Shown here: positions 1 through 64,000 of the stretch, in pieces
Numbering within the stretch: the first letter of the stretch is position 1
Layout of the letters: the number at the start of each line of letters is the position of its first letter
Origin: Candidatus Eiseniibacteriota bacterium
Lineage (GTDB): Bacteria > Eisenbacteria > RBG-16-71-46
Direction of reading: 5' to 3'
Length of the DNA stretch: 64,000 nucleotides
Assembly: GCA_044223005.1 (NCBI GenBank)
Contig: JBGAML010000011.1
Span: 73,169-137,168 of the forward strand
Position numbers and translations under genes: made by a program
Notes under the pieces: model-generated
Databases searched by the model: none
What the model saw: only the letters and a program-made list of their open reading frames with translations
Told to the model about the DNA's origin: nothing

Positions 1-1
1 G

Positions 2-481
2 GTGCGCTCGAGCGCGCCTCCGGTCGCGCCGGTGCAGAACATCCAGCACGAGGTGCACGCGACGCCCGCGCCGATCGCCGGCGGGGACGAATCGCGCATC
101 GACTACGGCCGCGAGATCGAGCTGCCCGGCACCGCGCCGGTCACCTCGCGCCCGGCCGAGACGCAGCCTTCGATCACGCCGGTCCGCGAGCCGGTGACGG
201 CGGCCGTCGGCGCGAACGAGCCCGTGCTCGCGCGTGCCCAGGCCCCGGCGCCGCAGCCCGCGGCGGCCGCTCCGGCGCCTGCGCCGGTCGCGGCGGCACC
301 TGCGCCCGCGCGCGTCGCGGCGGCCCCGGCTCCCGAGCCGGTGCGCGTCGAGGCGACGGCGAGCGTGAAGGCCGTGCCGAACGCCGCCGGTGGCCCGACG
401 CCGCTCGTGGTTCCCGTCAAGCTGGGCAAGGGCGGAACCTACGAGATCGTCATTCGTCTCCAGATCGACGCGGACGACTGA
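2..481 (+). CDS. C-terminal fragment of a protein with Pro/Ala-rich linker and short C-terminal beta-rich motif (5' truncated by window)
   Basis: Open frame from window edge, high-GC codon usage, ends LVVPVKLGKGGTYEIVIRLQIDADD; function not determinable. Confidence 0.7.
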   Translation: MRSSAPPVAPVQNIQHEVHATPAPIAGGDESRIDYGREIELPGTAPVTSRPAETQPSITPVREPVTAAVGANEPVLARAQAPAPQPAAAAPAPAPVAAAPAPARVAAAPAPEPVRVEATASVKAVPNAAGGPTPLVVPVKLGKGGTYEIVIRLQIDADD

Positions 482-530
482 ACGTCCAAGAGCTGCAAAG
501 AGTTCCGGGCCCGCGCCGCGCCGAAGAACA

Positions 531-559
531 TTGACTTCGGCGGCGCGGGTTCCTAGTTT
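531..559 (+). promoter_or_regulatory. sigma70-type promoter
   Basis: TTGACT(531-536)-N17-TAGTTT(554-559), upstream of GGAGG and ATG 583. Confidence 0.6.
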
Positions 560-582
560 TGGAGGACGGAGGACCACCGCAC

Positions 583-1044
583 ATGATCCGTCGCCTCGCC
601 GTCGCCGTATTCGCGATTTCGCTCATGGCCGCCACCGCTTCCGCGGGGACGATGTTCGATCCCCAGGCCGCCGGGTTCTCCCCGCGCGTGCCGGTCAGCC
701 CCCTCGGGGTGCTGGGAAGCTGGTTCGATCCGTCGCGCGTCCACGTGAGCAGCTCGCTGTCGGTCGGCACGGGCTGGGGGAGCAGCGGCACCAACGCGCT
801 CCAGGTGACGAGCCTCGCGTACCAGTTCAAGGCCCCCATCGCGCTGAACGTGAGCGTCGGGAACGCCTTCGGACCGGGCGCCGCGGGCCACTCGTCCTTC
901 TTCCTCGAAGGCATGGACCTGACCTGGAAGCCGAGCGCGAACTCGGTGCTCCAGATCCAGTACCACGACTTCCGCTCGCCGCTGCAGTACGGCTACGGCC
1001 CCTACGGGTACATGGGGCCGGGCCGCTCCTACTACGGCTGGTGA
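583..1044 (+). CDS. secreted hypothetical protein
   Basis: GGAGG RBS; signal peptide MIRRLAVAVFAISLMAATASA; beta-strand-like alternation and Tyr/Gly-rich tail. Confidence 0.75.
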   Translation: MIRRLAVAVFAISLMAATASAGTMFDPQAAGFSPRVPVSPLGVLGSWFDPSRVHVSSSLSVGTGWGSSGTNALQVTSLAYQFKAPIALNVSVGNAFGPGAAGHSSFFLEGMDLTWKPSANSVLQIQYHDFRSPLQYGYGPYGYMGPGRSYYGW

Positions 1045-1051
1045 CGGCGCG

Positions 1052-1846
1052 TTGAGCGCGTCGAGACTCGGGGCCGCGTTCGCCGCGCGCCGCGGTCGCA
1101 CGGGCCTGATCCCGTTCCTCACCGCGGGATTCCCCTCGACCGCCGACACGCTCGAGATGATGCGCGGCATCGACCGCGCCGGCGCGCTGGCGATCGAGCT
1201 GGGCATCCCGTTCTCGGATCCCATCGCCGACGGTCCCGACATCCAGCGCGCGTCCGAATGGGCGCTGCGCGGCCACGTCGGGGCGCCGGACGTGTTGCAG
1301 CTGGTCGCGGAGTTCCGTCGCGCCTCCGACCTGCCGGTCGTCGTGATGACGTACGCGAACCCGATCCTGCGCATGGGGCTCGAGCGCTTCGCGCGTGAGG
1401 CCGCCGCCGCGGGCGTCGACGGCGTCATCGTGAGCGACCTGCCGCCCGAGGAATCGCCCGAGACGTGGGACGCGCTGCAGGGCGCGGGGCTCGACACGAT
1501 CACGCTGATCGCGCCGACGACCGAAGGTGAGCGGCTCCCGCGCGTGCTCGCGCGCTGCCGCGGCTTCGCCTATTGCCTCGCACGCACCGGCGTCACCGGC
1601 CAGGGCGCGGGCTGGTCGGGCTCGCTCCCCGAGCGCATCGCCGAGATCCGCCGCCACACGAAGCTCCCGGTCGCGGTCGGCTTCGGCATCTCCGACGCCG
1701 CCGACGCGCGCAAGCTCGCGGGCGTCGCCGACGCGGTGATCGTGGGCGCGGCGTTCATGCGCAAGGTGGGCGAGGACCCCGAACGCGGCGCCGCCGCTCG
1801 GGTCGAGGCGTTCGCCTCCGAACTCGCCGGGGCGCTCACCGCCTGA
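1052..1846 (+). CDS. trpA: tryptophan synthase alpha chain
   Basis: IPFLTAGFP, IELGIPFSDPIADGPDIQ, MTYANP, RTGVTG, VGFGIS, ADAVIVG motifs. Confidence 0.97.
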   Translation: MSASRLGAAFAARRGRTGLIPFLTAGFPSTADTLEMMRGIDRAGALAIELGIPFSDPIADGPDIQRASEWALRGHVGAPDVLQLVAEFRRASDLPVVVMTYANPILRMGLERFAREAAAAGVDGVIVSDLPPEESPETWDALQGAGLDTITLIAPTTEGERLPRVLARCRGFAYCLARTGVTGQGAGWSGSLPERIAEIRRHTKLPVAVGFGISDAADARKLAGVADAVIVGAAFMRKVGEDPERGAAARVEAFASELAGALTA

Positions 1847-1848
1847 AA

Positions 1849-1883
1849 CGATCGAGGCTCCCGTCCCGCGGGAGCCTCGGTCG
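1849..1883. terminator. hairpin terminator between convergent trpA and small ORF
   Basis: cgatcgaggctccc-loop-gggagcctcggtcg, 14-bp near-perfect stem. Confidence 0.65.
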
Positions 1884-1902
1884 CATCACCGCCTCGCCGG
1901 CA

Positions 1903-1959
1903 TCAACGCCGGATCCACCACAACAGATCCAGAAGCACCAGTACGAGTCCGATGTCCAC
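1903..1959 (-). CDS. putative 18-aa hydrophobic peptide MDIGLVLVLLDLLWWIRR
   Basis: GTG start with GGAGG 6 nt upstream (1966-1970), sigma28-like promoter upstream, hairpin downstream; not in ORF track. Confidence 0.55.
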   Translation of the reverse strand: MDIGLVLVLLDLLWWIRR

Positions 1960-2070
1960 GGTGTGCCTCCGACCTCGAGGGCGCGCGCCCGGCCTTGCTC
2001 GCGCGGTCAACCGTACCGATCGGCCGTCCGTGGGTTGGCGACGCGGACGGGGGAGGCGGCGACTGACGCC

Positions 2071-4551
2071 TCAAGCCCGAATATCGGCGGCTACCCCGAC
2101 GGGCTTGATGGTTCTCGGACCTCGGGTCCGGATTCCGGGCTGAGTCAGCTGTCTCAGGACGACCAGGGTGAGGTCGTCCATCGGCTCGTCGGCCCATTCC
2201 CGGACGGCCAGCAGCAGCTCCTCGAGGATGTCTCCGGCCCGCCGCCGGGCGCAGCGGTCGAGGACGGCCTGGATGCCCTCGATCCCGAACATGCGGCCGC
2301 CGCGGCTCGCCTCGGTGAGGCCGTCGGTGTGCACCAGGGCGACGTCGCCGGCGTCCAGCTCGACCACCGACACGCCGTACTCCGCCGCCTCGCTCACGCC
2401 CAGCAGCAGGCCGCTCTCGCGCAGCTCCTCGAGCCGACCGTCGGCGCGCCGCACGAGCGGCGGCGTGAGCCCGGCGTTGGCGAACCGCAGCACGCCCGCG
2501 GTCACGTCGACGCGCGCGCACAGCATGCTCACGAACTTCTCGGGCTGCTCGATCGCCACGAGGTCGCGGTTCAGCGCCTCGAGCAGCTCGCCCGGATGGC
2601 GCGTGCGCAGCGCCTCGGCGCGGAAGCGCGACTGCACGCCGGCGAGCACGAGCGCCGCGGGCACGCCGTGGCCGGCCGCGTCGCCGACGGCGAGCGTGAA
2701 CTCGCGCGGGCCGGTCGAGACGATGTCGTAGTAGTCGCCGCCCACCGATTCGGTCGACAGCGTGACCGCCGCGCAGTCGAGCGTGGGGTAGACGGGCGTG
2801 CGCCGCGGCAGGCGGTGCACCTGCACGTGGTGCGCTTCCTCGAGCTCGCGGTCCAGCGCCACGCGCCGGCCGGCCTCGCGGCGCAGGTCGGCGTTCTCGA
2901 GCGCCACGGCGAGGTGGTGCGAGAAGCGCGCGAGGTCGCGGATCTCGGCGCGGTCGAGCCACGGGCCGGCGAGCCGCCGGCCGAGCAGCAGCACCGCCGG
3001 CGCCGGCGCGAGCGGCACCGGCAGCACCCAGTGCACGCCGGCCAGCTCGAGCGTGTCGCGGTCCTCCGCCGGCAGCGCGAGCGCGCCGGGTTCGCACGGA
3101 CCGTCGCGGCGCGCGAGCGCGTCGAACAGCGCCGGGCCCGGCGTCGGCATGAGCCGCGCGCCCGCGAAGCTGCCGAGCCGCAGCCGTCCGCCCACGGCGC
3201 GTCCGCCGCTGCAACCGTCGAGCCGCAGCGCGCGCGTGAGCGCGTCGCAGGCCTCGGCGAGGATCGCGTCCACGTCGCCCGTGCGCGCGGCATCGGGCGA
3301 GGGCGCCCACGCGGCGAGCGCGATGTCGTCGGCGATCGGCACCATGCGCGCGCCGAGCCGCGAGAGCAGTGGCCGCGCCGGACCCGCGAGCGCCGCGCCC
3401 AGCGCGAGGAACGCCAGCGAGGCGCCCGAGACGTCGCGCCCCAGCTCGGGCCACCACGTGGCGGCCAGCCATTCGCCCGCGGCCCACGTCGCGACGCCGA
3501 CCAGGCCCGCGCACGTCACCACGGCTCCGGCGCGCAGCGCGATGCGGAAGTCGAAGACGCGATGCACGGCGATCGCCCACGCGAACGACGCCGGGACGGC
3601 GAGCGTGAACGCCACCGCGATCCGCTCGCCGGGCAGCGCGACGCCGGGCACGAGGTTCCGCCACGCCACGGCGGCGGCGAACGGCGCGATGCCGAGCAGC
3701 GTGCCCGCGAACGCGACGCGCAGACGCTTCCGGGCGTCGGGGCCGCGCGTGCGCGCCACCGACGCGCCGAAGAGCACGAGCCCGGCGAGCATGCCCCACG
3801 CGAAGAGCGCGTTGCCGCCCACGTCGAGCACGGCGAGCGCGGGCGCCCAGCGGCCGGGGCCGAACGCGTCCTCGAGCACGAGCGCGAGCCCGAGCAGCCA
3901 CAGCGCCGCCGCCACGCCGTAACCGAGCCGCACGAGGACGCGCAGGCGCGGGCGCGGGCCCGGTTCGGGGAAGAGCGCGAAGAAGTGCACGAACACGACG
4001 GGCGCGACCAGCTGCGCCGCGAGGTAGCCGAGGTCGTAGAGCAGCTGGGCGACGTGCGAGGCGAAGCGTGGCTCGGGCGCGAGCATTCCCGAGAAGGCCG
4101 TGCACAGGACGAGGAACGTGCGCGTCAGGTGGTCGCGGCGTTCGCTCCAGACCCAGCCGCCGAGCAGCAGGAAGCCCGACGCCACCGCGAACAGGAATGC
4201 TCCGAAGCGCCGCTCGCTCTCGGGATAGGCCGCGGGCACGAGCCAGGCGAGATCGTGGTGGCCGTCGCGCTCGCGGTCGAGCAGGAGCGGCTGGTCGGGC
4301 ACCGCGCGCCGCAGCGGATCGCGATCGAGCGCCGAGGGCCGCTCGCCGCCCTCGGCGAGCCGGATGCGATCGCCCGGCGCCAGCCCCGCCAGGGCGCCCG
4401 GGCTGCCCGGTACCACGGTCGCCACGCGGTTGGCCTGCACGGTCACACCGGTATAGGCGTGGCGGTAGAGGGTGAGGGCGGAGAGGACGAGTGCCGCCGA
4501 AGCCGGCAGGATCAGCCACGACAACCAGCGGTTTGCGGCACTTCGGTCCAT
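2071..4551 (-). CDS. membrane-bound PP2C/SpoIIE-family serine phosphatase with PDZ, multi-TM and GAF-like regions
   Basis: PDZ-like VVPGSPGALAGLAPGDRI; many TM helices; VGGDYYD, AVGDAAGHG, NAGLTPP, HTDGLTEA, DDLTLVV; ATG 4551 preferred start. Confidence 0.9.
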   Translation of the reverse strand: MDRSAANRWLSWLILPASAALVLSALTLYRHAYTGVTVQANRVATVVPGSPGALAGLAPGDRIRLAEGGERPSALDRDPLRRAVPDQPLLLDRERDGHHDLAWLVPAAYPESERRFGAFLFAVASGFLLLGGWVWSERRDHLTRTFLVLCTAFSGMLAPEPRFASHVAQLLYDLGYLAAQLVAPVVFVHFFALFPEPGPRPRLRVLVRLGYGVAAALWLLGLALVLEDAFGPGRWAPALAVLDVGGNALFAWGMLAGLVLFGASVARTRGPDARKRLRVAFAGTLLGIAPFAAAVAWRNLVPGVALPGERIAVAFTLAVPASFAWAIAVHRVFDFRIALRAGAVVTCAGLVGVATWAAGEWLAATWWPELGRDVSGASLAFLALGAALAGPARPLLSRLGARMVPIADDIALAAWAPSPDAARTGDVDAILAEACDALTRALRLDGCSGGRAVGGRLRLGSFAGARLMPTPGPALFDALARRDGPCEPGALALPAEDRDTLELAGVHWVLPVPLAPAPAVLLLGRRLAGPWLDRAEIRDLARFSHHLAVALENADLRREAGRRVALDRELEEAHHVQVHRLPRRTPVYPTLDCAAVTLSTESVGGDYYDIVSTGPREFTLAVGDAAGHGVPAALVLAGVQSRFRAEALRTRHPGELLEALNRDLVAIEQPEKFVSMLCARVDVTAGVLRFANAGLTPPLVRRADGRLEELRESGLLLGVSEAAEYGVSVVELDAGDVALVHTDGLTEASRGGRMFGIEGIQAVLDRCARRRAGDILEELLLAVREWADEPMDDLTLVVLRQLTQPGIRTRGPRTIKPVGVAADIRA
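2081..2108 (-). promoter_or_regulatory. sigma28 (FliA/WhiG)-type promoter
   Basis: minus strand TCAAG-N15-GCCGATAT. Confidence 0.6.
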
Positions 4552-4724
4552 CGGGATCCCCGCGGTTTGCCGGCCGGAGAACCGTGTCCCGGGCGGCGGC
4601 ACGCAGTCTAGCGTGCGGGCTTCGCGGCGCGCCAGCGGCGTCCCGGCGGGCGTCTCGGAGGTGGTACCCCGGGAACTTCGGCAATCGGCACTTGGACGCA
4701 CCCGCTGCCCGACGCTATTCTGGC

Positions 4725-4752
4725 TGAAGTCAGTTGGCCGCCTTGCCGATAC
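4725..4752 (+). promoter_or_regulatory. sigma28-type promoter of csrA and flgM-like gene
   Basis: TGAAG-N15-GCCGATAC, 60 nt upstream of csrA. Confidence 0.6.
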
Positions 4753-4811
4753 GCCTCTTGAAGCTGGAAACACCCCGGGCGTAGCGGTTCGCAGTGCGGA
4801 GGCTATTCACG

Positions 4812-5033
4812 ATGCTGGTCCTAACAAGGAAGTTAGGAGAGAACATCCGGATCGGAGACACGGTGAAGATCACCGTGCTGGAAGTCCGATCCGGCCAGGT
4901 CAAGCTCGGCATCGAGGCTCCCCCCGAGGTGAAGGTGCACCGGGAGGAGATCTACGCCCGGATCCAGGAAGAGAACCGCCGTGCCGCCGGGCAGCGTCCC
5001 GACGAGGCGGCCGGACCCGGCAAGAAGCCCTGA
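4812..5033 (+). CDS. csrA: carbon storage regulator CsrA
   Basis: [16 protein letters not shown]...[27 protein letters not shown]. Confidence 0.97.
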
Positions 5034-5100
5034 CGTCGACGCATCCCCGCGAAGGTGCCCCGGTTGGGGGGACTGCCTTCGAGCGCCGCGACGAGGAGTC

Positions 5101-5310
5101 ATGAACGCGACTCGCCGACGCATCACCCGCAGCACTCGCAGCACCCGAGCGACCGCCGCTCCTGTCGTGGCGATCGCCGGGTATCCCGAAGTCGTGCGCC
5201 TGACGCGCGTGCGCACGGCGCTGCAGCGCATCCGGTCGGGCTACTACGACCGGGACGAGGTGAGGGATCGCCTCGCGGCCGCGGTGTTGAAGGAGCTGCA
5301 GAAGCGGTAG
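5101..5310 (+). CDS. FlgM-like anti-sigma28 factor
   Basis: 69 aa, GAGGAG RBS; C-terminal VRLTRVRTALQRIRSGYYDRDEVRDRLAAAVL resembles FlgM sigma28-binding helices. Confidence 0.65.
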   Translation: MNATRRRITRSTRSTRATAAPVVAIAGYPEVVRLTRVRTALQRIRSGYYDRDEVRDRLAAAVLKELQKR

Positions 5311-5476
5311 TCCTTCCGTCTCCCGGCGCCGCCGGATCGAGCCCGCTCATCGGGTGCGATCCGGCGGTTTCGTTTGCCCGCCGCCGCGCGCGGGCCGGCG
5401 CGCACGCAGGGCGCGGCGCGGAACGCTTCGCACGGGCGGCGGGTCGCGCCTATACTGCGGCCGCGAAGGACCGCCC

Positions 5477-6676
5477 ATGCCGACCTCCCGTTCGCGCGCC
5501 AGTGGCGCGCCTCCCCGCGAGACGCTGGTGCGCGCGCTCATGGACGACGCGCCGCACGGCGCGCTGCTGCTCGATCCGCAGGCGCGGCTCGTGGACGCCA
5601 ACGCGTCCGCCGAGCGGCTGCTCGGGTTCAGCCTCGCGCGGCTCCGCGGCAAGCCCGGCGCCGACCTGCTGCGCACGCTGGTGGCGGGCGACGACCTGGT
5701 GCGCGAGTGCTTCCGCCGCGCGCGCACCGAGCGCGAGGCCGTGCTGCACGGTCCGGGCGGCGGCGAGCTGCAGGCGCTCGTGCGTGGCTACCGGCTCGGC
5801 AAGCCGGCCTGGCTGCTGATCACGGTGCACGACCTCTCGCAGGTGCGGCGCATGCAGCAGGAGCTGCGGCGCAACGAGCGCCTCGCCACGCTCGGCCAGC
5901 TGGCCGCGGGCGTCGCGCACGAGATCCGCAACCCGCTCGCCGGGATCGGCACCAGCGCCCAGGTCCTGCTCAAGCGCTTCGAGCCCCGCGACGACCGCGC
6001 CCGCTTCGTGCAGGTGATCCTCGACGAGGTGGCTCGCCTCGACCGCATCGTGACGAGCCTCCTGCAGTACGCGCGCCCCCGCACTCCCGAGCTGCGGGCG
6101 GCCACGCTGGCGGGCTGCGTGGATCGCGTGATCGCACTCGCGGCCGACGGCATCCAGCAGGCGTCGGTGGCGGTCGAGGTCGAGGTGGCGCCCCGGCTCG
6201 CGCCCATCTACATTGATCCGGACCTCGTGTCGCAGGTGCTGCTCAACGTGACGCTGAACGCCGTGCAGGCGATGCCGTCCGGGGGCACGCTGCGCTACGA
6301 AGTGCGCAAGGTGCGCCGCCGCCGCCTGCCACGAGGGCCCGGCCGGCGCGCGAGCGACCGCCGGGGGAACCGCGGCCCGGGATCGGGCTGGATCGAGTAC
6401 CAGCAGGTGCGGGTGATCGACACGGGGACCGGGATTCCGCGTGGCGTGCTCGCGAAGATGTTCGACCCGTTCTTCACGACGAAGGCGAGCGGCACGGGCC
6501 TCGGGCTCAGCATCTCGCAGACCATCCTGCAGGAACACGGCGGCTTCATCGCCGTGGACAGCCGCGAAGGCCGCGGAACGACGGTCCTGCTCAACTTCCC
6601 GCTGGAGAAACGCCATGGCGAAAGGCGACAGCACGACGCGCACCCAGGGCGCCCAGACGCTCCTCATCGTCGATGA
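5477..6676 (+). CDS. cytoplasmic PAS sensor histidine kinase (NtrB/FleS-like)
   Basis: PAS (ANASAERLLG), H-box AHEIRNPL, N-box LNAVQAM, DTGTGI, FDPFFTTK, GTGLGL; TATACT -10 at 5451. Confidence 0.93.
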   Translation: MPTSRSRASGAPPRETLVRALMDDAPHGALLLDPQARLVDANASAERLLGFSLARLRGKPGADLLRTLVAGDDLVRECFRRARTEREAVLHGPGGGELQALVRGYRLGKPAWLLITVHDLSQVRRMQQELRRNERLATLGQLAAGVAHEIRNPLAGIGTSAQVLLKRFEPRDDRARFVQVILDEVARLDRIVTSLLQYARPRTPELRAATLAGCVDRVIALAADGIQQASVAVEVEVAPRLAPIYIDPDLVSQVLLNVTLNAVQAMPSGGTLRYEVRKVRRRRLPRGPGRRASDRRGNRGPGSGWIEYQQVRVIDTGTGIPRGVLAKMFDPFFTTKASGTGLGLSISQTILQEHGGFIAVDSREGRGTTVLLNFPLEKRHGERRQHDAHPGRPDAPHRR

Positions 6677-8042
6677 CGAGCGCTCGCTGCGCTTCAGCAT
6701 CGGCGAGTGGGCCCGCGACATGGGCTACCAGCCGATCGAGGCGCCGGGCGGACGCGAGGCGCTCGAGGCGGTGCGTGATCACGGGGCGTCGGCGGTGCTG
6801 CTGGACCTGCGGCTCGGTGACGAGGACGGCCTGCGGATCCTGAAGCAGATCCGCGAACTCGATGCCGGCATTCCCGTCGTCATGCTGACCGGGCACGGCA
6901 CCGTCGAGCATGCCGTGCGCGCGATCAAGATGGGCGCCTACGACTTCATGCTGAAGCCGCCGGACCTGGACCACCTCGGGGTGGTGCTGGAGCGGGCGCT
7001 CGAGCACGCGCGGCTGCGGCGCGAAGTCGACCACCTGCGCGCGACCGCACCGAGCGCGCAGCCGATCCTCGGCCAGAGCGAGACGCTGCAGAAGGCGCTC
7101 CAGCGCCTCGAGCGCGCCGCCCGCGGCGGCACGGCGACGGTGCTGCTGCGCGGCGAGACGGGCTCGGGCAAGGAGCTCATGGCGCGCTTCCTCCACGAGA
7201 AGAGCCCGCGCGCCGCGGGGCCATTCATCGAGCTCAACTGCTCGGCGATCCCCGAGCAGCTGCTCGAGAGCGAGCTCTACGGCCACGAGCGCGGCGCGTT
7301 CACGGACGCGAAGCGCTTCAAGAAGGGCCTCTTCGAACTCGCCGACAACGGCACGCTGTTCCTCGACGAGATCGGGGAGATGGCGCCGCAGCTGCAGGCC
7401 AAGCTCCTGCGCGTGCTCGAAACGCGGACGTTCCGCCGCGTCGGCGGCCACGCCGACATCACGGTGGACGTGCGCGTGGTCGCGGCCACGCACCGCGACC
7501 TTTCCAAGATGGTCGCCGAGGGCCGCTTCCGCGAGGACCTCTACTTCCGCCTCAACGTGGTCCCGGTCGAGGTGCCACCCCTGCGCGAGCGCGCGGGCGA
7601 CGTGGCCGTCCTCGCCGAGCACTTCGTACAGCGCTTCTGCCGCGAGCTGGGCCGCAAACCGGCGGCGCTGGCACCGGCGGCGCTCGTGCTGCTGCAGGGC
7701 TACGCGTGGCCGGGCAACGTGCGCGAGCTCAAGAACGTGATCGAGCGCGTCGTGCTGCTCGAGGCCGAGGACGACATCCTGCCCGAGCACCTGCCGCACG
7801 AGATCACGCACGGCGGAGGCGGGGCACCGGGCGCGAGCCCGGGCGCGTCGCCGTTCCCGGCCGGGCACGTGCGGCCGATGGCCGAGATCGAGAAGCTGGC
7901 GATCGAGCACGCGCTGCAGGTATGCGACGGCAACAAGACGCGCGCGGCGACGCTCCTGGGCATTTCCCGGCAGACCCTGCGGACGAAGCTCAAGGACTTC
8001 GCCCTCGGTGACGATGGAGAGGACGGGCCCGAGGGAGCCTGA
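6615..8042 (+). CDS. sigma54-dependent response regulator (REC-AAA+-Fis HTH)
   Basis: REC domain, GETGSGKE, ESELYGHERGAFTDA, FLDEIGEM, WPGNVREL, GNKTRAATLLGISRQTL. Confidence 0.95.
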   Translation: MAKGDSTTRTQGAQTLLIVDDERSLRFSIGEWARDMGYQPIEAPGGREALEAVRDHGASAVLLDLRLGDEDGLRILKQIRELDAGIPVVMLTGHGTVEHAVRAIKMGAYDFMLKPPDLDHLGVVLERALEHARLRREVDHLRATAPSAQPILGQSETLQKALQRLERAARGGTATVLLRGETGSGKELMARFLHEKSPRAAGPFIELNCSAIPEQLLESELYGHERGAFTDAKRFKKGLFELADNGTLFLDEIGEMAPQLQAKLLRVLETRTFRRVGGHADITVDVRVVAATHRDLSKMVAEGRFREDLYFRLNVVPVEVPPLRERAGDVAVLAEHFVQRFCRELGRKPAALAPAALVLLQGYAWPGNVRELKNVIERVVLLEAEDDILPEHLPHEITHGGGGAPGASPGASPFPAGHVRPMAEIEKLAIEHALQVCDGNKTRAATLLGISRQTLRTKLKDFALGDDGEDGPEGA

Positions 8043-8340
8043 AAACCCTCCCGGACCCGGCCTCGATCGCCCGGTCCGGGCGACCAAGAAGCAATCGCGC
8101 ACCGCCCGCGGGTGGTGCGAGGTTGGGCGGCCGGCTCCTTCCGGGAGCCGGCCGTCCGCGTTTCCGGGCGGGCTCATTCGGCACGCCCGCGGCTCGCAAA
8201 TCGCACGATCGCGGCCAATCCCATTGCTGCGAACTCGCGATTCTCGAACGGCTTGAGCGCCTCGCGGCCGGCCCGCTCCGGCCTGCGCCGCCTCGCCCTG
8301 TGCGCCCCTGCGTGGCCTTTCGCCACGCCGGCCGGCCCGG

Positions 8341-8356
8341 TGGCACACGGACTGCA
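8341..8356 (+). promoter_or_regulatory. sigma54 -24/-12 promoter
   Basis: TGGCAC-ACGGA-CTGCA (GG-N10-GC), about 50 nt upstream of ATG 8407 and just downstream of the bEBP gene. Confidence 0.7.
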
Positions 8357-8406
8357 GAACGCCTTGCCGTCCCCCGGAACCACCCATCGCACCGGAGCCC
8401 CCGCAC

Positions 8407-8802
8407 ATGTCGCACATCCTGCTCGTGGAAGACGAACCGACGACCTCGTGGGCGCTCGCCGAGGGTCTTGCGGACGATGGCTACACCATCGACACGTTCC
8501 GCTCGGCCGAGGAAGCGCTCGCGTGGCTGCGGCAGAACACGTGCGACCTGGTGATCACGGACCTGCGGCTTCCCGGCATGAGCGGTCTCGAGTTCGCGCG
8601 CAAGCTGCGCCGCGGCCGCCGTTCGCTGCCGGTCGTCGTCGTCTCCGCGTACGGCACCGATGCGACCGAGCGCCAGCTGCGCCAGGCCGGGGTGGTGGAC
8701 CTCTTCACGAAGCCGTTCCACGTGGATGCGCTGCGTCGCGCGGTTCGCCGCGCGCTGGTCGAGGAGACCGCGCCGCGCTCCAACGCCCGGAGAGCTGCCT
8801 GA
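8407..8802 (+). CDS. single-domain response regulator
   Basis: ILLVEDE, VITDLRLPGMSG, VSAYG, TKPF; ends RRAA. Confidence 0.92.
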   Translation: MSHILLVEDEPTTSWALAEGLADDGYTIDTFRSAEEALAWLRQNTCDLVITDLRLPGMSGLEFARKLRRGRRSLPVVVVSAYGTDATERQLRQAGVVDLFTKPFHVDALRRAVRRALVEETAPRSNARRAA

Positions 8803-9050
8803 TGCGACGCCTGCCGAACGAAATCGACCGCCTGCCCGCCGATCTCCGCATCGCCGCCGAGATCGAAGCCCTCGAGCCCCAGGTCCGCCAGGTCCTCACG
8901 CTCCGGCTGCTCGAGAAGCTCTCGCCCGTCGAGACCGCCGGCGCGCTGCGCATGACCGTCCGCCAGGTGGAGCGCACGCTGAACGCCGCGCTCGACCGCA
9001 TCTCGACCCACGTCGCCCAGGGCCGCCGCCCGCTGCGGAGGGCCGCGTGA
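8802..9050 (+). CDS. stand-alone sigma70 region 4-like HTH protein (82 aa)
   Basis: TGATG coupling; IEALEPQVRQVLTLRLLEKLSPVETAGALRMTVRQVERTLNAALDRI resembles region 4 of the FliA downstream; ends RRAA. Confidence 0.75.
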   Translation: MRRLPNEIDRLPADLRIAAEIEALEPQVRQVLTLRLLEKLSPVETAGALRMTVRQVERTLNAALDRISTHVAQGRRPLRRAA

Positions 9051-9277
9051 GCCTGAACGCCCCGATGACCGCGAGCGCGGATCGCGCCCGCACGCTGCCG
9101 GCCTCGCCGGCCGCGCGCCTCGACGCCGCCTCGCGCGCCGTGTCGTCGCTCCGCGAGGAGCAGCGCCGGCTCGAGCGGCTCGGCCTCGAGCTGCCGCTCG
9201 CGCGCTGCCACGAGCAGCTCCGGTTCTGGAACTTCGTGCACGCCGTCTGCTCGCTGGCGCCGGAGGTGCGCGCGTGA
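9047..9277 (+). CDS. small helical hypothetical protein (76 aa)
   Basis: GTGA overlaps at both ends within the operon. Confidence 0.65.
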   Translation: MSLNAPMTASADRARTLPASPAARLDAASRAVSSLREEQRRLERLGLELPLARCHEQLRFWNFVHAVCSLAPEVRA

Positions 9278-10167
9278 GCCGCGACCGCCGCCCGAACGTG
9301 CGCATCGTGCCCACGCCCCCCGTGCCGGCGCCCGCCGTGAGCGAGCACCCGGCGCAGTGGAGCCGCCCGCGCATGCACACGATCGTCGTCACCAGCGGCA
9401 AGGGCGGCGTCGGCAAGAGCAACCTCGCGGCGAACCTCGCGATCGCGCTCGGCGAGCGCGGTGCCCGCGTGCTGCTGCTGGACGGCGACCTCGCCCAGGC
9501 GAACCTCGACCTGCTGCTCGGCCTGCACCCGCGCTTCGACCTGCAGCACGTCCTCGACGGCCAGAAGACGCTCGACGAGATCGTCGTCAACGGCCCCGAG
9601 AACGTGCGGCTCGTCCCGGCCGCCTCGGGCGTGCCCGAGCTGGCCGACCTCGACGACTTTCGCCGCGAGCGGCTCGTGCGCTCGCTCGGCACGATCGACG
9701 CCGGCGCGGACGTGCTCCTGATCGACACCGCGACGGGCGTGTCGCGCCAGACGACCGAGTTCTGCCGCATCGCGAACGAAGTGCTGGTCGTGACGACGCC
9801 GGAGATGCCCGCGTTCTCGGACGCGTACTCGCTCGTCAAGCTGCTGCAGAAGCAGGGCGGGCTGGCGCGCGCACCGCGCCTCGTCGTGAACATGGCGACG
9901 GGGGCGGAGGACGCCGAGGACACCGCGCACCGCATCCGCCTCGTCGCGCGCCGCTTCCTGCAGATCGAGCTCGAGTGCCTGGGCGTGGTGCCGTTCGACC
10001 CGCACGTGCCCCGCGCGGTCCGGCTGCAGGAGCCGGTCCTCACCGCTTTCCCGAAGTCCCCGGCCGCGGCGGCCTATCGCGCCCTGGCCAGCCTGCTGTG
10101 GAAACCGCTGCCGTCCGCCCCGACGTCCGACGAGTCGCCGCTCCCCGCCCAGCGCCTCGAAGCCTAG
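9274..10167 (+). CDS. flhG: MinD/FlhG (FleN)-family ATPase
   Basis: TSGKGGVGKSN, LDGDLAQANLDLLLG, PAASGV, IDTATG, VTTPE..AFSDAYSLVK; adjacent to fliA. Confidence 0.85.
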   Translation: MSRDRRPNVRIVPTPPVPAPAVSEHPAQWSRPRMHTIVVTSGKGGVGKSNLAANLAIALGERGARVLLLDGDLAQANLDLLLGLHPRFDLQHVLDGQKTLDEIVVNGPENVRLVPAASGVPELADLDDFRRERLVRSLGTIDAGADVLLIDTATGVSRQTTEFCRIANEVLVVTTPEMPAFSDAYSLVKLLQKQGGLARAPRLVVNMATGAEDAEDTAHRIRLVARRFLQIELECLGVVPFDPHVPRAVRLQEPVLTAFPKSPAAAAYRALASLLWKPLPSAPTSDESPLPAQRLEA

Positions 10168-10178
10168 GAGGTCTCCCC

Positions 10179-11048
10179 ATGCCCCGCGCCGCCACCCTGA
10201 CCGCTTCGAAGTCCTCGAAGTCCACGACTGCCGCTCGCCGGCCGGCCCTCAAGGTCGTCCCGGGCCGTCGTGCCGCCACCCGTGCGGCCGCGCCGGCCGC
10301 CGCGCCCGCGCCTGCGCCGGTCACGTACAACAAGAACGACCTGCTCAAGCGCTTCGCGCCGCTCGTGCGGCACGTGGTGGAGCGGGTCGCGGCGACGCTG
10401 CCGCGCAACGTGGACCACGAGGACCTCTACTCGGCGGGCGTTCTGGGCCTGCTCGACGCGCATGCGAAGTTCGACACGCGCAAGGGCGTCAAGTTCGAGA
10501 CCTACGCGGTGTGGCGCATCAAGGGTGCGGTGCTCGACCAGCTGCGCGCGCTCGACTGGGCGTCGCGCTCCATGCGGCGCAAGGCGCGCAACCTCGACGG
10601 CGTGACGCGCAAGCTCGACCAGAAGCTCGGCCGCGCGGCGTCGGAAGAGGAAGTGGCGCGCGAGCTGAAGATGTCGCGCAACGACTTCTACCGGCTGCTC
10701 GACCACGTCCGCGGCGCCGTGCTCGTCTCGCTCGACGAGGCGCGCTCGAACGACGGCGAGGACCAGGGCACGCTGGCCGACCACCTCGCCGATCCCAACG
10801 CGCCGGACCTCGAGGAGCGGCTCGCCGAGGACCAGCAGCGGCTGGTGCTGCTGCAGACGATCGACCTGCTCCCCGAGCAGGAGCGGCTGGTGGTGGCGCT
10901 CTACTACTACGAGCACCTGACGCTCAAGGAGATCGGCCGCACGCTGGGCATCTCCGAGTCGCGGGTGTCGCAGGTCCACACGCGGGCGATGACCCGCCTC
11001 AAGCTGCGGGTCGCGAAGGCGATGCACCAGCACGAAGAGGCCGCATGA
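10179..11048 (+). CDS. fliA: FliA/WhiG-family sigma28 factor
   Basis: AGGAGG RBS; DLYSAGVLGLLDA, KFETYAVWRIKGAVLDQLRALDW, LTLKEIGRTLGISESRVSQVH. Confidence 0.95.
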   Translation: MPRAATLTASKSSKSTTAARRPALKVVPGRRAATRAAAPAAAPAPAPVTYNKNDLLKRFAPLVRHVVERVAATLPRNVDHEDLYSAGVLGLLDAHAKFDTRKGVKFETYAVWRIKGAVLDQLRALDWASRSMRRKARNLDGVTRKLDQKLGRAASEEEVARELKMSRNDFYRLLDHVRGAVLVSLDEARSNDGEDQGTLADHLADPNAPDLEERLAEDQQRLVLLQTIDLLPEQERLVVALYYYEHLTLKEIGRTLGISESRVSQVHTRAMTRLKLRVAKAMHQHEEAA

Positions 11049-11437
11049 CGCCTCCACTCATGGCCGGGCCGCCGACGCCCTGGGACGTCCTGCACCAGCG
11101 GCTGCGGCGGGAGGTCGAGGCCGTGCGGGAGCGCGGCGACGAGCCGCAGGCCGCGGCGCTCGCGACGATCCTCGACGACTGGTGGCCGGAACAGCAGGCG
11201 TGGTGCGAGCGGGCGTGCGACGTGCTCGGCGTGCATCACGAGATCAACAACGCACTGGTGGGCATCCGGGGCAACGCGCAGTTGCTCCTCCGCAACCCCG
11301 CGGCATTGCCGGCGGGAATCCGTGAACGACTGGAGGTCGTCCTCCGTGAATCGGGCCGAATCCAAGAAGCGACCAGCCGCCTCCGCGAGCTCAAGACGGG
11401 CCTCGGTGGCCCCGCTTCCGGCGTCCGCGCGGCCTGA
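11045..11437 (+). CDS. stand-alone HisKA/DHp protein lacking ATPase domain (putative phosphotransferase)
   Basis: ATGA coupling; H-box HHEINNALVGIRGNAQLL; 130 aa, no N/G boxes; ends VRAA. Confidence 0.7.
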   Translation: MTPPLMAGPPTPWDVLHQRLRREVEAVRERGDEPQAAALATILDDWWPEQQAWCERACDVLGVHHEINNALVGIRGNAQLLLRNPAALPAGIRERLEVVLRESGRIQEATSRLRELKTGLGGPASGVRAA

Positions 11438-12401
11438 GCGCCGCGAGGCTCCGGAACACGGCGGGCCGCGCGAGCGCAAGCGCGACGCGCGCGGCACGAT
11501 CGAGATCCCGCGCGGTCACGACCGCCGGGCGGCGTCGGGCTGCCTGTGGGACGCCTGCGAGGCGCTGCTGGCGTCGCTGGCGGAGCCCGAGGCGCTGCCG
11601 CGGGCGCTGGACAAGCTGCTCGACGCGTTCGAGTGCGACGGAGTCGCGCTGCACGCGGTCGGGCCGCAGGGCGTGCTCGAACCGTGGTGTGCGCGCGGGG
11701 ACTGGGAGACGGCGCCCGGCGACCTGCGCGAGTGCATCGGCCTGCCGCTCTTCCGTGGGCGCGAGCGCGTCGGGGCGCTCGACCTGCGCGGGCGCAAGGG
11801 CCAGCGCTGGCGGCCGGAGCAGCAGTCGCTCGTGCGCACGGCGTCCGGGGCGCTCGGCGCCGCACTGGGTGCGCGGCTCGAGCTCGAACGGCTGCGGCGC
11901 GCGCCGGGCCGCGACGCGGTCACGGGCCTGCCGGACGCGAAGGCGTTCCACGCACGGCTGCTCGAGGAGTTCGGGCGCGCGCAGCGCAGCGGCCTGCCGC
12001 TCGCGGTCGTGACGCTCGACCTCGATCACTTCGCGGCGCTGAACCAGAAGTACGACCGCGCGACGGGAGACCAGGTCCTCGCCGAGTGCGCGCTCGTGCT
12101 CAAGGTGACGCTGCGCGAGGGCGACTACCTGGCGCGGCTCACGGGCAACGAGTTCGGGATCGTGCTGCCCGACTGCGACCTCGCGCCGGCCCGCCGGCTC
12201 GCGGAGCGGCTGCGGCACGCGGTCGAGGAGCACCGTTTCGCGCGCGCCGGCAAGCTGAGCTGCTCGGCCGGCGTGGCGTCGTCCCCCCGGGACGGCATGG
12301 ATGCGACGGAGTTGCTGGCGGCCGCCGAGCAGGCGCTCGGCGTGGCCAAGAAGGCGGGGCGCCACCGGACGGCGGCGAGCGGTCCCTCGCACACCCACTG
12401 A
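11406..12401 (+). CDS. GAF-like plus degenerate GGDEF protein
   Basis: DAVTGLPD, DLDHFAALN, LREGDYLARLTGNEF, SAGVA; start uncertain (11322 or 11406). Confidence 0.85.
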   Translation: MAPLPASARPERREAPEHGGPRERKRDARGTIEIPRGHDRRAASGCLWDACEALLASLAEPEALPRALDKLLDAFECDGVALHAVGPQGVLEPWCARGDWETAPGDLRECIGLPLFRGRERVGALDLRGRKGQRWRPEQQSLVRTASGALGAALGARLELERLRRAPGRDAVTGLPDAKAFHARLLEEFGRAQRSGLPLAVVTLDLDHFAALNQKYDRATGDQVLAECALVLKVTLREGDYLARLTGNEFGIVLPDCDLAPARRLAERLRHAVEEHRFARAGKLSCSAGVASSPRDGMDATELLAAAEQALGVAKKAGRHRTAASGPSHTH

Positions 12402-12430
12402 GACGATCTCGCGCGGAAGGCGACGCGAAC

Positions 12431-14191
<1,761 letters not shown>

Positions 14192-14298
14192 CACGCGCCG
14201 AGCACGCGACGCGCATCCGTCGCGCGGTCCCGGCGAACGCCGCGGGACCGCGCGACCTCGTTTCGCCCCGGCGGTCGCTCGTCGCTCGCGCTGCGTCC

Positions 14299-14327
14299 TT
14301 GACCCCCGCGCGCGGCACGCGTAGGTT
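14299..14327 (+). promoter_or_regulatory. sigma70-type promoter
   Basis: TTGACC-N17-TAGGTT upstream of ATG 14383. Confidence 0.55.
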
Positions 14328-14382
14328 GCGTCGGGCGTCGCACGAGGCGACGCCGAACAGGCCCGCACCCATCACCCCTCCG

Positions 14383-16149
14383 ATGAGCGCCAGGGACGAC
14401 GCCAGCAGCCTCGAAGCACGATCGCGCGGTCGCCGCGCGTTGACGCTCGCACTCGCCACGCTGGCGGGTGCCGCCGTCGGTGTCGTCGTCGCGCTGCTCG
14501 GAACCCCGGCCGACCGTCCGTTCTTCGAGACCGTCGTCGCCTGGTCGGGCCCCGCGCCCGTCGCCCGCGAGTGGCCGCGCGAGCCGCGCGCCGGCGAATC
14601 CGCGACGCTGCACCCGCGCGCATCGGGTCGCGATCTCGTGCTCCGCACGCCCCGGGCGCCCGAAGCGCGCGAACTGGCGGCCGCGCTGCTCGCGCGCCGC
14701 AACGGCGCGATGGCCGAACTGCTCGACGCCCGCAGCGGCCTGCTGCACGCGTGGCAGGCCGGCGACGTCGCGGGCCCGCGCCTCGAGCGCAGCCCCGCCG
14801 TGCGCACCGCGTCGCTGCTGCTGGCCGCCGCGCGCCAGCGCCGCGGCCAGGCGCTCGCCGCGCCGTCGCGCTGGCGGCCGGCCGACGCCCAGGCACCCGA
14901 TGCCGCCGCGCCGCCGTCGATCGCCGAAGCGCTCGCCGATCTCGAGCGCGCCGCGCTCACGGGTGATGCCGCCGCGACGGCCGACGCGCTGGTCGGCGAG
15001 GCGACGGTGGAGGAGGACTGGTTCGCGTCGCCGTCCGCACCGCGTGAGGGGGCGTGGCGTGCGTGGCAGCTCGACGCGGCGGATTCGCTCGACGCGCTGG
15101 CGGCGCTCGCCGTGGGCGGCCGCGCGAACGCGCTCGATTCGGCGAAGGCGGCCGAGCCGTTCGCGACCGCCGAGCTCGCCGGCCGCATGCCGCCGCCCTA
15201 CGACGGCCTGCTGCGCGCGATCGCCCCGGGCCCGGCGCCCGAGGCGAGCGCGATCGCTTCGGCGTGGGGCCGCTGGCTCGGCATGGGCGCGCTGCTGGGC
15301 GGCCTCGTCTCGCTGCTCGCGGCGCTCGCGGGCTTCGCGCTGCGTGCCCCGCGGACGCGTCCCGAGCCGCGCGTGCCCGTCACCGCGCTCTCGCTGCGCG
15401 ATCCGGCGGCGCGTGGCGCGTGGCTGCACGTGGTCGCCGGGCCGACGCCCGCCGCGATCGCGCGTGCGGCGCTCGAGCTGGCCTCGCACGCGCTGGCGCG
15501 CGGCGAGCGCGTGCTCGTGGTCGACGGTGGCCCGAAGCTGCGCCTGCACGAGCGCTTCGGCCGCGAGGCGCGCTGGGGCCTCATGGAGTGCCTGCTCGCG
15601 GACATGCCGATCATCGGCTTGATCCAGTACGGCGGCCGCCCGGGCTTCTACCTGCTGGCCCACGGCAACCCGGCCCGCGGCGAGGGCTGGGCAGCCCTTG
15701 GCCAGCGCCTGGACGACGCCCGCCCGCACTTTGGCCGGGTGATCCTGGCGCTCGATTCCGGCGCCCCCCGGGCGATCGGGGATGCCCTCGCCGGACGGGC
15801 CCTCGAGGGCTGGTGGGCGGCGACGGTCGAGCGGCTGCCCCGGGCCGCGGACGACCTCACGGCGCGGCTCGGTATCGCGTTCTCCAGCTTGGACTTGTCG
15901 GCCGTCGAGGAAGTGTCGCTGCAGGCCCTGGGCGAGCGGGTCGGGGTGCTGATCGAGCACCGTCCGGCCGAGCCCGATGCGCCCGTCGCGATGCTCCCCG
16001 TGGCCCTGCCGGAACCCCTGCCGACGGCGCCCTTGGAGCCGGTCGTTCTGGACTGCGACTTGCAAGTCCAGCAGCGGCTGCGCTTCCTGGCGTGGATGCG
16101 CCGGGTGCAGTCGGAACGCCGTCGCAGCGAGGTCGGCTCGGCCAGCTGA
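14383..16149 (+). CDS. Wzc/CapB-like membrane protein with degenerate P-loop domain
   Basis: Two TM segments flanking a helical region, then ALELASHALARGERVLVVDG..LRLHERFG...GLMECL; no Walker A. Confidence 0.55.
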   Translation: MSARDDASSLEARSRGRRALTLALATLAGAAVGVVVALLGTPADRPFFETVVAWSGPAPVAREWPREPRAGESATLHPRASGRDLVLRTPRAPEARELAAALLARRNGAMAELLDARSGLLHAWQAGDVAGPRLERSPAVRTASLLLAAARQRRGQALAAPSRWRPADAQAPDAAAPPSIAEALADLERAALTGDAAATADALVGEATVEEDWFASPSAPREGAWRAWQLDAADSLDALAALAVGGRANALDSAKAAEPFATAELAGRMPPPYDGLLRAIAPGPAPEASAIASAWGRWLGMGALLGGLVSLLAALAGFALRAPRTRPEPRVPVTALSLRDPAARGAWLHVVAGPTPAAIARAALELASHALARGERVLVVDGGPKLRLHERFGREARWGLMECLLADMPIIGLIQYGGRPGFYLLAHGNPARGEGWAALGQRLDDARPHFGRVILALDSGAPRAIGDALAGRALEGWWAATVERLPRAADDLTARLGIAFSSLDLSAVEEVSLQALGERVGVLIEHRPAEPDAPVAMLPVALPEPLPTAPLEPVVLDCDLQVQQRLRFLAWMRRVQSERRRSEVGSAS

Positions 16150-16342
16150 GCCGTTCGCGTCGCGACGCCGGAAGGGACCCGCTCCACGGAACGGAGCGCG
16201 TCGCGTCGCACGTGGTTCTCGCGCGAGTCGCGCGTTCCCGCCCTGCCTCGATCGATCGGCACGGCCGGAGCCCGGGACGTCGCGCGGAGCGGGCCTCGGG
16301 GCCCGGACCGCATGCGGCGTGGCGGCACGACTCGAGGATCGT

Positions 16343-17350
16343 TTGCACGCACCCACGCGCGTCCTGCTCGTGGAGCACCTGGACGCCATCGGCGCCGCAC
16401 CCGCGGACGCCCGCCTGCGCACGCACGCGTTGCGCGCGGCCGGCTACGCCGTCGAAGGTCTCGTCGTCGGCAGCGAGCGCGCCGACGACCTGCTCTTCCC
16501 GCTGCAGGAGCGCCGCGTCGGCACGGGCTTCGACGTGCTCGAATCGAGCACCGCGGGACTCGCCCAGTTGCGCTCGCGCGTGAGCGCGAGCCGCGCGGGG
16601 CTCGTGCTGTGGGCGAGCGCGACGCCGGGCGGTGGCGACGCCGCGCGCGTGCTGCCGGGCGACCGGCCGGCGCGCTGGTGGCCGACGGGCTTCGCGCCCG
16701 AGCGCATGCTCGCGGGACCGCTCGCGCCGCTGGATGCGTCGTTCGCGCCGCTCGCGGGTGGCGCGCTGCCCGACGACGACGAGCGCCGCCGGCTCTCGCT
16801 CTGGGACGGGCCCTACGCGCTCGTGGTGGCGCCGCCGGCGGCGGCGACCGCGGCCGCGCTGATCGAAGCGTTCGCCGAGGCGACCACCGATCGCGAGGAG
16901 ACGGACCTCGTCGTGCTGGACCATCCCGCGCCCGCGCTCGAAGCGCTCGCGCGCCGCACGGGCGTCGCGCAGCGCGTGCACTTCGTGGGGCCCGCGCCGC
17001 GCGAGGCCGAATACGCGTGGCTCGGCAGTGCCGCGCTCGCGCTGGTGCCCGGCGACCAGCCGCTCGCGGGCGGGCTGCTGCTGCGCGCGCTGGCCGCGGG
17101 CTGCCCGCTGCTGCCGGTGGGCGAGGCGGCGCGGCCGCTCGGTGCGTGGCTCGCGGCGCAGGGACTCGCGTGGCGCGCGAGCGGCACGAGCGTTTCGGCG
17201 GCGATCGAGGCCGCGCTCGAGCGAGAGGCCGCGGTCGCGGACGCGAGCGCGCGGGGGCGCGAGCTGGCGCGCGCGCACGGCCCGCAGGCCCTCACGGCAC
17301 GGCTGGCCGCGGTGCTCGACGGCGGCGCGGCCGAGCGGCGGGCGGCGTGA
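16343..17350 (+). CDS. divergent GT-B (group 1) glycosyltransferase-like protein
   Basis: LIEAFA...LEALARRTGVAQRVHFVG...LLRALAAGCPLL; TTG start inferred; ends RRAA. Confidence 0.65.
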   Translation: MHAPTRVLLVEHLDAIGAAPADARLRTHALRAAGYAVEGLVVGSERADDLLFPLQERRVGTGFDVLESSTAGLAQLRSRVSASRAGLVLWASATPGGGDAARVLPGDRPARWWPTGFAPERMLAGPLAPLDASFAPLAGGALPDDDERRRLSLWDGPYALVVAPPAAATAAALIEAFAEATTDREETDLVVLDHPAPALEALARRTGVAQRVHFVGPAPREAEYAWLGSAALALVPGDQPLAGGLLLRALAAGCPLLPVGEAARPLGAWLAAQGLAWRASGTSVSAAIEAALEREAAVADASARGRELARAHGPQALTARLAAVLDGGAAERRAA

Positions 17351-17448
17351 TTGCGCTTCCCGCAATGGCCGTCTAGGCTTTTCGTGAACGAGTCTCGGCT
17401 CCCCGCGACGGGGGCCGCGAGTGGACCTGGCGAACGAGGAGGAGCAGC

Positions 17449-18387
17449 GTGCGCATCCTGGTGACCGGCGGTGCGGGATTCATCGGTTCGAACGTCGTCG
17501 ACCGTTTCGTGGCGCTGGGCCACGAGGTCGCCGTGTTCGACAACCTCTCGTCGGGCTTCCGCGAGTTCGTGAACCCGAAGGCCAAGTTCTACGAAGGCGA
17601 CCTCGCCGACGCCGGAGCGGTCGAGCGCAGCGTCGCCGACTTCCGCCCCGACATCGTGGACCACCACGCCGCGCAGATCGACGTGCGCAAGTCCGTCGCC
17701 GATCCCGCGTTCGACGCCATGGTCAACGTCGTCGGCTCGATCGGCCTGCTGCAGGCCTGCCAGCGCCACGGCGTGCGCAAGGTCGTCTACGCGTCCACCG
17801 GCGGCGCGCTCTACGGCGAAGGCCGCTTCCTGCCCGCGACCGAGGACCACCCGGTGAACCCGGAGGCCCCGTACGGCGCGAGCAAGCACACGGTGGAGCA
17901 CTACCTCTACATCTGGAAGCTGCTCCACGGTCTCGACTACACCGTGCTGCGCTACCCCAACGTCTACGGCCCGCGCCAGAACCCGCACGGCGAGGCCGGC
18001 GTGAACGCGATCTTCATCGGCCTCATGCTCGAGGGGAAGCGCCCGCGCATCTTCGGCGACGGCAACGCCGTCCGCGACTACCTCTACGTGGACGACGTCG
18101 TCGAGGGCAACGTGCTCGCGCTCGAGAAGGGCAGCGGCGAGATGGTGAACCTCGGCACCGGCGTGGGCACGAGCGTCAACGACATCGTGCGCGAGTTGCA
18201 GAAGATCACGGGCTTCACGGAAGGCGCGATCCACGACGCCGCCCGCCCCGGCGAGGTGCAGAAGATCTACCTCGACGCGACGCGCGCGAAGCAGGTCCTC
18301 GGCTGGGAGCCGAAGATCTCGTTCGCCGAAGGCCTGCGCCGCACGGTGGACTGGTCGCGACACAACAAGCTGCCCGAGAAGCACTGA
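17449..18387 (+). CDS. NAD-dependent nucleotide-sugar epimerase (UDP-glucose 4-epimerase-like SDR)
   Basis: TGGAGFIGS, YGASK, LRYPNVYGPRQ, RDYLYVDD. Confidence 0.93.
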   Translation: MRILVTGGAGFIGSNVVDRFVALGHEVAVFDNLSSGFREFVNPKAKFYEGDLADAGAVERSVADFRPDIVDHHAAQIDVRKSVADPAFDAMVNVVGSIGLLQACQRHGVRKVVYASTGGALYGEGRFLPATEDHPVNPEAPYGASKHTVEHYLYIWKLLHGLDYTVLRYPNVYGPRQNPHGEAGVNAIFIGLMLEGKRPRIFGDGNAVRDYLYVDDVVEGNVLALEKGSGEMVNLGTGVGTSVNDIVRELQKITGFTEGAIHDAARPGEVQKIYLDATRAKQVLGWEPKISFAEGLRRTVDWSRHNKLPEKH

Positions 18388-18463
18388 GCTGTTGCAACCG
18401 ACGGCGCCCGGGCTCCCTGCGAGCCCGGGCGCCGTTCGCGTTCCGGCCAGCCGCCGCGCTAGC

Positions 18464-18892
18464 ATGGGTCTCATGAGCACGCCCGAACGCTTCCGGCTCG
18501 AAATCGTCGTGCAGCCGGAGGACATCGACGAGCAGGGGCACGTGAACAACGTGGTGTTCCTGCGCTACGTGCAGGACGTGGCGACCGCGCACTGGAAGAC
18601 GCGCGCGCGGCCCGAGGACCAGGCGGCGCTCGTGTGGGTCGTCGTGCGGCACGAGATCGAGTACAAGCGCCAGGCGTTCCTGGGCGACACGCTGGTCGCC
18701 GAGACCTGGGTCGGGCCGGCCTCGCGCCGCACGTTCGAGCGCAACACGCGCATCACGCAGGCCGCGGATGGCAAGCTCTGCGTCGAAGCCCGCACCCTGT
18801 GGTGCCCGCTCGATGCGACGACGCTGCGCCCCACCGAACCGAGCGCCGAGGTGCGCGAGCGCTTCGCGGTGCCGGGGATGTTGGAGCGATAG
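18464..18892 (+). CDS. hotdog-fold acyl-CoA thioesterase (4HBT family)
   Basis: DIDEQGHVNNVVFLRY, RHEIEYKRQAFLGD. Confidence 0.9.
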   Translation: MGLMSTPERFRLEIVVQPEDIDEQGHVNNVVFLRYVQDVATAHWKTRARPEDQAALVWVVVRHEIEYKRQAFLGDTLVAETWVGPASRRTFERNTRITQAADGKLCVEARTLWCPLDATTLRPTEPSAEVRERFAVPGMLER

Positions 18893-18906
18893 AAGGCGGT
18901 GCGAGT

Positions 18907-19662
18907 ATGGCTGCGCGGGAGCCGAGGAGATCGTCGTACACGAGAGGTCAGACGAGACCGGGCATCGTCCTATGGGGAGCCGTGCTCGCTCTGTGCGCCG
19001 CGACGACCCCAGCCTGCGCCTGCGAACCCATCTTGCCGTTCATGCAGCTCAGTTTCCCGGCGGTCGGATTTACCGGGTCGGGCGCCGCGCTCGCCGTTGT
19101 CGTCGCGGCCAAGTCGATTCTCTTCATCTTCTTCTGTCGCGGCCTGACAGCGCGTCGGGCCGCGGCATTCATGTTCCTGGGGAACGTCCTGACCAGCGTG
19201 GTTGGAGGCGTGGCCGCGATCATGATCGGCAACACGAGCCTCTGGCTTCTCGGCATTCCGCTCGTGTTCCTGCTGAGCTGGCTGCCGTCCAAGCGACTTT
19301 CAGCCGAACTGGGTGCGAGGTGGGGACGTCGTTGGCCGCGTGGGCTCGTTGCTGCGGTGATGACGGGTCTCCTGGTCGCGAGTTGCGCGCTTTTCGCGAT
19401 GAGCGGAGCAGCGGCAGAGGCCGGAAACAGCGCGGCCTACTGGGTGATCAAGCTGGCCGCCATCTACGCGGGTGTCATTGCGAGCCTCGCACTGACGACG
19501 GTTTGGGAAGAGTGGGCGATCTGGAGACTCGCGGGCTCCATTCCGGGCGCCGGCTACTTTCCTGCGGTCACGCGAACGAACCTCTACGTTCTGCTGGCGC
19601 TGGCGGCGTTCGGCGCGGTCACCATGCTGCCTCAAGCGCTCAAGGACATTGCCTTCTGGTGA
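18907..19662 (+). CDS. multi-pass membrane hypothetical protein
   Basis: Several hydrophobic segments; codon usage less GC-biased than neighbours. Confidence 0.7.
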   Translation: MAAREPRRSSYTRGQTRPGIVLWGAVLALCAATTPACACEPILPFMQLSFPAVGFTGSGAALAVVVAAKSILFIFFCRGLTARRAAAFMFLGNVLTSVVGGVAAIMIGNTSLWLLGIPLVFLLSWLPSKRLSAELGARWGRRWPRGLVAAVMTGLLVASCALFAMSGAAAEAGNSAAYWVIKLAAIYAGVIASLALTTVWEEWAIWRLAGSIPGAGYFPAVTRTNLYVLLALAAFGAVTMLPQALKDIAFW

Positions 19663-19848
19663 GCCGATCTTGATGGCCGCCTGAATCCCATCGACGGCCG
19701 GCTGATCGCGGTCACGCAGCACGCGAGCTGAGCGATTCCCCTGTTCGGGCTCGCGCGGCCGGCTCGAACGCCAACGTGTCAGATGTCAAATTCACTTGCC
19801 CCGGGGCAAGTTGTCCTGCCCTCTGCCGGACATTCCGCGAGCGGCCAA

Positions 19849-19915
19849 CGCAATCGGGCGGCGCCGACATCGGCGGCGCCCGTTCGCGTTCGCGCGAGCC
19901 CGGCTACCAGATCCG
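19849..19915 (-). repeat. displaced copy of M13 peptidase 3' end (RIW-stop) plus terminator
   Basis: 19855-19889 matches 20728-20762 at 33/35; CTACCAGATCCG(19904-19915) vs TCACCAGATCCG(20775-20786). Confidence 0.75.
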
Positions 19916-20112
19916 TGGAGTACTCCGCGATCCTGAGGTCACGAATTGTGGCAGGATACCCGGTCCACGGAGGATCCAGCATGCGGAAGAGCCGGTTCTC
20001 GGACAAGCAGATCGTGGCCATCGTGCGCGATCGCGAGCGCGTGACGGTCGAGCAGTGCGCGAAGAAGCATGGGGTCACGCCGACGACTGTGTTCCGCGTT
20101 GGGGGAGCTTGA
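19916..20112 (+). mobile_element. IS3-family remnant (probable left end plus truncated OrfA 19981-20112)
   Basis: GGAGG then MRKSRFSDKQIVAIVRD...VEQCAKKHGVTPTTVF resembles IS3 OrfA HTH; stops at 43 aa; TG at putative left end. Confidence 0.7.
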
Positions 20113-20628
20113 ATGCGTGCAATGGAAAGTGCTGTCCTTGTGCTGTTGGCGTGTTCGCCTGCTGGCAACGCAAGTGTGCGCGATACCTGTGTCGTGGGAG
20201 TGACTGCTACGAATGCCGCGGCGGTACAACTCGTGGACGATAGGGGGCGCAAGTGTCCATGTGACACCTTGGGTGTGCAAATGATGCCGGGATGCACGTT
20301 CGGGCCATACACGGTGCCAGGATTGGGAACCATCCGCCCAGGGCAGGGGGAAGGAGATGGCAGGGCGCTGATAACGGTCAAGGTGGTGAAGGGGGATCGC
20401 TTTGAAGTGCGAATGCGATCCGGGGAGAGCCCGGTATTTCTGAACGTGCGAACTGGTATCACGATGATGGAGGTGGACTCTGTCAATCTGATGGGCGAGC
20501 CCGCAAGCCCCGGTGAATGGTGGCGCTGGAAGATCAGGTGCGCCGATGTCCGGGCGAATGGGGAGGGAGTCCTCGAAATTGCTCCCGCAGATCGACGAAC
20601 GCGTCGGGCGTTCCGGATTCGGCAGTAG
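20113..20628 (+). CDS. hypothetical protein in lower-GC patch, possibly exported
   Basis: 171-aa ORF, hydrophobic N-terminus, atypical codons. Confidence 0.5.
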   Translation: MRAMESAVLVLLACSPAGNASVRDTCVVGVTATNAAAVQLVDDRGRKCPCDTLGVQMMPGCTFGPYTVPGLGTIRPGQGEGDGRALITVKVVKGDRFEVRMRSGESPVFLNVRTGITMMEVDSVNLMGEPASPGEWWRWKIRCADVRANGEGVLEIAPADRRTRRAFRIRQ

Positions 20629-20725
20629 CCGGAGACTGACTGAGGGTGAGACGCGATGTCTCCGCGGTGCGAAATCTCCGGACAAATCGGGCTGGAGCGA
20701 GTGAAGGTGCCCACGGCGCTCCGCA

Positions 20726-20757
20726 AACGGGCGGCGCCGTCATCGGCGCCGCCCGTT
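20726..20757 (-). terminator. Rho-independent terminator of the M13 genes
   Basis: aacgggcggcgccg-tcat-cggcgccgcccgtt hairpin, short T run on minus strand. Confidence 0.75.
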
Positions 20758-20774
20758 CGCGTCTCAGCGCGTGA

Positions 20775-22787
20775 TCACCAGATCCGCGCGCGCAGCTCGC
20801 TCTTGCGGACCATCGGATCGCCGTCCTTGCAGCCGAAGGCCTTCGCGAACTCCTCGAGGTTGGAGAACGGTCCGTTCACGCGCCAGACCGACGGCGAGTG
20901 CGGATCGGTCTCGACCTGCGAACGCAGGTCCTCGGGGGTCTCGAGCGTGCGCCAGACGCGCGCCCATGCGAGGAAGAACCGCTGCTCGGGCGTGAAGCCG
21001 TCGCGCAGCACGGGCTTCTGGCCGGCCGTGGCCTTCTGGAACGCGGCGTACGCCACGGCGAGGCCGCCCAGGTCGGCGATGTTCTCGCCCAGCGTGACCT
21101 TGCCGTTCAGGTGCACGGAGTCGAGCACGGTGTACGCCGAGAACTGCGCGGCCACCTTGTCGGCGCGTTCCTTGTAGCGGCTCGCGTCCTCGGGCGTCCA
21201 CCAGTCGCGCAGGTTGCCGTCGGCGTCGAACTGCCGTCCGCGATCGTCGAAACCGTGCGTCATCTCGTGCCCGATCACGGCGCCGATCGCGCCGTAGTTC
21301 AGCGCGTCGTCCCACTTCGGGTCGAAGAAGGGCGGCTGCAGGATCCCGGCGGGGAAGTTGATGCTGTTGACCGACGACGAATAGAAGGCGTTCACCGTCG
21401 GCGCGCTCATGGACCACTCGCCGCGGTCGACCGGGCCGCCGATCCGCCCGATGTTGCGCGCGATCTGCCAGCGCACGGCGGCGGAGCGGTTCGCGAACCA
21501 CGACTCGCGCGAGATGCGCACGTTGGCGTAGTCGCGCCAGGTGTTCGGGTAGCCGATCTTCTCCTCGAACGCCTCGAGCTTGCCGCGCGCGGCGAGGCGG
21601 GTCGCGTCGCTCATCCAGTCGAGCGCGGCGATGCGATCGCCCAGCGACGATTCCAGGTTGCGCACCAGCGCGAGCGCGCGCTCGCGCGCCTGCGGCGGGA
21701 ACTGCTCCTTCACGTACGCGCGCCCGAGCAGGTCGCCCAGGTCGCCGTCGGTGGCGGCGATGCAGCGCTTCCAGCGCGGGAGCAGCTCGGTGGCGCCGGT
21801 CAGCCGCTTGCGCCACGCGAAGTCCTCGTCGACGAACGCCTGCGACAGCGTGGGCGAGGCCTCGCGCACGACGTTCCAGCGCAGGTAGGCCTTCCAGTCG
21901 TCGATCGGCGTGCCCGTCACGCGCGCCGCGAAGCCGCGGGCGAAGCCGGGCTGCATGACGTTGACCGAATCCGGCACGCGCATGCCGCGGCGGCCGAAGT
22001 AGGCGGCCCAGTCGAAGCCGGGCGTCCAGAGCTTCAGCGAATCGAGCGGCACGAAGTGGTAGACCGCGCGCGGATCGCGGCGCTGCTCGCGCGTCATCGA
22101 AGCCTCGGCGAGCGCGGTCTCCAACGCCATGATGCGCGCGGCCTCGCCGTCCGGATCTTTGCGGCCCAGGAGCTTCAGCACGCGCCCCACGTGCGCGACG
22201 TATTCCGTGCGCAGCGCGGCCGAGGCCGAGTCCGGCTTGAAGTAGTAGTCGCGCTCGGGCATGCCGAGGCCGCCCTGGCCGGTGACGGCGATCGTCAGCC
22301 GGCTGCGCTTGGCGTCCGGCGCGCCGCCGAACAGGAAGCCCGCCCGGATCCCGCCCGCGTGCAGCGAGCCGAACTCGCCGGCCAGGTCCGAGGCGTTCGC
22401 GATCGCGTCGATCGCGTCCAGGTCCGCCTGGAGCGGCGCGATCCCGGCGCGGTCCGCGGCCACGGAGTCCATGCACGCGGCGAAGTAGTCGCCGATGCGG
22501 CGCGTGTTGCTGTCGGCCTTCGCGCCCGCGGCCGCCGCGCGCTCGAGGATGCCGCGCAGCACCTGCTCGTTGCGGTCGGCGAGTTCGTCGAAGCCGCCGT
22601 AGCTGCCGTAACCGGCGGGCATCTTCGTGTTCGCGAGCCAGTGGCCCTCGGCGTACTGGTAGAAATCGCGGCACGGCGAACATGTCGTGTCCATGTCGGC
22701 GCGGTTCCAGTACGACGGCGTCGCGGCGAACGACGGCGCCACCGCCGCGAGCAGCAGGCAGGTGGTCCAGCGGAGGAAACGCGGCAT
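20775..22787 (-). CDS. M13 family (neprilysin/PepO-like) metallopeptidase, copy 2
   Basis: Signal peptide, PCRDFYQYA, VNAFY, HEMTHGFD, GENIAD, DPHSP, ends RARIW. Confidence 0.95.
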   Translation of the reverse strand: MPRFLRWTTCLLLAAVAPSFAATPSYWNRADMDTTCSPCRDFYQYAEGHWLANTKMPAGYGSYGGFDELADRNEQVLRGILERAAAAGAKADSNTRRIGDYFAACMDSVAADRAGIAPLQADLDAIDAIANASDLAGEFGSLHAGGIRAGFLFGGAPDAKRSRLTIAVTGQGGLGMPERDYYFKPDSASAALRTEYVAHVGRVLKLLGRKDPDGEAARIMALETALAEASMTREQRRDPRAVYHFVPLDSLKLWTPGFDWAAYFGRRGMRVPDSVNVMQPGFARGFAARVTGTPIDDWKAYLRWNVVREASPTLSQAFVDEDFAWRKRLTGATELLPRWKRCIAATDGDLGDLLGRAYVKEQFPPQARERALALVRNLESSLGDRIAALDWMSDATRLAARGKLEAFEEKIGYPNTWRDYANVRISRESWFANRSAAVRWQIARNIGRIGGPVDRGEWSMSAPTVNAFYSSSVNSINFPAGILQPPFFDPKWDDALNYGAIGAVIGHEMTHGFDDRGRQFDADGNLRDWWTPEDASRYKERADKVAAQFSAYTVLDSVHLNGKVTLGENIADLGGLAVAYAAFQKATAGQKPVLRDGFTPEQRFFLAWARVWRTLETPEDLRSQVETDPHSPSVWRVNGPFSNLEEFAKAFGCKDGDPMVRKSELRARIW

Positions 22788-22812
22788 CTCGGGGTCCTTC
22801 CGGAAGCCGGAC

Positions 22813-22831
22813 GGGGGGGGGGGGGGGGGGG
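22813..22831 (+). repeat. 19-nt G homopolymer (probable sequencing/assembly artefact)
   Basis: Lies exactly where the stop codon of the upstream M13 gene is expected. Confidence 0.8.
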
Positions 22832-24841
22832 CGGCCCGGCGGTGTTCACCATGGGATCGCCGTCCTTGCAGCCGAACGCCTTCGCGAACTCGTCCAGGTT
22901 CGACAGCGGCCCGTTGACGCGCCAGTGCGCGGGGGAGTGCGGGTCGGTGTTGACCTGCGTCCGCAGCGCTTCGGGCCGCTGCAGCCGGCGCCAGATCTGC
23001 GCGTACGAGAGGAAGAAGCGCTGCTCGGGCGTGAAGCCATCGATCTTCGGGCGCGGCTTGCCGTCGAGCGCCTTCTGCATCGCCGCGTACGCCACCGCGA
23101 GACCGCCCAGGTCGGCGATGTTCTCGCCCAGCGTGAGCCGGCCGTTCAGGTGCAGCGAGTCGAGCACGGTGTAGCCCGAGAACTGCTCGGCGACCTTGGA
23201 CGCGCGCTCCTTGTACCGCGTCGCGTCGTCGGCCGCCCACCAGTCGCGCAGGTTGCCGCGCGGATCGAACTGGCGGCCCTGGTCGTCGAACCCGTGCGTC
23301 ATCTCGTGCCCGATCACGGCGCCGATGCCGCCGTAGTTCGCGGCGTCGTCCCACGACGGATCGAAGAACGGCGGCTGCAGGATGCCGGCGGGGAAGTTGA
23401 TGCTGTTCAAGTTCGGGCTGTAGAACGCGTTCACCGTCGGCGGCGTCATCATCCATTCACCGCGCTCGGTGGGCTTGCCGATCTTGTTGAACTGGCGCGC
23501 GACCTCGAACTGGCGCACCGCCGCGCGGTTCGCGAAGAACGGCTGGCGCTGGACCTGGAGCGCCGTGTAGTCGCGCCACTTGTCCGGGTAGCCGATCTTG
23601 TTCGAGAACGCCTGCAGCTTGACCTTCGCCGCCTGCCGGGTCTCGGGGCTCATCCACTCCAGCGTCGTGAGCTTGTCGTCGAGCGCCGCCTCGAGGTTGT
23701 GCACGAGCTGCAGCGCGCGCTCCTTGGCCGCGGGCGAGAAGTGGAGCCGCACGTACTCGGCGCCGAGCAGGTCGCCGAGGCCCATGTCGGCCGCGCGCAG
23801 GCAGCGCTTCCAGCGGGGCTGCATCTCGGTCACGCCCGTCATCACGCGCTGGAACCGGAAGTCCTCGTCGACGAACGCGGCGTTGAGCGTCGGCGCGGCG
23901 TCCTCGACCACGCGCCAGCGCAGGTACGCCTGCCACGCCGGCAGCGGCGTCGCGGCGACGATCGAGTCGAGCCCGGTGAAAAACGTCACCTGCGCGACGT
24001 TGAGCGAGTCGAACTTCGGGCCGCCGCGCTTGGCGAGGTAGGTGCCCCAGTCGTAGGCCGGGGCCAGCTTCGCCAGCTCCGCGACGCTCATGAAGTGGTA
24101 GTTGGCGTTCGGGTCGCGGCGCTGGACGTTCGTGTACGACGTCTTCGCGAGCGCGGTCTCGATCCCGAGGATCTGGTCGGCGGCCGACTTCGCGTCCGCT
24201 TCGGCGACGCCGAGCAGCTGGAACGAGCGCACGATGTGGTCCACGTACGCCGCGCGCGTGGCGACCGCGGCCGAATCACGCTTCAGGTAGTACTCGCGGT
24301 CCGGCAGCCCGAGACCGCCCTGGCCGGCGCTGGCGATCATGCGGTCGCTGTTCTTCACGTCCGCCTGCGCGCCGAGCATGTAGAGAGCGCGCACGCCGTG
24401 CGCGTGCAGCCACGCGACCTGCTCGGCCAGTTCGCGCTTGTCCTTCATGGCGTCGATCGCCGAGAGCAGCGGCTGCAGCGGCTTCGTGCCCTCGCGCTCG
24501 GCCTCGGTCGAGTCCATGCAGCTGCCGTAGTAGGCCCCGAGCTTGAACGTGGGGCTGCCGGGCTTGGCGCTCTTGTCCGCGGCGGCCTTCTCGAGGATGT
24601 CGAAGAGCGCGGCCTGGTTGCGCTCGGCGAGTTCGCTGAAGCTGCCCCAGCCCGACTGCGTGCCGGGGATGGTGTGCGTGGCCTTCCAGCCGCCGCTGGC
24701 GTACTGGTCGAAGTCGCGGCAGGGGGCACACGTGGTGTCGAAGTTGGCCGGGTCGAATACGGCCTTGGCCGCAGGGGCGGCGACCGCCGAGCCGGCGAAC
24801 GCCAGCAGCGCGGCGGCGAGCATCAGGGGGCGAAAAGTCAT
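22813..24841 (-). CDS. M13 family metallopeptidase, copy 1 (3' end obscured by poly-G)
   Basis: Signal peptide MTFRPLMLAAALLAFAGSAVA, HEMTHGFD, GENIAD, DPHSP, FGCKDGDPMV. Confidence 0.92.
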
Positions 24842-25143
24842 CGGGTGAATCCCTCGATCCGAAGGAGAGGTCGACGACACGGCCGTGGGGAGGCCGACAG
24901 GGGACAGCCGGGCGCACGGTAGGGCAGCCGGGGACCGGCGCCGGGGGAAAGTGCACGAGCGTGCCGTCCCGGGCGCCGAATGCGCCACCGCCGCGCGGTG
25001 GCTCCGAGCCCTCCGGACGCAGTGGCCCGCAGCGGGGCATTGCCCGGCACGCCCGCGCCGCCTACCCTGATCGCTTCCCGCGCCGGCCCCCGCGGGGCCG
25101 CGCCGTGCCGGGGCCGCCCCAGGACTTCGGAGCGACTCCGCGT

Positions 25144-27933
25144 ATGCCGCGCCTCCATCCGCGCCTCGCGTTCGTGATCGTGCTCGCCGGGCTCGCCGTC
25201 GCCGTGCGCGCCGGCGGTTCCCCGCCGGCCTCGGGTGACCTCGTCGCCTGGCGCGCGGCCTTCTCGCGCGATTCGCTCGCCGTGACCGCCGCGTTCGACC
25301 GCGGGCAGCCCGATTCCGGCCTCGCGCTCGCCGCCACGTTCGGTGAGGCGTACGCGAAGGCGCCGTTCGCGGCGGTTCGCGCGCGCGGGCTCATGCTCCG
25401 GCCCGTCTCGCTGCTTCGGCTCGCGCGCGCCAAGGATGCGCTGCCGGGGATCCTGGAGGCCGAGCGCGTCGCCGAGGCGTCGGGCGACACCGCCGTGTGG
25501 ATGCTCGCGCTGCGATCCGAGGCGGTGGCGCGCAACTTCTTCGGCGATTTCGCCCGCGCCGCGAGGCTGGCGCAGCGATGGGACGCGCTGGCAAAGGCCT
25601 CGGGCAACGTCGAGTACCAGGGCTGGGCGGGCACGATGCGTGGCTGGTTCGCGTGGCACGCGGCCGATCTCGTCACCGCGCGCCGCGAGCTCGAGCACTC
25701 GCTCGCGCTGGTCGAGCAGGTGCCATGGTCGCTCAGCTACCCGTACACGCTCAACGTGCTCGCGAGCGTCATGAGCGCGCAGGGCGACTACACCGCGGCG
25801 CGGCCGCTCTACCAGCGCATCCTCGATCGCGGCCACCTGTGGAGCGACCCGCGCACGCGGCTCATGGCGCTCGAGAGCCTCGCGCGCGTCGACAGCCGGG
25901 TGGGCGATCCGACGAAGGCCCTCGCGAACTGGCGCGAGGCGATGGCGATCCGCGAAGCGCGCCAAGAGACCAGCGACTGGCTTGTCGATGCCGACAACGT
26001 GTGTTCGGAACTCATGGCCCTCGGCCGCAACGACGAGGCCGTCTCGCTCGCCGAGCGCGCGGTCGCCGCCGCCGAGCGCGAGAGCCTCGGGATGGAGATC
26101 AGCTGGCAGCGCGTGCAGCTCGGCAACGCCTGCCGCGCGCGCGGCCAGGAGGCGCGCGCCCGCGCACTCCTGCGGTCCGTACTCGCGACTCCGATCCCGG
26201 GAGACGAACAGCCGCGCGCCGAAGCCGCCGTGAGCCTGGTCGAGTCGCTCGCCGAGGGCGACAGTGTCGCCGCGGCGCTCGCGCTCGCCGAGGCCGAAGC
26301 CCCGAAGCCCGGTTCGGGGCTCGAGCAGGAGGTGATCGCGCGGCTCGCGATCGCGCGTGCCGATCTCCTGACGAGGCTCGGCCGGCCCGAGGAGGCGCTG
26401 GCCGCCGCCCGGCCCGTCGCGGAGGCGACCGAGGCGAGCGGCGATCTGGAGTGGGCCCTCGCCGCGTGGACGCAGGCCGTGCGCGCCGAACGGCGGCTCG
26501 CTCGCCCGGGGGACGTGGCGCGCGACCTCGAGCGGGCGACGGCGCTCTGGGAGCGGAGCCGCTCGCACGTCGCCGCGCCGGAGTTCCGCGAGGTGCGCGG
26601 CGAGCAGGCGCACGCGCTCATGCTCGAGGCGGTGGCCGAGGCGCTCGAACGCGCGCCCGGCGACGTCGCGTCGCCCTTCGCGATCGTGCAGCGGTTCAAG
26701 ACGCGCACGCTGCTCGAGCACGTGGCCGGACCGGCCGCGCTCGCGGGGCCGGCGCCGTCGTACCTCGACGCGCCCCTCGCGAGCCTCGCGACGTTCCAGT
26801 CGGCGACGCTCGCGCCGGACGAACTCTTCCTCGAATGCGCCTGCGGACCGGAGACGACGTTCGTGATCGCGGTGACGCGCGACACGTGCCGCGTGCTGGC
26901 GGCGCCGGGCGCGCGCTCACTCGAGCCCGCGCTGGCCGCGCTCGGCAGCCTGCACGCGCCGACGGAGTCGGCCGAGCGCACGGCGCGCGCGCTCGCGGGC
27001 GCGCGGCTGGGGAGCGCGCTGCTCGGCGACGTGGCCGACCTGCTCGCGAGCCATCCGGCGGTCGTCGTCGCCGCCGACGACGCCCTGCACTCTTCGCCGG
27101 TCGGGGAGTGGACGCTGCCCGGTGTCGCGGCGTCGCTCGGCGCGACTCACCGGATCGCGTACACGCCTTCGGCGTCGATGCTCGCGCTGCTGCGCGCCCG
27201 CCAGGCGCTCGCGCCGGGGCGCATGCTGGCGATCCTCGGCGCCACGCGCACCGGTGGCGCGACGCTGCGCGGCGCCCGACGCGAGGTGGGAGCGCTCGCC
27301 GGCCGCTATCGCGACATCGAGGAGTGGGACGCCGGCCGCGCCGGTGCTTCACCGCTCACCGTGGCGCGGCTCGCCGGCTACGCCGGGCTGCACTTCGCCG
27401 GGCACGCGATCGTGGATCCGCAGGTGCCGTGGCGCTCGGGGCTGCTGCTCGGCCGCGCCCACGACGGCAGCGATTCGCTGCTGACCGCGGACCGTATCGC
27501 GGCCGCGCGAATCCCCGCGAGGCTCGTCGTGCTCTCGAGTTGCGAGTCCGGAGCCGGCCGCTCGCGTGCCGGGGAAGGCGTGACCGGTCTCGCCACGGCG
27601 TTCCTCGCCGCCGGCGGATCGGCGGTGGTCGCGTCGCGCTGGCCCGTGGAGGACCGCGCCGCCGCGCAGCTCATGGATCGCTTCTACGCCCACCTCGCGA
27701 AGGGCGAGAGCGCGGATCGCGCCCTCGCGGGCGCGCAGGCGGAACTGCGTGCGGACCCCGCGACGGCCGACCCGTTCTACTGGTCGGGCTTCGTGGTCGT
27801 GGGCGACGGCCGCACGACTTGGCCCCTGGCGGAGCGTCCGGTGACGTCCCGGCGGCTCGCGGGCGGCGCCGCCGCGCTGATCGCCGTGGCCGCCGTCGCG
27901 CTCGCGAGCCGGCGCCGGCGCACCGGCCGCTGA
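25144..27933 (+). CDS. TPR plus CHAT (caspase-like) protease with signal peptide and C-terminal TM anchor
   Basis: TPR-like repeats; LRGARREV, LHFAGH, VVLSSCESG, GEGVTGLATAFLAAG, SRWPVED, PFYWSGFVVVG. Confidence 0.9.
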   Translation: MPRLHPRLAFVIVLAGLAVAVRAGGSPPASGDLVAWRAAFSRDSLAVTAAFDRGQPDSGLALAATFGEAYAKAPFAAVRARGLMLRPVSLLRLARAKDALPGILEAERVAEASGDTAVWMLALRSEAVARNFFGDFARAARLAQRWDALAKASGNVEYQGWAGTMRGWFAWHAADLVTARRELEHSLALVEQVPWSLSYPYTLNVLASVMSAQGDYTAARPLYQRILDRGHLWSDPRTRLMALESLARVDSRVGDPTKALANWREAMAIREARQETSDWLVDADNVCSELMALGRNDEAVSLAERAVAAAERESLGMEISWQRVQLGNACRARGQEARARALLRSVLATPIPGDEQPRAEAAVSLVESLAEGDSVAAALALAEAEAPKPGSGLEQEVIARLAIARADLLTRLGRPEEALAAARPVAEATEASGDLEWALAAWTQAVRAERRLARPGDVARDLERATALWERSRSHVAAPEFREVRGEQAHALMLEAVAEALERAPGDVASPFAIVQRFKTRTLLEHVAGPAALAGPAPSYLDAPLASLATFQSATLAPDELFLECACGPETTFVIAVTRDTCRVLAAPGARSLEPALAALGSLHAPTESAERTARALAGARLGSALLGDVADLLASHPAVVVAADDALHSSPVGEWTLPGVAASLGATHRIAYTPSASMLALLRARQALAPGRMLAILGATRTGGATLRGARREVGALAGRYRDIEEWDAGRAGASPLTVARLAGYAGLHFAGHAIVDPQVPWRSGLLLGRAHDGSDSLLTADRIAAARIPARLVVLSSCESGAGRSRAGEGVTGLATAFLAAGGSAVVASRWPVEDRAAAQLMDRFYAHLAKGESADRALAGAQAELRADPATADPFYWSGFVVVGDGRTTWPLAERPVTSRRLAGGAAALIAVAAVALASRRRRTGR

Positions 27934-28023
27934 CCTCCCGCGCCGCTCGGACGTGGATCGCGGGACGCAACCCCGCTAACCTGTCGCGGTTGCGGCGCGC
28001 ACCCCGAGGCGCCGGCGGGTCCT

Positions 28024-28054
28024 TGTGACGAATCGCAGCGCATCCGGGTCTCAC
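28024..28054 (+). promoter_or_regulatory. putative autoregulated ECF promoter
   Basis: TGTGA-N18-GGTCTCAC, 3 nt before ATG 28058; same motif at 29390. Confidence 0.65.
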
Positions 28055-28057
28055 CTC

Positions 28058-28651
28058 ATGACGGACGCACGTCCCGAAGCACTCGACGACGAGGCGCTGT
28101 TCGATCTCGCCGTGTCGCAGCCCGGCACGGCACGCGGGCGCGCGGCCGCGTCGTGCCTGCTCGGACGTCACCAGCAACGTGTCTACCTGTGGTGCCGGCG
28201 GTACGTGAGGGACCACGACCAGGCGCTCGACCTGGCGCAGGAGGTGCTCTTGAGCGCGTATCGCGCGATGGCGGGCTTCGAAGGCCGGTCGCGCTTCTCG
28301 TCGTGGCTGTTCGCCATCGCGCGCAACAAGTGCCTCAACGCCGTGCGCGCGAAGCGACTGTTCGTGGACGACGACGCCGATCCGGACACGATCGACTCCG
28401 ACGCGCCCCTGCCCGAGGCCACGCTCGAACTGGAACAGGACCACGAGCGGCTGCGCGGCGTGCTCGCGCGCCATCTCGACCCGCCCGAGCGCGAGGCGCT
28501 CTGGCTCTCGGTCGCGGAGCGGCTGTCCGTGGACGAGATCACCCGCGTCATGGGACTCGGCAACGCGACCGGCGCCCGCGGCCTGCTGCAGAAGGCCCGT
28601 CGCCGCCTGCGCGCCGCGCTCGAGCGCGGCCACCTGGAGGAGCCGTCGTGA
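28058..28651 (+). CDS. ECF sigma factor
   Basis: ALDLAQEVLL, FEGRSRFSSWLFAIARNKCLN, region 4 LSVDEITRVMG...ARRRLR. Confidence 0.92.
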   Translation: MTDARPEALDDEALFDLAVSQPGTARGRAAASCLLGRHQQRVYLWCRRYVRDHDQALDLAQEVLLSAYRAMAGFEGRSRFSSWLFAIARNKCLNAVRAKRLFVDDDADPDTIDSDAPLPEATLELEQDHERLRGVLARHLDPPEREALWLSVAERLSVDEITRVMGLGNATGARGLLQKARRRLRAALERGHLEEPS

Positions 28652-29346
28652 GCACGGATCGCTGCTTCCCGCCCGAGGACGCCGCCCGCGTCGCCGCGCT
28701 GGCCGCGGATTCGCCCGAGCGCCGGCACGCCGCCGACTGCCCGCGCTGCGCTGCGCTGCTTTCCGCCTTCGCCGCCTACGAGGCCGCGGATCCGGCCGGC
28801 GTGCCGGCGCGCGATCTCGCGGACGCGAACGCGCGCCTTTCGGCGGCGCTCGCGCAGGAGATCGGCGACCTCGAGGAGGAGCCGGCCCCCGCGCCGCGCG
28901 CGATCCGCGCGGCGCCGCGTGAGCTCCCGTGGTTCCTGCGGCCCGCGCTGCGGCCGGCGTTCGCGCTGGCGGCGCTGCTGCTCGCGGTGGGCACGTTCGC
29001 GTGGCTGCGGCCCGGCCATGACGGCGGCGCGCCCGAACTGCGCGGCGGCGGCAGGGCCGCACCCGAGATCGCGCAGGCCGACTTCGCGGCGGATTCGCTC
29101 CGGCTCGCGTGGCACGGCATGCCGGGCGCCGACGCCTACGAGGTGCGCTTCTATTCGAGCGAGCTCGCCGAGTTGGGAAATGCCGGTCCGACGGCCGATT
29201 CGAGCCTCGCGCTCGGCGCGAGCGTGCTCGGCTTCAGTGTCCCGCCGGGCGAGACCGTGCTCGTGCGCGTGATCGCGCTCGGCCAGGGCGCGCCGCTCGG
29301 CACGTCGCCGACGCGGGCGATCGTTCGGGGCGCTGCGGCGCACTGA
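28648..29346 (+). CDS. zinc-binding (ZAS-like) transmembrane anti-sigma factor
   Basis: GTGA coupling; HAADCPRC (HxxxCxxC), one TM, LRGG motif, FN3/Ig-like external domain. Confidence 0.8.
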   Translation: MSTDRCFPPEDAARVAALAADSPERRHAADCPRCAALLSAFAAYEAADPAGVPARDLADANARLSAALAQEIGDLEEEPAPAPRAIRAAPRELPWFLRPALRPAFALAALLLAVGTFAWLRPGHDGGAPELRGGGRAAPEIAQADFAADSLRLAWHGMPGADAYEVRFYSSELAELGNAGPTADSSLALGASVLGFSVPPGETVLVRVIALGQGAPLGTSPTRAIVRGAAAH

Positions 29347-29389
29347 CGCGCCCCGCCGGCACCTCCGGCCGGCGCAATCTTCATCGCGG

Positions 29390-29420
29390 TGTGATTTCCC
29401 GCGGGGCTTCGCGGTCCCAC
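29390..29420 (+). promoter_or_regulatory. putative ECF target promoter
   Basis: TGTGA-N18-GGTCCCAC, 46 nt before ATG 29467. Confidence 0.65.
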
Positions 29421-29466
29421 TCGCCGGACCCGTCCCGGCCGACCGCTCTTCACCGGAGGAAGCCCC

Positions 29467-32400
29467 ATGTCCCCACGTGCCCGCCTGCTGCTGCTCGTTC
29501 TCGGAGCCGTCCTCGCGCTCCCGCTGGCCCGGCCCGCGTTCGCCAACTGGGCGAGCGACGGGACGCCCGTCGCGAACAACTCCGGCACCCAGTCCATCGG
29601 GTACCTGTACGACACGCCCGGCAGCGCGGTGGCGCCGGACGGCCGCGGCGGCGTGTTCGTCGCGTACACGACCAACAGCGGTGACTCGATCCGGATCAAC
29701 CACATCGACGGCATCACCGGGAACCGGCTCTGGGGGACCAACGGCCTCAAGGTGAACGAGGGCGGCAACGGCGCCTCCGTGCCGCAGGTGCTTCCCGACA
29801 GCCTGGGTGGCGTCTGGATCGCGTGGCTCGACACCGGCGGTGGCACCACCACCGTGCGCGCGCAGCACTACGACCGCAACGGCGTCGAGATGGGCACCGC
29901 CGGCGGGTTCGCCGCGATGGGCGAGATCGGGACCGCGGTGCCGGGAGGGCCCGTGATCGCGCGTGGCGTGGGCAGCACGCACCTGCTCCTCGCGGCGCGT
30001 TACACCGCTACGGCGGGCGTCCGGGTCGTCGACATCCGGATCCAGGGAAACGGCTTCCTGCCCTTCATCGGCATGCAGGCGCAGGTGAGTACCGACCTCG
30101 TGCCCGCGAGCGCTTCACCGCTGCAGCTCTTCTCCGACGGTGGGGGTGGCGGCTGGATCGTGTGGCCCGCACTCAACTCGCCGCTCGCGGGAATCGGCAC
30201 CTTCGGCCGCATCTCGGCGAACCGGTTCGCGTCCAACGGTGCCGTGCAGTGGGGCGCGAACGGCGTGGTCGTCCAGTCATCCGCCAGCGTGGCCCTCGAC
30301 GACATGGATGCGCTCTCGACCGGGACGGACCTCTACGTCGTCTGGCGCCACACGACGACGACCAGCGACGGCATCCATGCCCAGCGCCTGGATGGCTCGG
30401 GCGTGCTGCAATGGGGCGCGAATACCACCGGCGCGACGGTCGCGGCGTTCCCCGCGACGGCGTGGAGCAACTACCCGGGCGTACTCGCGCAACCGCGGCT
30501 CGCGAGCGACGCGGTGACCGGACTGTGGGTCGCGTGGATCGACGCCCGCGACTACAACCGGCCGGCGCCGAACGGCATCCACCATTTCCAGGACGCGTAC
30601 GTGCAGCGGTTGAGTGGGACGGGAGCGCGCCAGCTCGCGACGGCCGGGGCCCCGATCGACACGATGCCGGGCTCGCTCGAGCAGGTGCGGGTCGAAGCGA
30701 CCGATTCGGGCGCACTGCTGGTGGCCTACCGCTCCTGGCTCTTCGACAACGGGGACATCTATCTGGCGCGCGTCGCGTTCGCGGGCACGATCGTGTGGAG
30801 CGACTGGCTCAACAAGTCCGGCAGTCTCCTGCTCAACGACAACATCCAGACGTCGCCCGTGCTCGCCGCCGACGGCTTCGGTGGCGTCTTCGTGGGCTGG
30901 GACGACAACCGGATTGCGGGAAACCCGGACGTCTACGTCTCGCACCGGACGAGCTCCGGCGGTCTCGGCGGCCCCACGCTCACCGTGACGGCGCCGAACG
31001 GAGGCGAGACGCTGGTTCCCTTCTCGACGTCGAACCTCACGTGGACCAGCACTCAGCTGGGAGACGTCTCCAGCCTCTCCAACATCCGGCTCGAATACGC
31101 GGTCGTGGGCCAGCCGCGCGTCACGATCACCTCCTCCACGGCGAACGACGGCACGTTCGCGTGGGCGGTGCCCGACCTGCGCTCGAACGCGGTGAAGGTG
31201 TACGCCTCCGACGTGACGACCGGGACGATCGCCGACAGCAGCAACGCCGTGTTCTCGGTGTGCAGCTCGCTCGCGCTCACCGACAGCACGACCCTGATGC
31301 TCGGCGCGAACGACGTCCGGCTCGCCGATCTCGACTTCGACGGCGCGCTGGATCTCGTGATTCCGAACGCGATCGGGATCTCGATCTGTCGCGGCACGGG
31401 CACGGGCTCGTTCCGGCCTGCCGAGTCGGTCCTGATCGGCAGCGGCGGCCGCAACGTCGCGGTCGAAGACTTCGACGGGGACGGGCTCCTCGATCTCGCC
31501 GTCACGATCAGCAACTTCGTGAGCGTCCTGCGGGGCCACGGAACGAACGGCCACTGGGACAGCACCTTCACCGCTGCGGTCAACTACCCCGCGGGCCCCG
31601 GCGCACGCGACCTCGTCGCGGCCGACTTCGACGAGGATGGGATCCTCGATCTCGCCGTGCTGGACGGGCTCGCGAACACGGTGTCGATCCTGCGCGGCAA
31701 CGGCGACAATGGCACCGGCGACGCCACGTTCGCCGCACCCGTCGCCTACGCGGTGGGCGTGAGCCCTTCGCGGCTCGTGGCCGGGGACTTCAATGAGGAC
31801 GGCATCCTCGATCTCGCCAACACGAACGGGAATGCGACGACGCCGAGCGTCACCGTGCTGCTCGGCAACGGCAGTGGCGGGAAGGGTGACGGCACGTTCG
31901 CCCCGGCCGTCGCCTACCCGGTCGGCTCGACGCCGATCGGGATCACGTCCGCCGACTTCGATGGAAACGGCATCGCCGATCTGGCGGTGTCGTGCAACTC
32001 GTCCGTGGGTGTGGGCGTCCTGTTCGGCAAAGGCACCGGCGACGTCGGCGACGGCACGTTCGGCGGTGTGAGCAACATCTCGATCGGCGGCAACGCGATC
32101 GACGTGAAGGCCTCGGACGTCGACGCCGACGGCAAGGTCGACCTGGTCGTGATCTCCAACACGCTCCACACGGCGGTGATCCTCCACGGCAACGGCAGCG
32201 GCACGTTCACCACCGGAACGCCGTTCGTGGCGGGCCGCGCCCCGCTCATGCTCGCGATGGGCGACGTGAACGGCGACGGCGAGGTGGATGCCCTCTGCGC
32301 GAACTCGAGCAACACCAATGTGACCGTGCTGCGGGGTGGGTGCCCGAACGTCGGGCCGTCGCAGCTCGTTCTCTCGACTCCGAACGGTGGCGAGTTCCTG

Positions 32401-34614
32401 AGCGTGGGGAACGCCACGACCGTGTTGCACACCCGCTCGGACAACATCCCGCTCGTGGACGTCGAGGTGTCGCGCGACGACGGCGCGCACTGGCGGCCGC
32501 TCGTCCGCAACGCCATGGGCAAGCTGTTCACGTGGGACGTGGCGCCGCCCGTGACGGGTGCCGCACGCCTGCGCGTCGTCGATGCGCAGCGTCGCGGCGT
32601 CTCCGATGCCACGAACGCATCGTTCGTGGTCGCGACGCACGGGATCCTCGTCACGCATCCCTCCGGTGGCACGGTCACGGCGTTCGCGCCGGACACGATT
32701 CGCTGGATCACGCCCGGAACGCCCACCGTGTCGCTGTCGTACCGCATCGGCAACGGTCCCGCGCGGCCGATCGCGAGCAACGTCCCGGGCACGGGCGCGT
32801 TCGCGTGGATGCCGCCGGACACGCAGGTCACCAACCTGCGCGTGATCGTCGCCAGCACGAGTCCGGCCGCGGCCGACACGAGCGCCGAGGACGTCGCGAT
32901 CTGCGAGCGCTTCGACCCGGCGATCCTGCTTCCCTCGGGTGGCTTCCCGTACGACGTGGCGGCCGCCGACTTCGACGGCGACGGCATCGAGGATCTCGTC
33001 GCCGCGACGAACCCCGGCGTGGACGTCCACCTCGGGCTGGGCAGCGGCGGCATCGGCAACGGAACGTTCGCGCCACCCGTGGCCTACCCCACGGAGCAGG
33101 CCGCCACCCGGCTCGCGCTGGGCGACCTCAACGAAGATGGGCGGCCGGACGTGGTGACCAACTCGGCGAGCGGGTTCCAGGTGCTGCTCGATACGAGCGG
33201 GGGTGTGCTCGGCACGGCCACGGGCTTCGGGAACGCGGACACGACTCTCGACGTCGCGATCGGCGACGCCGATCTCGACGGCATCGAGGACGTGTTCGCC
33301 TCGGAACCGGGCACGTCCCGGATCGAGACGCGTTTCGGCACGGGCCAGAACGGCGTCGGTGACGGCGGCTTCGGCGGCCAGGCCGTGCTCTCCTGCCCGA
33401 TCGCTCCGGGGCGCATCTGCGTCGTCGATGTGGACCAGGACGGCGATCTCGACGTCATCGCCACGCAGAAGTCGACGGGGGCCGTCATGGTCGCGCTCGG
33501 CGGCTTCACGGGAAGCAATCACCACTACGTTCCGGGCGCCGGCGGGACGACTGTCTACGACCTGACGCACCTCCTCGGGGCGCCCACGATCGCGGACTTC
33601 GACGGCGACGGCGTGCTCGACATCGCCGTTTCGACGACGAACATGCTGCGGATCCTGCCGGGACTCGCCGTCAACGGCCACCCGATGGGCATCTTCGGCC
33701 TTCCCACCGACGGCCTGCTGCCCAACGTCCTGGGGGACGAGCTCGCCGTCGCGGACCTCAACGGAGATGCGCTCCCGGACCTCGTCGCGAACACCGCCGA
33801 CGGTGGCAGGGGCCTGCGGGGCATGCTCAACCGTGGCGGGTTCGTGTTCGAGTACGTCGGCGAAGCCTTCACCGGACTGCCCACGGTGCGAGGCCTGCTC
33901 CTTTCGGACTTCAATCGGGACGGCAGCCCCGACGTCGTGCTCGGCGGGGCGGCCACGCCCGGGCTCGCGCTGCTGGCCGGCGACCCGTGCACGAGCTTCT
34001 CGCGCTTCGTCTCGTTCACGCCGCCCGCGCCGGGCGCAGTGACTGGCGCGAGCCCCGCGGCGGCCGCGACCACGTGGGCCGTCGACGAAACGCACGCTCT
34101 CACGTGGACCAAGAGCCCGAACGTGTTCCTCGTGGACCTGCAGGCGTCGCGGAACGGCGGCGCCACGTGGGAGACGATCGCGCGCGACGTGCCCGGCACG
34201 TCGTTCGCGTGGACCGTGACGCGCCCGGCCACGTCGTCGCTCACGTTCCGTGCACGCGACGCGGCGAGCACGCTCACCAGCGCTCCGACCGTCACGCCGG
34301 TCGTCGTGACCGATCCGGTGGCGGGCGTCGGCGACGCGCTGCCGGTGTCGGTCGCGTTCTCGGCCGCGTGGCCGAACCCCTCGCACGGGGACGTCCGCTT
34401 CGAGCTCGGGCTGCCGCGAGCACAGGCCGTGGACGTCACGGTGTACGACGTCGCGGGCCGCGAAGTCGGCGTGCTCGCGCGCGGCGTCCTGCCCGCGGGC
34501 CGTCATGCGCTGTGCTGGGACGCGGGGCACGGGAGCGCGCCCGCGGGCGTCTACCTCGTGCGCGCTCGCACCGAAGGTCTGGACGCGGTGCGCCGGATCG
34601 TGCGCGTTCGCTGA
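29467..34614 (+). CDS. large secreted FG-GAP/VCBS repeat protein with T9SS/FlgD-like C-terminal domain
   Basis: Signal peptide; many DFDGDG.LDL repeats in two blocks; PNGGE Ig-like domains; WPNPS...VYDVAGREV...AGVYLVR tail. Confidence 0.92.
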   Translation: MSPRARLLLLVLGAVLALPLARPAFANWASDGTPVANNSGTQSIGYLYDTPGSAVAPDGRGGVFVAYTTNSGDSIRINHIDGITGNRLWGTNGLKVNEGGNGASVPQVLPDSLGGVWIAWLDTGGGTTTVRAQHYDRNGVEMGTAGGFAAMGEIGTAVPGGPVIARGVGSTHLLLAARYTATAGVRVVDIRIQGNGFLPFIGMQAQVSTDLVPASASPLQLFSDGGGGGWIVWPALNSPLAGIGTFGRISANRFASNGAVQWGANGVVVQSSASVALDDMDALSTGTDLYVVWRHTTTTSDGIHAQRLDGSGVLQWGANTTGATVAAFPATAWSNYPGVLAQPRLASDAVTGLWVAWIDARDYNRPAPNGIHHFQDAYVQRLSGTGARQLATAGAPIDTMPGSLEQVRVEATDSGALLVAYRSWLFDNGDIYLARVAFAGTIVWSDWLNKSGSLLLNDNIQTSPVLAADGFGGVFVGWDDNRIAGNPDVYVSHRTSSGGLGGPTLTVTAPNGGETLVPFSTSNLTWTSTQLGDVSSLSNIRLEYAVVGQPRVTITSSTANDGTFAWAVPDLRSNAVKVYASDVTTGTIADSSNAVFSVCSSLALTDSTTLMLGANDVRLADLDFDGALDLVIPNAIGISICRGTGTGSFRPAESVLIGSGGRNVAVEDFDGDGLLDLAVTISNFVSVLRGHGTNGHWDSTFTAAVNYPAGPGARDLVAADFDEDGILDLAVLDGLANTVSILRGNGDNGTGDATFAAPVAYAVGVSPSRLVAGDFNEDGILDLANTNGNATTPSVTVLLGNGSGGKGDGTFAPAVAYPVGSTPIGITSADFDGNGIADLAVSCNSSVGVGVLFGKGTGDVGDGTFGGVSNISIGGNAIDVKASDVDADGKVDLVVISNTLHTAVILHGNGSGTFTTGTPFVAGRAPLMLAMGDVNGDGEVDALCANSSNTNVTVLRGGCPNVGPSQLVLSTPNGGEFLSVGNATTVLHTRSDNIPLVDVEVSRDDGAHWRPLVRNAMGKLFTWDVAPPVTGAARLRVVDAQRRGVSDATNASFVVATHGILVTHPSGGTVTAFAPDTIRWITPGTPTVSLSYRIGNGPARPIASNVPGTGAFAWMPPDTQVTNLRVIVASTSPAAADTSAEDVAICERFDPAILLPSGGFPYDVAAADFDGDGIEDLVAATNPGVDVHLGLGSGGIGNGTFAPPVAYPTEQAATRLALGDLNEDGRPDVVTNSASGFQVLLDTSGGVLGTATGFGNADTTLDVAIGDADLDGIEDVFASEPGTSRIETRFGTGQNGVGDGGFGGQAVLSCPIAPGRICVVDVDQDGDLDVIATQKSTGAVMVALGGFTGSNHHYVPGAGGTTVYDLTHLLGAPTIADFDGDGVLDIAVSTTNMLRILPGLAVNGHPMGIFGLPTDGLLPNVLGDELAVADLNGDALPDLVANTADGGRGLRGMLNRGGFVFEYVGEAFTGLPTVRGLLLSDFNRDGSPDVVLGGAATPGLALLAGDPCTSFSRFVSFTPPAPGAVTGASPAAAATTWAVDETHALTWTKSPNVFLVDLQASRNGGATWETIARDVPGTSFAWTVTRPATSSLTFRARDAASTLTSAPTVTPVVVTDPVAGVGDALPVSVAFSAAWPNPSHGDVRFELGLPRAQAVDVTVYDVAGREVGVLARGVLPAGRHALCWDAGHGSAPAGVYLVRARTEGLDAVRRIVRVR

Positions 34615-34636
34615 CGCGCCTCGCGCAGGAACGAAT

Positions 34637-34666
34637 CGGCGGCCGGCTCGAGCGAGCCGGCCGCCG
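34637..34666. terminator. hairpin between convergent genes
   Basis: cggcggccggctcg-ag-cgagccggccgccg inverted repeat. Confidence 0.7.
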
Positions 34667-34686
34667 TTCGCGTGCCGTGCGTGCCG

Positions 34687-36879
34687 TTACGCCGTCACCG
34701 GGTCGTCGAGCCGCAGCGTGAGCGAGGCGCGCCGGCGCGCGAGGTCCACGCCCAGTACCTTGGCCGTGACCACGTCGCCGGCCTTCACCACCTCGCGCGG
34801 ATCCTTCACGAAACGCTTCGCGAGCTTGGAGACGTGCACGAGCCCGTCCTGGTGCACGCCCACGTCCACGAACGCGCCGAAGTTGGTGACGTTGGTCACC
34901 ACGCCCTCGAGCACCATGCCGGGCTTCAAGTCCTCGAGCTCGCGCACGTCGTCGCGGAACGACGCGGTGCGGAACTCGGGGCGTGGATCGCGGCCGGGCC
35001 TCTCGAGCTCGGCGAGGATGTCCTTCACCGTCGGCACGCCGAAACGCTCGTCGGTCAGCTCGCGCGGGTCGAGCTTGCGCAGGAACGCGCCGTCCCCGAT
35101 CACCTGTTCGATCGGCCGGCCCGTGCGCTGGAGCAGCCGCTCCACGACGGGGTAGGCCTCGGGGTGCACGGCCGACGCGTCGAGCGGATTGGCGCCGCCG
35201 CGGATGCGCAGGAAGCCGGCGGCCTGCTCGAACGCCTTCTCGCCGAGCCGCGGCACCTTCAGCAGGGCGCGCCGGTCCGGGAACGGGCCGTGCGCGTCGC
35301 GGTGCTCCACGATGCGCTGCGCGAGCGAGCTGTTGAGGCCCGAGACGCGCGCGAGCAACGGCGCGGAGGCGGTGTTGAGCTCGACGCCGACCGCGTTCAC
35401 GCAGTCCTCGACCGTCGCGTCGAGCGCGCGGGCGAGCTGCACCGGGTTCACGTCGTGCTGGTACTGGCCGACGCCGATCGACTTGGGGTCGATCTTCACC
35501 AGCTCCGCCAGCGGGTCCTGCAGCCGTCGGGCGATCGACACGGCGCCGCGCAGGCTGACGTCGAGGTCGGGGAACTCGCGCGCCGCGAGTTCGCTGGCCG
35601 AGTAGACGGACGCGCCGGCCTCGGACACGACCACGCGCGAGAGGCGCAGCTCGGGATGCCGCTGCTGGAGATCGGCGGCGAGCTGGTCGGTCTCGCGCGA
35701 GGCGGTGCCGTTGCCGATGCTCACGAGCGCGACGCCGTGCCGCGCCGCGAGCTTCGCGAGCGTGGTGAGCGAGCCGTCGCGATCGTGCCGCGGCGCGTGC
35801 GGATAGATCGTCGCGGTCTCGAGCAGCTTGCCGGTGCCGTCGACCACCGCGACCTTGACGCCCGTGCGCAGGCCGGGATCGAGGCCCATCGTCGGCCGCG
35901 CGCCCGCGGGGGCGGCGAGCAGCAGGTCGCGCAGGTTGAGGCCGAACACGCGGATCGCCTCCTGCTCGGCCGCCGCGCGCAGTTCGCCGATCAGGTCGAC
36001 CTCGAGGTGGATCATCATCCGCGCGCGCCACGCGAGCCGCACGGTGTCGGCGAGCCAGCGGTCGGCCGCGCGGCCGCGATTCGCGACCCCGACGTGGGCC
36101 GCGACCGCGGCCTCGAACGCCGACGGCTCGCCCTCGGCGCGCGCCGGCTCGGGTTCGAGCGCGACGTCGAGCAGCCCGAGCGAGCGCCCGCGCAGCAGCG
36201 CGAGCGCGCGGTGCGACGGGATGCGGTGGAGCGGCTCGGAGTAGTCGAAGTAGTCGGCGAAGCGCGCGGCCTCGGCCTGCTGCTCGGGTTTCAGGTCCTT
36301 CGTCGCCTTCGCGCGCATCGCGCCTTCGCGGCGCACGCGCTCGCGCAGCCGGCCGACCAGCGCGGCGTCTTCGGAGAAGCGCTCGATCAGGATCTGCCGC
36401 GCGCCCTCGAGCGCCGCCTTCGCGTCGGCGAAGCCGGCCTCGGCGTTCAGGAACGCGCCCGCGGCCGCTTCGGGCTCGGTCTCGGGCGCACCGAGCAGAG
36501 TGCTCGCGAGCGGTTCGAGCCCGGCCTCGCGCGCGATTTGCGCCTTGGTGCGGCGCTTGGGCTTGTAGGGAAGGTAGAGATCCTCGAGCGCCGTCTTGGT
36601 CTCGGCGCCGCGCACGGCTTCCTCCAGCGCGGGTGTGAGCTTGCCCTGTTCGCCGATGCTCGCGAGGATCGCCGTGCGGCGCTCCTCGAGTTCGCGCAGG
36701 TAGCCGAGGCGTTCCTCGAGCGTGCGCAGCTGCGTGTCGTCGAGGCCGCCGGTGGCTTCCTTGCGGTAGCGGGCGACGAAAGGGACGGTGGCACCGCCGT
36801 CGAGCAGTGCGACGGCGGCTTCGACCTGGGCGGGACGGGCGGTGAGTTCCTTCGCGATGCGTTCGGAGATGGAGAGCAT
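34687..36879 (-). CDS. tex: Tex/YhgF transcription accessory protein
   Basis: [49 protein letters not shown]-terminal S1 domain. Confidence 0.96.
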
Positions 36880-36935
36880 CTTCGCTTTCTAGCCGAAGAC
36901 GCCTCGCCGTGCCAAGTGCGAACCGCGCGTGGCGT

Positions 36936-38507
36936 TCAGCGCGTGAGCTGGAACACCACCGCGCCGCGCCACGTGTCCGGCGTGCCGGTGCTCCACACGC
37001 GGCCCGCGCGCAGCTCGAAGTCGACGCCGCCCGAAGGCCACCAGCGCGCCGATGCGTCCACGCTGCGCGTGCGCGTGACGGGCGCGGCGAGCGAGCCGAC
37101 GTCGGGCACGGGCGTGCCGAACACGAACGGATCCGCGAGGCCCTCGGCGCCGTGCTCGGTGCGCGCGGCGATCACCCCGAACGACCAGTCCGCGTCGGGA
37201 TCCCACGTGACGCGTGCGCGGAAGCGCCGCGAGCCGGGGCCGGTGGGAAAGCCCAGCGGCCGGCCCTGCGCCGCGTAGCTGCGCCCGAAGTACGACGTGT
37301 AGACGTAGCGCGAGAGCCACGTGCCCTCGACGTTCCACGCGAGCCGCGTGCCGCTCACGTCGCCGGTGCCGCTCCAGCCGGCCTGCCAGGCGTACTTGTC
37401 CGGGTTGCTGCCGACGCGCGCGTGCAGGTCGTCGACCAGCACCTCGCCGTAGATCCGCGAGCCGTCGGCGATGCGCAGCGACGCGTCGGCGGCGACCATG
37501 ACGTTGTTGCGCAGCGCGTCGGTGGAATCGCGGTGGTCCTGGTCGAGCAGCTTCTGCACGATCGCGTACGGGATCACGCCGGCGAGGTAGAGCCCCTGCC
37601 AGCCGCCCGCGCGGTAGCGCGCGGCCTCGCTCAGCCCGAGCCGCGCCCACACGCGCGGCTGCCACTCCACGCGGTGCGCGGCGAGCTGCTCGCCGGTGCC
37701 GGGATCGACCGTGGCGTTGAGCACGAAGCCGTCGGCGCGCAGAGGCCGCAGGTGCGCCGCGAGCGCGAGCCCCGAGATCGGCGCCATGGTGCGCGAGAGC
37801 AGCAGCGAGCCCTCTTCGCCCGGTCCCCACGCCCAGCGGCTGCGCCCGAGTTGCGCGCTCCACGCGTCGCCGGCCGTGTAGGCGAGGTAGCTCTCCTCGG
37901 TGCTGGTCGCGAAATTCGTGTTGGTGACGAGCGCGTCGCCGAACGCACCGACGCCGCGCAACTCGCCGAAGTAGAGGTGCGAGTACGCGAGCCAGCGGTC
38001 GAGCCGGACGCCCGTGCGCACGTGCAGGCCCGTGCCGTCGACGGCGCGCGCGTCGTCGTGGCCCGCGGCGCGCGTGAAATCGCCCTCGCCCTCGAGCCCG
38101 GCCGAGAGCTCCATGCGCAACCGGTCCTCCGGCCAGTCGCCGGTCGCGACGCGCGGCCACGTGGGCAGCGGATCCGGCGTGGCGTGGAACGCTTCGTCGC
38201 GATGCAGCGCGCGCAGCACGCGCGTGAGCGCGATCCCGCGCGCCCCCGTCGGGATCGCGAGCCGGGAGTCGCCGGACGCGGGCGGCCGCAGGATCTCCGC
38301 CACCTGCCACGGCCCCGAGCCCAGGTGGGGGAGCGCCACGCGGCCCGGCGCGAGCGCGGGATCGTAGAGGTCGAGCACGCGCAGTTCGGCGAGCACGCGA
38401 TCGTTCACGGGCACGAACTGCTCGGGCACGGCGAGCGCCTGGCGCGGCCCGAGCACGGTCGCGCAGAGGAGGGCGGCGAGAGCGGAAGTGGCGCGGCGGA
38501 TTCGCAT
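36936..38507 (-). CDS. capsule assembly Wzi-family outer-membrane protein
   Basis: Signal peptide; QLGRSRWAWGPGEEGSLLLS, LAAHRVEW, LGLSEA, YGEVLVDD, PLGFPTGP. Confidence 0.75.
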   Translation of the reverse strand: MRIRRATSALAALLCATVLGPRQALAVPEQFVPVNDRVLAELRVLDLYDPALAPGRVALPHLGSGPWQVAEILRPPASGDSRLAIPTGARGIALTRVLRALHRDEAFHATPDPLPTWPRVATGDWPEDRLRMELSAGLEGEGDFTRAAGHDDARAVDGTGLHVRTGVRLDRWLAYSHLYFGELRGVGAFGDALVTNTNFATSTEESYLAYTAGDAWSAQLGRSRWAWGPGEEGSLLLSRTMAPISGLALAAHLRPLRADGFVLNATVDPGTGEQLAAHRVEWQPRVWARLGLSEAARYRAGGWQGLYLAGVIPYAIVQKLLDQDHRDSTDALRNNVMVAADASLRIADGSRIYGEVLVDDLHARVGSNPDKYAWQAGWSGTGDVSGTRLAWNVEGTWLSRYVYTSYFGRSYAAQGRPLGFPTGPGSRRFRARVTWDPDADWSFGVIAARTEHGAEGLADPFVFGTPVPDVGSLAAPVTRTRSVDASARWWPSGGVDFELRAGRVWSTGTPDTWRGAVVFQLTR

Positions 38508-38553
38508 GGCGCGCGATGCTAGGGACGATGCGCGCGGGGCGCAACGCGGCGCG

Positions 38554-38582
38554 TTGACCCGGCCGTACGCGCGTCCTAACGT
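38554..38582 (+). promoter_or_regulatory. sigma70-type promoter
   Basis: TTGACC-N17-TAACGT. Confidence 0.5.
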
Positions 38583-38668
38583 CGCGTGCGTGCATGTCCC
38601 GGATCCGCCGCGCCGGCCCCGCTCGCGGAAGTCTTCCGGGAACGTGCGGACGCACGCTCGGAGTGCGC

Positions 38669-39052
38669 ATGCCGGTGACGTGGAGCCTTTCGGACGACGG
38701 CCGGATGCTGACGGTCGCCGGTCGCGGCGTGGTGACCGAGGCCGAGTACTTCGGCGCTCACGCCGAGTTCTTCACGGCGACCTCGGGCGCCGTGCAGCCC
38801 GGGCGCGTGCTCGCGGACTGGACCGACGTCACCGAGATCCGCATCTCCAGCGACTCGCTCTGGCGCAGCACGTCGATGACGCGCGAGCAGCAGGGGCCCC
38901 GCCTGCAGGGCGGACGCATGGCGCTCGTCGCCTCGTCGCCCAGCGTGTACGGCATGTGCCGCCAGTGGCAGGCGATGATCGCGGACACGGGCCTCGAATG
39001 CCTCGTGTTCGCCGATCGCGACGCCGCGCGCGCCTGGTTGCTGCGGCCATGA
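38669..39052 (+). CDS. hypothetical protein, STAS/SEC14 (SpoIIAA-like) fold
   Basis: VLADWTDV...RMALVASSPSVYGMCR...VFADRDAARAWL pattern. Confidence 0.65.
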   Translation: MPVTWSLSDDGRMLTVAGRGVVTEAEYFGAHAEFFTATSGAVQPGRVLADWTDVTEIRISSDSLWRSTSMTREQQGPRLQGGRMALVASSPSVYGMCRQWQAMIADTGLECLVFADRDAARAWLLRP

Positions 39053-39091
39053 ACCGCACGGCGGCTCCGGGGACGCCCGGGCGGCCCGGAT

Positions 39092-39121
39092 TTGACCCGC
39101 GGCCGGGGCGGCCGGTAACGT
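39092..39121 (+). promoter_or_regulatory. sigma70-type promoter of valS
   Basis: TTGACC-N18-TAACGT. Confidence 0.5.
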
Positions 39122-39214
39122 CGCCCGCCACGTCTTCGGCCCGGCAGGCCGGGGCGGCCCCGAGCCGCCCGCGCCACGCGCCCGCCGCCGGGCCCTTCGC
39201 CAGGAGGCCCGCCT

Positions 39215-41878
39215 ATGCGTCCCGGTAACCCCGAGGCGCTCGCTTCACCCTACGAACCCGGCCGCATCGAGCCCGCCCGCTATTCGTTCTGGGAGGAGCG
39301 CGGGGTGTTCCAGCCCCGGGCCACCGAGGGCAAGGACCCGTTCGTCATCGCCATTCCGCCGCCCAACGTCACGGGTTCGCTCACCATGGGCCACCTGCTG
39401 GGCGAATCCATCCGCGACTGCATCATCCGCTGGCAGCGAATGGAAGGGCGCGAGACGCTCTACATCCCCGGCATGGATCACGCGGGCATCGCGACCCAGA
39501 ACGTGGTCGAGAAGAAGCTGCGCGCCGAGAAGAAGAGCCGGCACGATCTCGGGCGCGAAGGCTTCCTGCGCGAAGTGTGGGCATGGAAGGAGCAGTACGG
39601 CGGCCTGATCTTCCAGCAGGAGCGCCGGCTCGGCACGTCGCCCGACTGGTCGCGCGAGCGCTTCACGCTCGACGAGGGCTACTCGCACGCGGTGCTGCAC
39701 GTCTTCAAGACGCTCTACGACCAGGGGCTGATCTACCGCGGCCACTACATCGTCAACTGGTGCCCGCGCTGCCAGACCGCGCTCTCGGACGAAGAGGTGG
39801 ATCACAAGGAGTCGCAGGGCTCGCTGTGGCACATCCGCTATCCGCTCAAGGACAGCGACAAGTTCATCGTGGTCGCGACGACGCGGCCCGAGACCATGCT
39901 CGGCGACACGGGCGTGGCGGTGAGCCCCAAGGACACGCGCTACAGGAAGCTGGTCGGCAAGACGGCCGTGCTGCCGCTCGTGCGCCGCGAGATCCCGATC
40001 GTCGCCGACGCGATGGTCGATCCCAAGTTCGGCACGGGCGCGGTGAAGGTGACGCCGGCCCACGACCCGAACGACTTCGAGACCGGCAAGCGTCACGGCC
40101 TGCCCGAACTCGTGGTGATGGACGAGACCGGCGTCATGAACGAGAACGCCGGTGACTTCCGCGGCCTCGACCGCTTCGAGGCGCGCAAGCGCATCGTGGC
40201 GGCGCTGCAGGACGCGGGCTACCTCGAGAAGGTGGAGCCGCACGTGAACAGCGTGGGCCATTGCTCGCGCTGCGGCACGGTCATCGAGCCGTACCTGTCG
40301 TGGCAGTGGTTCGTGAAGATGGCGCCGCTCGCGGCGCCCGCGATCGAGGCGGCGAAGAAGGGCAAGGTGAAGATGTTCCCGGCCCGGTGGAAGAAGGTCT
40401 ACCTCCACTGGCTCGAGAACATCCGCGACTGGTGCATCTCGCGGCAGCTGTGGTGGGGCCACCGGATCCCGGTGTGGTATCGCGGCCAGGAGATGGTCGT
40501 CTCGCTGGAACAGCCCGAGGGCGAGGGCTGGCGCCAGGACGAGGACGTGCTCGACACGTGGTTCAGCTCGTGGCTGTGGCCGTTCGCCACGCTGGGCTGG
40601 CCCGAGAAGACGCCGGACCTCGAGCGCTTCTATCCGAACAGCCTCATGGTCACGGGCAGCGACATCATCTTCTTCTGGGTCGCGCGCATGATCATGGCCG
40701 GCTACCACTTCCTCGGCGAGGCGCCGTTCGCGCACGTCTACTTCACGAGCATCGTGCGCGACGCGCAGGGCCGCAAGATGAGCAAGTCGCTCGGCAACTC
40801 GCCCGACCCGCTCGCGATGATCGACAAGTACGGCGCCGACGCCGTGCGCTTCACGATGATCCAGACGCCGACGGGGCAGGACCTGCTGTTCGACGAGAAG
40901 CGCCTGGAGACGGGCAAGTTCTTCGCGAACAAGATGTGGAACGCGGCCAAGCTGGTGCTCATGCGCCTCGGCGACGAGAACCTCGCCCCGGTGCGCGAGT
41001 CGCAGTTGCAGCTGACGCTCGCCGACCGCTGGATCCTGTCGCGCTTCGCGAACGCCACCAAGGGCGTGACGCGGAACCTCAAGACGTACCGCTTCGCCGA
41101 GGCCGCGCAGGCGCTCTACCACTTCGCGTGGAACGAGTACTGCGACTGGTACCTCGAGATGGCCAAGCCGCGCTGGGCGCTCGCCGACAAGGGCGACGCG
41201 ATGACGGCGTCCGAGAAGGCCGACCTGCGCACCGCGCGCTGGGTGGCGTGGAAGGTGCTCGACGGCATCCTGCGGCTCATGCACCCGTTCATGCCGCACG
41301 TCTCGGAAGAGCTGTGGCAGGCGATCCCGCACGACGGCGAGACGCTCGCGACGGCCTCGTGGCCGCGCGCGAAGAAGTCGTGGTTCGACGCCGGCGTCGA
41401 GCGCGAGGTCGGCTTCCTGCAGGAGGTCGTGGTCGCGGTGCGGAACCTGCGCGCGGAGCAGAAGATCGCGCCCGGGCGTTCGGTGCCGGTCGTGGTCCGC
41501 GGCACCGAGGCGCAGCTCGAGCTGCTCGAGCGGCTGCAGGGCCAGCTGCTGGGGCTGGCGCGCATCGAGACGCTGACGCTCGCCCGTGACGGCGCGCGGC
41601 CCAAGGTCGCCGCGTCGGCGGTCGTGCAGGGCGCCGAGGTGTTCCTGCCGCTCGCCGGTCTCGTCGACCTCGACGAGGAGCGCGCGCGGCTGGCGCGCGA
41701 CGCCGAGAAGCTGCTGACCGATCTCGAGGGCGTGCGCAAGAAGCTCCGCAACCAGGACTTCCTCGCCAAGGCCCGGCCCGAGATCGTCGAGAAGGAGAAG
41801 GCGCGGCTCGAGGCGCTGGAAGAGACGCTCGAGAAGCTCAAGAAGGCGCAGGAGTCGCTGAGCGTCAAGTTCGACTGA
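39215..41878 (+). CDS. valS: valine--tRNA ligase
   Basis: PPPNVTGSLTMGH, DHAGIATQ, DWCISRQLWWGHRIP, KMSKSLGN, C-terminal coiled coil. Confidence 0.98.
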   Translation: MRPGNPEALASPYEPGRIEPARYSFWEERGVFQPRATEGKDPFVIAIPPPNVTGSLTMGHLLGESIRDCIIRWQRMEGRETLYIPGMDHAGIATQNVVEKKLRAEKKSRHDLGREGFLREVWAWKEQYGGLIFQQERRLGTSPDWSRERFTLDEGYSHAVLHVFKTLYDQGLIYRGHYIVNWCPRCQTALSDEEVDHKESQGSLWHIRYPLKDSDKFIVVATTRPETMLGDTGVAVSPKDTRYRKLVGKTAVLPLVRREIPIVADAMVDPKFGTGAVKVTPAHDPNDFETGKRHGLPELVVMDETGVMNENAGDFRGLDRFEARKRIVAALQDAGYLEKVEPHVNSVGHCSRCGTVIEPYLSWQWFVKMAPLAAPAIEAAKKGKVKMFPARWKKVYLHWLENIRDWCISRQLWWGHRIPVWYRGQEMVVSLEQPEGEGWRQDEDVLDTWFSSWLWPFATLGWPEKTPDLERFYPNSLMVTGSDIIFFWVARMIMAGYHFLGEAPFAHVYFTSIVRDAQGRKMSKSLGNSPDPLAMIDKYGADAVRFTMIQTPTGQDLLFDEKRLETGKFFANKMWNAAKLVLMRLGDENLAPVRESQLQLTLADRWILSRFANATKGVTRNLKTYRFAEAAQALYHFAWNEYCDWYLEMAKPRWALADKGDAMTASEKADLRTARWVAWKVLDGILRLMHPFMPHVSEELWQAIPHDGETLATASWPRAKKSWFDAGVEREVGFLQEVVVAVRNLRAEQKIAPGRSVPVVVRGTEAQLELLERLQGQLLGLARIETLTLARDGARPKVAASAVVQGAEVFLPLAGLVDLDEERARLARDAEKLLTDLEGVRKKLRNQDFLAKARPEIVEKEKARLEALEETLEKLKKAQESLSVKFD

Positions 41879-41915
41879 CCGCCGGCCGCGGCACGAACCC
41901 CCTCGGAGACGCAGC

Positions 41916-42545
41916 ATGCGCACGCTCGACGAGCTGCTCGAACGCAACCGGTCGTGGGCCGCGGACCTCACCGCGCGTGACCCGGAGTTCTTCCCGACGC
42001 TCGCGCGCCAGCAGGCGCCGGGTTACCTGTGGATCGGCTGCTCGGACAGCCGCGTGCCCGCGAACCAGATCGTCGGGCTGCTGCCGGGCGAACTGTTCGT
42101 GCACCGCAACGTCGCGAACGTGGTCGTGCACACCGACCTCAACTGCCTGAGCGTGCTCCAGTTCGCGGTCGACGTGCTGAAGATCCGCGACGTGATCGTG
42201 TGCGGGCACTACGGCTGCGGCGGTGTGGGGGCCGCGCTGCGCGGCGACCGCCTCGGCCTGATCGACAACTGGCTGCGCCACGTGCAGGACGTGCGCGACC
42301 GGCACCGCGACGAACTGGCGGCGCTGCCCGACGAGGGCGCGCGTGTCGACCGCCTCTGCGAGCTCAACGTGGTCGCGCAGGTCGCGAACGTGTGCGAGAC
42401 CACGATCGTGCAGGACGCCTGGGCGCGCCGGCAGCCGCTCACCGTGCACGGCTGGATCTACGGCCTGGGCGACGGCCGGCTGCGCGACCTGGGGGTGAGC
42501 GCGAGCACGACCGCCGAGCTCGCCGCCGTCCTCGAGCGCACGTAG
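41916..42545 (+). CDS. can: beta-class carbonic anhydrase
   Basis: WIGCSDSRVP, HRNVAN, CGHYGCGG. Confidence 0.95.
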   Translation: MRTLDELLERNRSWAADLTARDPEFFPTLARQQAPGYLWIGCSDSRVPANQIVGLLPGELFVHRNVANVVVHTDLNCLSVLQFAVDVLKIRDVIVCGHYGCGGVGAALRGDRLGLIDNWLRHVQDVRDRHRDELAALPDEGARVDRLCELNVVAQVANVCETTIVQDAWARRQPLTVHGWIYGLGDGRLRDLGVSASTTAELAAVLERT

Positions 42546-42703
42546 CGGGCGCGATTCACGCGGTCCGGACCGCGCTTGACGGTGGCGCAGGGCGGGCGGA
42601 TCGTTCGAGGCCTCAAGGACGCACCGGCGCCCCCGGTGCTCCCGGTCGCCCCCAACCCCGAGCACCGCGACGCGACGCCCCGTGCGCCCGGGAAGGGGCT
42701 GCG

Positions 42704-43181
42704 ATGAGCCACGCGATCGCTTCCGTGCTCAAGCCGCGCATGGGATCGGCGGTCATTCACGTCGACGACGCGATCCCCGTTCGCATCACCGTCCGCCGTG
42801 ACCTCCACGGCACGCCCGAGGGGATCGTCGTGCATCCCGACGACCATCATCCGCCGGTGATCCACGCGCGTCCGTCGGGCGAGCGGGTGCCGGGCCGGCT
42901 GCCGCGTCCGCCCGTGCGCATCGCGCGGCAGGTGCTGTGGGTCGTCGACGACCTGCGCCGGGGCGAGGTGCTGCGCATCCAGGCCAAGACGTCTCCGCCG
43001 CAGGGTCACTACTTCCACTACAGCGCATTCGTGCTCGACCACGAGGGTCCCGCCGTGGCGAGTGGTTCGGCGCGGCTGCCGGTGCCGCTCCGCAAGCCGG
43101 GAGCGCGCTTCGAGTGGCGTTACGACATCACGGTGGAGGGCGGCCATCTGCACGCGCCCGTGACGCTCGATCCGATGATCA

Positions 43182-43201
<20 letters not shown>
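42704..43201 (+). CDS. His-rich beta-sandwich-like hypothetical protein
   Basis: GAAGGGG RBS; ends WRYDITV...TLDPMIII. Confidence 0.65.
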
Positions 43202-45812
<2,611 letters not shown>

Positions 45813-45983
45813 GGCGCCCTCCCCCGAATGCCGCGGACACGCGGCCTGAACCCGTCGGGAGCCTACTCCTGCGAACGGGGCCTCACCACGGCCTTCGCAG
45901 CCGGCCGTGCGCCCGGGGCCGCCAACGCGAACGCCGGCCCGCGTTTGCGGGCCGGCGTTCGGACAGGACTCGAGGGGCGGGAG

Positions 45984-46619
45984 TCAGGCCTTCGCTTCCT
46001 GCACGCGGAACACGAGCGCAGCGAGCGCGCCGCCGGCGAGCGGGCCGACCAGGTAGAGCCACAGGTGCTGGAGCGAACCGCCACCGAGCATGGCGTTGAT
46101 CAGCGAGGGGCCGAGCCCGACCGCGGGATTGAACGCGCCGCCCGAGACGGGGCCGCCCGCGAACGCGGCGACGACGACGGTGAAGCCGATGGCGAGCCCG
46201 TAGAACGAGTTCCCCTTCGTGCCCTCCGACGTGGCGGCGTTCAGCACGACCAGTGCGAGCGCGAACGTGTAGAGCACCTCGACGAGCAGCGCGGCGGTGA
46301 GCGATGCGCCTTCTGCGGGTGCGGGCGCGAACGTGCGGCCGAGGATCGTGTGCACCGCCAGCGCCGCGAGCACCGCGCCGGCCACCTGCGCGATCCAGTA
46401 CGGCACGACCTGCTTGCCGGGCAGCTTGCCGCGCAATGCCACCGCGAGCGTCACGGCGGGGTTGTAGTGCCCGCCAGAGACGTGGCCGCCCATGTAGACC
46501 ATGACCATGAGCGAGGCGCCGATCGCGAGCGGCGCGAGCGGCGTGCCGCCGATCACCGTGAGGCCGATCGTGAGCACGAGGAAGAAGGTGCCGATGAGTT
46601 CGGTGAGCAGTGAACGCAT
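45984..46619 (-). CDS. MIP family channel (aquaporin)
   Basis: SGGHYNPAVT and SGGAFNPAV, six TM segments. Confidence 0.95.
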   Translation of the reverse strand: MRSLLTELIGTFFLVLTIGLTVIGGTPLAPLAIGASLMVMVYMGGHVSGGHYNPAVTLAVALRGKLPGKQVVPYWIAQVAGAVLAALAVHTILGRTFAPAPAEGASLTAALLVEVLYTFALALVVLNAATSEGTKGNSFYGLAIGFTVVVAAFAGGPVSGGAFNPAVGLGPSLINAMLGGGSLQHLWLYLVGPLAGGALAALVFRVQEAKA

Positions 46620-46722
46620 GGAAGGGGCTCCGGAAGGGAAAGGGTGGATCGCGGCCGGGGGAGTGTCGGTGCGGAGCGAGGTGTGCCGCGATCCGGAGGG
46701 GCCTGCTGTGCGCGGGCGAGGC

Positions 46723-46753
46723 TTCAGACAGCGGCGCCCCGCCGCGGGTCACA
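46723..46753 (-). promoter_or_regulatory. possible ECF promoter upstream of aquaporin
   Basis: minus strand TGTGA-N18-TGTCTGAA. Confidence 0.4.
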
Positions 46754-46854
46754 TCGCGGCGGGGGTTCGGCGGGCCCGGGCTCGTGCCCCGGATGAGGTC
46801 GTGGCGGGAAGGTGCTGGAATCGCTCGGGTTGCGCCGGTCGATCCCGGGCGGGT

Positions 46855-47964
46855 TCAGAGCCCGTCGTAGCGGGAGTAGCCGCGCTCGTTCCAGTAGTCG
46901 GGAGGCTCGTGCGCTCCGAACTCGATCGACGTGATGGCCTTGATGTTCTTGAGCCCGAGCTTCACGGGCACGAGCAGCCGCAGCGGCGCGCCGTGCGCGA
47001 GCGGCAGCGGGGCGCCGCTCCAGTGCGTGGCCAGAAGCGTCTGCGGGTGCATCGCGGTGCCGAGGTCGATCGAGACGTAGTAGGGGTTCGAGCGCCCGGC
47101 ACGATCGAGGTTCACGTCCGAGCGCATCGCGGCCCAGCGCGCGCCGTCGCGCGGCGGGAACGCCGCGAGCAGGTCGGCGAACCGCAGCCCCTGCCACCAC
47201 GCGATCGCGCTCCAGCCCTCGACGCAGACGAAACGCGTCACCTGCTCGTACGAGCGGAAGCGCGCGAGCAGCTCGGGCAACGCGAGTCGTGCCGAGCCGC
47301 CGCCCTTCAGCCCGCGCAGTTCGAGCACCCAGTTCGCCAGGATCGCCGCGTCGGGCGTGCGGCCATCGTAGTTGTTGCGCAGCGGCGTGACGTCGGCGCG
47401 CGAATACGTGCGCACGAGCCGGCGCGGCGAGTAGAGCGCTTCGGCGACGTCGTCGTCGAACGTGAGCGCGCGATCGAGCACGCGCTCGCGCCGCTCGCGC
47501 GTGAGCCCCACGCGCGCGGCGAGCGAATCGAGCCGGTCGCGCGCGGCGCCGGGCAGCAGCCGGCCCTTCGTGCGATCGGGCAGCAGGAACCACGCCCCGG
47601 TCGCGGCGGCGAGCGCGCCCGCGCCGAAGAGCAGGAAGTCGCGGCGCGCCTGCGCGACCAGGCGAGAGCTCGGCACCTCGATCACGCGCTCGGCCGGCTC
47701 CGGCGAGCCGGCGCGCGGCGCGGGAGCGGGCTTCGGCGCAGGTGCAGGCGCCGGTGCGGTGGGCGGTGCGGTGTCGGGCACCACTGCCGGCCCGTCCGGG
47801 GCGGCGGCCTCCGGGGCCGCAGGCGTCGCACTCGCGGCCGGTGCGGCGTCGGGCGCCGTGGCTTCGGCCGCGCGTGGCGTCACGGCTTCCGGGGCGGCCA
47901 GGTCCTGCTGGGCGTCGTCCTGCGGCGCGTCGTCGCGCGGCGCGTCGTCGTGCGCGTCAGCCAT
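46855..47964 (-). CDS. molybdopterin-dependent oxidoreductase (sulfite oxidase/MsrP-like)
   Basis: RRDFL Tat-like motif, RFVCVEGWS, HGAPLRL, KLGLKNIK, YWNERGY. Confidence 0.88.
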   Translation of the reverse strand: MADAHDDAPRDDAPQDDAQQDLAAPEAVTPRAAEATAPDAAPAASATPAAPEAAAPDGPAVVPDTAPPTAPAPAPAPKPAPAPRAGSPEPAERVIEVPSSRLVAQARRDFLLFGAGALAAATGAWFLLPDRTKGRLLPGAARDRLDSLAARVGLTRERRERVLDRALTFDDDVAEALYSPRRLVRTYSRADVTPLRNNYDGRTPDAAILANWVLELRGLKGGGSARLALPELLARFRSYEQVTRFVCVEGWSAIAWWQGLRFADLLAAFPPRDGARWAAMRSDVNLDRAGRSNPYYVSIDLGTAMHPQTLLATHWSGAPLPLAHGAPLRLLVPVKLGLKNIKAITSIEFGAHEPPDYWNERGYSRYDGL

Positions 47965-48751
47965 GGTGGTCCTCCTTCACGCGCTTCGACCAGCCCGTCA
48001 CCATCGAGCGGAACGTGTCCCAGCCGTCGGCGATCACGAGGATCACGTGCGGCACCATGAAGCTCGCGAGCACGAGCATGCACGCGAAGTGGACGATGCG
48101 CGCGCCGTCGTAGTTGCCGAACGCGCGCTCGAGCAGCCCCAGCTGCGACGGCTTGTGCATGGCCCAGCCGGACAGCACGGCCAGCAGCCCGAAGACCGGC
48201 ATCGACGCGTAGGCGCTCCGCTGGAGCGCGTTGTACTTGCCGGCGATCACGGGGTGCGGCCAGGGCCGGCGGCGGATCGCCATGGGCAGCACGCCCGCGT
48301 AGTAGCGCAGCATCGCGGCCGCTTCGGCGACGTCGCCACGCCGTGGCAGCAGCGCGCGCCAGCCGCCGCCCGCGGCGAGCCCCAGCACGTAGAGCACCCC
48401 GTTCGCCATGAAGACGTACGCGAGCAGCCAGTGCAGCCGCAGCGCCGCCGCGAGCTGTCCCGTTCCGAGCCCGAAGTGATCGTAGATCCAGTGCGCCGGG
48501 TTGCCGCCGCGATCGCGCAGCAGCGCCGCGATGCGGAGGCCGAGGTCGGCGAGGTACTCGCGCTGGCCCGTCACGGGATCGGGCGCGTGCCGGAACACGG
48601 GCGAGGCCCAGTAGATCGAGAGCCCGCTCGCCACCAGACCCAGCAGCAGCGGCAGGTTGCCCCAGTGCGCGAGCCGCACCAGCGCATGATGCTTGGGCAC
48701 CACGCGCACGGGCGCGTCCGCCACCACCGCCTTCGCCGACGTCACCGCCAT
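47957..48751 (-). CDS. cytochrome b/b6-domain membrane partner
   Basis: VRLAHW, LRLHW, KYNALQR, ARIVHF, PHVIL, SMVTGW. Confidence 0.88.
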   Translation of the reverse strand: MAVTSAKAVVADAPVRVVPKHHALVRLAHWGNLPLLLGLVASGLSIYWASPVFRHAPDPVTGQREYLADLGLRIAALLRDRGGNPAHWIYDHFGLGTGQLAAALRLHWLLAYVFMANGVLYVLGLAAGGGWRALLPRRGDVAEAAAMLRYYAGVLPMAIRRRPWPHPVIAGKYNALQRSAYASMPVFGLLAVLSGWAMHKPSQLGLLERAFGNYDGARIVHFACMLVLASFMVPHVILVIADGWDTFRSMVTGWSKRVKEDHHG

Positions 48752-48877
48752 CGTTCGCCTCCTCGCGCCGGCGGAAGGCCGGCACCCACGCGCTTACGGT
48801 AGGGGTTGCGCCGCGTGACGACCAGAAAAAGCAAAGGGGCGGCGCCGTCGAGCGCCGCCCCGCCGCATTCGGGGGAA

Positions 48878-49783
48878 TCAGTCGTGCTTGATGAACGTGC
48901 CGTCGTTGAGCTCGGCGATCGCCTGGCGCAGTTCGTCGCGCGTGTTCATGACGATCGGTCCGTACCACGCCACCGGTTCCTCGATCGGCCGGCCGGAGAC
49001 GAGCAGGAACCGGATGCCCTGCTCGCCCGCCTGCACGGTGATCTCGTCGCCGGAACCGAACATGACGAGCGAGCGGTTGCCGGTACGGTCGTAGACCGGA
49101 TCCTCCACGGGGCCGCCGTCGTCGGTCAGCACGGCGCGGGGCGCCGAGGCGTCGCGGAACGAGCCCTCGCCGTCGAACACGTACGCGAACGCGTTCCGCC
49201 GTGTATCGATCGGCAGCGTGCGGCGCACGCCCGCCGGCACCCACACGTCGAGGTACTGCGGATCCGCCGCGATGCCTTCGACCGGCCCACGCTTGCCCCA
49301 GAAGTCGCCGCACAGGATGCGCACGCGCGTGCCGTCGTCGTCCGTGACCTCGGCCACGTCCTTGGAGAGCACGTCCTGGTAGCGCGGCTTCGTCATCTTC
49401 TGCGACGCGGGCAGGTTCGCCCACAGCTGGAAGCCGTGCATGCGCCCCTGGTCGTCGCCCTGCGGCATCTCCTGGTGCAGGATGCCGCTGCCCGCGGTCA
49501 TCCACTGGATATCGCCGGAGCCGAGCGTGCCGTGGTTGCCGAGGCTGTCGCCGTGCGCGACGGTGCCCGAGAGGACATACGTGATCGTCTCGATGCCGCG
49601 ATGCGGATGCCACGGGAAGCCCTTGATGTAGTCCGCGGGCCGCTCGTTGCGGAAGTCGTCGAACAGCAGGAAGGGATCGGTCTCGTCGGTGTCGCCGAAT
49701 CCGAACGCGCGGCGCAGCTTCACCCCGGCGCCTTCCATCGTGGGCTGGGATTCGACGATGCGCTTCACGGGACGGATGGACAT
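48878..49783 (-). CDS. pirin family protein
   Basis: DPFLLFD, FPWHPHRGIETITY, WMTAGSGILHQE, QLWANLP, GPIVMNT. Confidence 0.95.
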   Translation of the reverse strand: MSIRPVKRIVESQPTMEGAGVKLRRAFGFGDTDETDPFLLFDDFRNERPADYIKGFPWHPHRGIETITYVLSGTVAHGDSLGNHGTLGSGDIQWMTAGSGILHQEMPQGDDQGRMHGFQLWANLPASQKMTKPRYQDVLSKDVAEVTDDDGTRVRILCGDFWGKRGPVEGIAADPQYLDVWVPAGVRRTLPIDTRRNAFAYVFDGEGSFRDASAPRAVLTDDGGPVEDPVYDRTGNRSLVMFGSGDEITVQAGEQGIRFLLVSGRPIEEPVAWYGPIVMNTRDELRQAIAELNDGTFIKHD

Positions 49784-49899
49784 GCTGCCTCCGGAGGGGT
49801 TGCGGGTGGATGGAACGCCCATTCGGATGCCGTCCCGGCGGAGTGGATGCGGGGGGGCGCCCGGGTGGCGGGCCCGGCGGCGCGAAACGACTCGCACCA

Positions 49900-49930
49900 T
49901 TGACAGGCCCCGGCCGCGAAATGCTAGAGT
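49900..49930 (+). promoter_or_regulatory. sigma70-type promoter of the rsgA leader
   Basis: TTGACA-N19-TAGAGT with extended TG. Confidence 0.6.
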
Positions 49931-49985
49931 TGGGACGTCGCCGCGCGCGTGGTGCGCGCGGCCGATCGCCGAAAGGAGCCCGCAC

Positions 49986-50042
49986 ATGGCAGCCCTTGCC
50001 CGTACGACCCGTGCGTCACGGCCCTTCCGGCATCGCGCCTGA
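49986..50042 (+). CDS. putative leader peptide MAALARTTRASRPFRHRA
   Basis: AAAGGAG RBS; between promoter and terminator; upstream of rsgA. Confidence 0.6.
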   Translation: MAALARTTRASRPFRHRA

Positions 50043-50073
50043 CACCGCTCCCGACTCCCGAGCGAAGTGTCCG

Positions 50074-50101
50074 CGCCGTCCCGTGAAGGGGCGGCGTTTT
50101 T
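50074..50101 (+). terminator. intrinsic terminator in 5' leader (attenuator)
   Basis: cgccgtccc-gtgaa-ggggcggcg-TTTTT, about 100 nt before rsgA. Confidence 0.75.
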
Positions 50102-50202
50102 CATTGGCGCCGCGGTGACGCCTTTCCCGCGCCGACGCTCCGCGGGCGTGCCGACGCACGCCCATCGCACGCGTGATCCCACCGAAAGGCACACACCAAG
50201 TC

Positions 50203-51273
50203 ATGACTCTCGAGTCGCTGGGCTGGAACGAGACGTTCGCATCGCAGTTCGCCGTCCATCGTGAACAGGGCCTCGAGCCTGCGCGCGTCGCGCGCGAGGA
50301 CCGGGACCGCTACCTCGTGCTCGACGCCGCGGGCGAACGGCTCGCCGTGCTCGCCGGGCGCTTCCGCCACGACGCGACCTCGCGCGCCGAGTGGCCGGCC
50401 GTCGGCGACTGGGTCGCCGTGCGCGCGGAGGCGGGCACCACGCAGGTGCACGCCGTGCTCGCACGCACCAGCGCGTTCGTGCGCGACGATCCCGGGCGCG
50501 CGGTCGAAGCGCAGGTCGTCGCCGCCAACGTCGACGCCGTGTTCCTCGTCTGCGGCCTCGACGCCGACTTCAATCCGCGGCGTATCGAACGCTACGTCGC
50601 GACCGCGTGGGAGAGCGGTGCGCAGCCGGTGCTGCTGCTCAACAAGGCGGACCTCGACGCCGATCCGGCCGCGCGCGTGGCGGAGGTCGAAGCGCTCGCG
50701 CCGGGCGTGCCGGTGCTCGCGCTCTCGGCACTGGAGGGCGCGGGGCTCGATGCGCTCGCGCCGTGGCTCGGCGCGGGACGCACGGTCGCGCTCGTCGGCT
50801 CGTCGGGCGTGGGCAAGAGCACGCTCGTCAACGCGCTGCTCGGCGACGAGCGCCAGGCGACGGGAGCGGTGCGCGAGGACGATTCGCGCGGCCGCCACAC
50901 GACGACGCATCGCGAGCTGGTGCCGCTGCCGGGCGGCGCGCTGCTGCTCGACACGCCCGGCATGCGGCGGCTGGATCTCTGGCTCGACGGCGAAGGGTTG
51001 GACGGCGCATTCCCCGAGATCGCCGAGTTCGCGCGGTCGTGCCGCTTCCGCGACTGCAGCCACGAGCGCGAGCCCGGGTGCGCCGTGCGCGCGGCGCTCC
51101 AGTCGGGAGCGCTCGCCGCAGAGCGCTGGGAGTCGTGGTGCAAGCTGCAGCGCGAGCTGCGGTGGCTCGAGACGCGCCAGGACGCCGCCGCCCGCGCGGC
51201 GGAGGAGAAGAAGTGGAAGGCGATCACGCGCTCGATGAAGCACCACCCGAAGGCGGATCGATGGCGCCGGTAG
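50203..51273 (+). CDS. rsgA: ribosome small subunit-dependent GTPase A
   Basis: PAVGDWV, NKAD, GSSGVGKST, GRHTTT, DTPG, CRFRDCSHEREPGC. Confidence 0.95.
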   Translation: MTLESLGWNETFASQFAVHREQGLEPARVAREDRDRYLVLDAAGERLAVLAGRFRHDATSRAEWPAVGDWVAVRAEAGTTQVHAVLARTSAFVRDDPGRAVEAQVVAANVDAVFLVCGLDADFNPRRIERYVATAWESGAQPVLLLNKADLDADPAARVAEVEALAPGVPVLALSALEGAGLDALAPWLGAGRTVALVGSSGVGKSTLVNALLGDERQATGAVREDDSRGRHTTTHRELVPLPGGALLLDTPGMRRLDLWLDGEGLDGAFPEIAEFARSCRFRDCSHEREPGCAVRAALQSGALAAERWESWCKLQRELRWLETRQDAAARAAEEKKWKAITRSMKHHPKADRWRR

Positions 51274-51431
51274 GCCGCATACCCCGCCGGCGGGAAGCCC
51301 GGTCGAACGCCCGTTCGACCGGGCGCAACATCCGCGCTCCTGCCGGGCGATGCCGCGCGGCCGAGCCTCCCCGGCGTGCTACGCTCGTGGGGCATCCCGC
51401 TTCCCCACGAGTACTCATCCTTGGAGCCGTC

Positions 51432-54400
51432 ATGCGCCCCTTCGTTCCACGCTTCCTCGCCGCCGCGGGCCTCGCGCTCGTCGTGGCGTTCGTGACCGCG
51501 CCCCTCGCGCGAGCCGCGGCCACGCACGTCGTCATCAGCGAGTTCGCCACCCGCGGGCCGTCCGCGGCGACCGACGAATTCGTCGAACTCTACAACCCGA
51601 CCTCCGCACCGATCAGCATCGCGGGCTGGAAACTGCAGTACAAGTCCGCCACCGGCACCGTGTGGAACGACCGCGCGACGCTGCCGGCCAACACGACGAT
51701 CGCGGCGCACGGCTTCTACCTGATCGCCAACCAGACGTACGTGGGCACGGTGACGCCCGACTTCACGTCGGGTTCGTGGGGCTCCGGCACCGGCATGGCC
51801 GACAACGGCAACATCCGCATCCTCGACGCGGGCGCGCTCGAAGTCGACAAGATCGGCTGGGGTACGGGCAACGATCCCGAGGGTGGCGTCGACGCGCCCA
51901 ACCACGGCACGTCCGCGAACAACAACTCGGTCGAGCGCAAGGCGCTCGCGGGATCCACGGCGGACTCGCTCGCGGCGGGCGGCCTGCACGAGCTGCTCGG
52001 CAACGGCCAGGACACCGACGTCAACGGCAGCGACTTCGTGGTGCAGACGCACGGCCGCAATCCGCAGAACGCGCTGAACCTGCCCGAACCCGCGATCGCG
52101 GTGGGCGGCAGCGGCACGGGCCACGCGGTGGCCTCGCCGGCGACGGCCTTCGTGGGCCAGACGCTGGGCAGTGTCGCGCTCGCGTTCAGCCAGGACTCCT
52201 CGTACACGATCACGAACATCGCGGTCACGATCCCGTCGGGCTGGACGTGGTCGCACTCGCTCGCGGACGTGGCGCTCAGCGGCGCGGCGTTCGCGACCGC
52301 GACGCCGTCGGTGGTGGGCGACACCGTGTTCGTCACCGGTGCCGCGCTGACCACGGTGGACGCGGGCACGCTCACGATCTCGACGATCACGCCGCCTTCC
52401 AGCAAGGGCTCGTCGTTCCTTTCGACGCGCACCGCCACCGCCACGGGCACGCTGACGTCGATCGCGCCCGTGCCGGCCGTGCGCGTGCTCGAGCTGGTGC
52501 CGATCGTCTCGCTGCACGTGAACGACGCGACGGGCGTCGCGACGTCGCCGTACGCGGTCGGCGCCGAAGCGACGGTGACCGGCATCGTGACGGCCAACCT
52601 GAGCAGCGTGCGCACGGACGTCTACCTGCAGGACGTGAGCGGCGCGATCGACCTCTTCAACGCCGCGCTGGCCCCGGTCACGCTCGCGCCGGGGGACAGC
52701 GTCACGGTGACGGGCTCGATCCTGCAGTTCCGCGGGCTCACCGAGCTGCAGCCGGACTTCTCGCTGATGACCGTGCATTCGAGCGGCCATCCGGTGCCGG
52801 ATCCGCTCGTGATGACCTGCGCCGAGCTGAACGCCACGTTCCACGCGGACGGCACCGAGCCCAACGAGAGCCGGCTGATCCGCATCAACGGCGTCACCTA
52901 CAACTCGGTCGCGTCCACGATCACGGACGCCTCGGGCACGGCGAACATCTTCATCCCGGCGACCTACCCGGCGGTGCCGGCGGTGTTCGACATCATCGGC
53001 ATCCTGAAGCAGTTCAAGCCCGGCACGCCGGCGCCCGGACCGCCGTACACGGCGGACTACGAGATCACGCCGCGCACGCCGGACGACATCATCGCCCACC
53101 CGGGACCGGTCATCACCGCGGGCCCGAGCGAAGACCAGATCGCGGCGACGTCCGTGCGGCTCAACTGGACCACCGACGTCGCGTCGACCAGCATCGTGCA
53201 CTTCGGCACCACGCCCGCGCTGGGCGACAGCACGGTGGACCTCACGGCGGTGACGACGCACGCGCTCACCGTGACCGGCCTGCTGCCGGCGACGGTCTAC
53301 TACTACAGCGTGGGCTCGGAGGACGTGAACGGCCGCAACTTCTCGCCGACCGGCGTCTTCAGCACGGCGTCGCCGCCGGCGGCCAGCGGCGCGATCCACG
53401 CCTACTTCAACAAGTCGGTGAACACGTCGGTCGCCTTCCCGGTTGCGGCGAACGGCAACGCCGACCTCACGGCCATCCTCGCGGGCCGCATCGCCACCGC
53501 GCAGCGTTCGGTGGACGCCGCGATCTACAACCTGAGTGGCACGCCGGGCACGACGCTGGCCAACGCGCTCATCGCGGCCAAGAACCGCGGCGTCGCCGTG
53601 CGCATCGTCTGCGAGTACGACAACTCCACGGCGTCGGGCTTCACGGCGCTGCAGTCGGCGGGCATCCCGCTCATCACCGACCGCTTCGACCCGATCAACA
53701 ACGGCACCGGGCTCATGCACGACAAGTTCTTCGTGATCGACGCGCACGGCGGCGCTCCGGAGAGCGTGTGGGTGTGGACGGGCTCGTGGAACCCGACCGA
53801 TCCCGGCACGAACAACGACCTGCAGAACGCGATCGAGTTCCAGGACCCGGCGCTCGCGAACGTCTACACGATGGAGTTCGACGAGATGTGGGGGAGCCAC
53901 ACGAGCGTGCCCAACTCGGGCGCGTCGCGCTTCGGCCAGCGCAAGCTGGACGACACGCCGCACCACTTCGCGATCGGCGGCCACCCGGTCGAGGCGTACT
54001 TCAGCCCGTCCGACGGCACGACGAGCCACATCATCTCCACGATCAACGCCGCGCAGCACTCGATCGGCTTCCAGCAGCTCACGATCACGCGTTCGGACAT
54101 CGCGGCCGCGCTGATCGCGAAGCACACCGGCGGCACGGCGGTGCGTGGTGACATGGACAGCGACTCGGACGCGGGTTCGGAGTACGCGAACCTGGTGGGC
54201 GCCGGCGTCGACGTGAAGCTCAAGACCGGCTACTCGGGCCTGCTGCACCACAAGTACCTGATCGTGGACGCGGACAACCCCCACTGGGACGGCACCGTGC
54301 TCACGGGCTCGCACAACTGGTCGGCGGCGGCGGAGAACTCGAACAACGAGAACACCGTCATCGTCCACGACCCGCTGACCGCGAACGCGTATCTTCAGGA

Positions 54401-54740
54401 ATTCACGGCCCGCTACTACCAGTTCGGCGGCACGGACTCGGTGCACGTGACCGATGCGCCCACGAACGGCCTGCCGCGCACGCTGGAGCTGTCTCAGAAC
54501 TTCCCGAACCCGTTCCGGCTCTCCACGCGGATCGCGTACGCCCTGCCGTCGGCGACGCGGGTGACGCTGCGGCTCTACGACGTGCAGGGCCGCCAGGTCC
54601 GCACGCTGGTCGACGGCGTGCAGCCGGCCGGGCGCCACTCGGTGATGCTCGAACCGCAGGGTCTCGCGGCGGGCGTGTACCTCGCGCGCCTCGACGCCGC
54701 CGGCCACACGCAGCAGCGCAAGCTGCTGTACCTGAAGTAG
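51432..54740 (+). CDS. secreted lamin-tail/OB/FN3/phospholipase D-family (nuclease-like) protein with T9SS-like tail
   Basis: VVISEF..DEFVELYNP; GDSVTVTG...FRGLTEL; HDKFFVID and HHKYLIVD (HKD motifs); QNFPNPF tail. Confidence 0.88.
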   Translation: MRPFVPRFLAAAGLALVVAFVTAPLARAAATHVVISEFATRGPSAATDEFVELYNPTSAPISIAGWKLQYKSATGTVWNDRATLPANTTIAAHGFYLIANQTYVGTVTPDFTSGSWGSGTGMADNGNIRILDAGALEVDKIGWGTGNDPEGGVDAPNHGTSANNNSVERKALAGSTADSLAAGGLHELLGNGQDTDVNGSDFVVQTHGRNPQNALNLPEPAIAVGGSGTGHAVASPATAFVGQTLGSVALAFSQDSSYTITNIAVTIPSGWTWSHSLADVALSGAAFATATPSVVGDTVFVTGAALTTVDAGTLTISTITPPSSKGSSFLSTRTATATGTLTSIAPVPAVRVLELVPIVSLHVNDATGVATSPYAVGAEATVTGIVTANLSSVRTDVYLQDVSGAIDLFNAALAPVTLAPGDSVTVTGSILQFRGLTELQPDFSLMTVHSSGHPVPDPLVMTCAELNATFHADGTEPNESRLIRINGVTYNSVASTITDASGTANIFIPATYPAVPAVFDIIGILKQFKPGTPAPGPPYTADYEITPRTPDDIIAHPGPVITAGPSEDQIAATSVRLNWTTDVASTSIVHFGTTPALGDSTVDLTAVTTHALTVTGLLPATVYYYSVGSEDVNGRNFSPTGVFSTASPPAASGAIHAYFNKSVNTSVAFPVAANGNADLTAILAGRIATAQRSVDAAIYNLSGTPGTTLANALIAAKNRGVAVRIVCEYDNSTASGFTALQSAGIPLITDRFDPINNGTGLMHDKFFVIDAHGGAPESVWVWTGSWNPTDPGTNNDLQNAIEFQDPALANVYTMEFDEMWGSHTSVPNSGASRFGQRKLDDTPHHFAIGGHPVEAYFSPSDGTTSHIISTINAAQHSIGFQQLTITRSDIAAALIAKHTGGTAVRGDMDSDSDAGSEYANLVGAGVDVKLKTGYSGLLHHKYLIVDADNPHWDGTVLTGSHNWSAAAENSNNENTVIVHDPLTANAYLQEFTARYYQFGGTDSVHVTDAPTNGLPRTLELSQNFPNPFRLSTRIAYALPSATRVTLRLYDVQGRQVRTLVDGVQPAGRHSVMLEPQGLAAGVYLARLDAAGHTQQRKLLYLK

Positions 54741-54760
54741 GTTTGCGACAAGAGGCACTG

Positions 54761-54804
54761 GACACCTCGGCCCCGCGATCGCGAGATCGCGGGGCCGAGG
54801 TGTC
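54761..54804. terminator. 20-bp perfect hairpin between convergent genes
   Basis: gacacctcggccccgcgatc-gcga-gatcgcggggccgaggtgtc. Confidence 0.8.
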
Positions 54805-54839
54805 TTTCGGGAAAAGCCGCCCGGCTGCGCCGGGAAATG

Positions 54840-57104
54840 CTACTGCTGCAGCGCGTACGAGATCTTCGCGAACGCCTGCCGGCCGCTGTGCTCGAGGCGG
54901 CCGCTCAGGTCCGACCACGTGCGGTTGTCGCCGTAGCCGGCGTAGAGCACGGTCTGCCAGTTGAGCTTGTACGCGAACAGCGCCGACGCGTCGAAGTGCG
55001 CCGACTTGGGGTTCACGCCGAACGTGTAGAGCGACGCGTCGCGCGACGTCACCTGGTACTGGCCGATGCCGCGTACGAACGTGCGGGCGTTGAACGACCA
55101 CGTCGCGCGCAGCCGCTCGACCTGCGTGAGGAAGAGCCGTCCGGAATGCCCCGACTCGGCCTCCACGTTGAGCCAGCGCGCGCTGGCGTCGTTGCGCAGC
55201 TCGAGGTGCTTGTTCGGGCGCAGCATGAGCAGCCCGATCAGCGTCGTGCCTGTGCCTTCGCGCGCATTGTCGAAGTCGATCTCCTGGCCCACGTACGCGT
55301 CGATCGACCACAGGTTCACGATCGACCCCGGGCTGGACTGGAAGTACAGCCGCGGGCGGAACCGGTGAAGGACCTGGCCGCCGACCAGGATGTCGTCGTG
55401 GTTGAACTCGGCCCGGCCCTGGCTGTTCATCTTGCCGTCGAACCCGAACCCCGCCGACAGGTGCCGCGTGAGCAGCTGGCCCGACGGCCGCGTGTCCCAG
55501 TACTGCGCCTCCCACAGGCGTACCCGCGAGAAGAACGACTTCTTCGGCCGCACCGTCCAGCCGGCCTCGTGGTAGAGCTCGCGGTAGCCGACCTGCGGGA
55601 TGAAGCCGTCGTCGGCGCGAAAGCGCTCGCCCAGCTCCATGCCCTGGAAGAACACGTCGAGCTGGCGGCCGTTGTGCGAGCCGTTGAGCATCACCGCGTG
55701 GTCGGTGAACGAGCGGCCATCCCACTCGCTCGCGAGGTCCGGCCGGTTCGGCGTGCGCGAATCGCTCACGAGGTACTGGCCGAGGAACGTGTCGCCGGCG
55801 CGTGGACGCCACTGGAAATCCGGTCCGAAGACGCGATTGTGCCCGCCGCCCTCCAGCTCGCGCGTGGTGCCGAGCACGCTCACGAACGACGCGCCGAGGT
55901 CGGTGCGCAACCGCATGATCCCGACGTCGGAAGAGAAGTCCTGCGGCGCGAATCCCGAGCCTTCCGGCCCCGGGAGGATCACGAGTCCGCCGCCCTGGTC
56001 GTGCGTGTAGAGCCCCGTGAACGCCGTGGTGCCCGTGTGCCCCGTGGCGCGCACGCCCGCGCTCGGCGAGGTGATGGTGCGCGTGTACACGGCCTGGAAG
56101 GGCAGCGTGAACATGTCCACGCCTTCCAGGAAGAAGGTTCTCTTCTCCGGGTAAAACAGCGCGAAGCGCTCGTTGGTGCCGATCTGCGCCGCGTCGGATT
56201 CGACCTGCGAGAAGTCGGGGTTCACGGTGCCGTCGATCGCGAGGTCGGCGAACGGGCTCCACTTCACGTCCACGCCCGCTTCGGACTTCGGGTCACCCGC
56301 CGCGAGCGGCGAGCCCAGGTCGCCCTTCGGCGCATCCTGGCGTTCGGCCGTCGCGTAGGGCGCGACCACGAGATGCGAGCCGTGCGGCAGGTTCACGAGG
56401 CCGGTGAGCCGGCTCTCGTTGCAGACGAGGCAGTTCCCGCCCCGGGGCAGCCGCGCGCTGAAGTACTGGTAGCGCCGGTCGCGCGGGTGGTTGCGATAGA
56501 GCAGCAGGCCCCAGCCGCTGCTGTCGCCGCTCGAGTAGCGCAGCGACGAGAACGGGATCCGGACCTCGAGGTTCCAGCCCGTCGCCGTGATCTTCCCGAC
56601 CGCGTCCCAGAAGAAGTCCGGCGAGCTGTCCTCGCCGGTCGCGTCGTTGGTGATGGCGTCGTACTCCACGCCGCTCGGGTTCGCGAGGAACATGCGCGCC
56701 GACTTGCCGTCCCCGCGGCTGTCGATCAGGAGCCCCGCGTAGTCGGTCGAGGACGGCGTGTTGTCGTGGTCCCCGATGGGCGCGCGGATCAGCTCCGGAT
56801 GCGGGTCCTCGAACTGGAATCCCGCGTAGAGATAATGCTCGTCATACGCGAGCCACGCGAGGTTCTTGACCCTGGGCTCCACATTGTCGCCCGGATTGGT
56901 CTCGAACCACTGCGTGATCGGCGCGACGCCCTTCCAGCCGGCGTCGGAGAGATCGCCGTCGATCGCGATGGGCGCGGTGAGCCGCGTGATCCCGAGCGCC
57001 GGCCCCGGCATGGGGGCGGCGGCCAGGGCCGTCGAGCTCGAGCCGACGGTGAGGGCCAGGATCGTGAGCCACAGGACTCGTGAAGCGGGAGAGAGTGTGC
57101 GCAT
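54840..57104 (-). CDS. CBM9-like plus DUF5916 outer-membrane protein
   Basis: IDGDLSDAGW, EVRIPFSSLRY, TVNPDFSQVESD, LFYPEKRTFFLEG, AFAKISY. Confidence 0.85.
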   Translation of the reverse strand: MRTLSPASRVLWLTILALTVGSSSTALAAAPMPGPALGITRLTAPIAIDGDLSDAGWKGVAPITQWFETNPGDNVEPRVKNLAWLAYDEHYLYAGFQFEDPHPELIRAPIGDHDNTPSSTDYAGLLIDSRGDGKSARMFLANPSGVEYDAITNDATGEDSSPDFFWDAVGKITATGWNLEVRIPFSSLRYSSGDSSGWGLLLYRNHPRDRRYQYFSARLPRGGNCLVCNESRLTGLVNLPHGSHLVVAPYATAERQDAPKGDLGSPLAAGDPKSEAGVDVKWSPFADLAIDGTVNPDFSQVESDAAQIGTNERFALFYPEKRTFFLEGVDMFTLPFQAVYTRTITSPSAGVRATGHTGTTAFTGLYTHDQGGGLVILPGPEGSGFAPQDFSSDVGIMRLRTDLGASFVSVLGTTRELEGGGHNRVFGPDFQWRPRAGDTFLGQYLVSDSRTPNRPDLASEWDGRSFTDHAVMLNGSHNGRQLDVFFQGMELGERFRADDGFIPQVGYRELYHEAGWTVRPKKSFFSRVRLWEAQYWDTRPSGQLLTRHLSAGFGFDGKMNSQGRAEFNHDDILVGGQVLHRFRPRLYFQSSPGSIVNLWSIDAYVGQEIDFDNAREGTGTTLIGLLMLRPNKHLELRNDASARWLNVEAESGHSGRLFLTQVERLRATWSFNARTFVRGIGQYQVTSRDASLYTFGVNPKSAHFDASALFAYKLNWQTVLYAGYGDNRTWSDLSGRLEHSGRQAFAKISYALQQ

Positions 57105-57480
57105 GTGACTCTTGGACGCTCCCATGTGGGGAAGGGTTGGTCCGTGCGGACCGCGTTGGGCGTGCCGCAACGGGCGTTCGTGGCGTGGGCGCGGAGATAC
57201 CCGGAACACCGCCCCGAGCACTACGCGTGTGACCGGCCCCGGGTTCATGCCGGCCGCGTGAGAGCTGCGATCCCGAACACGCCCTGTGCGATTGCGGGGC
57301 AAGCTACCAGAGCCCCACGAACGCGCACCCGCACCGCGACGAACGCCCGCAAGACTTGAACGAGAGCGCGCGGAGCCGCGCTCAACGCGGCGCTTGCATG
57401 AGCGGCGGCGCGGGCGACGCGTTGGCCTCGTCGAGCCGGCGCCGGGAGCCGCCCCGCTGGATCGCGCGAGGTGCGGCACC

Positions 57481-58260
57481 TCACGGCGCCGGCCGCGCCA
57501 TGCCCGAGCCGGCGTCACCCGCTCGCGGGACACCACCCCCGCGGCGCTCGCGCTTCGCCTGCATGAACCCCGCGCCGAAGACGCGTTCGGCTTCGTACGG
57601 GTTGTGCGCGTGGCACCGGAGCCGCAGGTTGTCGTCGGTGGTCTTGCCGCCACGGGCTTTGGTGATCACGTGGTCGTACTGGAGGTTCCGGCGAGACTCG
57701 CAGCGCACACCGTCCGGGCTCTCGAAGGTGCAGCGATGGCCATCCCGCTCCGCGACGCGGCGCTTCATGTCGGCGGGAATGTAGTCACCGTTGGCACGGC
57801 TGCGGCGCTTGCGAGGCGAGTCGGTCTTCGCGAAGCGCTGCTTCTCGAGTTTCGTGATCAGGGCGTCCAGCGCGCGATCGAGCACCTGCGCGAGGTCCTG
57901 CGTCGGCACCGTGTGCCCGAGCAGCTCCTGTGCGCGGCGGAGCTTGTCGTGGGTCTCGCGCGAAATGGTCAGTTGCATCGCGAACCGTTGCGGCGCGATC
58001 GGCGCGACGCGCGCGGGCGGCGCGGGCGGGCTCGCGTGCGCAGCGCCACTCGTCGCGTGTGTAGCCTCGCTGAACGAAACATGCCTTGAGGCATGTTCCA
58101 GTGAAACATGCTGGACAGACGGCGTCGGCGTGACGTTGGGGCCCGGATTCACGAGCGTGAGCGACGGCGCCGGGTCGGTCGACGGGGCCATGACGGGCTC
58201 CACGCGCGTCGGCACGTCCGACGCGGGGAATCGCTCCGCCAGCACGAGCCGGATGCCCTC
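57481..58260 (-). pseudogene. 5'-truncated HNH endonuclease (DUF222-like family) remnant
   Basis: IPADMKRRVAERDGHRCTF...RC..RRNLQYDHV...GG..DNLRLRCHAHN; appears to lack the N-terminal half, no clear RBS/start. Confidence 0.6.
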
Positions 58261-58358
58261 GCTCTCCCGACCCGCCCCGCGCACGCTACCGGGCGAGAAA
58301 CCCCGCGGCCCGCGCGCTCACGCACGCGGGCCGCGTCACTTCCGAGCCGGCGAATCGC

Positions 58359-59579
58359 CTACGTTCGCGCCGCGCTCCGCGCTTTGACGCCCACCTCCGT
58401 CAGGCAGCGCTCGATGCGCGCCGTCGTGTGCTCGATGTCGGAATCGAGCCCGATCGAGAAGCGGATGAGGCCGTCGCTGATACCCGCCTTCGCGCGCTCC
58501 TCGGGCGGCAGCTCGGACGACGTGCTGTGGCCCGGGGCGCTGAAGAGCGTCTTGAAGTAGCCGAGGCTCACCGCGAGGTAGCCCACCTTCTCGGCCTGCA
58601 TGCGCGCCATGAGCGCCTGCGCCACCTCGTACTCGTGCACGTCCAGCGTCATCATCCCGCTCCAGCCGAAGCCCGGGTTCATCAGCGAGCGCATCAGCGC
58701 GTGGTGCGGGTGCTGTTCCAGGCCCGGGTAGTGGACGTCGTAGCCCAGCGACGCCAGGCGCCGCGCCAGGTGCGCCGCGTTCTGGCCGTGCTTCTGCATC
58801 CGGATGTGCAGGCTGTGCAGGTTCTTGAGGATGCTCGCCGCGCGGAAGCTGTCGAGCACCGGGCCCAGCAGCATGCTCGGGCCGGCGTTCACGTCGTTCA
58901 GGCGGTCGATGAACGCCTTGTTCGACACGACGCAGCCCGCCACGCAGTCGCTGGTGCCGTTGATGTACTTGGTCATGCTGTGCACGACCACGTCGGCGCC
59001 GTGGCGCAGCGGGGAGAGCACCATCGGGCTGAACGTGTTGTCGACGACGAGCGTCGCGCCGTGGTCGTGGGCGATGCGCGCGAGCCCGGGCAGGTCGGCG
59101 ACCTCGAGCAGCGGGTTGCTGATCGACTCGGCGTAGATCGCGCGCGTGCGCGGTGTCATCGCGGCGCGCACCGCGGCGAGGTCCGTGAGGTCCACGAAGC
59201 GCGTCGTCACGCCGAAGCGGGGGAGCAGGTTCTTCAGGAGCGCGTACGTGCCGCCGTAGATGTTGCGGCCGCACACGAGCTCGTCGCCCTGCGCCGTCAG
59301 CGCCATCAGCGTCGTGCTGATCGCACCCATGCCGGACGCCATCACCTGCGCGGCCTCGCCGTCCTCCATGCGGGCCAGCGCGTCGGCGAGCGTCTTGTTC
59401 GTCGGGTTCCAGTGCCGCGAGTAGAGGAAGCAGCCCTCGATGTCGTGCTCGAAGGTCTCCTCCATCCGCTTGGGATCGAGGAACGTGTACGTCGAGGAAT
59501 CGGTGATCGACGGATTGACGTCGCCGAACTCGCCGAAGACGAGATAGTCCTGGATGCGGGACGCGGGATCGAAGCTCAT
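58359..59579 (-). CDS. Cys/Met metabolism PLP enzyme (methionine gamma-lyase-like)
   Basis: YSRHWNPT, SGMGAI, ESISNP, VVDNTF, HSMTKYING, RFSIG. Confidence 0.9.
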   Translation of the reverse strand: MSFDPASRIQDYLVFGEFGDVNPSITDSSTYTFLDPKRMEETFEHDIEGCFLYSRHWNPTNKTLADALARMEDGEAAQVMASGMGAISTTLMALTAQGDELVCGRNIYGGTYALLKNLLPRFGVTTRFVDLTDLAAVRAAMTPRTRAIYAESISNPLLEVADLPGLARIAHDHGATLVVDNTFSPMVLSPLRHGADVVVHSMTKYINGTSDCVAGCVVSNKAFIDRLNDVNAGPSMLLGPVLDSFRAASILKNLHSLHIRMQKHGQNAAHLARRLASLGYDVHYPGLEQHPHHALMRSLMNPGFGWSGMMTLDVHEYEVAQALMARMQAEKVGYLAVSLGYFKTLFSAPGHSTSSELPPEERAKAGISDGLIRFSIGLDSDIEHTTARIERCLTEVGVKARSAART

Positions 59580-59718
59580 GGCGCTCTCCGGATGAGGGCC
59601 GGTCGGCCCGGACGTTCGAATGGACCGAGGAGAACGCTTCGGCGGCGAACCGTCAACGGGTCCGCGCCCCGGAGGGGAACCCGCGCCCCGCGGCGGTCGC
59701 CGCCGCGGGAATCCGCGA

Positions 59719-61296
59719 TCAGCGCGCGGCGCCCTCGCGCACCCAGCGCTCGACGCGCATCGTGCCCATGCCCGAGGTCCAGTCGCGGGCTTCGACGAGC
59801 CGGCGGCCCTCGGCCGCCACGGCGATCGTCCGGCGGGCCGCTTCGCGGCGTACGTCGGAGTTCGCGCTGCGCACGATCACCCAGACCTCGTCGTAGGGCC
59901 GCGAGTGCATGCGGGCGCTGGCCGCCATCTCGTCGAGCTGCTTGGGCGTGTAGTGCGCGGCGAACGGCTCGTCGGGGTGGCTCACCTCGTAACCGTCGAT
60001 CGGGCGCGGCAGCAGGTGGTCGTAGAACGCGAACGGGTCCACGTCGAACGGCACCAGCACGCAGGCGCGCGCCGGGTCCGCCTTGCGGCCCAGGTCGGCG
60101 ACCACGGCCCGCCACGGCTCCTTCGTGTAGTCGTGCTGGTAGCGGGCGATGCCGAAGATCGACCACGCCAGCAGCAGCGTCGCGAGCACCACGCGCACCC
60201 CGGTCCAGCGGATACGCGCGAGGCCGAGCGCGAACAGCGCCGCCACGAACGGCGTGAGGAACACGAAGTAGCGGACGAGCAGCAGCGGGTGCACGAACGA
60301 CTCCGCCAGCACCGCGCCGACCGGCACGATCCACGCGAGCCACGACACGCGGGCCAGCAGGCCGCGGGAATCGCTCCGGCGCAGCTCCGGCAGCGTCAGG
60401 AGGAGCGCCACCACCGGCGGGATCGCCACGAGCGCCCACGCGAGCGGCGAGGGCATGTAGGCGTCGAGGCCGGGCTGGGTGGAGCCCTTCGGCGTGCCGA
60501 CGAGCGGCATCGGCGAGAGCAGTGCGGCGCGGAACACCTTGAAGATGCCGGACGCGTCGGTCTCGGGGATGTACCAGTGCGAGCTCGAGAGGTGCTCGGA
60601 CATCTTGCGGCTGAGCCACCACCACGGCAGGTAGAGCACGATGCCGCCGGCGACCGCGGCGATCCAGGGCAGGAAGCGCTTGCGCCCCTGCGGCGTCAGC
60701 AGCGCCATCGCGCCCTGCGCCAGCACGCCCAGGCTCACGATGCTCTGCGTCCACATGCCGGCCGCGATCGCGAGCGAGAGCGCCCACCACGCCGGGCGGC
60801 CACGGCTGGCGGCCGCGCGGGCCCAGATCACGATGCCCGCGACCAGCAGCGCGGCGGCGAGCGTGTACGTGCGGGCCTCCTGCGCGTACATCAGCTGGAA
60901 GGGCGAGAGCGCCGTGAGGAAGGCGGCAAACGTCGCCGCGCCGCGTCCCAGCGCGATGCGCGCGAGCCGGTACGTGAGCCATACCAGCGCGAGCGAGGCC
61001 AGCACGGACACGAGCCGCAGGTGGGCTTCGGACTCGCCGAGCTTGAGCGCCCACGACGTGAGCAGGTAGTACAGCGGCGGGCTCGCGTCGCGCTCGACGC
61101 AGCGGCGCAGCAGCGCCTGCAGCGGCAGCGACGCCGCGGTCCACGTGGAGCCTTCGTCCGTCCACAGCGAGCGCGCGCCGAGGTCGTGGAAGCGCACGAG
61201 CGCCCCGACCACGAGCGCCGCCACCGGGCCGAAGCGCAGGTGGCGCCCGAGGTGGGCGTCGGAACTCCCGTGCGGCTTCGGCGCGGCGTCGCTCAC
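59719..61296 (-). CDS. GT39/PMT-like membrane glycosyltransferase
   Basis: SLWTDE, SPPLYY, YAQEARTY, many TM segments. Confidence 0.88.
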   Translation of the reverse strand: MSDAAPKPHGSSDAHLGRHLRFGPVAALVVGALVRFHDLGARSLWTDEGSTWTAASLPLQALLRRCVERDASPPLYYLLTSWALKLGESEAHLRLVSVLASLALVWLTYRLARIALGRGAATFAAFLTALSPFQLMYAQEARTYTLAAALLVAGIVIWARAAASRGRPAWWALSLAIAAGMWTQSIVSLGVLAQGAMALLTPQGRKRFLPWIAAVAGGIVLYLPWWWLSRKMSEHLSSSHWYIPETDASGIFKVFRAALLSPMPLVGTPKGSTQPGLDAYMPSPLAWALVAIPPVVALLLTLPELRRSDSRGLLARVSWLAWIVPVGAVLAESFVHPLLLVRYFVFLTPFVAALFALGLARIRWTGVRVVLATLLLAWSIFGIARYQHDYTKEPWRAVVADLGRKADPARACVLVPFDVDPFAFYDHLLPRPIDGYEVSHPDEPFAAHYTPKQLDEMAASARMHSRPYDEVWVIVRSANSDVRREAARRTIAVAAEGRRLVEARDWTSGMGTMRVERWVREGAAR

Positions 61297-62375
61297 GATG
61301 CGGCCAGCAGGACGTCGAGGATGTGGTGCGCCGACCGGCCGTCGCCGAACGGGTTCGGCCAGCCGTTGGCGCGCCCGAGCATGGTGCGCGCGCCGTTCAC
61401 GATCGCTTCGGCCGACGCGCCGACCAGCACGTTGGCGCCGACCTGCACCGACTCGGGGCGCTCGGTGTTGTCGCGCAGCGTCACGCAGGGGACGCCCAGG
61501 CAGCACGCCTCTTCCTGCAGGCCGCCCGAGTCCGACATCGTGAGCGCGGCCTGCGCGTGCAGGCCGAGGAAGTCGAGGTAGGGCAGCGGCGGCAGCGCGC
61601 GCACGCCCGCACCCCACCCGAGCCCGAGCTTCTCGAGCCGCTGCGTCGTGCGCGGGTGCACGGCGCACAGCACTTCGAGATTCGTCGCCGCCGCGGCCTC
61701 CGAGAGGCCGCGCACGATGCCGCGCAGGCGCGTCTCGTCGTCGGTGTTCTCGGCGCGGTGCACGGTCGCGAGCGCGTAGCGCTTCGGCTCGACGCCGAAG
61801 CGCGCCGGCACGTTGAGCGCATCGGCGCGCGGGCGGTTGCGCATCAGCTCGTCGACCACCGTATTGCCCGTCACGAAGACGCGTTCCGCGCCCACGCCCT
61901 CGCCGGCCAGGATCCCGCGCGAGTGCTCGGTCGGCGCGTAGAGGTGGTCGGAGAGGTGGTCGGTCAGGATGCGGTTGATCTCTTCCGGCATGCCGCGGTC
62001 GTACGAGCGCAGGCCCGCCTCGACGTGGCCCACGCGGATGCCCAGCTTCTGCGCCGCGAGCCCGGCCGCGAGCACGGAGTTGGTGTCGCCCTCGACCAGC
62101 ACCCAGTCCGGCTTCTCGCGCTCGTAGATCGGGACGATGCCCGTGACGATCGCGCCGACCTGGTAGGCCTGCGTCCCCGAGCCCACCGCGAGATTCGCGT
62201 GCGGGACCGGCAGCCCCAGCTCTTCGAAGAACACGCCGTCCATCTCGTACGAGTAGTGCTGGCCGGTATGCAGCAGGAGATAGGGCACGTTCCGCTCGGC
62301 GCAGGCGCGCACGAGCGGGGCCATCTTGATGATCTCGGGCCGGGTACCGACGATGATCGCGACCTTCGGCGTCAC
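61293..62375 (-). CDS. wecB: UDP-N-acetylglucosamine 2-epimerase (non-hydrolysing)
   Basis: GTRPEIIK, HTGQHY, GDTNS, HVEAGLRS, PEEINR, DSGGLQEEA, TERPE. Confidence 0.93.
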   Translation of the reverse strand: MTPKVAIIVGTRPEIIKMAPLVRACAERNVPYLLLHTGQHYSYEMDGVFFEELGLPVPHANLAVGSGTQAYQVGAIVTGIVPIYEREKPDWVLVEGDTNSVLAAGLAAQKLGIRVGHVEAGLRSYDRGMPEEINRILTDHLSDHLYAPTEHSRGILAGEGVGAERVFVTGNTVVDELMRNRPRADALNVPARFGVEPKRYALATVHRAENTDDETRLRGIVRGLSEAAAATNLEVLCAVHPRTTQRLEKLGLGWGAGVRALPPLPYLDFLGLHAQAALTMSDSGGLQEEACCLGVPCVTLRDNTERPESVQVGANVLVGASAEAIVNGARTMLGRANGWPNPFGDGRSAHHILDVLLAAS

Positions 62376-63181
62376 TTCGCGCGCTCCTTGGACGCCGCTT
62401 CCAGGGCGGCCACCTGCTTCGGGGAGTAGTGGAGCATGCGCTCCCAGCGCCGCTTCACGAGCAGCGAGAGCGTCGAGCGGATGGTCTTCACGACCTTCAT
62501 CTTGCTCTGGCCCACGCGCTCGCCGTAGTCGAGCACGAAGCCCATCTCGTCGACCTTCACGTCGAGCGGCCCCAGCCGCAGCAGCAGGTCCATCACCGCC
62601 TCGAAGCCGCGGGCGGTGCAGAGCTGGTCGCCGTAGACCGCGCGCGCGCGGCGGAGCAGGGGGATCCGGTAGGCGCGGAAGCAGCAGGTGTAGTCCTTCA
62701 CGCCGGGGATCGGGTAGATCGTCGAGAACAGCACGCTCGCGACGTCCGAGAGCGCGCGCCGGTAGCCGGGCACGCCGTGCACCTCGGCGCCCGCGCGGTA
62801 GCGCGAGGCGATGCTGAGGTCGGCGCCCGAGCGCACGCGCTTCACGAGGTCGGGAATGAGCTTCGGCGGGTGCGTGTTGTCCGCGTCGAGCGTGACCAGG
62901 ATGTCGTCGTCGGCCGCGTGGTCGAGCACCCAGTAGATGCCGGTGCGCAGGCCCGCGCCGAGGCCCTTGTTCACCTCGTGCGAGAGCACCTGCAGCTTGA
63001 GCTCGCCACCGCTCTCGGCGACCGCGGCCTGCGCCTCGGCGACCGTGCGGTCGGTCGAGCCGTCGTCCACGAGCACGGCGGTATAGGGCTCGTTCGAGCC
63101 CCGGTACGCCTTCCAGAGCTCGAGCAGCGTCGGACGGATGACCTTCTCTTCGTTCCAGGCCGGGAAGATGACCCAGATCAC
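62372..63181 (-). CDS. GT2 polyprenol-phosphate glycosyltransferase (DPM1-like)
   Basis: PAWNEE, VDDGSTDRT, NKGLG, LDADNTH, ASRY, DYTCCFRAY. Confidence 0.92.
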   Translation of the reverse strand: MIWVIFPAWNEEKVIRPTLLELWKAYRGSNEPYTAVLVDDGSTDRTVAEAQAAVAESGGELKLQVLSHEVNKGLGAGLRTGIYWVLDHAADDDILVTLDADNTHPPKLIPDLVKRVRSGADLSIASRYRAGAEVHGVPGYRRALSDVASVLFSTIYPIPGVKDYTCCFRAYRIPLLRRARAVYGDQLCTARGFEAVMDLLLRLGPLDVKVDEMGFVLDYGERVGQSKMKVVKTIRSTLSLLVKRRWERMLHYSPKQVAALEAASKERAK

Positions 63182-64000
63182 GCGCGACCTCCTGCGGCAC
63201 CGTTGGCCGCCACTTCCTCGAACAGGCGGGGCATCATCGCATCGACGAGCTCACAGCACGAGTTCCACGAGTTGACTCGCGGGTACACCTGCGCGGTGCA
63301 GGCGAGGTAGAGACGCCCCGGGATGACGCTGTGGGGCGGCACCCGCTGCGCGTAGCCCGTGGTCCAGATGGGCTCCACGTACGGTGCGCGGAAGACGCGC
63401 GTGTCGGTGACGTGCGCCGCCGCCTTCGGGAACAGCGCCGCGAGGTCGGCCTTGTAGCGGGCGACCAGCGACGCGTCGTCCAGCTTGAACAGGTCCGTGT
63501 CGCGGTGCGTGTAGTTGACGAGGTAGTTCACGTGCTGGCCGTGCGCGCGCTCGAGCGGCACGAGGTTGCTCATCTCGATCACGCCCTGCGACAGCGCACC
63601 CGAGTCCACCCACGGCATCCAGTAGTAGTGGGTGAGGGGCACGTCGGTGAAGAAGATCGCGCTGATCACGCCCTGGTAGTCGAGCTTCAGGTCGGCGACC
63701 GGCGAGGGCACGGGCAGCGTGCGCGTGAGCTTCTGGAAATGCGAGAGCGGCGAGGTGCAGACCACGAAGTCGAACGTGCCGCCGTCACCACCTTCGAGCT
63801 GGACGTGCATGCCGGCGGCGTCCTGCGTGATGCCGGCCACGCGCGTGTTCAACCGGATCTCGACGCCGCGCTTGCGCAGCTCCGTCGCGAACGCGTCGAT
63901 CAGCGAGCGATAGCCGGCGGTGAGGCAGCCCTTGCGCTCGGGCCCGCTGCTCTTCTCGCGGTTCATGCGGCTCGAGAGCCACAGCGCCGGCAGCGCCGCG
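63178..64000 (-). CDS. FAD-dependent oxidoreductase (amine oxidase/HemY-like), 5' truncated by window
   Basis: GYRSLIDAF...GVEIRLNTRV...FDFVVCT; coupled to the GT2 gene. Confidence 0.7.
   Translation of the reverse strand, partial: AALPALWLSSRMNREKSSGPERKGCLTAGYRSLIDAFATELRKRGVEIRLNTRVAGITQDAAGMHVQLEGGDGGTFDFVVCTSPLSHFQKLTRTLPVPSPVADLKLDYQGVISAIFFTDVPLTHYYWMPWVDSGALSQGVIEMSNLVPLERAHGQHVNYLVNYTHRDTDLFKLDDASLVARYKADLAALFPKAAAHVTDTRVFRAPYVEPIWTTGYAQRVPPHSVIPGRLYLACTAQVYPRVNSWNSCCELVDAMMPRLFEEVAANGAAGGRA

Follow-up and report, generated by a model that had tools for sequence, protein, structure and literature searches.

AntA, an orphan ECF sigma factor of Streptomyces, is reported to end in Ala-Ala at its C-terminus, as do 67 of 71 orthologues. 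The protein is degraded by ClpXP and stabilised by Asp-Asp, as documented in vitro and in vivo and, in that account, conservation of the ending first prompted the idea of proteolysis (PMC7142297). In Caulobacter, CtrA is stabilised by changing AA to DD (PMC4433202), and the CckA-ChpT-CpdR circuit combines a kinase with a single-domain receiver and a protein for DHp-type phosphotransfer (PMC4433202, PMC11519897). Streptomyces ClgR, PopR and Lon also have a C-terminal Ala-Ala and are described as degraded by ClpP1P2 (PMC9775585). Recognition of Ala-Ala-COO- is described in PMC7652416. Table 2 of PMC9775585 gives LAA, NAA, PAA and EAA, from Flynn et al. 2003, as ClpX C-motif 1, and includes RRKKAI, RAKKVA, HIKKAS and HARKVA among the ClpX C-terminal motifs. 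When random C-terminal tags were screened in E. coli, 91% of the top 100 carried Ala-Ala; Leu at -5 and Arg at -4 were favourable. Note that Ala-Ala is reported there to be necessary but insufficient; 39% of Ala-Ala 5-mers are weak, and at -3 the unfavourable residues are Pro, His, Gly or short polar ones (PMC10862746).

Here, we describe a locus from an uncultured soil bacterium of Candidatus Eisenbacteria, an uncultured phylum. The locus is syntenic in 80 Eisenbacteria species (species-level genomes). Our window, the whole stretch of 64,000 nucleotides analysed, is G+C-rich (the genome is 72% G+C) with an overall Ala content of 14%. A codon-usage caller, trained on the window, identified 49 genes (50 in a first pass). 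Those relevant here are as follows.

4812 to 5033, plus strand: CsrA (Pfam CsrA, E=3.4e-26); tail GKKP, without AA.
5528 to 6676, plus strand: HK1, a PAS-HisKA-HATPase histidine kinase (Pfam); tail HRR.
6615 to 8042, plus strand: NtrC-type sigma-54 activator, REC-AAA-HTH_8 (Pfam Sigma54_activat, E=2.6e-69); tail PEGA.
8407 to 8802, plus strand: single-domain receiver, REC (Pfam Response_reg, residues 4-114 of 131); tail SNARRAA.
8802 to 9050, plus strand: sigma-70 region-4-only protein, sigma4 (Pfam Sigma70_r4_2, residues 16-66 of 82); tail PLRRAA.
9047 to 9277, plus strand: family-less 76-aa protein, sm76; tail PEVRA, a single terminal A rather than AA.
9274 to 10167, plus strand: MinD/ParA-type P-loop ATPase (Pfam ParA/CbiA); tail QRLEA.
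10179 to 11048, plus strand: FliA/WhiG-family sigma factor (TIGR02479, 246.4 bits, cut-off 189.6); tail QHEEAA.
11045 to 11437 (alternative start 11060), plus strand: DHp-only protein, HisKA without an ATPase domain (Pfam HisKA, 35.5 bits versus 26.9); tail SGVRAA.
11406 to 12401, plus strand: GAF-GGDEF protein with the degenerate motif TGNEF (Pfam GGDEF, E=2.1e-32); tail SHTH, without AA.
12431 to 14191, plus strand: REC-GAF-HisKA-HATPase kinase (Pfam); tail STAAVA.
14440 to 16149, plus strand: membrane protein (unk569), possibly polysaccharide co-polymerase-like; tail GSAS.
16343 to 17350, plus strand: GT-B-fold glycosyltransferase-like protein, GT; tail AAERRAA.
17449 to 18387, plus strand: NAD-dependent sugar epimerase/dehydratase (Pfam Epimerase, E=8e-63); tail PEKH.

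The domain names proposed in the original prediction agree with Pfam and NCBIfam. Searches of both databases gave no match for sm76, for which the ESM Atlas returned nothing useful, or for the membrane protein, for which the ESM Atlas gave Wzz/GumC/ParA-type clusters at 0.87-0.90, to be taken as leads only. The MinD-like ATPase scores under the cut-offs of the NCBIfam minD models. In the DHp-only family the H-box is HEINNAL in 117 of 120 homologues and HDINNAL in 3, while the canonical GGDEF motif occurs in only 7 of 63 aligned GGDEF-protein orthologues. GT was called from 16370 by our caller and starts at 16343 in its database form (335 aa). It has a weak, sub-cut-off match to Pfam Glyco_trans_1_4; its AF2 model (pLDDT 89.7) matches the GT-B enzymes 3ot5, 2vsn, 2iv7 and 4n9w in Foldseek (E ~1e-8 to 1e-9). 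A minus-strand gene at about 22.8-24.99 kb, encoding a second M13 peptidase, escaped our caller. The C-terminus of this protein is uncertain, probably owing to a frameshift, and as read is not -AA.

Stop codons and tails confirm that five of the 49 genes encode proteins ending in -AA: REC, sigma4, FliA/WhiG, DHp-only and GT. As originally proposed, six genes in a row between 8407 and 11437 all encode Ala-terminal proteins (AA, AA, RA, EA, AA and AA), and -AA is confined to the five called proteins, with 0/39 outside the 10-gene stretch that holds them.

The original prediction depended on the endings being conserved. They are kept across the 80 species of Eisenbacteria and recur in hundreds of homologues from metagenomes. 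Among syntenic orthologues, -AA was found for REC in 46/68, sigma4 in 24/45, FliA in 65/80 (59/74 with one row per species), DHp in 50/58 and GT in 27/27, the last at 31-55% identity. Two further families share the ending in part: 21 of 61 sm76 orthologues (34%) and 29 of 58 REC-GAF kinase orthologues (50%; terminal A in 42/58) end in -AA, while the window copies end in -RA and -VA, respectively. The other families of the locus scored 0/61 (NtrC), 0/50 (HK1), 0/33 (CsrA), 0/29 (PP2C), 0/34 (TrpA), 0/33 (g583), 0/30 (sm47), 0/75 (MinD), 0/32 (unk569, the membrane protein), 2/67 (GGDEF) and 2/37 (epimerase). Database homologues end in -AA in 117/120 cases for GT, 117/120 for DHp and 104/120 for REC, the REC tails being RKAA in 71 and RRAA in 23 of the 120. 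Conversely, only 10 of 150 FliA/WhiG representatives, at 50% clustering, have the ending. In FliA/WhiG, -AA is a lineage-specific feature and not a family trait.

Positions -1 and -2 are the best conserved of the tails, and -5 to -10 are variable. Columns of the GT alignment average 48% identity, whereas both of its last two Ala reach 90% conservation or more. The usual form of the REC and sigma4 tails is L-R-[RK]-A-A; among sigma4 orthologues, 93% carry R at -4 and 82% at -3, and those without -AA end in -AS and -VA. Variants overall are small or aliphatic (-VA, -AS, -SA, -GA and -xC). These data support a selected C-terminal Ala-Ala motif common to these proteins. The motif is specific to the cluster and conserved at the protein level.

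Like AntA, FliA here is a sigma factor with an Ala-Ala ending conserved in most orthologues. AntA is a single ECF sigma factor, whereas our example belongs to the FliA/WhiG family and shares its ending with four to six unrelated neighbours. The locus resembles the Caulobacter circuit in having a kinase together with a single-domain receiver and a DHp-only protein whose His is conserved. However, REC scores 56.6 bits on the CpdR model (cut-off 180) and NtrC-type receivers score higher. A CtrA-type DNA-binding regulator is absent, neither an adaptor nor a polar hub is known, and the phylum is unrelated. As for ClgR, PopR and Lon, where Ala-Ala is described as providing post-translational control of a regulon, several functionally linked proteins have the ending. 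Those genes are scattered and regulate protease genes, whereas the carriers here are adjacent operon genes with no protease gene nearby.

The tails themselves recall ssrA and C-motif 1 in having a terminal Ala-Ala, a free carboxylate and an exposed position, and the -EAA of FliA is identical to the RplJ-type example. The ssrA tag, with Leu at -3, is attached by tmRNA during translation. In contrast, our tails are genome-encoded with R, K, E or H at -3. Two basic residues, then two small or aliphatic ones, are also shared with MuA-type C-motif 2; such tails are RKAA, RRAA, RKVA and RKSA in REC, RRAA, RRAS, RKAS and RRVA in sigma4, and RRAA in GT. Yet E. coli examples of C-motif 2 mostly end in -VA, -AS or -AI, not -AA, and the FliA and DHp tails lack the basic pair.

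Chance, aided by the alanine richness of a 72% G+C genome and post hoc choice of the pattern, might explain the endings. Terminal Ala by itself is frequent (15/49 window genes). Hence, "ends in Ala" is a far weaker signal than "ends in Ala-Ala". But composition alone gives -AA in 2.8% of cases (138/4970 among uncalled ORFs with 100 codons or more, in the window and 80 related loci), and real genes outside the cluster in related loci have it in 3/308 and 2/44, a background of about 1-3%. All five -AA genes fall within one 10-gene span (permutation P = 0.0028), where 5/10 have the ending versus none of the 39 elsewhere in the window (Fisher P = 1.3e-4). At an assumed background of 0.03, the probability of at least 5 of 10 is 5e-6. 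Alanine richness, one origin that had been considered, is thus not the explanation. Nor can chance yield conservation over 80 species and hundreds of homologues; these data rule it out, and we consider it exceedingly improbable. The other origin considered, GTGA/ATGA overlap bias, would make the endings by-products of translational coupling: the last codons would hold an SD, a spacer and an overlapping start, with Ala-Ala as an inherited GC-rich spacer. Indeed, a GGAG-like SD in codons -4/-3, plus an ATGA, GTGA or TGATG overlap, occurs at the REC, sigma4, sm76 and FliA junctions, where tail codons double as SD and start of the next gene and the -4/-1 overlap is commonest. In the window, REC ends CGG AGA GCT GCC TGA TG, which carries the next SD; sigma4 ends CGG AGG GCC GCG TGA (GTGA overlap with the next gene), sm76 ends GAG GTG CGC GCG TGA, and FliA ends GAA GAG GCC GCA TGA (ATGA overlap with the DHp gene). 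The TAG stop of the MinD gene is fused to the fliA SD (TAGGAGG). Part of the conservation, of R/E at -3/-4 rather than of the AA, may act on nucleotides via such SD/start overlap. However, a spacer needs no double Ala, and third bases are free to vary in both Ala codons (GCC 12, GCG 12, GCT 2 and GCA 1 at GT codon -1; GCG 40, GCC 20, GCT 3 and GCA 2 at FliA codon -2). This synonymous variation indicates selection on protein. Furthermore, -AA is equally frequent at junctions without overlap (REC 18/30, FliA 35/47, DHp 25/28, GT 25/25). Coupling is inapplicable to GT, which has no coupled downstream gene (a gap of about 100 nt in the window, and every called gap above 20 nt, 25/25), and to the kinase (gap above 20 nt in 42 of 43 orthologues with a called downstream gene). 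Coupling as the source of the AA is largely refuted, and we regard it as very improbable.

The motif might instead be read without destruction, Ala-Ala-COOH docking the proteins to another common partner or to the MinD/ParA-type ATPase of the operon, which acts by way of short basic peptides to position or activate its partners. In either case the tail would co-localise or co-regulate its carriers. Any common reader would account for a conserved motif on unrelated proteins, REC, sigma4 and GT tails are strongly basic, and the MinD-like protein is an operon member always without -AA. FliA tails, conversely, are acidic (EEAA), so basic character is not common to all. The sole nearby PDZ-like domain, in the PP2C protein, sits between the first two of about 10 hydrophobic segments and hence is probably outside the cytoplasm. 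To our knowledge, the only readers of Ala-Ala-COOH are AAA+ proteases and PDZ-type tail-specific proteases, and we consider docking unlikely. Degrons read by a different AAA+ protease (ClpAP/ClpCP, FtsH or Lon), or ones needing a dedicated adaptor, would leave the same sequence evidence as a ClpXP degron. Of the five ATP-dependent proteases in E. coli, four are reported to be able to recognise the ssrA tag, but the screen in that species yielded strong short C-terminal degrons only with ClpXP present (PMC10862746). AntA, CtrA and ClgR are all described as Clp substrates (PMC7142297, PMC4433202, PMC9775585). Such a protease or adaptor is, in our estimation, quite unlikely.

Our preferred reading of Ala-Ala, with chances that we put at about even, is a degron shared by these proteins, either ssrA-like (C-motif 1) or MuA-like (C-motif 2), which an AAA+ protease, in all likelihood ClpXP, would recognise. 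The small or aliphatic variants, together with basic residues at -3/-4, match the ClpX C-terminal motifs listed in Table 2 of PMC9775585. In the AF2 model of the DHp-only protein, the tail is coil over residues 120-130, with pLDDT below 50 at 127-130, and the last block of the GT model has pLDDT 52. Other observations count against a degron. The -3 residue is R/K/E and not the Leu of ssrA, and some DHp and GT tails are -HAA. The GT model has its final residues at a helix end, with no obviously free tail. On the species tree, every family shows no fewer than 6-8 losses or changes of -AA. Other C-termini are also conserved here: R in 96% for HK1, H in 84% for GGDEF, and A in 99% (74/75) for MinD. 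Losses of -AA showed no visible co-occurrence across families in an underpowered test. No clpX, clpP, clpA, lon, adaptor or tmRNA gene lies within the window.

In the following scheme, protease recognition, protease identity, instability and timing or pulse are inferred. The conserved locus encodes at least five unrelated cytoplasmic proteins with one selected C-terminal motif: the receiver, the sigma4-only protein, FliA/WhiG, the DHp-only histidine-phosphotransfer-type protein and the GT-B glycosyltransferase-like protein. In many other species, two more, the 76-aa protein and the REC-GAF kinase, join them. The motif, usually [R/K/E]-A-A-COOH, ends an extension of about 11-17 residues past the last domain (receiver, sigma4-only, FliA/WhiG, DHp-only and kinase), and would make its carriers intrinsically short-lived substrates of an AAA+ protease. 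With a sigma-54 promoter, activator-driven synthesis and short-lived products, the level of the module would follow synthesis and drop fast once this stops. Two promoter-like elements bear on the scheme.

8341 to 8356, plus strand: TGGCACACGGACTGCA, a sigma-54 promoter-like element, 52-66 nt upstream of the REC start.
4726 to 4752, plus strand: GAAGTC...GCCGATAC, a sigma-28 (FliA)-type promoter-like element upstream of csrA, by pattern match with 3 mismatches.

The first is the sole 1-mismatch match to TGGCAC-N5-TTGC in the window. The pattern TGGCA[CT]-N5-NTGC occurs within 200 nt upstream of REC in 63 of 67 loci, and 0-1 times in nine other upstream sets and in 8/71 for MinD. Behind this conserved promoter, adjoining the NtrC-type activator, lie eight genes, REC through to the kinase; seven are tightly packed or overlapping in the window, and the eighth, GGDEF, has an uncertain start. 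This wiring, with a sigma-28-type promoter at csrA, is compatible with a burst-then-decay design. In 31 of 35 loci, the 220 nt upstream of csrA contain the hexamer CCGATA preceded by [TC][CTG]AAGT; in other upstream regions the hexamer was found in 1/68 (REC), 2/49 (HK1), 1/27 (GT), 4/33 (unk569), 3/38 (epimerase) and 1/30 (sm47).

The window has a G+C content of ~72%. Genes were called with a home-made codon-usage model, trained on the long ORFs of the window, which returned 49 genes (50 in a first pass). Note that stop positions are independent of the caller. The locus of interest occupies 4.8 to 18.4 kb, where all genes listed are on the forward strand.

Genes of the locus
4812-5033, +, csrA
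5167-5310, +, sm47, a 47-aa ORF
5528-6676, +, HK1, a PAS histidine kinase
6615-8042, +, NtrC-type sigma-54 activator
8407-8802, +, REC, a single-domain receiver
8802-9050, +, sigma4, a sigma-70 region-4-only protein
9047-9277, +, sm76, a 76-aa protein without family
9274-10167, +, MinD/ParA-type ATPase
10179-11048, +, FliA/WhiG sigma factor (TIGR02479)
11045-11437, +, DHp, a HisKA/DHp-only protein
11406-12401, +, GAF-GGDEF protein (start uncertain)
12431-14191, +, the kinase, REC-GAF-HisKA-HATPase
14440-16149, +, unk569, a membrane protein without family
16343-17350, +, GT, glycosyltransferase-like
17449-18387, +, sugar epimerase

The genes from REC through DHp overlap, or are separated by 11 nt at most, and 29 nt separate the GGDEF and kinase genes. 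Gene order from trpA to the epimerase is kept among related loci.

Five of the encoded proteins end in Ala-Ala: REC (NARRAA), sigma4 (PLRRAA), FliA (HEEAA), DHp (GVRAA), and GT (ERRAA). The original prediction took these clustered ends to suggest a ClpXP-timed circuit, and the tails themselves were verified. The six genes between 8407 and 11437 indeed all end in Ala (in order: AA, AA, RA, EA, AA, and AA). Note that terminal Ala of any kind occurs in 15 of the 49 window genes. Hence, ending in Ala is weak evidence, unlike ending in Ala-Ala. The latter is confined to a 10-gene span, where it occurs 5 times, and is found in 0 of the 39 called genes elsewhere (Fisher P = 1.3e-4; permutation P = 0.0028 for all five genes falling inside the span). 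The background expected from composition is 2.8%, being the frequency among uncalled ORFs with 100 or more codons (138/4970).

The FliA-like protein was used to scan species-representative genomes. This identified 80 loci, with identities of 54-93%, mostly in Candidatus Eisenbacteria MAGs; the others are under other, or unspecific, names. Genes were called in all loci, and assignment of orthologues relied on best hits, synteny, and alignments that extend to both C-termini.

Orthologues ending in Ala-Ala (lower bounds, since MAGs contain frameshifts, e.g. at related locus L042)
REC, 46/68
sigma4-only, 24/45
sm76, 21/61
FliA, 65/80 (59/74 with one row per species)
DHp-only, 50/58
kinase, 29/58
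GT, 27/27
NtrC, 0/61
HK1, 0/50
CsrA, 0/33
sm47, 0/30
PP2C, 0/29
TrpA, 0/34
g583 (a gene label), 0/33
MinD, 0/75
unk569, 0/32
GGDEF, 2/67
epimerase, 2/37

The families of all five window carriers have kept the ending, so the original prediction stands on this point. Two further families, sm76 and the kinase, have Ala-Ala in a third to half of species, and the ending is absent from the window's own copies. Among non-cluster genes of the related loci (score >30), Ala-Ala occurs in 3 of 308 belonging to window-flank families, and in 2 of 44 without a window relative. Homologues from a collection of 5.8 billion proteins were also inspected. Ala-Ala ends 117 of 120 for GT (of the three that differ, two are short, at 272 and 277 aa), the same number for DHp-only, and 104 of 120 for REC. 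Only 10 of 150 FliA/WhiG representatives of 50%-identity clusters have the ending, 3 of the 10 being >60% identical to the query. Hence, it is a trait of FliA in this lineage and not of the family.

Other products of the locus have conserved ends of a different kind: HK1 ends in R (96%), the GGDEF protein in H (84%), and MinD in R-L-E-A, with terminal A in 74 of 75 orthologues. Additionally, one REC subclade ends in Cys (-AAC, -TSC, -ASC, or -AKC) in place of Ala-Ala. It includes the copies at loci L033, L039, L043, L050, L066, L068, and L069, and homologues P0462, P0463, P0474, and others. Species with a Cys-ending REC tend toward a FliA that ends -DA or -EC.

Logically, Ala richness, or the overlap between adjacent genes, might generate such ends. 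At four junctions in the window the final codons double as the ribosome-binding site and start codon of the next gene. These codons are CGG AGA GCT GCC TGA TG for REC, CGG AGG GCC GCG TGA for sigma4, GAG GTG CGC GCG TGA for sm76, and GAA GAG GCC GCA TGA for FliA. Overlap with the ribosome-binding site (AGG, AGA, or GAG) plausibly explains Arg or Glu at positions -3 and -4. It does not account for Ala-Ala, since the Ala codons vary synonymously, the ending is retained without overlap, no coupled gene follows GT or the kinase, and conservation is focused on the last two residues. The -1 Ala of GT is encoded by GCC (12), GCG (12), GCT (2), or GCA (1), the -2 Ala of FliA by GCG (40), GCC (20), GCT (3), or GCA (2), and the -1 Ala of REC by GCG (23), GCA (13), or GCC (10). 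At non-overlapping junctions, Ala-Ala is present in 18/30 cases for REC, 35/47 for FliA, 25/28 for DHp, and 25/25 for GT; at -4/-1 overlaps the values are 28/35 for REC and 26/27 for FliA. Conservation peaks at -1/-2 (FliA 89%/85%, DHp 91%/88%, GT 100%/100%, and REC 82%/74%), with mostly variable residues at -5 to -10. The final two Ala residues in the GT alignment are at least 90% conserved versus a mean column identity of 48%. Composition and overlap bias, with a background of 2.8%, thus fall short as an explanation.

On a species tree built from MinD and FliA, the minimum number of changes in Ala-Ala state is 8 for REC, sigma4, FliA, and the kinase, 6 for sm76 and DHp, and 0 for GT. Such repeated changes indicate that the motif was retained against a recurrent chance to drift. 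For joint loss between families, the tree offers just 2-5 independent contrasts on supported branches, too few to give the comparison power. We conclude, from these comparisons of sequence, that purifying selection maintains Ala-Ala at the ends of five to seven unrelated products of adjacent genes throughout the phylum.

Each family has its own form of the tail. REC ends L-R-[KR]-A-A (among 120 homologues, 71 have RKAA and 23 RRAA), sigma4 ends L-R-R-A-[AS], and FliA ends [ED]-E-A-A. The DHp-only tail is mostly [SQPT]-R-A-A, following a variable linker of 7-8 residues, with a minority -HAA. For GT the form is x-R-A-A, with some -HAA. Variants include -VA, -AS, -SA, -GA, and -DA, as well as -xC in the one REC subclade. 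An exposed or unstructured tail, as entry into an unfoldase pore would require, may be present in REC, sigma4, FliA, and the kinase, where 11-17 residues follow the last Pfam domain. The DHp-only model has four helices and a free tail, with coil from residue 120 and pLDDT <50 at 127-130. In the GT model the terminal block has a pLDDT of ~52 and is modelled as the final part of a helix.

Two classes of C-terminal ClpX signal are tabulated: C-motif 1 (LAA, NAA, PAA, and EAA) and C-motif 2 (RRKKAI, RAKKVA, HIKKAS, RVKHPA, and HARKVA) (Flynn et al. 2003, in PMC9775585 Table 2). All five window proteins have the two final Ala residues of C-motif 1. The basic residues of C-motif 2, at -4 and -3, are present in REC (R at -4 in 63%, K/R at -3 in 69%), sigma4 (R at -4 in 93%, R/K at -3 in 98%), and GT (R at -4 in 44%, R at -3 in 67%). 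This basic pattern is absent from FliA, which has E-E, and from DHp at -4. As judged from their residues, the tail endings of the locus coincide with both recognition classes. In a screen of random tags in E. coli, the favourable context is hydrophobic or Arg at -5/-4, with no Gly, Ser, Pro, or His at -3 (PMC10862746). By these rules, which may not transfer from E. coli, the L-R-[RK]-A-A tails of REC and sigma4 fit, FliA presents E-E-A-A, and the -HAA of some DHp and GT proteins is disfavoured.

In the best-supported reading, the tails would be a genome-encoded C-terminal degron for an AAA+ protease, most likely ClpXP. Their grouping with ssrA- and MuA-type ClpX degrons is by sequence features only. 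C-terminal Ala is tied to ClpXP by the graded ssrA variants (LVA, AAV, and ASV) and by Ala-tailing by RqcH. Published accounts supply precedents. The sigma factor AntA has Ala-Ala in 67 of 71 orthologues, is degraded by ClpXP, and is stabilised by Asp-Asp (PMC7142297). CtrA is likewise stabilised by an AA-to-DD change (PMC4433202), and ClgR, PopR, and Lon of Streptomyces are further examples of Ala-Ala degrons (PMC9775585). In E. coli, ClpXP substrates include proteins with two C-terminal alanines, as well as MuA with its RRKKAI (PMC5143411). The strongest degrons of the E. coli tag screen are dominated by Ala-Ala, which is insufficient alone; a favourable context includes Leu at -5 and Arg at -4 (PMC10862746).

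Single regulators that carry a C-terminal Ala-Ala degron are already known, among them CtrA, AntA, and ClgR. What is new, as read from the sequences, is a conserved, operon-wide set of carriers that belong to mutually unrelated families, in a phylum not yet in culture. One of them is a FliA/WhiG factor, and its relatives elsewhere do not end this way. The portions of the literature on ClpX and Ala-Ala degrons, Eisenbacteria, and FliA with ClpXP that were available to us hold no description of the locus or of an operon-wide Ala-Ala pattern. If the tails are degrons, this would be a clear natural operon with products that are jointly transient by design. It would also mean that such signals can be discovered from sequence, via cluster-specific terminal conservation combined with synonymous codon variation, and would provide a first handle on regulation in a phylum without a cultured member.

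The likely control of synthesis can be read from two promoter elements.

Promoter elements of the locus
4726-4752, +, sigma-28/FliA-type promoter-like element upstream of csrA, with -10 box GCCGATAC
8341-8356, +, sigma-54-type promoter element TGGCACACGGACTGCA, 52-66 nt upstream of the REC start

The element TGGCACACGGACTGCA is the sole sigma-54 match with 1 mismatch in the window. An equivalent is found upstream of REC in 63 of 67 loci (nine other upstream sets yield 0-1, and that of MinD 8/71). Together with the adjoining gene for an NtrC-type activator, this suggests that HK1 and the activator switch on an eight-gene operon. Before csrA, a [TC][CTG]AAGT box lies ~15-16 nt upstream of the -10 box in 31 of 35 loci. 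Given this sigma-28-type element, the FliA/WhiG factor of the operon probably drives csrA. Similar promoters were sought before GT, unk569, and the epimerase, and the idea lacks support; CCGATA occurs in just 1/27, 4/33, and 3/38 upstream regions, respectively. Between csrA-sm47 and HK1-NtrC are a terminator-like hairpin at 5350-5364 and, at 5427-5456, a sigma-70-like promoter. We claim neither a closed loop nor positive feedback from FliA to NtrC.

On the degron reading, a signal would trigger activator-driven, sigma-54-dependent synthesis of the operon products. The Ala-Ala tails would then direct these to an AAA+ protease and render them short-lived. As synthesis stops with the signal, the response would decay rapidly. 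Domain, tRNA/tmRNA, and Rfam scans found no clp, lon, or tmRNA gene within the window, and the tRNA/tmRNA and Rfam scans returned no match of any kind. A far more ambitious proposal, which we think improbable, is that the locus forms a self-erasing developmental module. Here, one degron 'code' would be placed on nearly all products of the sigma-54-driven operon, and on the downstream glycosyltransferase. The carriers would be a receiver, a sigma-4 decoy, FliA/WhiG, a ChpT-like DHp phosphotransfer protein, the kinase, and an exopolysaccharide enzyme. In Caulobacter, CckA-ChpT-CpdR gates the protease; the proposed analogue consists of the kinase, DHp-only, and the single-domain REC, as a phosphorelay that would gate the protease and have evolved independently. 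If true, timing would be degron-encoded and operon-wide, rather than exerted through control of a single regulator.

Individual products were examined for identity. The FliA/WhiG assignment is supported by its score (TIGR02479, 246.4 bits versus a cut-off of 189.6), and Pfam Sigma70_r2, r3, and r4 are all present. DHp-only matches Pfam HisKA (35.5 bits versus a gathering score of 26.9), and its H-box, H-E/D-I-N-N-A-L, is found with the His in 120 of 120 homologues; the best Foldseek DHp matches, to ZraS, ERS1, and GacS, are weak (E >0.3). For GT, a GT-B fold is modelled confidently (pLDDT 89.7), with Foldseek matches to 3ot5, 2vsn, 2iv7, and 4n9w (E ~1e-8 to 1e-9). The membrane protein unk569 has two hydrophobic segments, and ESM Atlas gives Wzz/GumC/ParA-type clusters (0.87-0.90), which are polysaccharide co-polymerase-like leads only. 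Together, unk569, the GT-B protein, and the epimerase (14440-18387, +) suggest a surface-polysaccharide output. ESM Atlas scores for sm76 were 0.80 or below and gave no lead.

Several candidate roles were considered. REC scores 56.6 bits with the model for CpdR-type ClpXP adaptors (NF046022; cut-off 180), less than the 83 bits reached with NtrC-type receiver models. Being so far below the cut-off, REC is not filed as CpdR, and analogy alone remains. A role for the sigma4-only protein as a mimic of FliA region 4 lacks specific support, with BLASTP identity of just 29% over 48 residues (E = 0.038). A possible anti-sigma role for DHp-only was considered through prediction of a complex between FliA residues 45-289 and two DHp-only copies; scores of 0.00 and 0.00, versus a mark of 0.32, speak neither for nor against binding. 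The DHp-only sequence, read by eye for the RsiG-type c-di-GMP motif as generally known, showed none. The GAF-GGDEF protein has the GGDEF domain fold (Pfam), with TGNEF as its motif in the window. The motif is highly variable, with GGDEF in just 7 of 63 aligned orthologues, so the protein probably lacks cyclase activity. Because of this degeneracy, we make no claim of c-di-GMP synthesis.

The PP2C (SpoIIE-type) phosphatase at 2071-4551 (-) is a large membrane protein with ~ten hydrophobic segments, and adjoins the locus in 29-36 related genomes. A PDZ-like segment (weak Pfam PDZ_6 match) was considered as a reader of Ala-Ala. It lies between the first and second hydrophobic segments, so is probably extracytoplasmic, and the idea was dropped. 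No amphipathic helix is obvious at the C-terminus of the MinD/ParA-type ATPase. Its gene usually stops at a TAG that is joined to the Shine-Dalgarno sequence of the next gene (TAGGAGG).

Elsewhere in the window, M13 peptidase genes are arranged in tandem, at 20775-22787 (-) and ~22830-24988 (-). The upstream copy (~22.8-24.99 kb, -) was missed by the gene caller. It has no stop at the usual end of the family; after ...KDGDPMV its frame passes through a poly-proline run and on into the next gene for ~180 codons. The apparent cause is a frameshift in a homopolymer tract, real or introduced during assembly. Between 25144 and 34614 (+), the gene for a 929-aa CHAT-TPR protein is followed in turn by that for an ECF-type sigma factor (28058-28651), a 232-aa ORF, and the gene for a 1715-aa FG-GAP repeat protein. 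Further partner-switching and signalling parts are a SpoIIAA-like (STAS) protein at 38663-39052 (+) and a TPR-repeat Ser/Thr kinase at 43182-45812 (-).

Follow-up and report, generated by a model that had tools for sequence, protein, structure and literature searches.

In classical regulated intramembrane proteolysis, as known from RseA/DegS/RseP, RsiV, and RsgI, a site-1 cut on the extracytoplasmic side of the anti-sigma factor is followed by a site-2 cut by an M50 protease, and in the case of RseA and RseP the second step needs a short membrane-proximal stub. The classical site-1 enzyme is a serine protease, a signal peptidase, or an autoproteolytic domain, and few kinds of protease are known to bring about the switch-off of membrane anti-sigma factors. 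Among proteases with a caspase fold, separase, metacaspases, and gingipain R cut after arginine, and PorU, which shares the fold, offers an analogy for the maturation of T9SS tails.

The sole studied caspase-like case of anti-sigma control is DdvA of Myxococcus xanthus. As described in PMC11506125, DdvA joins a ZAS-TM anti-sigma factor to a periplasmic TPR-CHAT part, which is proposed to cut the protein's own flexible linker before RseP acts. This cleavage is still presented there as a hypothesis, because mutants of the catalytic dyad have no phenotype absent the activating signal, and the system is stuck without its signal and its cut site. The search reported in that paper found fused, DdvA-type forms in Myxococcota and one Comamonas; its account of cleavage preferences has separase cutting after Arg and craspases after Met or Leu (PMC11506125). 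Promoters of the partner sigma factor, DdvS, are given as GTAA-n16-CGT (PMC6061681). Two further systems bring TPR-CHAT proteins and sigma factors together. Type III-E craspase comprises Cas7-11, the TPR-CHAT protein Csx29, Csx30, and RpoE (PMC10028731), and the actinobacterial ECF54 sigma factors are conserved beside a TPR-CHAT protein (Huang et al. 2015, quoted in the supplement of PMC7826278). ECF54 is described in PMC7826278 without an anti-sigma factor, with subtilase and CarboxypepD_reg neighbours, and with the promoter GTATCAG / CTCC.

Here we analyze a locus within a 64,000-nucleotide stretch of DNA from a Candidatus Eiseniibacteriota bacterium (the window), in which the parts of DdvA/DdvS are encoded by separate genes. 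DdvA/DdvS (PDB 8rot/8rw5) is the closest known system, and the locus in the window is a split variant of it. Our literature searches found no published description of a split CHAT/sigma/anti-sigma module.

An initial annotation of the window had described a CHAT protein, an ECF sigma factor, a membrane-spanning anti-sigma factor, and a secreted protein of 1715 residues. The four-gene cluster is real: all four genes were recovered as plus-strand ORFs at the coordinates first given (Table 1). The gene calls are our own, made from ORFs and third-position GC. M13 peptidase genes flank the cluster on its upstream side and a Tex gene on its downstream side, all of them on the minus strand. Five 151-nt records among metatranscriptome contigs (X20) match it with 0–1 mismatch; four of these fall within the CHAT gene and the fifth spans the sigma/anti-sigma junction, whereas the FG-GAP gene is matched by short, partial pieces only; we do not count these as expression evidence, as they could be DNA carry-over and the contigs carry no start information. 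The organism itself, which is uncultured, recurs in sludge, wastewater, and bioreactor metagenomes (nine studies, of which one may have supplied the present DNA).

Table 1. Features of the CHAT/sigma/anti-sigma locus, in positions of the window
Feature	Position	Strand	Description
TPR-CHAT protease gene (predicted exported)	25144..27933	+	929 aa; Pfam CHAT and TPR_12
CHAT domain	26998..27807	+	aa 619–888; Pfam CHAT 2e-46
C-terminal hydrophobic TM helix of the CHAT protein	27856..27906	+	aa 905–921, followed by RRRR
Putative ECF-type promoter, copy 1	28024..28053	+	TGTGAC-N18-GTCTCA, before the sigma gene
ECF sigma gene	28058..28651	+	197 aa from ATG; Sigma70_r2, TIGR02937
Single-pass ZAS anti-sigma gene	28648..29346	+	232 aa; C6/H27/C31/C34, TM, FN3 ectodomain
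TM helix of the anti-sigma factor	28942..29004	+	aa 99–119
Codon of R132	29041..29043	+	within ELRGG, in the disordered linker (aa 120–140)
FN3-fold ectodomain	29068..29325	+	aa 141–226
Promoter motif, copy 2	29390..29419	+	TGTGAT-N18-GTCCCA, before the FG-GAP gene
Secreted FG-GAP protein gene	29467..34614	+	1715 aa; FG-GAP_3, T9SS-type tail

The CHAT protein has a TPR region at about residues 100–560 (TPR_12, 7.6e-17) ahead of its CHAT domain. Its N-terminus, MPRLHPRLAFVIVLAGLAVAVRAGG, resembles a signal peptide (residues 1–26), its C-terminus carries the hydrophobic helix and arginine run given in Table 1, and the HFAGH and LSSCES motifs contain the catalytic residues H754 and C800. All of these features had been pointed out in the initial annotation, which also took the protein to be extracytoplasmic. 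That location is indeed predicted for the protein of the window, and its relatives agree with it rather than with a cytoplasmic enzyme: of 50 CHAT ORFs related to it, 38 begin like a signal peptide and 21 have a C-terminal membrane anchor, although the three paralogous CHATs of the same genome are devoid of such an anchor. When the PDB was searched with the full protein or the full profile, TPR matches dominated, and only the CHAT-domain profile alone was informative. The best solved relative in that search is DdvA (8rot_B, E 7.3e-11), with H754 and C800 aligning to H862 and C907, followed by separase (E 1.2e-07) and Csx29 (E 4.7e-04). The His-Cys dyad, with the histidine that aligns with DdvA H862, is intact in 57/57 CHAT sequences, and because the full dyad is kept throughout, the linked CHAT proteases are probably active. 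PADLOC gave no defence-system assignment, and its matches for the CHAT protein were weak ones to BovA and TPR.

The anti-sigma gene starts at a GTG that overlaps the sigma stop codon (GTGA), and its product has no Pfam or NCBIfam match. Its cytoplasmic part is a helical CHCC ZAS domain (residues 1–72) with the zinc-type ligands C6 and H27-x3-C31-x2-C34; zinc binding is predicted, and in the predicted structure helices cover residues 9–72, with pLDDT values of 86–98 over residues 11–70. Beyond the membrane helix lies R132, which is invariant in 63/63 relatives, 139/139 representatives of 50%-identity clusters, and 19/19 sequences from a second phylum (221/221), and is the sole invariant residue outside the FN3 core. 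The zinc ligands are less conserved, being kept in 72–75% of 65 relatives and in 110–113 of the 139 representatives; about 20% of the anti-sigma factors have lost them, whereas none has lost the arginine. Linkers of variable length flank R132, which lies 5–20 residues (median 10) from the end of the TM helix, and the stretch around it has the lowest pLDDT of the model (about 50) and is unstructured. R132 is thus a candidate site for CHAT cleavage. The initial annotation had guessed at a cut near ELRGG; the invariance of the arginine and the unstructured stretch give that guess more weight, while the cut itself stays a prediction. At E ≤ 1e-30 the family has 868 cluster representatives (50% identity), some of which are giant FN3-repeat proteins with no relation to it; its members come from at least two phyla.

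The sigma factor matches Sigma70_r2 (6.7e-18) and TIGR02937 (86.4 bits, cut-off 42.9), and forms a clade with three other CHAT-linked sigma factors of the genome (support 100/98). Its longest ORF opens at GTG 28025, but the true start is probably ATG 28058, since the GTG falls within the -35 element of the promoter. That promoter ends 4 nt before the ATG, and the sigma mRNA is therefore predicted to be leaderless or nearly so. Of the regions upstream of 66 related sigma genes, 44 have an exact TGTGA at the matching place, compared with 4.4% of random 180-nt segments from the same loci. The second copy of the motif, with identical spacing, lies 48 nt upstream of the FG-GAP ATG, and a GGAGG ribosome-binding site is found between the two. 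The form common to both copies, TGTGAy-N18-GTCyCA, has 10 genome-wide matches at N17–18 compared with 0–2 for any of the remaining spacings between 12 and 25. Both copies may be promoters that depend on the sigma factor, with transcription predicted to begin at about 28058 and about 6–8 nt beyond 29419.

The 1715-residue protein has a signal peptide, FG-GAP/VCBS β-propeller repeats (FG-GAP_3, 1.1e-53), and a C-terminal sorting domain of the T9SS type (FlgD_ig / Por_Secre_tail; TIGR04183, 25.1 bits, cut-off 23). A homologue of the T9SS translocon is encoded in the genome (SprA_N match of 1.9e-25 in a 2124-aa frame), and the protein thereby combines the two marks of a T9SS cargo, namely a C-terminal type A sorting domain and the presence of T9SS machinery with a SprA homologue. 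Its gene is the predicted output of the sigma factor. The view that it is the target of the system, as first proposed, draws support from the shared promoter motif at the locus in the window, but does not extend to the family: an FG-GAP output belongs to this locus alone and is no conserved member of the module. The genes downstream of the module are heterogeneous among relatives, including those for cytochrome c, FTHFS, and a transposase, and a second promoter after the anti-sigma gene was seen in only 3 of 60 relatives, versus 0–1 in controls, so that a cargo promoter is no family feature.

The CHAT, sigma, and anti-sigma genes, by contrast with the output gene, form a conserved module. A count of paralogous loci gave four CHAT>sigma>anti-sigma triads, which hold 4/4 of the genome's anti-sigma factors of this family. 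Eight of the 12 CHAT genes lie ≤5 kb from a sigma gene, where random placement gives a mean of 0.76 and reached eight in 0/20000 trials; the linkage is far above chance. Four of the 12 CHAT proteases would be wired to FN3 anti-sigma factors and two to Ser/Thr kinases, and the kinase ectodomains carry an L-R-G motif similar to that of the anti-sigma factor. Our Eisenbacteria census covered 61 anti-sigma matches in 60 fetched loci. The sigma gene is directly upstream in 60/61 and a CHAT gene is adjacent in 48/61, with 38 in the order CHAT>sigma>anti-sigma, nine in the order sigma>anti-sigma>CHAT, and one convergent. Acidobacteriota, the second phylum, have a CHAT gene in 12/20 loci, 11 of them on the same strand, mostly as sigma>anti-sigma>CHAT, and one convergent. 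The linkage, whose absence from relatives would have refuted the initial annotation, is thus found in both phyla with different orders, and so has been kept although the genes are arranged differently. In the two phyla the linked CHAT domains group in a single clade (support 1.0) that is separate from the kinase-linked CHATs; CHATs of the kinase clade occur in two of the nine sigma>anti-sigma>CHAT cases and may not be partners there. Look-alike clusters in the Atlas, from Krumholzibacteriota, Acidobacteriota, and Gemmatimonadota, are leads only.

The window and DdvA/DdvS have in common an ECF sigma factor beside a single-pass anti-sigma factor with an N-terminal CHCC zinc domain, a TPR-CHAT part with a His-Cys dyad that is periplasmic (by prediction in the window), and a flexible juxtamembrane linker as the proposed CHAT target before RseP. 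The promoter layouts are also similar, with GTGA-n17-CGT in the window corresponding to the DdvS motif. However, in the window TPR-CHAT is encoded separately from the anti-sigma factor; the protein brings a signal peptide of its own, in this copy a membrane anchor as well, and would thus act in trans. The ectodomain of the anti-sigma factor consists of a small FN3 domain with no fused TPR-CHAT part, and the linker carries the invariant arginine. The outputs differ as well, DdvS controlling CBASS and type III-B CRISPR defence genes; the neighbours in the window are peptidases, Tex, and the FG-GAP protein rather than an anti-phage regulon. Fused and split forms also differ in their phyla, the window-type module being found in Eisenbacteria and Acidobacteriota.

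Craspase, which the initial annotation had chosen as comparator, is a more remote parallel. It resembles our proposal in that a TPR-CHAT cut frees a sigma factor from its inhibitor, but craspase is cytoplasmic, RNA-guided, and CRISPR-linked, whereas the protease of the window has export signals, and a scan of the 20 ORFs adjoining the locus found no cas/csx genes. Csx29 is also the more distant relative of the window's CHAT, and the notion that a periplasmic TPR-CHAT part targets a ZAS anti-sigma factor comes already from DdvA/DdvS. Unlike ECF54, the locus has an anti-sigma factor, a different promoter, and no subtilase in its cluster, and the closest relative that bears a name is a MAG of Candidatus Eisenbacteria rather than an actinobacterium; another locus of the same genome (L007, sigma > CHAT > S8 subtilase) is more ECF54-like than the window. 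With classical regulated intramembrane proteolysis the proposal shares a single-pass anti-sigma factor and the presence of an M50 gene, but its site-1 enzyme would be a dedicated, co-encoded cysteine protease of the caspase fold.

We therefore favor, at somewhat better than even probability, a three-part trans-envelope module that is a split version of DdvA/DdvS with a locus-specific output gene; the protease-triggered module of the initial annotation is partly supported. Within this scheme, the cut and where it falls, the involvement of RseP, the signal, and control of the promoters by the sigma factor are inferred. At rest, the zinc-binding helical domain of the anti-sigma factor would keep the sigma factor held in the cytoplasm, while its FN3 domain would be displayed in the periplasm on the flexible linker. 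The exported TPR-CHAT protein of the window would be tethered to the inner membrane by its C-terminal helix, placing its catalytic domain no more than about 15 residues from the membrane surface. The CHAT domain would become active upon a signal in the periplasm, probably some protein or peptide that the TPR and/or FN3 parts recognize, and would then make the site-1 cut in the linker at or beside R132, a hydrophobic-R-G site about 10 residues from the membrane. The short stub could then serve as substrate for an RseP-type site-2 protease (an M50/RseP-type gene is found in the genome), and the sigma factor would be freed. It might then transcribe its own sigma/anti-sigma operon from the near-leaderless promoter and, through the second promoter copy, the gene of the giant surface or secreted FG-GAP protein. 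Two correlations between the proteins were looked for: no co-variation was seen between the L-x-G-A/V-x-x-E stretch of the CHAT and the L-R-G of the anti-sigma factor, and the TM-to-Arg distance in the partner anti-sigma factors does not differ between anchored and unanchored CHATs (median 12 vs 10).

The first of three alternatives, which we consider unlikely, is that the CHAT protein is not a site-1 protease but handles exported cargo, for example by maturing or checking proteins with T9SS-type tails, as PorU might suggest, while the sigma/anti-sigma pair senses or regulates the cargo process and another protease cuts R132. The genome has 139 FlgD_ig/T9SS-type tails besides its SprA homologue, giant tail-bearing proteins adjoin 8 of the 12 CHAT paralogues (as read off Pfam tables), and one paralogue (L010) has a weak Peptidase_C25 match (1.2e-06). 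A same-strand tail ORF also ends ≤7 kb downstream of 21/61 anti-sigma matches, compared with a rough expectation of ~10% derived from the tail density of the window's genome. However, the linkage of CHAT to sigma/anti-sigma genes (48/61) is much tighter than that to tail proteins, the heterogeneity of the downstream genes argues against a common cargo role, and it would be left unexplained why the invariant linker residue fits the arginine preference of several caspase-fold proteases.

Less likely again is that CHAT and sigma/anti-sigma genes are merely co-regulated neighbours, with DegS/Prc-type proteases or the zinc site inactivating the anti-sigma factor and the arginine being a site for a usual envelope protease. 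Indeed, the arginine is kept with no CHAT gene within the fetched flanks in 12/61 Eisenbacteria matches and 5/20 second-phylum loci (17/81), and could therefore serve another protease or role, and ZAS domains are able to respond to oxidants, according to PMC11506125. Nevertheless, the linkage holds in two phyla despite altered order and with a dedicated CHAT clade, the zinc ligands have been lost from about a fifth of the anti-sigma factors and the arginine from none, and the sigma promoter lies downstream of the CHAT gene in most loci, so that simple co-transcription does not explain the adjacency. Least likely of the three is a reversed or non-proteolytic arrangement, in which the linker together with the FN3 domain, much like securin, serves the TPR-CHAT protein as pseudosubstrate, inhibits it, or gives it a place to dock, and signalling proceeds by binding and release, or by the anti-sigma factor controlling the protease, with no site-1 cut at R132: the pseudosubstrate securin keeps separase inactive, the dyad of DdvA is at rest and its mutants have no phenotype (both as described in PMC11506125), and TPR and FN3 are protein-binding modules, but the dyad, complete in all 57 sequences, argues for catalysis, and a membrane-proximal site leaving a stub of ~10 residues suits the requirements of regulated intramembrane proteolysis.

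More broadly, bacterial envelope signalling may use periplasmic CHAT proteases as a general layer of input, in which a dedicated clan-CD protease acting in trans sets off the regulated proteolysis of an anti-sigma factor by a cut after an invariant juxtamembrane arginine; we put this forward tentatively, at somewhat less than an even chance. It would be the first pathway with a caspase-type site-1 protease, and would come with a defined cleavage motif that is absent from DdvA, the only studied relative. In the split family the parts are separate, small, and easy to express, one invariant arginine is the predicted cut site, and a promoter for use in a reporter is predicted as well, all of which makes the idea of a caspase-like protease gating a sigma factor across the membrane directly testable. 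The module also suggests what purpose is served by exported CHAT proteins in environmental bacteria, where many of them are unexplained.

The locus comprises four co-directional genes, bordered by M13 peptidase genes that point away from it and by a Tex gene that converges on it, in a window with a G+C content of ~72%. All of the elements named in the initial annotation were found, i.e., HFAGH, LSSCES, an N-terminal hydrophobic segment, and a C-terminal helix with RRRR in the TPR-CHAT protein, and H-x3-C-x2-C and ELRGG in the anti-sigma factor. The latter, at 232 residues, has no matches in Pfam or NCBIfam, and the FG-GAP protein ends in a T9SS-type sorting domain (TIGR04183, 25.1 bits versus a cut-off of 23). 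The upstream M13 gene runs on from its peptidase domain without a stop, through a poly-proline stretch and ~180 arginine-rich residues, to reach the start of the next gene, which may reflect either an assembly frameshift or a genuine overlap.

Features of the window, with positions on the 64,000-nt stretch
Feature	Position	Strand	Remarks
M13 peptidase gene (tandem)	20775-23456	-	
M13 peptidase gene (tandem)	22295-24988	-	
TPR-CHAT protein, 929 aa	25144-27933	+	Pfam CHAT 2e-46, TPR_12 7.6e-17
Sigma promoter (predicted)	28024-28053	+	TGTGAC-N18-GTCTCA; ends 4 nt before the sigma ATG
ECF sigma	ATG 28058	+	Sigma70_r2 6.7e-18; TIGR02937 over its cut-off
Anti-sigma, 232 aa	28648-29346	+	Start overlaps sigma stop as GTGA
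FG-GAP promoter (predicted)	29390-29419	+	TGTGAT-N18-GTCCCA; spacing identical to sigma promoter; GGAGG, then ATG
FG-GAP protein, 1715 aa	29467-34614	+	Signal peptide; FG-GAP repeats 1.1e-53
Ser/Thr kinase, 876 aa	43182-45812	-	TPR repeats at C-terminus; unrelated to module

The host genome (4.52 Mb in 35 contigs, 99% complete as judged by marker genes) has a Candidatus Eisenbacteria MAG as its closest named relative. Near-identical DNA turns up in metagenomes from sludge, wastewater, and bioreactors in nine studies, one of which is possibly the source sample. The host genome contains 12 CHAT genes and 29 sigma region-2 matches. For eight of the CHAT genes, a sigma gene is at most 5 kb away, compared to a random expectation of 0.76, and none of 20,000 trials reached eight. 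A count of paralogous loci, as proposed in the initial annotation, yielded four CHAT>sigma>anti-sigma triads (the window, L008, L009, and L010), which contain all four full-length anti-sigma family members of the genome and whose sigma factors form a single clade (support 100/98).

The anti-sigma profile matched 86 of 206 genomes of the same phylum (a tally that counts the host genome and the unpublished G073) and, at E <= 1e-08, 36 of 251 sampled genomes of a second phylum, taken to be Acidobacteriota (counting the unpublished G232 and G360); the three unpublished genomes were left out of further analysis. For Eisenbacteria, 60 loci were fetched of 150 matches listed, roughly in listing order and avoiding contig ends where possible, and scanned with HMMs made from the host genome's own proteins. 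A CHAT gene is linked in 48 of 61 anti-sigma matches: the order is CHAT>sigma>anti-sigma in 38 and sigma>anti-sigma>CHAT in nine (including one tandem ambiguity and two with CHATs from another clade), and the CHAT gene is convergent in one; 12 of the others have no CHAT gene and one is cut by a contig end. The 20 Acidobacteriota loci include 12 linked cases, of which 11 are on the same strand (mostly sigma>anti-sigma>CHAT) and one is convergent, whereas five have none and three are cut by contig ends. The initial annotation would have been undermined by CHAT genes that are unlinked in relatives; instead, the linkage persists across phyla despite the changed gene order, which argues strongly for a functional connection. 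In a FastTree phylogeny of 70 CHAT domains, one clade (support 1.0) holds all 46 linked Eisenbacteria CHATs, nine of the 12 from Acidobacteriota, and the host paralogue L003, with an internal support of only 0.53 for its Eisenbacteria portion. We are highly confident that CHAT, sigma, and anti-sigma function together.

Two further host loci (L004:2456-8032 and L006:2318-8059) encode an ECF sigma factor, a Ser/Thr kinase with a DUF4384 ectodomain, and an exported TPR-CHAT protein. Their sigma factors and CHATs fall in clades separate from those of the triads, the kinase-linked CHATs forming their own clade in the FastTree phylogeny (support 1.0). Close to the C-terminus of their ectodomains, both kinases carry L-R-G-[IV]-G-G, a stretch that recalls the anti-sigma L-R-G.

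The extracytoplasmic location initially ascribed to the CHAT protein holds as a prediction. With a crude criterion that combines a start codon, a basic residue, and a hydrophobic 11-mer, a signal-peptide-like start is present in 38 of 50 related CHAT ORFs, and several of the 12 that fail are truncated by region ends. A hydrophobic helix 31–50 residues past the CHAT domain occurs in 21 of the 50 and likewise in the window copy, in which the domain ends at around residue 888 and a helix at 905–921 precedes RRRRTGR; three paralogous host CHATs lack such a helix. According to the positive-inside rule, this basic stretch would place the bulk of the protein in the periplasm with the CHAT domain near the membrane face. 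The host genome also encodes a SprA homologue (2124-aa frame, C15:136029), which fits a diderm cell having a type IX secretion system.

The motif directly upstream of the sigma gene places a predicted promoter between CHAT and sigma. Its distance of 4 nt from the ATG suggests that the sigma mRNA may be leaderless or almost so, and the motif likewise speaks against the GTG at 28025 as the sigma start. Among 66 upstream regions of related sigma genes, 44 have an exact TGTGA at the corresponding position and several others are one base off; TGTGA occurs in just 4.4% of random 180-nt segments from the same loci. In many relatives (L042–L101), the TGA stop codon of CHAT lies within this -35 element. 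In the CHAT>sigma order, CHAT would not be driven by the sigma promoter, as expected of a standing sensor combined with a self-amplifying sigma factor. With a spacing of N17-18 the motif occurs 10 times genome-wide, compared to 0–2 times for any one of the other spacings between 12 and 25, and five copies precede plausible targets: the window sigma gene, the FG-GAP gene, a gene for a secreted protein after the L009 triad, a gene for a secreted tail-bearing protein (C9:75329, +), and a sigma-like gene (C15:7941, +). The last two are candidate regulon members of one of the four paralogous sigma factors.

The giant FG-GAP protein is accordingly a predicted direct sigma target at the window locus, as initially proposed, but this does not hold for the anti-sigma family as a whole: the motif follows the anti-sigma gene within 500 nt in only three of 60 relatives. 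A supported same-strand ORF starts within 700 nt downstream in 36 of 61 matches, six being CHAT genes. In a Pfam scan of 25 of the 30 non-CHAT ORFs and the L070 fusion, the downstream ORFs matched FG-GAP, NHL, papain, M28, and DUF6345, but in other cases cytochrome c, FTHFS, and transposase. In 21 of 61 matches, an ORF on the same strand that carries a T9SS-type tail ends no more than 7 kb downstream, against a rough expectation of ~10% derived from 139 tails in 4.52 Mb. That CHAT serves to process such cargo is an alternative we consider unlikely. The 139 tails of the host genome are of the FlgD_ig/T9SS type and predict a very large T9SS-type secretome; in the Pfam tables, tail-bearing giant proteins adjoin eight of the 12 host CHAT genes.

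An AlphaFold model of the anti-sigma factor, built on an alignment of 63 relatives (mean pLDDT 83.7), comprises a helical N-terminal domain (helices 9–72, pLDDT 86–98 across residues 11–70), a single transmembrane helix (99–119), an unstructured linker (120–140, pLDDT ~50 with a minimum at 129–131), and a β-sandwich (141–226, pLDDT 92–98). Every Foldseek match listed among solved structures is a fibronectin type III (FN3) domain (best E 1.8e-05). C6, H27, C31, and C34 match the CHCC arrangement of anti-sigma domains that bind zinc. Only two positions are invariant among the 63 aligned members: R132, the arginine of ELRGG, and W155, the canonical FN3 tryptophan. Both are present in all 19 Acidobacteriota anti-sigmas. 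A second set came from HMMER, run in full against 1.84 billion proteins: of the best 150 cluster representatives, 139 of 200–270 aa were aligned, excluding giant FN3-repeat proteins and two matches present in the first set. R132 is kept in 139/139, after L, M, or V in 133 and before G in 109, whereas each of the four putative zinc ligands is kept in only 110–113. Measured from where the transmembrane helix is predicted to end, the arginine lies 5–20 residues away (median 10), and it precedes W155 by 21–31 residues, with indels on either side. An absolutely conserved residue in a disordered, variable-length linker near the membrane looks like a protease site or a docking motif. The arginine is also retained in an 1150-aa fusion (L070:4196-7648, -, from genome G095) that joins an anti-sigma relative in frame to a Kelch β-propeller and a FlgD_ig-type tail.

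The best solved relative of the CHAT-domain profile is DdvA of Myxococcus xanthus (8rot_B, 991 aa, E 7.3e-11), followed by separase (1.2e-07) and Csx29 (4.7e-04). DdvA is a single-pass anti-sigma factor whose CHCC zinc domain is cytoplasmic and whose large TPR-CHAT domain is periplasmic (PMC11506125). A signal is proposed to prompt CHAT to cut a flexible juxtamembrane linker, in trans inside a dimer, followed by RseP; truncated DdvA is lost in an RseP-dependent manner, cleavage by CHAT being a proposal of that paper, and relatives were sought only as fused forms (PMC11506125). The DdvA/DdvS pair is the closest precedent, except that the window CHAT is a separate exported protein rather than fused in the anti-sigma factor. 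More distant comparators are craspase, the system named in the initial annotation, which is cytoplasmic and CRISPR-bound, and the actinobacterial ECF54 sigmas, which have TPR-CHAT genes nearby and no anti-sigma (PMC7826278). The latter context resembles that of a host locus (L007:3835-10356) with the order sigma, TPR-CHAT, S8 subtilase, and DUF4349. The literature searched, which includes the earlier groups of that ECF classification, yielded no published split system of separate exported CHAT protease and anti-sigma. The initial reading is supported in part: it has passed all in silico tests run, with DdvA, not craspase, as the better comparator.

On balance, we favor a mechanism in which the exported CHAT protein would act as site-1 protease on the anti-sigma factor, cutting its linker at R132, after which an M50 protease, a gene for which is present in the host genome, would act. 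R132 fits as the cut site because a stub of ~10 residues would remain and because several caspase-fold proteases cut after arginine, including metacaspases and gingipain R. Separase does so as well (PMC11506125). About as unlikely as cargo processing are mere co-regulation, with a different protease acting at the arginine, and a securin-like interaction without cleavage, the latter in a family where the catalytic Cys and the His aligning with DdvA H862 are conserved in 57/57 aligned CHATs and an upstream His in 56/57. The window module is a variant of the half-understood DdvA-type kind, and its split form makes the DdvA hypothesis amenable to a simple test at one defined residue.
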